The position numbers and the translations under genes are program-made. Of a stretch of 41,722 bases of DNA, positions 1-41,722 are shown one piece after another (position 1 is the first letter of the stretch; every line of letters begins with the position of its first letter). Source of the DNA: Macrostomum lignano (Eukaryota); the NCBI GenBank assembly GCA_002269645.1, contig NIVC01004571.1, forward strand, positions 1 to 41,722. The letters are read 5' to 3'. The notes under the pieces are model-generated. The model saw nothing but the letters and a program-made list of their open reading frames with translations. It was not told the DNA's origin and did no database searches.

Positions 1-1396
1 AATCAACACCAAGCCGTGTATTTTTGTCAAACAGAAAACGTTAGTGGATTAAAGCTTTATCAAAAAAACACAGTATAGATTGCTTTCATTTAGAAATTTT
101 ACGATTTTTATTAGTTTTATTGATTGATAGAGAGAATAGGAGGATTATGAGCCAAGTGAATAATAAGAAAATAAGTCATACATTCGTTCCGATTTTTAAC
201 TCAAAGAATTAATGGTTCATTTTAGTTAGAAAACGTTTTTAGAGAGCAATTTTACTTGAACTTTACTTGATCAAACTAAAAACATCCAAAGGAAAGTTTT
301 AAATATAACGGGACACGAACCGAAAAAAATGAAAATGATTATTTCACCCCGTCCCGTCAATATGATAAAAGGTTTAAAGAACCACTGAAAAGAAGACACT
401 ACTAATGCTCATTATACTTTTCATATTTGCTATTTTTGGAGTGCAGTGTCTTTTAAGAATGGAAAATGCAAGAAAAAAATCGTGTTTTTTAAGGCGGAGT
501 CTCAGGCTCTCAGCTTCAGTAACCAAAACACCACTTTATTAGAATGATACTGTAGTTCCTCTTTGAATGAAATATTAATAAGAAATAAAAATGAATAATG
601 AAAACTTACAGGTACAAGCGGTGCCCTGTCTGAATAAAAGTTTTCAAGCATTAAAAGATTAGCTAGTAATAGAAAAAAACCCGATACACATAAGGACCGC
701 TTGGTTGGATAAATGAACCTAATACGCTGCTAGAGCGGAATTTGAGGGGAGAATATTAAAATGAAAAAGTAAGGTTAGACAATAGGTACACGTCGCTGAA
801 TTCTTTATCGCAGATTCAAACTCGTGAAATCTTTTTTTGATAGGAAAAAAATCAACGCTAAAGTTGACAAAACGTATTTTTGCGATTTTTTTGGGGGTTT
901 CGAATTCTACAGCCAACCAACTAAACCAATCAGAGTAAGCAGAGACAGAGGTGGGCAATCGATGAATAAGCAAAATTACATTAATCATTGGTTGGACTCA
1001 GAGGTGTGGCGAGAAATCGAAACGCATTTTTGTTATAATTTTATCTTGTCGGCCATACAAAGAGATCGCACACAACACAAACTCTTAGCGCAGTCCATCC
1101 GCCATCTAGCTACCGTATAGCATTTTTACTGACAGTGCCAGCCTTGGAAATTGCGATTGACAATCAGACAAAAAAACCCTTCCACAACTAATCGAGAACT
1201 CTGCTGGTTAGGCCTTAAGTCTCTTAATATCCTAGCCAGTGTCCCTAACGTATCAGGTTGGTTTGCCTAACTAATAAATCACCTTTCCAAGTTCAACAAC
1301 TAACCCAACATTGCAAATTTCTTCAGGTGTTAAAAAAATTGATTTCAAACAAAGTTTGCCTCCAATCAGTGCAGGTCAGTATCGATCAGTTGTCAG

Positions 1397-1483
1397 CTAA
1401 TTTTTCTCAGCGGTCGATGCCGCAGCTCCAGTTGGCTGGTTCTTGGCCTGGTGAGCGCGCAGCACGTTGACAGCTTCGTCCAC
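1397..1483 (-). CDS. PABPC1: PABP coding exon 6 (end of MLLE, stop)
   Basis: gcgcag|GTG GAC GAA gives VDEAVNVLRAHQAKNQPTGAAASTAEKN*; TAG at 1397-1399. The six exons sum to 2184 nt = 727 aa + stop. Confidence 0.93.
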   Translation of the reverse strand: MDEAVNVLRAHQAKNQPTGAAASTAEKN

Positions 1484-1530
1484 CTGCGCCATTGGGGTTG
1501 AAATTGGTGTTATTGCGCTTGAACTGCGAA

Positions 1531-2246
1531 TCAGATCAGGGATACAGATCCCACAGCTGGACAGGATCCAGATCCCACAGCTGGACACTGGACAGGATCT
1601 AGATCCCACAGCTGGACACTGGACAGGATCTAGATCCCACAGCTGGACGGGATCTAGATCCCACAGCTGGACAGGATCTAGATCCCACAGCTGAACGGGA
1701 TCTAGATCCCACAGCTGGACAGGATCTAGATCCCACAGCTGGACGGGATCTAGATCCCACAGCTGGACAGGATCTAGATCCCACAGCTGGACAGGATCTA
1801 GATCCCACAGCTGGACAGGATCCAGATCCCACAGCTGGACAGGATCTAGATCCCACAGCTGGACGGGATCTAGATCCCACAGCTGGACAGGATCCAGATC
1901 CCACAGCTGGACAGGATCTAGATCCCACAGCTGGACAGGATACAGATCCCACAGCTGGACAGGATCTAGATCCCACAGCTGGACGGGATCTAGATCCCAC
2001 AGCTGGACAGGATCTAGATCCCACAGCTGGACAGGATCCAGATCCCACAGCTGGACAGGATACAGATCCCACAGCTGGACAGGATCCAGATCCCACAGCT
2101 GGACGGGATCTAGATCCCACAGCTGGACAGCTGGACAGGATCCAGATCCCAAAACTAGGAAGAATCCAGATCCCAAAACTAGGAAGAATCCAGATCCCAA
2201 AACTAGGAAGAATCCAGATCCCAAAACTAGGAAGAATCCAGATCCT
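1531..2246. repeat. 24-bp minisatellite filling PABP intron 5 (two subfamilies)
   Basis: Unit GATCCCACAGCTGGACAGGATCTA repeated about 25 times, then about 4 copies of the variant GATCCCAAAACTAGGAAGAATCCA (about 2146-2246). Confidence 0.95.
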
Positions 2247-2303
2247 CAAATTTAAAAGCATGCGCATCCCAGCAACCTAGGAGCAAACCAAACAGAAACT
2301 CAC

Positions 2304-3099
2304 CTTAGCCTTGAGCGCATCGTGAGACTCCAGCATGTGCAGCAGCTCGGCATTGTCAATCTCGAGCAACATTCCAGTAATCTTGCCGGCCAACGGGGCG
2401 TTCATCTCGTGAATCAGCGGATAGAGACGCTCGCCAAGCATCTGCTTCTGCTCCTGCGGCGGAGCTGCGGCCAGCATAGCGGTGGTCAGAGCCTCCTGAC
2501 CGCCGATGTTCTGCTGCTGTTGCTGCTGCATCATCTGCTGCTGCTGCTGAACAGACGGCGGCATTCGAGCGCCGACAGGGCCTCCGCCCAGCTGGTAGCC
2601 GCCACCAGTGGCCGCCTGAGGACCGAATGGCTTCCTTGGTGGCTGCTGCTGCTGCTGAGGCCCTCCAACGGTTGATCCGGCAATCGGACGACCACCAGGC
2701 TGTTGCTGCTGCTGCTGCGGCGGCTGCTGCGGCGGCGCGCCCTGCTGATTGGTGATGGCCCGAGAGCCTGGACCGCTGTTTCGAAGGCCGGCAGCAGCGG
2801 CGGCTGCGGCGGCTGCCGAAGGCATGGGTGGCCGGTGCTGAATAGCGGCGGCTCTAGCGGCGGCGGCGGCGGCAGCGGCTGCAGCTGCCTGCGGCGTGCC
2901 AGGCATGGCGGCTCCGTATTGGGCGGCCGGACGGATCGGCTGGCCGCCGCCTGGCTGCTGGTGGCCGTGCATGCCGGCACCTGCGGCGGCCCACCTTGGC
3001 GGCGGCGGCTGCTGCTGCTGCGGGTGGCCGCCGGCGTGATGCGGCCGCTGATGCTGCTGCTGCATGCCCATGCCCATGCCTGCCATGGGGTTGTAGAAC
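2304..3099 (-). CDS. PABPC1: PABP coding exon 5 (Q/A/G/P-rich linker and most of the MLLE/PABC domain)
   Basis: ccgcag|G TTC TAC restores R-FYNPM. Contains [15 protein letters not shown]...[22 protein letters not shown]; ends GCT AAG|GTGAGT; 796 nt. Confidence 0.95.
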
Positions 3100-3139
3100 C
3101 TGCGGTTGGGTTTTAGTGTGACATCTGTTATCGCGTAAA

Positions 3140-3990
3140 GCATGAGACTGAAAGTGGCGACTCACAGGGCAGAGACATGAGACTGAAAGTGGCGACTCAC
3201 AGGGCAGAGACATGAGACTGAAAGTGGCGACTCTCAGGACAGAGACATGTGACTGAAAGTGGCGACTCTCAGGGCAGAGACATGAGATTGAAGATGGCGA
3301 CTCTCAGGGCAGAGACATGAGACTGAAAGTGGCGACTCTCAGGGCAGAGACATGAGACTGAAAGTGGCGACTCTCAGGGCAGAGACATGAGACTGAAAGT
3401 GGCGACTTTCAGGGTAGAGACATGAGATTGAAGATGGCGACTCTCAGGGCAGAGACATGAGATTGAGATTAAATTTGGCGGCTCTCAAGGCAGAGACATG
3501 AGATTAAATTTGGTGGCTCTCAAGGCAGAGACATGAGATTAAATTTGGCGGCTCTCAAGGCAGAGACATGAGATTGAAGATGGCGACTCTCAGGGCAGAG
3601 ACATGAGATTCAATTTGGCGGCTCTCAGGGCAGAGACATGAGACTGAGATGGCGATTCTCAGGGTAGAGACATGAGATTGAAGATGGCGATTCTCAGGGT
3701 AGAGACATGAGATTGAAGATGGCGACTCTCAGGGCAGAGACATGAGACTCAATTTGGTAAGTCTCAGGGTAGAGACATGAGATTCAATTTGGCGACTCTC
3801 AGGGCAGAGACATGAGATTGAAGATGGCGACTCTCACGGTAGAGACATGAGATTCAATTTGGTGAGTCTCAGGGTAGAGACATGAGATTGAAAGTGGCGA
3901 CTCTCAGGGTAGAGACATGAAATTCAATTTGGTGACTCTCAGGGCAGAGACACGAGACCCAATTTGGCGATTGTCAGGGTAAGAGACATA
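3140..3990. repeat. 35-bp minisatellite filling PABP intron 4
   Basis: CATGA recurs at 3141, 3176, 3211; unit about CATGAGACTGAAAGTGGCGACTCTCAGGGCAGAGA with variants; about 24 copies. Confidence 0.95.
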
Positions 3991-4012
3991 AACAGGCTAA
4001 TCCATGACTCAC

Positions 4013-4608
4013 CTGCCAGCGGGCTGCTGCATAGTGGGCACAAAATAGCCAGGCGCCTGAGTCTGCGGCATGAACTGGCTGGGCAACTGACCCTGCATTC
4101 GGTAGCTGGCCAACCGCTGCATGTACTGCGAAGCCAAATGAGCCTTACGATCCTCCTTGCGCTGGGCCAGAGCCACGTACAGCGGCTTGCTAACCACAAT
4201 TTTGCCATTCATCTCAGTGACAGCTTTAGTAGCCTCTTCGGGCTGGGCAAAGCAGACGAAGCCGAAGCCTTTGCTGCGGCCAGTTGAGTCAATCATCACC
4301 TTAGCCGAAGTGATGCTGCCAAATTGCACAAATTCGGCTCGCAATTTCTCGTCGTCAATTCCATCGTCAAGGTTCTTAACGTAGAGATTAACGCCAGTCT
4401 GATAGCGATTCATTCGCTCCTGACGTTGGCGTTCGAACTTTTCGCGCAATTCAGCCAAACGTTCGCCTTTCTTCTGCGCCCGGCCAACATAGAGAGTCTT
4501 GCCGCCGTCCAGCTCTTTGCCGTGCAGAGCGTTCACGGCCGCCTCGGCGGACTCGGGCTCCTTGAAACAGACGAAACCAAAGCCTTTGGACTTGCCGTTC
4601 TCATCCAC
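4013..4608 (-). CDS. PABPC1: PABP coding exon 4 (RRM3, RRM4, start of linker)
   Basis: tctcag|GTG gives [15 protein letters not shown]...[19 protein letters not shown]...[18 protein letters not shown]...QQPAG AG|GTGAGT; 596 nt, ends phase 2. Confidence 0.96.
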
Positions 4609-4869
4609 CTGAGATGATTAATCAAAGGAAAGAATATTATTAGAGATGGATCGAGTAATCGGTATTGGTGAAATTGGTCAGTTTTCGGGGATATTCGTTT
4701 TGGTTCGTGGAATTTTGTCTTTGTTAAAAAATACAACACTGTTTGTCACACTTGTGACAGACAAATAAATGGCGGTGAAATAAATGAGGCACGTGACTGT
4801 CAGTGTGACCTTCAAGTGTGACACTTATGGAACGATCACCCATTTATTTGACATGGTCCCATTGGAGTT

Positions 4870-5225
4870 CAGAGGGCACCTGATGGACGTTCGTTTACTT
4901 GATGGTCACATTGGAGGTCATGTGATTGACCGTTTATTTGATGGTCACATTGGAGGTCATGTGATTGACTGTTTACTTGATGGTCACATTGAAGGTCACG
5001 TGATTGACTGTTTATTTGATGGTCACATTGGAGGTCACGTGATTGACTGTTTATTTGATGGTCACATTGGAGGTCACGTGATTGACCGTTTATTTGATGG
5101 TCACATTGGAGGTCACATAATTGCCCGTTTATTCAAGGTATCATTGGAGGTGACATGATTGCCCGTTTATTCAAGGTATCATTGGAGGTCACGTGATTGA
5201 CCGTTTATTTGATGGTCACATTGGA
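4870..5225. repeat. 39-bp minisatellite in PABP intron 3
   Basis: Unit about GTGATTGACTGTTTATTTGATGGTCACATTGGAGGTCAC (13-aa periodicity in ORF 4784..5158); degenerate edges. Confidence 0.92.
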
Positions 5226-5322
5226 GGGTTAGAATGGAGGATCACATAGGACACCGATTTTGAAGGGCCACAGGACAGTCATATAGTTAATATTAATCGA
5301 AATTTCAAATTAGAGTAATTAC

Positions 5323-5601
5323 CATCACTCTGGAGGAGGTGATCTCGCCAAACTCTGAGAATGCCTGGTGAAACGATTCTTCGTCATAATAGTCGCCAAA
5401 GTTTTTCACAAACACGTTCGTGTATTTGCGATCGCCCGCCTCCTGACGCCGATCTTTGCGCGGCATGAAAGGGCCGACAAACACTTTTTTGCCGGCTAGC
5501 AGCATGCCGTTGACCTTCTCGACGGCCTGGTCGGCTGCCTCCTGAGTCTCAAAGTGGACGAAGCCGTAGCCGCGGGAGTTGCCCGTCTCGTCTGTGGCGA
5601 T
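5323..5601 (-). CDS. PABPC1: PABP coding exon 3 (RRM2 to RRM3)
   Basis: ccgccag|ATC gives IATDETGNSRGYGFVHFETQEAA...YTNVFVKNFG...SSRVM|GTAATT; 279 nt, phase 0/0. Confidence 0.95.
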
Positions 5602-5732
5602 CTGGCGGTTGGAAGGCGCGAATGACAAATTTGAGTTTAAGAGCTTTGAGCAGGGAATGTTAATTAAGCATGATGCATAGACAGGCTGACAAAGGGTGGC
5701 AATGCAGCAGTTCACTGAATCTGAATGACGGG

Positions 5733-6395
5733 AGAGGTGTCAGTGATAGGGGAGGGGTGTCAGTGATAGGGGAGGGGTGTCAGTGATAGGGGAGGGGTGT
5801 CAGTGAAAGGGGAGGGGTGTCAGTGATAGGGGAGGGGTGTCAGTGATAGGGGAGGCGTGTCAGTGATAGGGGAGGCGTGTCAGTGATAGGGGAGGCGTGA
5901 CAGTGATAGGGGAGGCGTGTCAGTGATAGGGGAGGGGTGTCAGTGATAGGGGAGGGTGTCAGTGATAGGGGAGGGGTGTCAGTGATAGACTGATAGAGGA
6001 GGGGTGTCAGTGATAGAGGAGGGGTGTCAGTGATAGGGGAGGGTGTCAGTGATAGGGGAGGGGTATCAGTGATAGGGGAGGGGTGTCAGTGATTGTGGAG
6101 GGGTGTCAGTGATAGGGGAGGGGTGTCAGTGATAGGGGAGGCGTGTCAGTGATAGGGGAGGGGTGTCATTCATAGGGGAGGGGTGTAAGTGATAGGGGAG
6201 GGGTGTCAGTGATAGAGGAGGGGTGTCAGTGATAGGGGAGGCGTGTCAGTGATAGGGGAGGGGTGTCAGTTATAGGGGAGGGTGTCAGTGATAGGGGAGG
6301 GGTGTCAGTGATAGGGGAGGCGTGTCAGTGATAGGGGAGGCGTGTCAGTGATAGGGGAGGCGTGTCAGTGATAGGGGAGGGGTGTAAGTGATACT
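5733..6395. repeat. 20-bp G-rich minisatellite in PABP intron 2
   Basis: Unit GTGTCAGTGATAGGGGAGGG (variant ...GAGGC), about 33 copies. Confidence 0.95.
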
Positions 6396-6506
6396 GACTG
6401 ACAGGGGGTGTTACACTGACAATGGCTCATGACAGACTGAAATAACAATTTAGGAAGGCTAAAATGTTAAAATTGAGAAAATAAGTATGAAAAGTAAATT
6501 CAGTCA

Positions 6507-6794
<288 letters not shown>

Positions 6795-7708
6795 TCAAAG
6801 GAAAACCTTTGTGACATGTATGAATAAAAACCAAAGCAAACAATATATACATTTAGTGTAAAAATAATCCTTTAACTTTGTGGGAATTAACACCTCCAGA
6901 CCCATGTTCTATAACAATTCCCAATGTTCCACTTCTCTTAGTCTCAAATCTGAATATAATGTGCTCATGACTGCTCAAGCACCCCAGCCTTTCTTAAAGA
7001 TATACTGTGTTGTCCTATCTTTAATTCCCTACCTTCATTTATGAGCCACAAGACTACAATCTCTAAATGCCCTTGTCTTTTCAAACTCACCTCTTAGTCC
7101 CCCTAATTGGGATAACATAGCTGTAATAATGTTTTAATGCTATGATGTACAATATGTCTACTATAAGAGGAAGAAAGAAATTAGAAGCAACATTTGAAAC
7201 AAAATATTTTATATGCAAAAATGGCAAAAAAGTTTTTCTATGGGCTTCCCATGCATATTAGCCTTAAGAGAAGTTACGACTGGCTTTTTTAGATATTGAT
7301 ACAAAGGTTTAAGTTTTTATAACTATATTTGATTTATTTGAATAAATTCTAAATGTCCATAGATCTGCATCAAGCATTACAAATTGAGCACTAAGTGCAC
7401 CAAGCATGACACACTTTGAATGCTGAGCATTATTAATCTAGGGGGCAAATGGGTAAATAGCAGGAGTAACTGTGATCAAGTTGCCTTGTCAGCTAATAAA
7501 TAGTTTAACATTGCACTGTTTGTTTAGTTTTATTAAATAAATGATATGATTACCTATGACCAACTTGCCTAAGCTGTCTACCTTATTGTCTTATAAGTTA
7601 TATTAATTCAGCTAATAAGCTATTTTTCTATTTTTCACTTGGCACAAGTTTGCAAAAAATGCAGAACTTTGCACATCTCTTTACCTTGGCATAAAGACTA
7701 GCTGTCAA

Positions 7709-8005
7709 CATACATGCGCAACAGTCGGCCGAGTCGGCCGATCCGGCCGACCGATTTGGCGGCCAACCAAGGAAGTCGCAAAAATGCCTACCCGAAAAAA
7801 TAACAAAGTAGTAGTACTAAGTAGCTGACGAGGCATTTTGGCGTTATAAGACAGTCATAGTTACTCCTGCCGTTTACCTAAAGTTGCGTTAATTTTGTTT
7901 TAGGTTTTTTTGCATGTAAATCGCATTTTTGGCCAAAAACTATGTCGCATTTTTGTTAAAACTAAGTCGCATGGCCGACCGAATTTCGGAGGTTGCGCAT
8001 GTATG
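7709..8005. mobile_element. hAT-family MITE, 297 bp
   Basis: Perfect 14-bp TIR CATACATGCGCAAC / GTTGCGCATGTATG; 8-bp TSD GCTGTCAA at 7701-7708 and 8006-8013; same termini as the element at 12436-18330. Confidence 0.93.
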
Positions 8006-8636
8006 GCTGTCAATAAAATGTTTCTTGAACTAAAGCTGCTACAACAAACTAGTATCTTCTTAACACTATGTAGATAATAAAAGGCTTCAGCAATTTGGTT
8101 TTGGCAAAAAGGCTTCAAAATTTTAGTAGAGCCTTTAAATATAATTAGAAAGTTGTTTATATAACTCTATTAAAAATAAATAGGCTAGAAAACAGTCTAT
8201 ATCATGGTAGGTATATGCTAGAAAAAATTCTAGTTTTTGTTTCAATTTTATACTAATATAAAATTAAAAAAACTGAGTCTAAAATTGTTTATATATCAAC
8301 TTTTTTAGAGTTTATTTTTTAGAAATAAAAGAGTTTTACGAAACTTGCCACCTTTTAGACTATGGGCTAGAACTATAGAAGCTATATTATAGGCCTTGCT
8401 TTTTATTTTATATTTATTTTTAATTGTATATCATAGGGATTAGATGTGATCATGGTTGTGATTTCTTTAAAACTCATTCATGAGGTTATGAATTTCTGCT
8501 TACTTACAAGTGTCCTTATAAGCTAATAATTAGGACCCAAAATTAGGAAAAACACAAAAAATTACCAATATCTCTAATTACTAAGTACTCAAATATTAGA
8601 AACTCAAAAATTCAAGGGGGCATATGCCATTAGTGT

Positions 8637-10041
8637 TGTTGTTGTTGTTGGCGTTGCCGTACCATAGCCCTACTCTCTCTTCAGCCTAACCCGTTCTCGG
8701 AACTCGTTCCAAAGGGCCCGGCATTCTTCGGGCATGGCGCATAAGTCGCCCATATCCGTGATGCCGGTCTTCCTCCTGATGTTGTCCATCACTGGGCACT
8801 TCAACAGCACGTGCTCCGTGCCTTCCTCCTTGAGACTGCACAGCCAGCACGTTCCACTCTCCCTGGTTCCAATCCGAGCACCATACTCCGCCAGCTCCGC
8901 GTGTTGTCCAGTCCTGAACCTGGCAAAATCGCACCTGGCCACTCTGCACCACTTTCCTTCCTTCCGCCAGTCCGGCTGCTTCTTCGCGTAGATTTCCTTT
9001 GCCCTCTCGTGCTTCCACTCCATCCTGCCTTCCAGGGCTCTACGAATGTGGTTAGTGGCCGCTTTCCTTGTCCAGAAGACACCTTCTTCGCCTCGTCCCT
9101 CTGCCGCCAGCCTGTCAGCCAGCTCATTTCCTTCCACTCCGACATGTCCTGCCACCCACTTCATCGTCAGGGTTCTTTCAGGCCACTTCGCGATCTTTAG
9201 CCAGCAATGCCTCACGTCCTGCCATTCACCCTTCCATCTGTCCTGGAAAGCCCGGAGCGCTGCTTGACTGTCACTCACAATGGTGGCCGTTTTCCAATCT
9301 GCCGCGTCCAACCAATCGATTGCCATACGGAGTGCCCTGATCTCGGCTTGCGTGGACAAGCATCCCTGTCCCGCTGATCCTCGAGCTTTGCCCTGCTTCG
9401 TGCTGCCCCGGTAAATGATGAGACCAGCTCCACCTTTACCGTCCTTGCCTACCGACCCATCTGTGTACAGGATGTAGTCGGTGTCTCTGTTCGCAATCCA
9501 GCTCTCTGCGGTTTCCTTGTTCTCTTTCTCGGTTGCCTGCCGGTTCGTGAGCTCCTCCAAGGCAACCTTAGTTCTGATTTGAACCCACGGTGGGATTTGC
9601 CTGCTCCGCTCTTCCGGCTCCGGCTCCGGTAACTCCAGTCTGGTCCAGTCCTCGCGACACTTCTGCCTCCAGTTGGGCTTCTTCAGCCTCTTCTTCATGC
9701 GCCTATTGGCCATCTCATTCCTAGGCGATTCCGCTGGTAGCTGTCAGTAGCTATCATAGGTCTTCAGCGTCTGGAACTGCAGCCTGCTTTCCAGCGATGG
9801 TAGCCCGGCTTCTTGCAGCACCGCTTCCACCAGCGTGCTGGCCAGTACTCCGGCAATGGCTCTGGTGGCTGCCCGCTGGCACCTCTCCAGCTTCTCCAGG
9901 TATACCTTGGCCAGCCATGGGTACCATGCCGGGGCCGCGTACTCCAGAATCGGTCTCACTAGCGCCAGGTAGGCCATCCTCACAATCTCCAAGTTTAGAC
10001 CTCCCTCCAAGCAACACAGCTTCTTCAGCAGGTTCAGCAGG
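8637..10041 (-). mobile_element. 5'-truncated non-LTR retrotransposon of an RNase H-bearing (I-group-like) clade
   Basis: 12-bp TSD TGCCATTAGTGT (8625-8636, 10042-10053) and a (CAA)n 3' tail. Encodes the RT C-terminus (LVRPILEYAAPAW...LERCQRAATRAI), RNase H (YTDGS, AEIRAL, SDSQAAL, WVAGHVGVEGNELADRLA) and a CCHC finger (CWLC...EHVLLKC). One in-frame TGA at 9744-9746. Confidence 0.9.
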
Positions 10042-11437
10042 TGCCATTAGTGTCACAAGCTCTTGCTACCCATGCTAATAAATAATGGTTTCTTTTTTTG
10101 TTTTGCTATTTTTTACACTTATAACTTACAAGTTCATAATGTAACTCAGATGTTGTATAAATATAACTATAAATAATAATATAAATTCATATTCACAATC
10201 ATAATCATGCCTGATTTTGAAAACTTCACAAAATTTTATGCCCAACCAAAGTTTTCTGCTTGTCTAACTTTGATTTAATATAATTATAATTATATTACAA
10301 AGTTAATTGTTTGTAGAAAACCTACTTTTATTCAGCTTTTACTTTCATATTCAAATTAAATTAAATTGACAAGTTTTAAAAGAACAAGACCCTCACTGAA
10401 GTTATTAATATTCTACTATTTCTAGAAAAGTGCCAGAGTCAGGATCATGGCACACCTTGCACCAGAACAAATCCTATCAAAAAAAGTTTGATTGCGCCAT
10501 GTGCTAGAACAAATCCTATCAAAAAGGTTTATTTGCACCATGTGCCAGAACTGTTTTTATAAAAAAAGTTTGCTTGGGCTGTGTACAACTTTTTGAAAAA
10601 AATGCAAAAATTAAAAGCCAACAATTCACTGGCAATTTGTGGCAAACAAAAAATGCTAATAAAAGGAAATCTTTATAACTAAATCTGAAAATGACATGCT
10701 AATTTTCTGTCAGAGAAAATATTGTCTTGTTGGAAGCTTTTGTCTTGCACCAAATTATGTCAATTTTTGTCTTGCACTGTACTATGCTAGATTTTTCTTC
10801 TTTGCCTGCTATTGCACTAGAATGCACCGGCATGGTACATGTCCAGCCCCTTTTTTGCACTGGAATTTTCAATGAAAAAGGCCATCTTCCTGACTATGGG
10901 AAAAGCATAGGGCCTAAACTAGCATTAGGAAATCTTTCATTTGAATTTGCACCAGTGCCAAGGATTTGAATTGAGGATTTGTATGATAAATATATGGCAA
11001 AGAAGTCTACCTTGTGAGTTATCTATGGCCCAAAGGGGTGGTGTTTGATAATTACTAAGTGGGAAAGGAAGAATAGCAGAAAGCATTTTTACCAAATCTA
11101 TTTTTTCTAAAGCAAAAAGTATTCTTATAATAAATATATATATTATCACTTCAACCAAAATGGTTGGATGTCCATCTAGGCCAATGATTGATCCATAACA
11201 ATATATTATACATTAAGCTATAAATTCCTTTTTTGGTTTATAGCTTGTAGTTACATTTATTATTATAAACAAACCAACAAACATTTTATATGTTATAATA
11301 GTTTTTAGCATTCCCAGGAGTAAGAAAATAAAAAAAAAATTATTTGTTTAGCTAATTTAATAGAAAAATAATTTTGCAAATGAAACTGTATTGCTAATAT
11401 ATAATATAACATATATGCACAACCTTAAAAAATCACT

Positions 11438-11536
11438 TAGCTATTTCTATTAGCAATATACACATATAAGTTGCTATTGGCTGAGAGCAATCATGTGACT
11501 ACTATTCTGTCCAATAGCAACTTACATGTGTGTGTG
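11438..11536. mobile_element. Left part of a small palindromic MITE-like element; its right tip is displaced to 22304-22331
   Basis: Inner stem CACATATAAGTTGCTATTGG / CCAATAGCAACTTACATGTG (19/20). Outer arm TAGCTATTTCTATTAGCAA (11438-11456) pairs 17/19 with TTGCCAATAGAAATGGCTA (22313-22331). TA at both outer ends. Confidence 0.7.
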
Positions 11537-11644
11537 ATGTATTGGTTTCCCGACAGACATTCAGACAGACATTCAGAAATTGTTCATTAAATGTTTAACA
11601 AAATTGTCTATTTATTACGCAAGATACTGTGAATTTATAGAAAC

Positions 11645-12435
11645 TTTTACGCATGTCTCTGCTTTAAAAAGACACCTCAGACACACACAAAGACGCTTCA
11701 CAAGCTGAGATATTCCCTAGCAACTGTTGTTACGACGTTTCCCAATATACCGAATACTGTATATAGTAGTTTTTTGAGAAGCCACTACATCGTCCCACTT
11801 TGGTCTTTCTGCATGAAATTTGCACAGCTGTTTTACGCATGTCTCTGCTTTAAAAAGACACCTCAGACACACACAAAGACGCTTCACAAGCTGAGATATT
11901 CCCTAGCAACTGTTGTTACGACGTTTCCCAATATACCGAATACTGTATATAGTAGTTTTTTGAGAAGCCACTACATCGTCCCACTTTGGTCTTTCTGCAT
12001 GAAATTTGCACAGCTGTTTTACGCATGTCTCTGCTTTAAAAAGACACCTCAGACACACACAAAGACGCTTCACAAGCTGAGATAATCCCTAGCAACTGTT
12101 GTTACGACGTTTCCCAATATACCGAATACTGTATATAGTAGTTTTTTGAGAAGCCGCTACATCGTCCCACTTTGGTCTTTCTGCATGAAATTTGCACAGC
12201 TGTTTTACGCATGTCTCTGCTTTAAAAAGACACCTCAGACACACACAAAGACGCTTCACAAGCTGAGATATTCCCTAGCAACTGTTGTTACGACGTTTCC
12301 CAATATACCGAATACTGTATATAGTAGTTTTTTGAGAAGCCGCTACATCGTCCCACTTTGGTCTTTCTGCATGAAATTTGCACAGCTGTTTTACGCATGT
12401 CTCTGCTTTAAAAAGACACCTCAGACACACACAAA
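11645..12435 (+). repeat. 186-bp tandem array, left arm of the Foldback element (continues 18339-18389 after the hAT insertion)
   Basis: Unit starts TTTTACGCATGTCTCTG at 11645, 11831, 12017, 12203, 12389; about 4.5 units in total. Confidence 0.95.
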
Positions 12436-12653
12436 CATACATGCGCAACAGTCGGCCGAGTCGGCCGATCCGGCCGACCGATTTGGCGGCCAACCAAGTA
12501 AGTCGCAAAATTGATTAACCGCCAAAAAAAACGAAAAAACAAAAGACGAAAAAGGGGAAAGGAAAAGGAAAAAACGAGAAAAAGGGAGCAAAGAGAAAGA
12601 GAAAAACACAAAAAGAGTTGTAAGTGCTGTAAGTTGCAGCACTGAAGACAAGG

Positions 12654-13143
12654 TAAGTCGCACCGAGGGCGAGCTAAGTCGCACCGAGGGCAAGCTAAGT
12701 CGCAGCAGGACCGAGCTAAGTCGCATCGAGGGCGAACTAAGTCGCACCGAGCGAGAGCTAAGTCGCACTAAGGGCGAGCTAAGTCGCACCGAGGGCAAAA
12801 TAAGTCGCACCGAGCGAGAGCTAAGTCGCACTAAGTCGCAGCAGGACCGAGCTAAGTCGCACCGAGGGCGAGCTAAGTCGCAGCAGGACCGAGCTAAGTC
12901 GCACCGAGGGCGAGCTAAGTCGCAGCAGGACCGAGCTAAGTCGCACCGAGGGCGAACTAAGTCGCACCGAGCGAGAGCTAAGTCGCACTAAGTCGCAGCA
13001 GGACCAAGCTAAGTCGCACCGAGGGCGAGCTAAGTCGCACCGAGCGAGAGCTAAGTCGCACCGAGGGCGAGCTAAGTCGCAGCAGGACCGAGTAAGTCGC
13101 AGCAGGGCCGAGGTAAGTCGCAGCAGGACTGAGTTAAGTCGCA
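12654..13143. repeat. hAT subterminal array (about 21-bp units with core TAAGTCGCA), probable transposase-binding sites
   Basis: More than 20 copies of CTAAGTCGCA(CCGAGGGCGAG/GCAGGACCGAG). The core AAGTCGCA/AAGTTGCA also recurs in the other end and in the MITE. The binding-site role is inferred from general hAT architecture. Confidence 0.8.
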
Positions 13144-13493
13144 GAGCATCTTTAGGATTATTAGGTTAGGATTAGTTTAGGATGAATTTAATGTATCACT
13201 TACTAGGGTGTAGGCTACGTGTGCATTAACGCATCAATTTGAAAAATTAAGAATTACGAAGCCAGAAATGGCTAAGGAATAGAAATAGGGATAGAATAAC
13301 TTATAAGCAGTAATTTTTCAGCCCTATTACAATTGCAAATCATACTTTTAATAATATTTAATTAGCAAATTAAAACTGCAAGATTCTAACGGTCTTATAT
13401 ATGAACTTAGAAGAACTGTAGTCTTAATGATTATGCATGTACCATTGTAATAATTGATTAAAATTGTAGCAGATTAAAACTGATAAAAAACTT

Positions 13494-16113
13494 TTAAAAT
13501 AGTCCACTTAGCAAATCAGAATCAGAATCTTTATTTTCCTCGTCTACGTTGGATTCTTTTTGCCGTTGACCTCCAGGAGCATCAGAACGCCAGTGTTTTT
13601 TCAGCCAATCATTGACATAAATATCCGGCTTAAATTTCATCAGCGGAGGCCCATTTATTCGAATCCGTAGTAGATGCTCCAATGTTTTTGGTGCCAAGCG
13701 TGTTCTCCTGTCATAGGCAATGTGCTTATAGATAGAAAACCCTCTTTTAGCCTCAGCTGATGATATTGGCAAAGTTAACACAACCATAATTAGATTCTTT
13801 ATTCTGGGCAGCCATTCAACAGTTCTTGTCTCTAGAAAGTGACTCCAAAATTTCACCGGACCTTTGCCTTTGTAGGCACAGAAGTCAACACTATGCGAAG
13901 TGATCAAACTTTTTAGGAGTAGACCGAACTGACCAGAGATTGTCCTTTCTGTAGCGCGTTCTGAAGCATCTGCATCTCTAGAGTCTGAATCAGAAAGATG
14001 GTCCTCTGTTTCAGATTCAGAGCTGTCATCTTCCATTCCAAACCGTCTAGCAAGAGGTATGATTCTCGAACTGTATGTAAAGACAGTATGTAATGTTTCA
14101 GCATTAGGCAATAACACTGGGTTGAGCACATTAAATATTGAGTAGTCATCCTCAGGAAAATAATTACGCAGCTGATCAATTATGCTATCAATGATTCGAC
14201 TGCGAATCTCATCCAGTGCTGGATAAGCTCCCATGTCAACAACACTGCCACGTCCACTAGCATCAAATAATCTATTTCTTAGAGATCTGTCTGCAGCAGA
14301 ACCTGGTTGCTTCAACTCAAACCTCTCTGTTGGATCGCTGCTTCCAGGGCCGGAAGGACAAGCAAAGTTAGAATAAGATAGGTCTCTTGTGTGACATCCT
14401 GAATGGTATTCCAGCTGCGGATATCCATCTGCAGTTCCCAAAACTCGACGACACTTGCAGGAAGCCAAAAAGTCCACAATGCGAGGACCATTGTTCGTTT
14501 TTAAGGTTTCTAGTGAATGGATAAGGTTAGTTTGGCGTTCTTGCAAGCCAATAAATGTACCCTTGGCTCTTTGAAACTGCAAGGACTCAAATTCCAGTAA
14601 TTTTAGAATGTCCATGAGAAATAGATATAATGAATAATACCGGACATTTTGCAATGTTTTCAATAATCCAGAGGCAGTTGCTTTACTTTTGTCATCAAAG
14701 CCTGAGGAAGGTGATTTGATATTTTCTAAATTTGTCAGAAGCAAGTAGTATGACTTTCGAATCACATCAAGAGCAGACACTTCCGATGCAACCCACCTGA
14801 TACGATATATTCTTTTTAATTCATAGAAAACCAAGTTGAGTGCTTCCGAAGTTTGTGCCAAAGATGCCTTACGTTTAACAGCGTGGCTCATATAAAATTT
14901 GTGTAGAGAATTTATATTCTTATCGAGATGTTGCATAAATGGGAAGATTTCAAAGGCATGATAGATTGAAAGTTCTAACTTATGCGCTGCACAATGGTGC
15001 TGAAAAAATTGTTTGCTAGCCCAAGGCCTCAGTTGACTTATTAATCCCACTCGACTTCCTGTCATTACGGATGCACCATCAGTTGTCACCCCCCATAGCC
15101 TTCGTTTGATTTCATCTTCTAGCTTGTCATCCGAAAATAAACGGATGAGAAGTTCATAAATGCTTCGTCCAGTCTCTACTTCAGTCAGACGTTTAAACCG
15201 ATAAAAAAACATCAAAGGTTGGCTGTTTTCAAGAACTCTGAAGTATATCATGACGTAGCTGTTTGAATGAATATCAGACGTTGTATCTAGTACAATAGAA
15301 ATCGGAAGGTTGTCAGCACTTTTAATGTAATTCACAAATGTCCGATGCATTGTATTACTGATTGATTCCACCATTGCTGCGGCACTTTTGCGATGCTTAT
15401 GATGGCTCCCCATATCCAACCCATTTTTTACTTGTAAATCAATCATATTTGGATGAGCACTGAATGGAATATTAGATTTGACTTCGGCGAAAAAACTGTT
15501 GTCAAAACTCGGGCTGTTATTTCATCTCGTTTAGTTTTAGCTAGTCTAGCGGCCTCATTCATCTGTTTGAGTTGCTTTGCAAGAACTGAAGTATGTTTTT
15601 CCTTCATCCACTTTATGGCGTCACTGTGAAGTGTATTTGATGAATGTTCCTGTAGTTTTCTTTGTACGCTATCTTTTGCATGACCTTTGGGAATGTAGCC
15701 TTGTTCTGTTGCAAAAGTTAACTTACGTTGGCTCTCTAGATTTGTCTCCTTTTTCTTATGTGCATTCAAAAATTTTCTGCAGATCCGACATTGTATTCCA
15801 GATCTTGATAGATCTTCGGTGTTTTGAACATATTGAAACCATGTCTTCATTTCTTGTGACACAAATTTTCTTGAAAATGATCTGCAATGGTCAAATTAGA
15901 GAATATTTTGGGATTTGGACTATTTGTGAGTATCTAAAAGCAATATGCTAATAAGTGCAATACACAATACACTATACATTAATTTACAGTTCGTCAGTTT
16001 CCATTTACTTACTGTGACTGGTGCATCTCCAAAGAATGTAACCACTCCTCTCGAAAACCAGATGTATCCTCCCAGTCCTTTTTAGGGAAAACTTCAATAT
16101 TTTCGCCCATCAT
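13494..16113 (-). pseudogene. hAT transposase (TTF-type Zn finger + DDE/RNase H fold + C-terminal dimerisation region), disabled
   Basis: Motifs W..C..C...H..H (TTF-like), IVLDTTSD, TTDGASVMTG, HCAAHKL, RWVAS, PISSAEAKRGFS (catalytic E replaced by K, codon 13746-13748). Frameshift in the A6 run at 15490-15495. In-frame intron 15882-16012 (CA|GTAAGT...TTGCAG|A). Possible start ATGATG at 16113. Confidence 0.9.
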
Positions 16114-16311
16114 AGAGGAAGACGAGGGCTTTGATGCTGAAGTGGCTAGACATGCGTCTGCAGATGTGCTTATGCATGGTATTTTTCTTTGCGATGGCCC
16201 TGCTTCTGCAGTATTTACTTGTACTATTTCAACATCACCTGAACCCCTTGAGTCGCTCGAATCTTAATCAACAATAGGACTTTGGCAAAGTGATCGTTTC
16301 GTTGATTGTCT

Positions 16312-17600
16312 TTAAACATTTACTTGCCTAATAATTTCCACTTGTAGTTTGCTTGTTTGCTGGTCATTCTCCAACAACTCTCTTCTTTCCTGTACATTTG
16401 CAGCAGAGCAAAAATTAGAAGTTTCTGCAGCAGCAGTTTGAACAGCATGATCTCGATTAGCTGCTATTTGCTCTGAAAATTCATAGGACCTGGCCAATTC
16501 ACTACGGTGTGAGCTTTCAGAACATGGAGCTGGAGCAGGAGCTAGTCGCATTTTGATTCTTTCTGTTGCTGATGAAGCAGATGCTAATGCTGAGTCTGCC
16601 AATGTACATGCTTCTCTTGAAGGTGTATTTATGATGGCTTCAATATTGTCCTCTAAAATCCAATGAGCACCTGAGCAGTCATTTTATCTACCTGGAGTCA
16701 ACTGTCCAAGTTTCCACCTTGTAAAAAGCAAAGGCTTTCGTAACTCACTGCTGGATTCAGGGCACCGGTTTATTGAATAGTCCTCATGACCAAGTTCATC
16801 CCATTCTCTTGCTGGCTTTAAGATGTAGTTGGGCTTGTCTCTTAGCCTACGATAAATGGACTCAAAAATGTGCACCTGTTATTGTTCCTAATAATTTCAG
16901 CTAATGAGTTATCAATGATAATTTTATCTTCATAAACAGGTCTTCTTTGTGTTGCATGCATTTTAGCTAGTCGCAGTTTTCCAATGCTACTGGCAGTTGT
17001 GGAACTTGAACTGTCCGATTCTGATCTAGAAAAGTCTCGTTGATACAAGAGAATAATGGCCATAGCACTTTTACCATTCCCATTCTTTAATGCATTTGGT
17101 TCTGTTGGAATTGTCTTACTAGCAGACTTGAAAAAATCAATGATGGATGACTGCGATGATCTACTAGGAGCGGAACTTGGCAGCCCATGTCTAGTTTTTC
17201 CCTGATACCCAATAGATGTATCGGTAAAAAACATATCTGCTGCTTCCTGCTTCCCTTTTGATGCAATAACAAAGAAACTGCTGTCCGTTTTGAAGCCCGA
17301 GGACCGATAGAAGTCAGCAGAAAATGAAACCACAGGTCGTCTAAAATCGCCGCTATATTCTTGAACTCCAATCAGAAGAAAATCATGGAGTCTCACTGGC
17401 ACTGATCCTAATAGCATTGCAGTTGTAGAACAAACTTTCTTTAGCTCAATGAACTCTGAAAATTCTTGAGATCCAATATTAGGCTCATCAGTATTTAACT
17501 CATTTATAACAATTGAGCACTCACTCTCAGCTAGAATACCATTGATAGCTAGGATGCCACTTAGAATCAGTAGGCAAAGACAACTAAGGCTGTACATCAT
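16312..17600 (-). pseudogene. Signal peptide + LTD (lamin-tail)-like module carried by the hAT element, in frame with the transposase; disabled
   Basis: ATG 17600: MMYSLSCLCLLILSGILAINGILA-ESECSIVINELNTDEPNIGSQEFSEFIELK... Restoring one base in the A5 run at 16864-16868 continues the frame to EDYSINRCP...WKLGQLTPGR*NDCSGAHWILE (TAA 16684-16686). The domain call is from motif recall and needs an HMM check. Confidence 0.65.
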
Positions 17601-18907
17601 TCTGTGAAAGATTAAGTCGAGTATATGATTTTGGTGATAAAATAAAATTGATTTATGAGTATTACTATATAAATAAAACATTTAAAAGCCCTTACCTTTA
17701 CCAATTCATGTACAGAAAGTAAGTGTAAATACAACCAATTGCCTTGGTAGTTTAGTTATATGCTCGTATCAGATGCAGGCAGACAGCATAGGCTGCCAAG
17801 GTGCTATAAGTTAAGGTTAACTTTCACTATTTGGCTTTACAGACTGCTTTTATCGCTGCATGCATTGACTTAGCCTTAGCTTGTGCCATCATACTCATAC
17901 AGCTATATATACATATGTATCTCTGCCACTCCCCACTTTTGCAACCTTACACTGTACAATCATGCCTAAAACACTCCGTGTCAAGTGTACTGTTCTAGTG
18001 CCACATGGGGTACAAATACGATAAGGAATGACAAGAGTCAAAACCATACATGCACAATAGTTGGCCAATATGGACGACTGATTTGGCGGCCAACCAAGGT
18101 AAGTTGCAAAAATGCCCACCCAAATAAATACCAAAGTAGTATTAAGTAGCTGACGAAGCATTTTGCCTTAATAAAGACAGTCATAGTTACTCCTGCCGTT
18201 TACCCAAAGTTGCGTTAATTTTGCTTTCAGGTTTTTTCATGTAAGTTGCATTTTTGGCCGAAAACTACGTTGCATTTTTGTTAAAACTAAGTCGCACGGC
18301 CGACCAAATTTTGGAGGTTGCGCATGTATGCACACAAAGACGCTTCACAAGCTGAGATATTCCCTAGCAAATGTTTTTACGACATTTTGATAAGGACGCA
18401 CTTTTTCCCAAATCCCGCGCTAGCACATGGGCTCTAAACTTACTAGCCTACTGACAGCCTAGGCTAAGGGCATTTTTATACTCTTTTATCTTTTATCGAG
18501 ATAGCAAATTTGTCGAACGACTACCAGAATAAAGTAAGACCTGACTCTCAAAATGGCAAAGAAAGTTTGCGACTAAATTATGACTGGAGAGTATCAGGTA
18601 TCACTTTAAGAAATTGATCTGCCTACCGCAGAAGCAAATGAGTCCCAAACCGATTCGCAATTGACAACTCCGACAAGGGTAAGCGAAATCGCCCACCGAA
18701 CAACTGCAGAACGTGCAAACACCAAAGACAGGCGCCAAACGTCGGAAAAGTGATCACTTTGCTAAACAGTGCACATTAGTAAAATCGAACAGAATTAATG
18801 TTATCGACTCAGACGATGGGGTAATCCCGTCAGCAACTGAGAATCAAACTACAGAAAATAAGCATCAAAACATTTCGTGCAACGAAACATAAAACACCCC
18901 ATAAATA

Positions 18908-20112
18908 TCACGTCAGACTTGATCCGACTGCTATTGAGACAGATTTCACGCGGTTGGTAGCTGTTGTTACAATAGAGTACAGGAATACGCATCCGATATA
19001 ATCCGCTTTTTTAATTATCGATCCGGTGGCGTTAATATGAAGAACATTAAGCTCATTTTCCTGTATTAGGTCGATTAAATATTGCAGTTGGTAACCAGAG
19101 TACAAAACGACACGCAGGGGATCAGCGCAGCGCTCTCTAACTATTCCCGGCAAGTACTTGTGTGGGTATTCTTCTTGTAGAGCAGTCTGCATAATGAGTA
19201 ATTCCATATTAACGTCCTTATGTAGTAATTTCGCCTCATTTACCTTTTTGGCTATTTTTTACATTACAAATTTCGATTTGCATGAGTCAAAGTTTTTGCT
19301 CAAGACGTGACGCATGTGCTGATCTTCATTGGACAGCTTTCGATGCGCTCCAGACGCCCCATGCTCTGCGACAAGTTTTGTGAAATTTTCTTCCTCATCC
19401 TCTGTTATTCTTCTAAAAGTTGATGATTCGGCTTTCGAGTGGTCAAAGAGACCTCGTCCAATGACGTGCCACTCCCAGCGTTCTTGCGATTGGGGTTCTT
19501 CCTTCATTACAAAAGTAAGTTCTCTCTTGCACCCCTGCATCTTGCACGCAGCCCTTACTGTCCAGAAATTCGTAGATTTTTTTCTAGATTCAACCGCACT
19601 AATATGACAGTAACCCCTCATGCGCAGGCAACAAGACGATACAGATCTCAATGATTTGCAGAGAGCTTCATTTAGTGCTGGCTTCGAAAAAACATACTTG
19701 GAATTATTGATTCGTAAATTAATCTTCCTTATAGCGTTAATCGATATTGTCACTGTCGCTGTCACTTCATTCCTTGAGGAGCAGTCCATAACAAGTTGCC
19801 CTTCAGGAGTCCCTTCAAGAGTCCCTTCAGGAGTCCTTCAGGAGTCCCTTCAGGAGTCCCTTCAGGAGTCCCTTCAGGACTTCCGGCTCTCTCATTGTTG
19901 GTCGCCTGGCCAGCTGCTGGCTGGGCTTCAGCATGGCCACTGGTTGGCTGATATTCAGTGGAGCTATGAGGTCTAAAAGAATTGCTGTTCTGTTGGAAAC
20001 AAGACTCATCTTCATGAGGAGGTTGTCCGGGCAAACATCGGGTACTACATGTAGATGTGGCTTTCCGAAGCCAATTCCACATAGTCATACGATTTCTTAA
20101 GTTATTTCTCAT
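18908..20112 (-). pseudogene. MULE (NOF-like) transposase remnant of the Foldback element
   Basis: Zn-finger-like FWTVRAACKMQGC...WHVIGRGLFDH. After an in-frame TAA (19259-19261) it reads KIAKKVNE...PGIVRERCADPLRVVLYSGYQL...VLHINATGSIIKK...FLYSIV, where the MULE first-Asp motif D-A-T-G is N-A-T-G (codon 19031-19033). Frameshift in a 12-bp PEGT repeat (about 19835); C-terminus missing. Confidence 0.75.
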
Positions 20113-20284
20113 TCCCAGTCGCGAGCATAAAAACGAGAAAATAGGATCTCGATTTCGGTAATCTTTAGGAATAGAGTGCGCCTTCCTTGCCCGAGAGACG
20201 GCATCGTCAATCTAGGAAGTAAGTCAACAGTAGTAAGCCATAATTTAGCACTCCAAATTACATTGCAAAATCTACATGTACATA

Positions 20285-20683
20285 CAAGGACCACTGTAGA
20301 AAAAGGACTCGACACTCACAAACCACGTAAAAATTTTTGAAGGCTGATTTTCAGTTTGATGCTGCCTCTTCAGATACAGACATTAAGATGATTTTTTGAC
20401 TACATTAGCAGCTGAATTTTTAAAGAACATTGGCCATTGGCTGACCTTACCACCCAGTTTAGTGATGCTTGCCACTTACAAAGATTTTTGTACTGTCCTC
20501 TGACTGCACAACATGCATCAAAAATGAGCAGAGCAATAAGCATGAATAAAGCACAAATTTATGTGGTTGCACAAAAATGGCGCACTGGTAGTCAGACACG
20601 AAGCCTGTGGAAAATCAGCCTTCAAAATTTTTTCCGTAGTTTGTGAGTGCCGAGTCCTTCTTCTCGCACTACAGTGGTCCTTG
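20285..20683. repeat. Imperfect approximately 70-bp inverted repeat (20285-20352 / 20610-20683)
   Basis: CAAGGACCACTGTAG..AAGGACTCGACACTCACAAACCACGTAAAAATTTTTGAAGGCTGATTTTC versus the reverse complement of 20610-20683; no TSD seen. Confidence 0.8.
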
Positions 20684-21186
20684 CCTATATAGCCATTCGT
20701 AGACGTCAGTCTCTCACAAAGCCAAAAAAAATGCTTACTTCTTCCTTGGTAGGGAAACTCATTGAGATGGTGACCAGGAACAAAGCCAAAATGCATATTG
20801 ACAACCTCATGCCGAAAAAAAGCTGTCAGATGAATTAAGTACCAAAATATGCTAGTGCTTATTGTACTCTTGCCAATATAAGATAGAGATATTGTAGTCA
20901 GCAGAGACAATTCATCCATATTGTCAAAATGAGCTTGTTAGTGAGAAAGATTATATACCAAAACAGGGTGCAAGCATATTCTGTGTTAGGCCTCTTGCGT
21001 AATGTACATGGCAAAATGACAACGAATGTACATAAAGAAAAAATGCCTCCTGTACAGTGTTAATATTGCTGATAGATCTGCCTAAAGTAAAGTGCTTCAG
21101 ATCGGTAGAAGGCAAATACAAGTATAACGTACATTCCATGCCGGTGTCCAAATGCAAGTTAGATATGAGCATGCCTTCAGGCAACC

Positions 21187-22195
21187 GTTGCTAGGGAATA
21201 TCTCAGCTTGTGAAGTGTCTTTGTGTGTGTCTGAGGTGTCTTTTTAAAGCAGAGACATGCGTAAAACAGCTGTGCAAATTTCATGCAGAAAGACCAAAGT
21301 GGGACGATGTAGCGGCTTCTCAAAAAACTACTATATACAGTATTCGGTATATTGGGAAACGTCGTAACAACAGTTGCTAGGGAATATCTCAGCTTGTGAA
21401 GCGTCTTTGTGTGTGTCTGAGGTGTCTTTTTAAAGCAGAGACATGCGTAAAACAGCTGTGCAAATTTCATGCAGAAAGACCAAAGTGGGACGATGTAGCG
21501 GCTTCTCAAAAACTACTATATACAGTATTCGGTATATTAGGAAACGTCGTAACAACAGTTGCTAGGGAATATCTCAGCTTGTGAAGCGTCTTTGTGTGTG
21601 TCTGAGGTGTCTTTTTAAAGCAGAGACATGCGTAAAACAGCTGTGCAAATTTCATGCAGAAAGACCAAAGTGGGACGATGTAGCGGCTTCTCAAAAAACT
21701 ACTATATACAGTATTCGGTATATTGGGAAACGTCGTAACAACAGTTGCTAGGGAATATCTCAGCTTGTGAAGCGTCTTTGTGTGTGTCTGAGGTGTCTTT
21801 TTAAAGCAGAGACATGCGTAAAACAGCTGTGCAAATTTCATGCAGAAAGACCAAAGTGGGACAATGTAGCGGCTTCTCAAAAAACTACTATATACAGTAT
21901 TCGGTATATTGGGAAACGTCGTAACAACAGTTGCTAGGGAATATCTCAGCTTGTGAAGCGTCTTTGTGTGTGTCTGAGGTGTCTTTTTAAAGCAGAGACA
22001 TGCGTAAAACAGCTGTGCAAATTTCATGCAGAAAGACCAAAGTGGGACGATGTAGCGGCTTCTCAAAAAACTACTATATACAGTATTCGGTATATTGGGA
22101 AACGTCGTAACAACAGTTGCTAGGGAATATCTCAGCTTGTGAAGCGTCTTTGTGTGTGTCTGAGGTGTCTTTTTAAAGCAGAGACATGCGTAAAA
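21187..22195 (-). repeat. 186-bp tandem array, right (inverted) arm of the Foldback element
   Basis: Reverse-complement unit starts at 22195, 22009, 21823, 21637, 21452 (185-bp unit), 21266; about 5.4 units. Confidence 0.95.
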
Positions 22196-22879
22196 GTTTC
22201 TATAAATTCACAGTATCTTGCGTAATAAATAGACAATTTTGTTAAACATTTAATGAACAATTTCTGAATGTCTGTCTGAATGTCTGTCGGGAAACCAATA
22301 CATGTGTATGTGTTGCCAATAGAAATGGCTAGATGAATCCCTAGGTTGCATTGTGCCCAAGCATATAAGCCCTAATATAATATAGTTTAATATAGTGATG
22401 GATCTAAATAAAAGTCTCACCTTTTTAGAAATCCGAATATTTTGGATTTGGAAATTTTATTTTCTGAATTTCCAAATGTGTTTCTGAATATGAAAAAATC
22501 AAAAAACCTAAAAAAATTATGCTAATGTAAAAGAAATACAACTTTTAAAAAGAAAATCAATTAAAAAACAAGAACACAAAATTTAACATAATGTTGTTCA
22601 TTTTTATAATTGTCTGTTTTTGCAGTATCTACATTTGGTCTATCACTAGTTTAGTATGATTTCTGTAATCTTATAATAGGCCTAGATAATTAAAATCATA
22701 TAAATTATAAGCAAGAATTGTGCTTAGCCAATACAAAATTATATTGAAATAAAATCATGCTTCTAGTATTAAAAACTACCTATAAAATTTAAAAACATCT
22801 TTTTAAATAAACTAAGACTAAGTTAAGTAGCAAACTTGTATAAAATAACAATTAAACCTCGAATAAAATACATAGCCTA

Positions 22880-23242
<363 letters not shown>

Positions 23243-24346
23243 TCAGATACAAAAACAATCCGACAATTTTTTTATCCCAAGCAACGTCCTTATCGATCGA
23301 CGACAAAGTGGTCGAGAGGTAAAAACGTTCCGGTAAGTATTAGGTAAGGAAGAAGCAAAATTTTGTAGAGAGTGAAGTGAAAAATAGGAGCGGGCTCCGT
23401 TTGAATTGTATTAGACAGTTTACAACGTAAATGTAAAACAAAGTTTTATTGCACCACAACAGTTTATATAATAATACTCTTGATAAGTATATTTATCGAA
23501 AAATTCAAAACAGAATATTTAGCTAGTCTTGTTTAAAGTTTATAAAATTTGAGAATACTTTTTTTAAAAACCTTTTCAAACTGCCGTGATGAGGAGGCAC
23601 ATCCGCCCGGCCTGTCCACCAGCAGAGCCCATGATGTGCGCGAAAAGGTATGTTAATGCGAAAGTGATTTATCAATGCATTTCACGATTCGTGGAGTATG
23701 AGACTGCATGAATACATGCCAAAGGTCGCGACTTTTTATATACTATGATGGGTAAAAACAGAAAGTTCTCGCTTTTTTATATAAAACCTTGAAATGAAGT
23801 ACAGCTTATTTGAAGATATATTTGGTACCGTGGCGTAGAATTCGGGTTGCTCTACATCAGTCAATGGCCTTTTTATAACTGCACACGAGGCTTTCAGAAA
23901 TTCGTAGTCTTTTATCCTCATAAACGTTAAACTGCGAGAACTTTTTGTTTTACCCAACTACATGTACGTACTTTTTAGTACATGTATGCAACTATGTAGC
24001 TGTAGTTGCAAGTAGCGCTAGCTAGATAAATGTACATAGACATAGACATTTATATATTTATATATGTATACATATGCATGTCTATACTCGTACATGGTAT
24101 ATAGACCACAAGTAGAGGACCAGCTTTATACATGTACATGTAATTCGTCCATGCATGATTTGGTACGTGTACTTGTATTAATTTACTATTCACAGTCAAT
24201 GCTACAGTACAGTTACATGTTGATGTGTAATGCATCATATGTTTGGATCCGGGTACCAATATCACTCAAGGACAACTCAGGACGGTTACACTCGCGAGTG
24301 GTAGAAATTCTAGAAAAGGCCGCTTGCTTTAGCTGTGTCTATATGT

Positions 24347-25930
24347 GACCGGCCTAGCGGGAGCAGCATCAGGTATGGCAAGACGACCCCGCGATTCGGC
24401 AAGCGAGGGAAGAGCTGGAGAGACGTCTGTTTGAGCAGGCGACCAACCCGCGAGGCAGAGGAGGCCTTGGCGGCTGTCTATCTGTCGCGCAAACAGGCTG
24501 TTGATGATGCCATTCTGGCCGCCGCTGGGCCTGATGCCCCCAGAGGCCGTGTGGCCTGCAGATCGGCTATCAAATCTCTGACGGGGCGAAAGCGGCGCAT
24601 TCTACTCAACCTGACAGGCGACTCTGCGGACGAGCGCAGGAACGAGCTGCATGAGTTCTTCGCCGCCATTTGTCAACGCGCCGCCACTCCGCTGCCAGAC
24701 AGTCTGACACGTCGGAGATGCCGTTGCCGGCAGAGGAGAGCTTCAGCCCAGCACCAGTCAGCACAGCCGACGTTGTGAGGCTCGCCCAACAGTCAACGGG
24801 CGGGAAAGCGCTGGGTCCGGACGAGGTGCCCATCGAGGCGCTGCGCATCCACTGTGTGGCCAGTGAGGTCGCCAGAGTGATGAATCGCGTGCTCTTCGGT
24901 GAGGAGGCACCCAACGAGTGGACCACGGCGCACATCGTCGCAGTTCCTAAGAAGCCGGGCACCACGAGGCTTGAGGATCGCATCGAGGTATCTGCCTGCA
25001 GTCCTGCGCCGTGAATTTGTTCAACCGGATGCTGTTATCGCGGTTGCAGATCGTGCTGGATCCGTACCTGCGTCCTGAGCAGAACGACTTCCGGTCCCAT
25101 CGCGGCACAGTGATGCAGTTCCTGGCTCTTCGCCGAGTCATGCATCGAGGAAGCACGGATACGCCAGTCGATCCTGATTGTTATCTTCATAGATTTCAAG
25201 AAGGCACTCGTCTCGGTGGTCTGTGCTCCCATAGTTGCTTCTCGTGCGTAAAATGTGCCAGAGCAGCTGATTTCCGCCATCATGGCGATGTGCCGTGATA
25301 CGAAAGCTGCTGTTTCAACACCGGACGGCCTATCGGACTTCTTTCTTTGTGCTTCAGGGAGATACAGTACACTTGCACCGTTCCTGTTCGTTCTAGTGCT
25401 TGACTGGGTGCTCTTCCTACCAACGACGACGGCTTTCTGTTGCGGCGACTCGTGGGTCGACGTCAACTGGAGAGGCGGCTCAGCGTGCTTGGCTACGCCG
25501 ACGATCTCGCCCTGCTGTCCTCAACTGGACAAGCTAGTTGCTGTCGGCCTGGTGGTCAACACGCAGAAGACCGTCGTGCTCTGCGTGCCGGACGACATCG
25601 AGGCTGCGATTTTGTGCCGAGGTACTGATGGACAGGCGACAGAGCTTCCGCGTTGTCAGCAGTTCGTCTACCTCGGCGGTCTGGTTCCCGGCGTCTGCGG
25701 GCTCGCCTGTGCTGCCTTTCGTTCTGTGAGGGCAGGGACTACTCAAGCATGTTTGAGTAGTCCCTGTGTGAGGGCTGTCCTGCAGTCCGAGGCCTTCCTG
25801 ACGGCGTTGTTCCAGGAGTTGATCGAGACCGTCCTGCTGTACAACGCCGAGACCTGGACGCTAACGGAGTCGCTCGAGGAGGTGCTGTTGCTAACGCTGC
25901 AGGCACCCTACCGGCGGGGGCAGGCGATAT
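24347..25930 (+). mobile_element. Decayed RTE-like non-LTR retrotransposon fragment
   Basis: Frameshifted pieces: AIKSLTGRK, KALGPDEVPIEAL, EWTTAHIVAVPKK, LRPEQN.FR, IDFKKA, LAPFLFVLVLDWV, LGYADDLALL, LLYNAETWTL. Ends approximate. Confidence 0.85.
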
Positions 25931-26417
25931 AAAATATATGTACATATATAAGTGTCCAATCCTCACAAGATCCAATTTCCACCCGCCTAAAACTCCGCGA
26001 AATTTTTATTCAAAATCACTGTACGTAGTAACGCACTTTCATTTAATGCATCGAAATGATCCGCGCCAATTTTTATATCCCACCGATCGAGGTTTTGTCC
26101 ACAAAGTACATGTATGAGCGTACAGCATACAAATTTATTTTACAAAGACGTGGAAATTTGTCATGACGTACTCATTTTAAATGCATTTGTACTTCTGTAA
26201 TCACAGACATATATATGGAGCATGTTGATCATTATTATAGAGAACCTTTTTCTGATAGATTGTAGATACATACTCGCAGTAGTGTACGGCACTGAGATGT
26301 ACATGAACACTGATTATTAATTCTATTTTCTTCGATAAATTATAAAGTGCTTTAAACAATACTTAAATATTTTGGTACAAATTTTGACCCGACATTTATT
26401 AATATCAAATAGCGCAG

Positions 26418-26788
26418 GCACCAAGAGGCGCCAGCACCAAGGGGCGCCAGCACCAAGGGGCGCCAGCACCAAGGGACGCCAGCACCAAGGGGCGCCAGCA
26501 CCAAGGGGCGCCAGCACCAAGGGGCGCCAGCACCAAGGGGCGCCAGCACCAAGGGGCGCCAGCACCAAGGGGCGCCAGCACCAAGGGGCGCCAGCACCAA
26601 GGGGCGCCAGCACCAAGGGGCGCCAGCACCAAGGGGCGCCAGCACCAAGGGGCGCCAGCACCAAGGGGCGCCAGCACCAAGGGGCGCCAGCACCAAGGGG
26701 CGCCAGCACCAAGGGGCGCCAGCACCAAGGGGCGCCAGCACCAAGGGGCGCCAGCACCAAGAATTAAGCACCAAGAATTAAGCACCAA
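26418..26788. repeat. 16-bp GC-rich minisatellite plus two 14-bp variants
   Basis: GGGGCGCCAGCACCAA about 21 times (to 26760), then GAATTAAGCACCAA twice. Confidence 0.95.
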
Positions 26789-28169
26789 AGTCAAAATAGT
26801 CTAGCTGCTGGCTAACCGCCGGCACAGATTCAATATAAGACGAAGTTTCAGCTTTTGTAGCTTTGCTCGAAATTTGTTTGACTTGCAAACCGCATCCGCG
26901 ATGGACATCGCTATACCACATTGCGTTTGTTCTACGGCAGTAGGAAGGGTGCAGATGGAGAATTTCTGTTCCCTTCGACTCTTCATATCTGTATATGCGA
27001 GCAGCGCTGTTTCGCCATTTGTTTCGCTGACCATGCAAATCAACATCTTCGACTTCTTTCTAGCAACAAATGCTACGTTGTTAAATACAAAGAGTTTTTC
27101 GTTTAATGCACATTTTTTACTCTACATGTACATGAGAGATAAGACATAGGCCATAGACTATGGCATTTAATGCACGCTTTTACACATATCATGTTTCAAT
27201 TTATTTGTATAACATATACATGTACGTCATGTACATGTAAGAATGAAGATCAGTGAGCAGACTGCAGTCTATGGTCAAAATGTGAATGTCCCCGAAAGCT
27301 TTTTGGCTGCGGCTGCGGAGTTGGCATTCTATCTTCTGATCGGTATTACACCATTTTACCTCCTATTTTGAACAAAGTCTTGTTCAAATAACAGCCCCTG
27401 CGGAAATTCAATTCAAACAAAGTCCCTTTCTATTGAAACAGAAGAACTTCAATTCAGACTGTCTGTGGCTAAAATTGTCCCCGAGTGACGCGTATGCGCA
27501 AACTTGAAATTCAACAGAAACAAAGTCACATTCTATTTCGACAGAGATTTTTGCACATAGGTACAAGTACATTTTCAGTATGATGAGGACGCACTTTTTC
27601 CCAAATCCCGCGCTAGCACATGGGCTCGAAACTTATTAGCCTACTAACAGTGGGCGATGGGCATTTTTATCCTTTTTCTGCAAATTGTCATAGAATCTAT
27701 ACTAGATATAATTTCTGGCCATACTAGTAGTCATAATAACATAGGCGCAGCTTTTTGGGTCATAAATCATCGCTTTCGAAGCTGGTCTGACAGCCACCTG
27801 CGCCTCACTCAGTGTTGAGACGGGCGCCAGATGGTCTGAGAGGATGCGGGCGGTAGCTTTTTTCTCATCATTTTGACAGGCCATCAAGATTTATGAGGTC
27901 AGAGCCTATTGTTCGGATTCACTCAAGCGTGTGACAGCTTTGACAGCTATGCGTTTTACCCCTAAAAGTACTTTGGGATTAGCGATTAGCGATTTCTCTT
28001 CATTATCTTCACTTTTTATTTAATAAGAGCTTTCTAATGTATATTTTTTCATTAATTTCTGTCAATCCTACGCGAAAAGTCATAAATCATTTTGTTGCGA
28101 TTTTGAGTGATTTATGGCCGCACCTGTCATCTTTTTACGACCCTGTGGGAACTGATAGGATCTCTCGGT

Positions 28170-28300
28170 CACGTGATTCTGGGTAGCAACAAGCTTAGCC
28201 AATCAGAAAATTCGGCGCTCATTTTAACAAAACGGCTCAGCCAATCAGAATCGACGTGTTCCGTTATAACAAACTGCGGTCCAGTTGGCGGCTATTTAAA
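28170..28300 (+). promoter_or_regulatory. Pol II promoter-like cluster (E-box, two CCAAT boxes, TATA-like box) with no recognised downstream gene
   Basis: CACGTG 28170-28175; AGCCAATCAGAA at 28197 and 28239 (42 bp apart); TATTTAAA 28293-28300. Confidence 0.45.
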
Positions 28301-29665
28301 CCGGAGTTTTTGGCCCGCTCGGACTAACTCTTGCTCGGGTCCAGCACGCAACTTCTGGTTCCCGGAGCGCGACCGTCGTTTCTTGATCCCCGGATTGCGA
28401 CTTCCCCCCATCATCATCAAGGACGAATCCCCCGGTCGTCAGCAGCGAACATCAAGCGAAGATCATCACCTGCTAGCTATTAGCGAAGATTGTGTCAGCA
28501 TCATCCCGAGTCTACAGCTACAGAGCATCAAGCCGATTCGGTCACTGTGGATTACCTGGTCTCCGGCTGTTGAGTTTCTGATTGGTTGGGTGAGAGGCTA
28601 CCTAGACTTGCTTGATTGGGTGATTCCCTGTCTGTCCCCTGTTTCAGTAGCTGGATTAGGCGCACACTTTTGCTCATTTTGTTCAGTAGTGCTGGTACTG
28701 AGGAAGAAATCACTTAATAATACTGCTAGTAGTCTGAAACTCCAATTCAATCTGAGGTGTGAAGTGATTTAAGGAGAAGGCTAAATCTGACAGTTTTTTT
28801 TATCGGTTTTAGTTCTTTATTCGCCGATGGCTCAGATGAGTAGCTAAGCTAGTAGGCGCCGGTCACAGTGGACCAATGGCAAGGCAGTTCTCAGTCGATC
28901 AATCAATCAAATCAGTGAGCAAAACTGCCAGAAGTGCAGAATCGGCGCCAGAGATGTACTTTGTGCACTCTAGGTTAGCCAAGCGGCTCGGGTAATGAAT
29001 CATGCGAGATCTCTGAAGTTCGAGTTAGTCTATCATCAGCGCTATGAGAGGCTAGTTGGCGCGTTGAAGGCCAAAAGTACATATCTTCGTATTTAGCAAT
29101 GTAATAGTACATGTAGCTACCCCATAGACTCGCCACTGCAAGAATCCCCTGCACAAGTCCCCTCTGTACCTGCATGGCCAATGCGATCTAGTCCCAGCAG
29201 TGTCCCTTATCATCGGCTATGACTTCGAGATTGACAGCAAAAAGACACTAGTTGGCAGGTAAGGTGCAAAGCCCCTTCTAGTCGGAAGCCCGATTTCGAA
29301 AGTCCCGGTGTGGTGAGCCAGGACGCACGGGCTGGTGGCAGCGAGTTAGCTTAGTCTGCGGATTAGCTAATTTCTACCTTCAAAATTCTCCCTGCTTGTC
29401 TCTCGCTGTCCCTCTCTTAGCTATAGGACCTAGACTGCTCGCCACACGATCAAGCTACCATGGGGCTGACCATCTGACAGGAGTGGGGGGCCAGGACTCT
29501 AATTGATTTATTTCTGAGGCCTGAGGCCCGAAGGTTCCCTAACAAGGGACCCGAAGGTCGAAACCCATCAAGTACATTAATCTAACTTTTTTGTTTTTCC
29601 TGTACTGCATAACTGTACAATCGTTGCGCAATAAGAAACGATATGAATGCTGAAGATCAGATTGA

Positions 29666-30843
29666 CAGTGATAGGCACCGCTAAATATTTTTGTAGCGCC
29701 GCTATATAGCGTTTCCGCTATCAAATTTAAAAAAAAGTTAGCGCCGCTACGTAGCGGCCGCTATTTTAGTTTCAAAATTAGCGAATTTAGCGCCGCTAAA
29801 TATGAAATTCGCTAAAGTTCAAAATTTCCTAAAAACATGAAAAAAGAATCATTTTTACCGTTTCTTTTGTTTAGTTTAAGCAGTGTAAATATTAGAAAGA
29901 TTTTACTTTATATTTATTAAAATAAAACGCAAATTAGTCAAAAATTCGTCAAATTGAAAAAAGTAATTTGTTGTACTTATACTGCGCAAAGCCAAAGGAT
30001 AAGGTAAGGTAACCGGTACAGTTAACACTAACACTAAAAGACAGTAGTACCGTAGTAAGTTTAAGTAACTTTACTTAGTAAGTTGCCACTGCCAGTCGCC
30101 AAGTCGGTCACCGTCGCCGGTTGGCAGTCAGTGTTGGTAATTGACGTGACTATTTAAATTCTACTCGTACTATCGGAATTGATTGAATTGCTGATTTACG
30201 GAATTGTATTGTAATTACGGCACTCGCAATTGAATGAATTGAATAAATTAAATAATAAAATGAACATTTATAGATTTATTTAGGAGATAAAATAATTATT
30301 CAGACAAAAAACAAACAGCAAGAACAACAGCAGCAAAAACGAGACAAGTAACAAAAACAAAAACAAAAGTTAGACTCATCACTCATCAGTCATCAGTCAT
30401 CACTATATCGTCTATCAGGCATCAGGATCAGTCTATGATCTATCTATGAGTCCTATGACTATGAGTATGACTGATTATCAATTTATTTTATTTCTATCCC
30501 TATCAGTATCAGTATGACAGTATCAGTGAGTACAGTATACATGACTTGATTGTAAATTCTAAATACTGTCGTTACGTTACGTACGTTAAAAAAAAGATTT
30601 TTAAAATTAAAATCAGTTAAACAAAATTGTTTAGAAGACTGAAAACACTAAAAAACGATGTAAAAGAAAATTTGTTGCCTAAAATTTAGCGAATTTCAAT
30701 TTTTAGCGAATTTGAGCGAAACGTAGCGGCGCTTTTGTAGCGTACGCTAAGTCAAAATTCAATTTAGCGATATTAGCGAATTTCAAAAATCGTAGCGGCG
30801 CTATAGCGAATTTCAAATTTAGCGCCCGCTATGCCCATCACTG
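29666..30843. mobile_element. Non-autonomous hAT element, 1178 bp (second family)
   Basis: TIR CAGTGATAGGCA / TGCCCATCACTG (11/12); perfect 8-bp TSD CAGATTGA (29658-29665, 30844-30851); subterminal TAGCG/CGCTA motifs at both ends; no ORF. Confidence 0.92.
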
Positions 30844-31534
30844 CAGATTGAAGAAGACGATGAATTGCTGGAAGAAGATAATATCGATGAATTTGAAGCA
30901 GAATTCGATGAAGATATCATGGAACAGCAGCCTCGGCAGTGCGCTATTGTTTAAGGAACAATAGAGTGTGACTATATGACACTTAAAATCATTTGTCAAC
31001 GGGATTCAAACCGTTTTTTACGTACTGCTCCCAGCATCTTCCAGCGTGCACTGGAAAGCTTAATTAAATGACTCAAACAAAAATGCAAAACAAACGATAC
31101 GCTCTTGCGTGCTTAGCAATTGCAGAGAAAATAAGACTAAAAACTAGAGAATATTTAATTGAAGTTAAATTGGAGCTAGTAAGTGGGCGCAGGGCCCAAA
31201 CCGATATATTTATAAAACATTAATAACTTTGGGGGGTTGAGCCCAGAATAATGAGGAGAGGGGTGGGTGGAGTGTGCGAATGAAGAGAGAGGCGAGAATG
31301 GCATGCACTAGCTACATGATTAATCTGAAATTCGTTGGCTCATGTATGTTGCTACATCGATAATGTTTATAGAAACAATGAGACAATAATGATTTAAAAA
31401 GTGCAGGGGATTATTTTAGTTAAAATAGTTCCTTTAAACTATAAGATAAAATCAACTACATTCGTAGGGCAAAATTCCTCACATATAACTAATCGTACAG
31501 TCAAGCGTCATTGGACAATGTACATTTACAGTTA

Positions 31535-31794
31535 AGGCCGGTTCACATTGTATGCATGTCATACTTTTTCACCCGGACACAATTAGCCATTAGTTTTGAC
31601 CATTATGCCATAGTAGATTCAAATCAGTGTAACCCAGTAATGGTTGGGACCTTAGATCCTGAAAATTGTGGTCTCTAAGGATATCTATGGTTTAGACCAA
31701 AGATCATATAAGATCTATGGTTTAGACCCATTTAAAATATTGTGCATTTTTTGCCCACAGAGCTATACTCATGAGAGTAATGTGAACCGGGTCT
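31535..31794. mobile_element. PIF/Harbinger-type (Tourist-like) MITE, 260 bp
   Basis: TIR AGGCCGGTTCACATT / AATGTGAACCGGGTCT; TTA on both flanks (31532-31534, 31795-31797). Confidence 0.75.
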
Positions 31795-32499
31795 TTATCT
31801 AAATTATAAAGTTGTCAGTGATTACCTCTCTGGCATTGTCACACAGTCATCGAGAAATCTCTTCACTCTCTCCGCTTCCTCAGTATCCTTGAGTCTGCCT
31901 CTCCGCTCCCTCAGTATCCTTGAATCTGCCTCTCCGCTCCCTCAGTATCCTTGAGTCTGCCTCTACGCTTCCTCAGTATCCTTGAATCTGCCTCTCCGCT
32001 CCCTCAGTATCCTTGAATCTGCCTCTCCGCTCCCTCAGTATCCTTGAATCTGCCTCTCCGCTTCCTCAGTATCCTTGAGTCTGCCTCTCCGCTCCCTCAG
32101 TATCCTTGAGTCTGCCTCTCCGCTTCCTCAGTATCCTTGAGTCTGCCTCTCCGCTCCCTCAGTATCCTTGAATCTGCCTCTCCGCTCCCTCAGTATCCTT
32201 GAATCTGCCTCTCCGCTCCCTCAGTATCCTTGAGTCTGCCTCTTCGCTTCCTCAGTGTCCTTGAGTCTGCTTCTATGTGTTGGCTTTTCAAACGCAGTAG
32301 TGTAGCTGATCGAGTATATTTCTTAGTCAACGATCAAAAGGGGAAAGTTAAGAGAGGATGAAGCCAGAGGCTGATTTAATAGCTTTAGTTTTAGGCATAG
32401 ACAAACTTATACAGTATCGTTCTAGAAAGTTCTAAGACTTGGGGAATCTAACGAGTTACTATAATTAGCATAGATACAATTTACATTACTTTTTCAACA

Positions 32500-32510
32500 C
32501 TCCCACTTAA
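32500..32510 (-). promoter_or_regulatory. Copia polypurine tract
   Basis: TTAAGTGGGAG immediately precedes the TG of the 3' LTR on the minus strand. Confidence 0.8.
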
Positions 32511-32596
32511 TGAAAATTGTCTATCTATGCGGTTACAAAATTTGTCCAGTCTTCACAAAATTCTGATTAAGATGTCAGTAAATTCAAACTCCTCTG

Positions 32597-35500
32597 TTAC
32601 ATTTTAACAACTCCAAGCATTGTTCGCAGTTGCATGAACTTGTCCTTCGGTAACGGCTTAGTAAGCGCATCTGCAACCATATCGCCAGTTGGACAGTAGA
32701 CCACCCGAATAGTCCCATTGCTGACGGCTTCACGAATGAAGTGATGTCTGATATCAATGTGCTTTGTCCGTCGACTTCCAGCAGAATTCTCAGAAAGAGC
32801 AATGGTTCCTTGGTTGTCCTCGTAGATCACAGTGGGTCGCTCAGATCCTGATCTTTCAAGATCACTTAGTAGCCGCCGTAGCCACATGGCTTCTTGTGCT
32901 GCAGAGCTCAGCGCAACGTACTCAGCTTCCGTTGTCGAGAGTGAGACAGTTGATTGCTTCTTGCTAAGCCAGCTGATAGCGCCACCAGATAGCTTAAACA
33001 CGATGCCAGAGGTGGAATGTCGATCATCTACGTCACTCGCCCAGTCTGCATCAGAATAGCCGATCAAGTTCTCTACACTAGAGTTGTACTCTAGGCCAAA
33101 GTCGATTGTTCCCTTTAGGTATCGGAAGATGCGTTTTACTGCGGTTAGATGTATCTCTCTTGGTTTGTTGTTGAACTTGGAGACAACTCCCACTGCATAC
33201 GAGATGTCTGGACGTGTAGCAGTTGCTGCATAGAGCAAGCTTCCAACCATTGACTGGTAAACTGTAGAGTCAACTGGCTTGCTGCCCTCGTCGTATTTAG
33301 CTAGTTTTACGTTGGGATCCATCGGAGTTAAGGCTGGGTTCGCCTCTGCAAGTCCATAGCGTTCAAGCAGTTTGGTTATGTACTGCTTCTGATTAAGCTT
33401 GATACAGCGGTCCTCCTTGTTTGCTTGGATGTTGACACCTAGACAGTAGTGCAACTCGCCCATGTCTTTCATCTTGAACCTTTTGGAAAGTTCATCCTTG
33501 ATTTGTTGCATTTCCACCAGACTCTTCGTAATTAGTATTAGGTCGTCAACGTACACAGCTAGGGCCGTGAGATCCTCCCTTTTCCTAATGAAGACACAAC
33601 TGTCGGCTGAGCTTTCCTCGAAGTTAATTCTGGCTAGGTAGTCGCAAAAGGCTTTGTTCCAACAGCGGGGCGCTTGCTTAAGTCCATAAAGCGACTTCTT
33701 TAACTTGCAGACCAGCTCTTCCTCTCCTGGCTTGACGAAACCGGGTGGCTGCTCCATGTAAATTTCTTCGCACAATTCGCCGTTCAAAAAGGCAGTTACA
33801 ACGTCCATCTGGTGAACGTGTAATCCATGTTTAGCCGCTAATGCCAACATTGCACGAACTGATGGGAATTTTACAACTGGCGCGAAGGTCTCTTCAAAAT
33901 CAATGCCGAACTTCTGTGAATAGCCCTTGGCAACAAGTCTTCCCTTAAAACGATCTACCTTGCCATCACCGTCATACTTGACCTTAAAGATCCATTTGCA
34001 TCCGATTGCCTTGCGTCCTTCAGGTAGTCGTACGAGATCCCAGGTTTCATTCTCCATCAGGGAATTATACTCTGAGTCAGCGGCAGCTTTCCATTGCTTC
34101 GCGTAGTCACCTTTCAGGGCTTCGTCGATCGTTTTCGGTTCGACAATTTCGGTCATTCTGAACGCAAAGTGTTCGGTTTCAGATGCCACTTTTGCACCTT
34201 CATATTTGAGACGGTCAGGGGCTCTCCTTTCACGTTGAGGATATCGCTTCTGATCAGTTTCTGTCGACTGTTCCTGTTCTTGACCTGGTGTCTCTTCTGT
34301 CATATTGGGCTCATCAAGTTCCAAGTTGAACCAGCTCGCGTCCTTGTCTCTTGCTCTATTCTTTGAGGTTCCAAAATCAGTCTCGTTGAACACCACATCG
34401 TAGCGGATGACTGTCTTTCTCAACCTTTCATCAAACAGTCTGTAGCTTCTTCCATCCGTATTGTAGCCAACGAACCGTAGCTTTTCGGCCTTCTTGTCTA
34501 GCTTCTTTCGCTTCACATCTGGTATGTGGGCATAGGCTACGCAGCCGAAAACACGAAAGTGCCCAGCGTTAGGTTTGCGCCCATACCAACGCTGGTACGG
34601 CGTCATTTGCGGAGTAAGAGCAGTCGTCACGACTCTATTTCGCACATAAGCTGCGGTGTTTACTGCTTCTGCCCAGAACTGGTTGCTTACTCCAGCATGG
34701 GCCATCATTGTGCGGGCTGATTCAACGAGAGTGCGATTCATCCGTTCAGCAACGCCATTTTGCTGAGGTGTATGAGCCACGGTAGTCTCATGCCGAATGC
34801 CCTTCTGCTCCAGGAATTTTGTAAATTGGCTTGATGCATACTCTCCGCCGCCGTCAGTTCGCAGTGCTTTGATATTGAGTCCTGTTTCTGTTGTAACCAT
34901 GGCCTCAAACTTCTTAAACTTATCAAGCACTTCTGACCTTTGTCGCATGAAGAAAACCTTAACGCAGCGTGAGTAGTCATCAATAAAGGTGACGAAGTAC
35001 TTGTTTCCACCAAATGACTCTGTTTGCATAGGACCGCATATGTCGCTGTGAATTAGTTGTAGCCTTTCGGTAGAGCGGATTTCGGAAATCGACCTATGAG
35101 GCTTGCAGTGCATTTTGCCCTCGATACATCCTTCACAGAAGTCTACACATGCAGTCTGCAACTTGGGGATGCCACTCACGAGTTGGTCTTTGCTCATTTG
35201 ATTTAGCTGGTGTTCGTTGACATGACCAAGGCGCTGGTGCCATAAAGTTGCACTTGTGTCTGGTGAATCAGCATTTGCTACTGCCGCAGTGTTCGCCGGC
35301 AATTTTACTTCACAGTCAAGCTGGTACATTCTGTTAACAACAGATCCCTTTCCAACAAGGAGTCCATCCTTGTTGCGAATCCAGCATTTAGAGTGACCGA
35401 ACTGTATCACTTTATCCTTTGCTGCTGCTGCTCGAACACTAAACAGATTGCACGACAGCTGAGGCACTAGAAGTACATCTGTTACAGCTGTCTTGAAACG

Positions 35501-36555
35501 CTTGTCATGTGGCAGGAGCATAATGAGTTTTACCTGACCACTGCCGCAGGCCTCGACTGTTCGACCATCACCTAGGCTGACCCGTTCAGGTCGTCCAAAC
35601 TGCTTATAGTTGACTAGTAGCTCTCTAGAGTATGTCATGTGGCAGGACGCTCCAGAGTCAATTATCCAGGTGGATATGTCAGAGCTGGTCTTCGCGGGCG
35701 ACACAAAGAATGTCTCGTTGCAGCTACTTTTAGGTCCGTAGTCATCAAGCGAGGTTTCAGCGATGTCCCGGGTCGCGGCACCATCGGCTGTTTTGGCGAC
35801 ATACCGTGCAGGTCCTTGGTCCTTGACGAACTTTTTCGCTCCTCCTGAACGACAGTCTCGGGCAAAGTGACCCATCTTTCCGCAATTAAAACATTTGATA
35901 GCACGACGTGGCAGACCTTGGCCTTTTTGGGTCTTCAGTGCAGACTCTCCACCCTGTGTACCACCAGACCCTCGCTCACTTAATTCACTCCGCTTTTGCT
36001 CCTCGTTGATGAGTGCTTGGTGAACCATCTGCAGTGTAAGATCATCACCGCGAGCTTCCAAGGCAGTAACCAAGGTAGAGTAGCTCTCAGGCAGGCTGCT
36101 GAGCAGCATGACCACTTGGTCCTCTTCACTGACGGGTGCGTTGATAGAGGCTAGTTTGTCGGTCAGCTCCTTCATATGGCGTATATGATCCTGTACGCGG
36201 GTCCCTTCACTCATCTGCAGCCGGAAAAGCTGTTTCTTCAAATAGATCTTATTCGCAGTTGATTCTCGTTCGAAGTGCTGTTGGAGAGCTTGCCACATAC
36301 GATGTGGATCTTCGCCACACGAAGTTATTAGATAGATTAACTCTTTCTTGATTGAAAGAACGATCACTGCAGCAGCTCTCTGTTGCTGCTCTCAAAATCG
36401 TTTTCTTGCTCCTGAGTGGCATCCTCTGCGAGAATTACAGAACCGTCGACGACTCCCCAGAGCTTCCTCGCTATAAGACAGAACTTGATCTGGATCTTCC
36501 AGGTAGTCCAGTTTCCGCTTCCCAGCTTGTCGACTTGAAACTTATCATCCGCCAT
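32597..36555 (-). CDS. Copia gag-pol polyprotein with one frameshift near 36390
   Basis: ATG 36555 MADDKFQVDKLGSGNWTTWK..., shifts at about 36389-36394 into the 1256-codon ORF. Zn knuckle CFNCGKMGHFARDC, protease WIIDSGASCHM, LWHQRLGH, integrase LIHSDICGP, RT YVDDL, RNase H YSDADWA. Confidence 0.93.
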
Positions 36556-36645
36556 TTCTTCGGAAAGTTCGTGTCGAGAACAAGCCTATTTTCCGTCTGA
36601 GCGAGGCTTCTGGATCAGCTACCACTTATGCGCAGTGGAAGCGTG

Positions 36646-36659
36646 CTGGGCCCATAACC
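36646..36659 (-). promoter_or_regulatory. Copia primer-binding site (initiator tRNA-Met half-molecule type)
   Basis: GGTTATGGGCCCAG directly after the 5' LTR; this is the internal tRNAi-Met-type PBS known from Drosophila copia, not a TGG/CCA-end PBS. Confidence 0.85.
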
Positions 36660-37017
36660 TGTTGGCTTTTCAAACGCAGTAGTGTAGCTGATCGAGTATA
36701 TTTCTTAGTCAACGAGCAAAAGGGGAAAGTTAAGAGAGGATGAAGCCAGAGGCTGATTTAATAGCTTTAGTTTTAGGCATAGACAAACTTATACAGTATC
36801 GTTCTAGAAAGTTCTAAGACTTGGGGAATCTAACGAGTTACTATAATTAGCATAGATACAATTTACATTACTTTTTCAACACTATGCTCCCTCAGTATCC
36901 TTGAATCTGCCTCTCCGCTCCCTCAGTATCCTTGAGTCTGCCTCTCCGCTCCATCAGTATCCTTGAGTCTGCCTCTCCGCTCCCTCAGTATCCTTGATTC
37001 TGCCTCTCCGCTCGAGC

Positions 37018-38367
37018 TCAACCCCAACGAAAAGCACTCTCCGGTATGATGACGCACCAGTAGACAACGTTGAACAGCGCAAACGCTGTCGGATAGGAGA
37101 AAAGAAAGATCAAATCCAGCTTTGCTGGTGTCAGGCGCCAAGTGTTTTTGCACATCATTCGTCTTCGCACCCTCATGAGCACAGGTATCGCAGCCGCCGA
37201 TCCGTTGTCTTCCACGCCTGCTGCTGCTGCTGCGGAAGTTGTCGGCCCAAGGAACTTGGTCTCAGCTTCTTTGTCTGATCTTCTCTGATCTGTACGCTCA
37301 TCGACAACAGCCCGCGGTGGTCGACGCTCTTGCCGACGCTTCAACAAATTGATAACCATGTACTCCAATAAGGACAGATGAATGAAAGCAATGCAACAAA
37401 TGTGCCAGATGCCAAGAGCAGTTATGTAGGAGACTGGCGGCAGTTTCCTCTCCATGGCAACGGTCTCGGTGAGCAGAGCCAGCAGGCTGAGTATCGACAG
37501 CGACACTCGGGCTGGCGCGGCGTTGTAATCAATTGCAAATGACGACCAGGTGATCAGAACGATAAATATAGACGGCAGGTAATCGTTGATTAGATAAGAC
37601 GACTGACGACGCTTCAAAGTGAAATCGGCGTGCAAGTAGCTGAAATTCCGGCCCGTGAGCAGGGAGAAGCTGGTGCCGGTGCTGTAGTTGCACAGCGGCG
37701 GATAGTACTGGTTGAGAAACGTGGCGATCTGGCTGAACATCACTTTGTCGACCGCGATGCCCGATGCGGTGTCCTCGCTAGCCCAGTGCAGCAGTAAATC
37801 GTCGTTGCTCATACCGAAGCTAGTCATCTTCATGGGGCACGTTTGCACGTCGAATGGAAAATCTTTTAGATCCATTGGACAGTGCAGACGCAGCTGCAGC
37901 TTCTGGCTGAACAGCAGAGTGCCGTTCGGCCACAGCCACAGAAGGAAGTTGCTCGACGGCAAGTCGTGCCGCTGAATGCTTTTAGCGTTCTGAAAGAACA
38001 CGTCGGGCCGCCAGACTCTTTCCAAGAGCTGACTCAGCACTATTCGATCGTTGTGACCTTGGAAGGCCAGCCGACTGTCAATCCATCGCAGGTGCAGAAC
38101 GATCTCGGCCGAGAAGTCCATCCTCATCACGTTGATTGGCCCGAAGCTGTCGATATGGTAGCAGGCGTAGACGTCCGTAGCTCCGCCGTCGGATGGTACC
38201 GGACGAAAGTGTCGATCGTAGCGCTCGGGTTCGACCAAATCGTGCGTGAAAGATGTCATGCTTTGATTGGATTGTTTCACTAGTGAATGAGTCCGCTCAC
38301 TGCCGACCGTTATTCCTAGCAAGAGGGTTGCCAAAGCAACCATGTTCCCGAAGGTGTTTTGGCGCAT
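37018..38367 (-). CDS. Intronless Cys-loop ligand-gated ion channel subunit, anion-type (GluCl/glycine receptor-like, divergent)
   Basis: Hydrophobic N-terminus, YDRHFRP, WRPDVFFQNAK, Cys loop CPMDLKDFPFDVQTC, TM1 YLINDYLPSIFIVL, PAR motif before TM2, TM3, TM4 LDLIFLFSYPTAFALFNVVYW. First ATG at 38367 (38391 is TTG; 38343 is an alternative). Confidence 0.92.
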   Translation of the reverse strand: MRQNTFGNMVALATLLLGITVGSERTHSLVKQSNQSMTSFTHDLVEPERYDRHFRPVPSDGGATDVYACYHIDSFGPINVMRMDFSAEIVLHLRWIDSRLAFQGHNDRIVLSQLLERVWRPDVFFQNAKSIQRHDLPSSNFLLWLWPNGTLLFSQKLQLRLHCPMDLKDFPFDVQTCPMKMTSFGMSNDDLLLHWASEDTASGIAVDKVMFSQIATFLNQYYPPLCNYSTGTSFSLLTGRNFSYLHADFTLKRRQSSYLINDYLPSIFIVLITWSSFAIDYNAAPARVSLSILSLLALLTETVAMERKLPPVSYITALGIWHICCIAFIHLSLLEYMVINLLKRRQERRPPRAVVDERTDQRRSDKEAETKFLGPTTSAAAAAGVEDNGSAAAIPVLMRVRRRMMCKNTWRLTPAKLDLIFLFSYPTAFALFNVVYWCVIIPESAFRWG

Positions 38368-39256
38368 GTTGTTGATAACAAATTTCCTCAATTATTTAAT
38401 TCGTTTAGTTAAACTTTGCTTCTCTAATAGCTCTTATAGTTTTGGGGCGTTATATGTCTTTCGAATGATAAAATTGGCTTTTATATGCATATAGCAGCTA
38501 GGCCACATTCAGGACTAGCATTAGTTCGCTATAGTTTAAAGCGATTGGAAGAGTCGCGAGAGAGGGGAGGAGAGACACATACTGAGAGCTATGGTTGAAC
38601 GAGAAAAATTGTGCATGGTGCCAATTGTGTGAGCTGTGTTGAGCACTATATGGGAAGCCAGTTATGGTGCTGCTTCCCTTTAGCAGCATAAAATACAACT
38701 TTGTGGAAAAATTTTTTGCATATATTGAAGTGCAGCTCTTAGCAGTGCAGCTCTCTTATAAAGCTAAACGCTTCTCTGTGTGTGGCGTATTCATTTTTTC
38801 AAATTTATACTATTGTATTACGAGTATTATATACGGCTTACTCATTCTGGGACACTGCCTTGGTGTAATGCACTGTATAGACCACCTAGCATTTGCCCAA
38901 AATAAAGCACCATATAGGGGTAGTATAATTACCATAGCCAAGTTTAAACTAACGCTGTCAATTATTATCATATTACGTAGTAATATATCTACATGGATAA
39001 GCATTTTGCTATATACTGGTGTTAAAGCTGTTACAGTTTTAAATGAATTGATTTTATTGATTCACTTTATTAGATTGGCACTCAGCTGTGAATGCATAAC
39101 TGTATGGAATAAGGCAGGATCATGCTTCCTGACCAAGAAATAAACTTGAGTTTGATGTTTAAAAAATCGAGTTTCTCGTAAAAGCAAAATCTTTATTCTT
39201 TTGTAAGCAAACTGAAGGTAGAAAGCAGGGGACAAAATCTTAAATTTAAAGAAAAA

Positions 39257-40035
39257 AATCAATCAATCAATCAATCAATTAGTCAGTCAGTCAGTCAGTC
39301 AGTCAGTCAGTCAGTCAGTCAGTCAGTCAGTCAGTCAGTCAGTCAGTCAGTCAGTCAGTCAGTCAGTCAGTCAGTCAGTCAGTCAGTCAGTCAGTCAGTC
39401 AGTCAGTCAGTCAGTCAGTCAGTCAGTCAGTCAGTCAGTCAGTCAGTCAGTCAGTCAGTCAGTCAGTCAGTCAGTCAGTCAGTCAGTCAGTCAGTCAGTC
39501 AGTCAGTCAGTCAGTCAGTCAGTCAGTCAGTCAGTCAGTCAGTCAGTCAGTCAGTCAGTCAGTCAGTCAGTCAGTCAGTCAGTCAGTCAGTCAGTCAGTC
39601 AGTCAGTCAGTCAGTCAGTCAGTCAGTCAGTCAGTCAGTCAGTCAGTCAGTCAGTCAGTCAGTCAGTCAGTCAGTCAGTCAGTCAGTCAGTCAGTCAGTC
39701 AGTCAGTCAGTCAGTCAGTCAGTCAGTCAGTCAGTCAGTCAGTCAGTCAGTCAGTCAGTCAGTCAGTCAGTCAGTCAGTCAGTCAGTCAGTCAGTCAGTC
39801 AGTCAGTCAGTCAGTCAGTCAGTCAGTCAGTCAGTCAGTCAGTCAGTCAGTCAGTCAGTCAGTCAGTCAGTCAGTCAGTCAGTCAGTCAGTCAGTCAGTC
39901 AGTCAGTCAGTCAGTCAGTCAGTCAGTCAGTCAGTCAGTCAGTCAGTCAGTCAGTCAGTCAGTCAGTCAGTCAGTCAGTCAGTCAGTCAGTCAGTCAGTC
40001 AGTCAGTCAGTCAGTCAGTCAGTCAGTCAGTCAGT
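39257..40035. repeat. Compound microsatellite: short (AATC)n then uninterrupted (AGTC)n of about 755 bp
   Basis: (AATC) about 5 times at 39257-39278; AGTC repeats from 39281 to 40035 (about 188 units). Confidence 0.97.
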
Positions 40036-41722
40036 TTGTTGAACTTGATTTTCACGCCTCGTGAGGGAATTGAGTACGTCGCTCATCTCCGGCAAGAGCA
40101 TCGGCCAGGTGCCAACGGAGCCGCCGCAGCGCGCGGCGCAACCAAGCTGGCGACTCACAGGGGACGACGGAGTCAGGAGGCTTCCAAAGCGGCGCCGGCA
40201 GCCCTTAAATGCGCGGCGCAAAGAGCTCCGCGCCAATGCTCGTCGGACTCACCAGGACTCGCGGCCTGCCAAGCCGGAGCCTCAACGGCCAGTGCTTTCA
40301 CCCAACTCGGCCCCCGCATGCACGCACTATAGCAGAGCCAAGAAGGAGACAAGTCGGCCGCATCTTCAAAACCAGATTCGGGTCGCCACCTTCAATGCCC
40401 GCATTCACAGTCAGACATGGAGACTGCAGGAGCTGACAAGCCTGGCGGCCGGCCTCAACATCTTTATCCTGGCAGTTCAAGAACATCGGCGGCAGAACTC
40501 TGATGAGACTGTGGATCTAGGCCTAAGCTGGCAATTCAAGGCTGCCTCAGCCACCTCACCCGCTCTGGGCCGACCTGAGAAACCCGGACACGCGCAGGCC
40601 TTCCTACGCAGCTGCTCCTGCTCCAGCCAGGTCCTTCGAGTCTTTCCATCACGCCGTCGAGGATGCTGCAGCACGTCTCCCCACAGAGACAGGCAAACCA
40701 TCCAAAGGCCCTGTGGGACCTCATTATCTCTCAGGCAAGGCGGCATGTGCAGAGCACTGCTGCACTCCACAGCCATGACAGCGACCAAGCCAGTGCTGCC
40801 AGGGACGAGCAATTGCCGCGCATTTACGCCCAGCGGACTGAATGAAGTCTTCATCGAAGAGGCTGTGAGTAAAATCTAACTCGCCACTGACAACTGCCGC
40901 CATAGTGCTGCCTGGAGAGCCATCAACCAGCTGACTGGTAGGAAGCCCAGGCCAACACCATCGTCGGCGCTGATTTCACCGCAAGGCCCTGCTGGCCACC
41001 CACTACCGCGAGGTGCTCAACGCGTTTGCTTCAACTGCACCTCTTCTGCGAATCCCCTCAAGCATCAGCAACAAGGCTGCCTCAGCTCCTCAGCAATGGC
41101 GCACCTTCAAGATTGTATCCGTCCGGAAGAAAGGCGCCTCCACCCCAGACAATCCCTGCCTGGCCTCAATCCGCTGCTGCTGAGCCTCCAAAGCGGCTTC
41201 CGCCCGGGCAGGTCCACTACCGAGCAGGTTGCCACCATCCGCTCTGTCATCGAGGCCTGCAAGACCCGCCAGCGCTCCGTGTCAATCATCTTCGTCGACT
41301 TTCGCAAGGCGTTTGACTCGGTGTCCAGGCCTGCGATCGCGTGGCTTCTATCTCATTGTGGCGTACCTGCTGCTCTGGTGAGCGCGGTGATGGACATCTA
41401 CCGCGACTCCAGGGTTTTTGTCAGTCGAGCGACGGCCCCACAGAAGAGTTCGGCACCAGCTCAGGCGTCCTTCAGGGCGACATGCTCTTCCTCGTGGTTG
41501 TGGACTACGTGCTTCGTCGGTCCCTCCACGAGGATGACAGCCACTTGCTGGTCTCACGCCGATGCTCCAGACACCCTGCTGTTTCGCTCCCCGCTCTCGC
41601 GTATGCTCAAGACATTGCGCTGCCCTGCCGCGATCCAGCTGCTGCCCAGCGTGCTCTCACAAGGCTTTACGATGAGGGCGCCCGTGTTGGGCTGCTGGTG
41701 AATGCTCGCAAGACGGAGGCGT
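40036..41722 (+). mobile_element. Decayed RTE-like non-LTR retrotransposon with internal deletions, running off the window
   Basis: APE motifs IRVATFNAR and LAVQEHR; linker WRAINQLTGRKP; RT LQSGFRPGRSTTEQV, IFVDFRKAFDSV, LAYAQDIAL (YADD box altered), VGLLVNARKTE. Confidence 0.87.

Follow-up and report, generated by a model that had tools for sequence, protein, structure and literature searches.

Can the transposase of a DNA transposon begin with a module of extracellular type, within one polypeptide, and what would this imply for an enzyme that works on chromosomes? DNA transposases are expected to be nuclear, with accessory domains that bind DNA. The question is raised by a hAT element in a 41,722-nucleotide stretch of Macrostomum lignano DNA (hereafter the window). 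An initial annotation, made without database searches, had described a hydrophobic leader and a lamin-tail-like domain (LTD) upstream of the transposase. It left open whether these parts formed (a) a single fusion or (b) a cassette of two genes.

The region is likely to derive from an autonomous hAT DNA transposon that has since decayed. The element spans positions 12436-18330 and its gene is on the minus strand. The terminal inverted repeats (TIRs), CATACATGCGCAAC, are a perfect 14-bp inverted match. They occupy positions 12436-12449 on the plus strand (the element 3' end relative to the gene) and 18317-18330 on the minus strand (the 5' end), and their length meets the hAT criterion of short TIRs (about 10-25 bp). 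Abutting them are the two copies of the 8-bp target site duplication (TSD) CACACAAA, at 12428-12435 on the left and 18331-18338 on the right, with no strand assigned. The insertion site is a 186-bp satellite in which CACACAAA occurs once per uninterrupted unit; nine uninterrupted target-site copies in the window are empty sites. A MITE-like non-autonomous relative of 297 bp (7709-8005, plus strand) ends in identical TIRs, again perfect over 14 bp, and is flanked by a separate 8-bp TSD, GCTGTCAA. It shows that the family has been mobilised in this genome. Element and MITE alike have the 8-bp TSD expected of the hAT superfamily. For distant relatives of the element, TIRs and TSDs could not be demonstrated.

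A subterminal array of 21-bp tandem repeats, identified with TRF, occupies positions 12654-13144 on the plus strand and carries the motif AAGTCGCA. The motif recurs near both element termini (12500 and 18289) and inside the MITE. The window contains 30 matches, compared with 1.2 expected, and 29 of them are in the element or the MITE. We infer that these repeats are candidate transposase-binding sites.

All features of the gene are given on the minus strand. The ATG at 17600 starts the signal-peptide-like hydrophobic leader MMYSLSCLCLLILSGILAINGILA (17529-17600), which is followed by ECSIVINELNTDEP...EFSEFIELKKVC. The divergent LTD module (16675-17522) runs from ECSIVINELN to TPGR(stop)NDC. 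Next is a Ser/Ala-rich linker with conserved Cys residues (16013-16674), in which we found no stop-transfer segment. The linker contains a WEDTxxF...W motif (16039-16083) and the remnant of a basic cluster, SQRKIPC (16174-16194), which is RKRP in relative P0004. In 14 of 16 sequences a cluster of the form K-K/R-x-K/R precedes WExxxF; relative P0001 has PKKKRV. From sequence alone, we infer that the cluster is nuclear-localisation-like, and it shares a polypeptide with the leader. The linker ends at a 131-bp, phase 2 GT-AG intron (15882-16012; GTAAGT...TTGCAG). Locus L002 (about 60% identical) shares the position and phase of this intron, with a length of about 183 nt, and GTAAGT donors mark this point in loci L001 and L004. 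The splice and the start codon are predictions made without transcript evidence.

Exon 2 (13494-15881) encodes the finger and the hAT DDE transposase, in a broken frame. The CxxC...H...H finger (15758-15796 and 15626-15646) was seen only as a motif and matched no Pfam model. Downstream are the motifs DTTSD (15273-15299), TDGASVM (15063-15089), HCAAHKLEL (14970-14999) and RW (14781-14801); the D...D, HCxAHKL and RW motifs align with those of relatives. The hAT dimerisation domain PF05699 was matched at about 13662-13811 (E 4.1e-6; 26.9 bits against a cut-off of 21.4). Among six full-length relatives scanned, four scored above this cut-off and two below. The transposase found no sequence match among solved hAT structures, and catalytic residues were assigned from knowledge of the motifs.

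The window copy is dead and cannot make a functional product. A 1-nt deletion leaves a T5 run at 16864-16868, where near-identical L004 has T6. Two extra nucleotides beside a T6 run (15489-15490) split the finger frame from the DDE frame, at a site where relatives read ...RTVYxEVKxNIP... without interruption. The LTD core has lost 39 nt (at about 16880/16881), and with them NVHDMIIYGRSTQ, including a family-invariant Asp. Three TAA stops (16684-16686, 16312-16314 and 16264-16266), the first in the module and the others in the linker, are private to this copy. Finally, an AAA codon (Lys; 13746-13748) replaces the catalytic Glu of ...ERxFS, which is Glu in 11/11 relatives. The window copy therefore fails the autonomy criterion of an intact transposase ORF; relatives with intact ORFs exist.

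Most of the structure proposed in the initial annotation stands. This applies to the TSD-bounded element (supported by the TIRs, TSD and empty sites), the leader ATG followed by INELN...EFIEL...TPG, the single-base homopolymer repair, the three stops and the 131-bp intron. The proposed in-frame join through the finger into the DDE region holds only in part, since the frameshift at 15489-15490 had been missed. The 39-nt deletion and the Glu-to-Lys change are further corrections, and of the 'TTF finger' only the CxxC...H...H motif is supported.

Intact relatives establish how the parts belong together. The exon-1 ORFs of P0004 (576 aa; about 89% nucleotide identity) and P0001 (522 aa) are stop-free from the leader to the same GTAAGT donor. 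In intronless relatives, leader, module, finger and DDE transposase occupy single ORFs of 1011-1217 aa. Independent metagenome loci L008, L009, L010 and L018 have open frames of 1087-1176 aa, and L017 has one stop between module and transposase. Thus, intact members have one gene encoding one polypeptide, which begins with the leader and the LTD. A linker bearing cysteines and the basic cluster follows, then the CxxC...H...H finger and finally the DDE transposase, which includes the hAT dimerisation domain. A phase 2 intron splits this gene in certain lineages, that of the window copy among them.

For an unbiased test of distribution, loci were retrieved using two transposase motifs only, and the upstream DNA was then checked for the module. 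The module was upstream, on the same strand, in 11/11 close-clade loci with at least 560 nt of upstream DNA. Conversely, about 25 more distant hAT loci had 1 kb or more of upstream DNA, and none carried it. The lineage is widespread: independent assemblies contain the fusion architecture at identities of 89%, about 60% and 25-35%. The near-identical L004 copy sits in different upstream DNA. The window copy is probably a member of a distinct, apparently undescribed clade of metazoan hATs; our literature search found no paper in which a lamin-tail domain is paired with a hAT element or any other transposase.

Across the family, what is conserved of the leader is its hydrophobic character, not its sequence. 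A 10-aa mean Kyte-Doolittle hydropathy of at least 2.0 was reached by 84% of 62 family N-termini, compared with 3.7% of length-matched internal segments. Leaders have a median length of 26.5 aa, with an n-region net charge of zero or above in 58/62. In the window copy, small residues at −1 and −3 point to likely cleavage after ILA (ILA|ES) by the −3/−1 rule, an inference from sequence alone. Our call rests on hydropathy, charge and this rule, with no trained signal-peptide predictor behind it. Hence, conservation of an n-, h- and c-region architecture is a heuristic result, and entry into the endoplasmic reticulum (ER) and cleavage are inferred. Four full-length relatives (P0018, P0087, P0110 and P0151) have no obvious leader.

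The module is a divergent LTD, of about 250-300 aa in intact members, with homology visible only by profile methods. The Pfam LTD model (PF00932) gave no match to the window module at E <= 1, and none to eight relatives at E <= 0.1. When 37 modules were aligned, using hhalign, with 18 LTD repeats that are true PF00932 units from amphioxus and acorn worm surface proteins, the probability was 99.7% (E 1.6e-25) over 189 columns, which is the whole repeat unit; a reversed control scored 0.4%. An HMM built from the LTD repeats matched 53/53 modules at E <= 1e-5. In the other direction, the N-module profile found P0067 at E 1.8e-10 among 1.84 billion proteins. This is a Branchiostoma 'LTD domain-containing protein' with eight PF00932 matches (E 7.5e-95); P0106 is a multi-LTD protein of Ptychodera. 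A confident AlphaFold2 model of the module (pLDDT 83, pTM 0.86) is mainly beta with helical inserts. Foldseek searches of PDB and BFVD with this model gave nothing significant, the best being weak Ig-like matches (E about 0.04), and HMM searches of PDB sequences with the module found no lamin tail. The module evolves under purifying selection: dN/dS is 0.19 for the window copy against L004 and 0.15 for L004 against L001, with the linker higher at 0.38.

Two cysteines of the module, one before strand A and one after the EFIEL strand, vary together. Both are present in 54 sequences and both absent from 12, with 6 discordant (Fisher p = 4.8e-9; correction for phylogeny was only rough). A neighbour-joining tree requires at least 9 joint state changes. 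In the AlphaFold2 model, predicted strands 3-10 and 24-30 lie just inside Cys 2 and Cys 31, and antiparallel pairing of these strands, itself inferred, would bring the two cysteines adjacent. The two cysteines thus come and go as a unit, which is the behaviour expected of a disulfide.

The closest known counterparts of the module are multi-LTD surface proteins of invertebrate deuterostomes, such as Branchiostoma floridae XP_035693005 (UniProt C3ZWX4) and Ptychodera flava XP_070578841. These have a signal-like leader directly before an LTD unit with the pattern INELNxDxP...EFIEL...FxIG...NG...LVDxVVY...SxxRC...TPGxxNxC, and are colinear with the transposon module over the whole repeat of about 190 aa. 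They differ in having 8-12 tandem repeats and a C-terminal hydrophobic segment (judged by eye), and no transposase. The transposon module, conversely, mostly comprises one unit, which contains two insertions and the extra co-varying Cys pair. It has a conserved RCxxFE where the repeat profile has no conserved Cys, and is too divergent for the Pfam model. The tails of nuclear lamins and the bacterial LTDs fall in PF00932, the Pfam family of the deuterostome repeats to which the module aligns. However, no direct match in sequence or structure to solved examples was obtained, and the relation is indirect, via the metazoan repeats. Bacterial LTDs are cell-surface-associated Ig-like domains that often accompany secreted nucleases (PMC5714182).

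These results support most of what the initial annotation had inferred. The LTD-like assignment holds by profile comparison, although Pfam itself reports no LTD. The single fusion is supported by the intact exon-1 ORFs and the long single ORFs of relatives; the two-gene option is not supported. The suggestion of horizontal acquisition has no support either, the only proteins recognised outside transposons being the deuterostome multi-LTD surface proteins. Two observations that would have spoken against the proposal, sister copies without the module and absence of an LTD match, came out the opposite way. A third, absence of a signal peptide, is answered heuristically by the conserved character of the leader. 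It had also been asked if the stops were ancestral; they are absent from P0004 and P0001.

We propose the following explanation, which we consider likely as a whole. An ancestral hAT element would have captured, once, the 5' part of a host multi-LTD gene (the leader and first repeat) and kept it as an accessory domain. The DDE enzyme would bind the 14-bp TIRs, and probably also the AAGTCGCA subterminal repeats, then excise and reinsert the element with an 8-bp duplication, as other hATs do; it could also mobilise MITEs such as 7709-8005. With no stop-transfer segment in the linker, the whole transposase would follow a cleavable signal peptide into the ER lumen. Such routing conflicts with nuclear action, and dual fate resolves the conflict only as a hypothesis. 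Proteins bearing both a signal peptide and a nuclear localisation signal (NLS) are known to have two fates. Here, the leader may direct some or all of the product to the ER, and disulfides would form in the LTD there. A fraction escaping ER targeting, or a leaderless isoform, would be imported via the basic cluster and carry out transposition. ER entry and nuclear import are both inferences.

The best surviving rival is that the protein is solely nuclear. The leader would then be no working secretion signal, the LTD an ordinary accessory domain for binding to DNA, chromatin or the lamina, like BED, THAP and similar domains at transposase N-termini, and leader and cysteines relics of the captured gene or folding aids. 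In its favour, hAT transposases act in the nucleus, and the lamin tail is itself a nuclear Ig-fold domain. Furthermore, the basic cluster, on the same chain, fits a monopartite NLS, no stop-transfer segment is present in the linker, and some relatives lack the leader. Against it, the hydrophobicity of the leader outlasts its sequence over deep divergence, which is the pattern of signal peptides and unlike that of relics. The flanking charges fit a cleavable signal, and the closest homologues of the module are extracellular repeats rather than lamins. Moreover, the Cys pair has been co-gained or co-lost at least 9 times, the pattern expected of a disulfide, and such a bond needs an oxidising compartment. 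On balance we lean against this rival.

A second rival is a two-gene cassette: one ORF for a secreted LTD protein, ending near 16312, and another for the transposase, with its start at ATGATG 16113. The three window stops do separate the two parts, and L017 has one stop there. However, the stops are missing from near-identical P0004 and from P0001, the Met at 16113 is not conserved (it is absent in P0001), many distant relatives have one uninterrupted ORF, and the linker itself is under purifying selection. We judge this arrangement very unlikely. Also very unlikely is a domesticated host gene derived from a hAT transposase, although some clade members could still be domesticated. Long intact ORFs under purifying selection in many genomes would fit, and hAT domestication is common. 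Against this, the gene lies between perfect TIRs and a TSD, within a satellite whose other units are empty sites; a MITE has identical TIRs and its own TSD; the window copy decays like a transposon insertion; and its close copy L004 sits in different upstream DNA. Finally, a one-off chimera (a host LTD fragment transduplicated into a single hAT copy, or an assembly artefact) would fit the degenerate window copy and the known capture of host fragments by DNA transposons, but is all but excluded by the same architecture in independent assemblies at three levels of identity, by the 11/11 close-clade loci found with transposase motifs alone, and by purifying selection on the module.

Our preferred reading, a single polypeptide of possible dual fate, has a bolder version. 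The whole clade may truly be routed into the secretory pathway, with the leader cleaved and the LTD disulfide-folded in the ER lumen. A secreted or luminal LTD-transposase might then act outside the nucleus of the producing cell, for example in cell-to-cell or soma-to-germline transfer; alternatively, competition between signal peptide and NLS might give the element an intrinsic control over transposase dose in the nucleus. We offer this tentatively, and are more inclined to doubt it than to accept it. If true, either form of secretory routing would have no described precedent among DNA transposons.

The family appears invisible to current annotation; therefore, its description would improve transposon libraries for marine invertebrate genomes and metagenomes. 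More broadly, this is a large, old hAT lineage, still moving until recently, whose transposase has retained a module of extracellular type at its N-terminus, where purifying selection maintains it. If the leader works, the question is how and why a transposase passes through, or is diverted into, the secretory pathway. If it does not, the LTD would be a new kind of transposase-targeting accessory domain, and the family also a clear case of an active transposon that captured and retained a host surface-protein exon.

Compared with the hAT superfamily (Ac, hobo, Hermes, and the Buster, ZBED5 and FAM200 group), the element is conventional in its 8-bp TSD, short 14-bp TIRs, PF05699 domain and associated MITE. 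Its single transposase gene is also of the usual kind: the product has a zinc-finger-like motif towards the N-terminus, and CxxH and RW mark its DDE core. In common with the FAM200/ZBED5 group, products of its relatives carry a precomputed match to PF27073 (FAM200-ZBED5_RNase-like). The lineage differs in about 550 extra N-terminal residues, made up of the leader, LTD and Cys-containing linker. Dual secretory and nuclear fate is known for FGF3 and PTHrP, which have a signal peptide and an NLS. The resemblance lies in an N-terminal secretion signal and an internal basic import motif in one polypeptide; those, however, are signalling proteins, not transposases, and dual fate remains only a hypothesis for this hAT family. 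SETMAR and the KRAB-transposase fusions likewise combine a transposase with a host-derived domain. There it was the host gene that captured the transposase, and the product is immobile, whereas here a mobile hAT appears to have captured the host domain and kept transposing, as the TIRs, TSD and MITE indicate. As a separate observation on database entries, none of 30 fusion-type relatives looked up is named beyond 'hypothetical protein', and one family member is filed under a bacterial MAG.

The gene in the hAT element is encoded on the minus strand. An ATG at 17600 opens a hydrophobic, signal-peptide-like leader (MMYSLSCLCLLILSGILAINGILA), which is followed by a module reading ECSIVINELNTDEP...EFSEFIELKKVC...DYSINRCP...LTPGR*NDCSGAHWILEDN. 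A Ser/Ala-rich linker lies between this module and a phase 2 intron (GTAAGT...TTGCAG, 16012–15882). A CRIC...H...H motif and then the hAT transposase are found 3' of the intron. In Pfam searches the hAT dimerisation domain scored above the cut-off and the N-terminal part of the window gene had no match.

The initial annotation left two readings of this layout: a single protein in which the module is fused to the transposase, or a two-gene cassette with the transposase starting at ATGATG 16113. The first reading is supported. The near-identical protein P0004, obtained from three Logan assemblies (DNA ~89% identical to the window), has a 576-aa ORF running unbroken from the leader to ...SLEMHQSQ and stopping at the same GTAAGT donor as the window gene. 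P0001, which is 60% identical, has an unbroken 522-aa ORF from the leader to the same GTAAGT donor. In two further loci, L002 and L003 (~60% identical), the order of module, intron and transposase is kept; the intron is ~183 nt long and has the codon position and phase seen in the window. When 1.84 billion representative proteins were searched in full with HMMER and the module profile, 152 matched at E ≤ 0.001. At least 11 of these are single ORFs of 1011–1217 aa with leader, module, linker, CxxC finger and hAT dimerisation domain. Hence, intact exon-1 ORFs, a conserved intron and single ORFs in relatives all favour fusion. The two-gene reading failed. Because the stops are private to the window copy and the methionine at 16113 is not conserved, it is ruled out for the family, of which it is a very unlikely architecture.

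The window copy is dead. The frameshift in a T-run (16864–16868; T5 in the window vs T6 in the near-identical locus L004) and the three TAA stops (16684, 16312 and 16264) were recognised initially, and all hold, but the list was incomplete. Two extra nucleotides at 15489–15490 throw the finger and DDE core into different frames. A 39-nt deletion adjoining the T-run removes NVHDMIIYGRSTQ, including an Asp that is invariant in the family. Finally, AAA at 13746–13748 replaces Glu with Lys in the ...ERxFS motif, where 11 of 11 relatives have Glu. In the relative at L002 and L003 an in-frame stop (L002 1106–1108; CTFF*MY) occurs where the window has the T-run frameshift. We considered programmed frameshifting at this 'CTFF' T-run and rejected it: P0001 and P0004 are uninterrupted there, L004 has T6, and L002 has a stop and not a shift. 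Since P0001 and P0004 read through, the two lesions at one place are likely to be a coincidence at a mutable T-run.

We measured linkage between module and transposase by scanning JGI/ENA metagenome contigs with a transposase-only alignment and the patterns HCxAH[KR]LxL and SxxxERGFS. The 80 loci retrieved were then searched for module and transposase, using a local HMM of each. All 11 close-clade loci with at least 560 nt of upstream sequence (L008–L013, L015, L017–L019 and L024) have the module upstream, on the same strand and a few hundred nucleotides before the transposase match. Open frames of 1087–1176 aa start with MAILINVLIILLLLNV (L008), MLVLWILVLSCVSS (L009), MQLFTVLFLFFVV (L010) and MEVRHTVVWWVVASMLIVPALC (L018). 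Conversely, the module was found at none of ~25 more distant hAT loci that have 1 kb or more of upstream sequence and transposases ~22–30% identical to that of the window. Hence, the module is characteristic of one hAT clade, not an isolated capture; sister copies lacking it, which would have refuted the initial proposal, were not seen in the close clade. One family member, P0012 (MCP4485840.1), was deposited under a Gammaproteobacteria MAG as a hypothetical protein; this is likely to be eukaryotic DNA that was mis-binned.

The module had been described as similar to a lamin-tail domain (LTD), and this held at the profile level; Pfam's own LTD model did not match the window module or those of eight relatives. 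Two matches of the module profile are not transposons: P0067 of Branchiostoma floridae (XP_035693005; 'LTD domain-containing protein' in UniProt) and P0106 of Ptychodera flava (XP_070578841). Their sequences show, in each case, a leader, 8–12 LTD repeats and a hydrophobic segment at the C terminus, and Pfam detects PF00932 eight times in P0067 (E = 7.5e-95). We used hhalign to compare 37 transposon modules with 18 repeats of the P0067/P0106 type. The probability was 99.7% (E = 1.6e-25), and fell to 0.4% in a control with a reversed template. The alignment spans 189 columns and the whole repeat unit (INELN, EFIEL, FVIG, NG..A..L, VD.VVY, S.NRC, TPG..NDC). All 53 modules searched with an HMM built from the LTD repeats were matched (E ≤ 1e-5). 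The transposon module differs from the Branchiostoma and Ptychodera repeats in having two insertions. AlphaFold2, supplied with a 37-sequence alignment, gave a confident, mostly beta model of the module (pLDDT 83, pTM 0.86); with a 4-sequence alignment the result was unusable (pLDDT 36). Foldseek found no significant match to the model in the PDB or BFVD. PDB sequences were also searched by HMM, using profiles A3 and A6 and the full-length relative P0014; nothing meaningful was returned, neither Hermes nor a lamin tail.

The simplest origin of the module, which we infer, would be that a hAT element captured the 5' end of a multi-LTD gene from a host. In one relative, P0033, the C-terminal half of a second LTD lies upstream of the usual module. 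Horizontal acquisition had also been suggested. No bacterial LTD was recognised among the matches examined; hence there is no sign of a horizontal origin and the suggestion is unsupported. Full-text literature searches that paired the lamin-tail domain (by name, as LTD or as PF00932) with hAT, transposase, transposon or transposable element found no relevant paper, nor did searches for a hAT transposase with a signal peptide. Of 30 fusion-type proteins checked, none is named as anything other than 'hypothetical protein'. The family most likely couples an ordinary hAT mechanism to an N-terminal module without precedent in the literature searched.

The module is functional at the family level. 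Its dN/dS is 0.19 for the window vs L004 (dS 0.13) and 0.15 for L004 vs L001; the linker has a dN/dS of 0.38. It is the character of the leader, not its sequence, that is conserved across 62 family N-termini. Thus, a 10-residue stretch with mean Kyte-Doolittle hydropathy of at least 2.0 is present in 84% of these vs 3.7% of length-matched internal segments. Leaders have a median length of 26.5 aa, with an n-region net charge of zero or above in 58 of 62. In 52 of the 62, a cysteine is located no more than 4 residues ahead of the first strand. This cysteine and one just after the EFIEL strand co-occur (both in 54 sequences, neither in 12, discordant in 6; Fisher p = 4.8e-9), and on a neighbour-joining tree they change together at least 9 times. 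Joint gain and loss of this kind is expected of a disulfide, which requires the ER or extracellular space. In the AlphaFold2 model, strands 3–10 and 24–30 lie just within Cys 2 and Cys 31. The two cysteines would be adjacent if these strands pair antiparallel, a pairing that is itself an inference from the model. A count of conserved cysteines, sought as an even number, was odd or ambiguous and was not used.

No hydrophobic stop-transfer segment was found between the LTD and the transposase, and the charges flanking the leader favour a cleavable signal over a reverse signal-anchor. Hence, ER entry is predicted, though the enzymatic part must act in the nucleus. A K-K/R-x-K/R cluster is conserved 15–30 residues before the WExxxF motif at the start of the transposase part; it reads, for instance, PKKKRV in P0001, RKRP in P0004 and N.RKRRLS in another subclade, and the window retains only a degraded RKIP. 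Judged from sequence alone, this cluster resembles a monopartite NLS more than a furin site. Our best guess, by analogy with proteins that have both a signal peptide and an NLS, is a dual fate: one fraction would enter the ER and another the nucleus, where the latter would carry out transposition. This remains no more than a possibility, again inferred from sequence alone, that computation does not settle. The main competing explanation has the leader unused and the LTD acting as an accessory domain in the nucleus; we lean slightly against this, and computation does not settle it either. The idea that the basic cluster is a furin-type cleavage site is unlikely, as many members lack Arg at P1/P4 and K-K/R-x-K/R fits better.

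The boundaries first assigned to the element also held. The TIR CATACATGCGCAAC at 12436–12449 is a perfect inverted match of 18317–18330, and both ends are flanked by the 8-bp TSD CACACAAA. The insertion site is a 186-bp satellite. Nine copies elsewhere in the window have the target uninterrupted (...CAGACACACACAAAGACGCTTCAC...), with the 8-mer once in each, and so serve as empty sites. Two arrays of this satellite, in opposite orientation (11645–12435 and 21182–22195; a partial unit follows 18331), flank the insertion plus ~2.8 kb of other sequence (18.4–21.2 kb) that includes an unassigned 176-aa ORF (19259–19789). A search for TIRs with TSDs near distant relatives (L007 and ten metagenome loci) gave only low-complexity or AT-rich chance pairs; hence, mobility is demonstrated in the window only.

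A 297-bp non-autonomous relative (MITE, 7709–8005) has the same perfect 14-bp TIRs, its own 8-bp TSD (GCTGTCAA) and two AAGTCGCA motifs. This octamer occurs 30 times in the window vs 1.2 expected, with 29 of 30 occurrences inside the hAT element or MITE. It is near both hAT termini and occurs 24 times in a 21-bp array (12654–13144) in the 3' subterminal region, where it is present in all repeats in a single orientation. The array has ~23 copies of TAAGTCGCACCGAGGGCGAGC and a variant. The octamers are, by inference, candidate transposase-binding subterminal repeats. CATACATGCACAAT, at 18045 inside the element, is a degenerate copy, in direct orientation, of the left TIR; hence, the terminal 286 bp (18045–18330) resembles a complete MITE unit. 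This segment is 87.7% identical to the MITE but lacks its own TSD. The homology between L004 (1–146) and the window ends exactly at 18044. The right end was perhaps rebuilt from a MITE, or MITEs perhaps derived from the 18045–18330 unit.

The window is otherwise ordinary, transposon-rich metazoan sequence. A poly(A)-binding protein gene with RRM and MLLE domains has its exons on the minus strand at 2277–5715, and in or near it are long minisatellite arrays (24-bp, 1546–2250; 35-bp, 3141–3957; 39-bp, 4892–5227; 20-bp, 5730–6393). Non-LTR retrotransposon remnants (RNase H/zf-RVT ORF, RVT_1 fragment) occupy 8670–9713, 24335–25932 and 40061–41701, and a (TCAG)n microsatellite of ~194 copies occupies 39259–40035. 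An uninterrupted 1256-aa copia-type gag-pol ORF (minus strand, 32597–36367; gag, zinc knuckle, integrase, RVT_2) may belong to a recently active LTR retrotransposon. Arrays of one 31-bp repeat flank it (31868–32274 and 36886–37013). Directly adjoining the copia element is an apparently intronless 457-aa ORF for a Cys-loop ligand-gated ion channel (minus strand, 37018–38391; Neur_chan_LBD and Neur_chan_memb).
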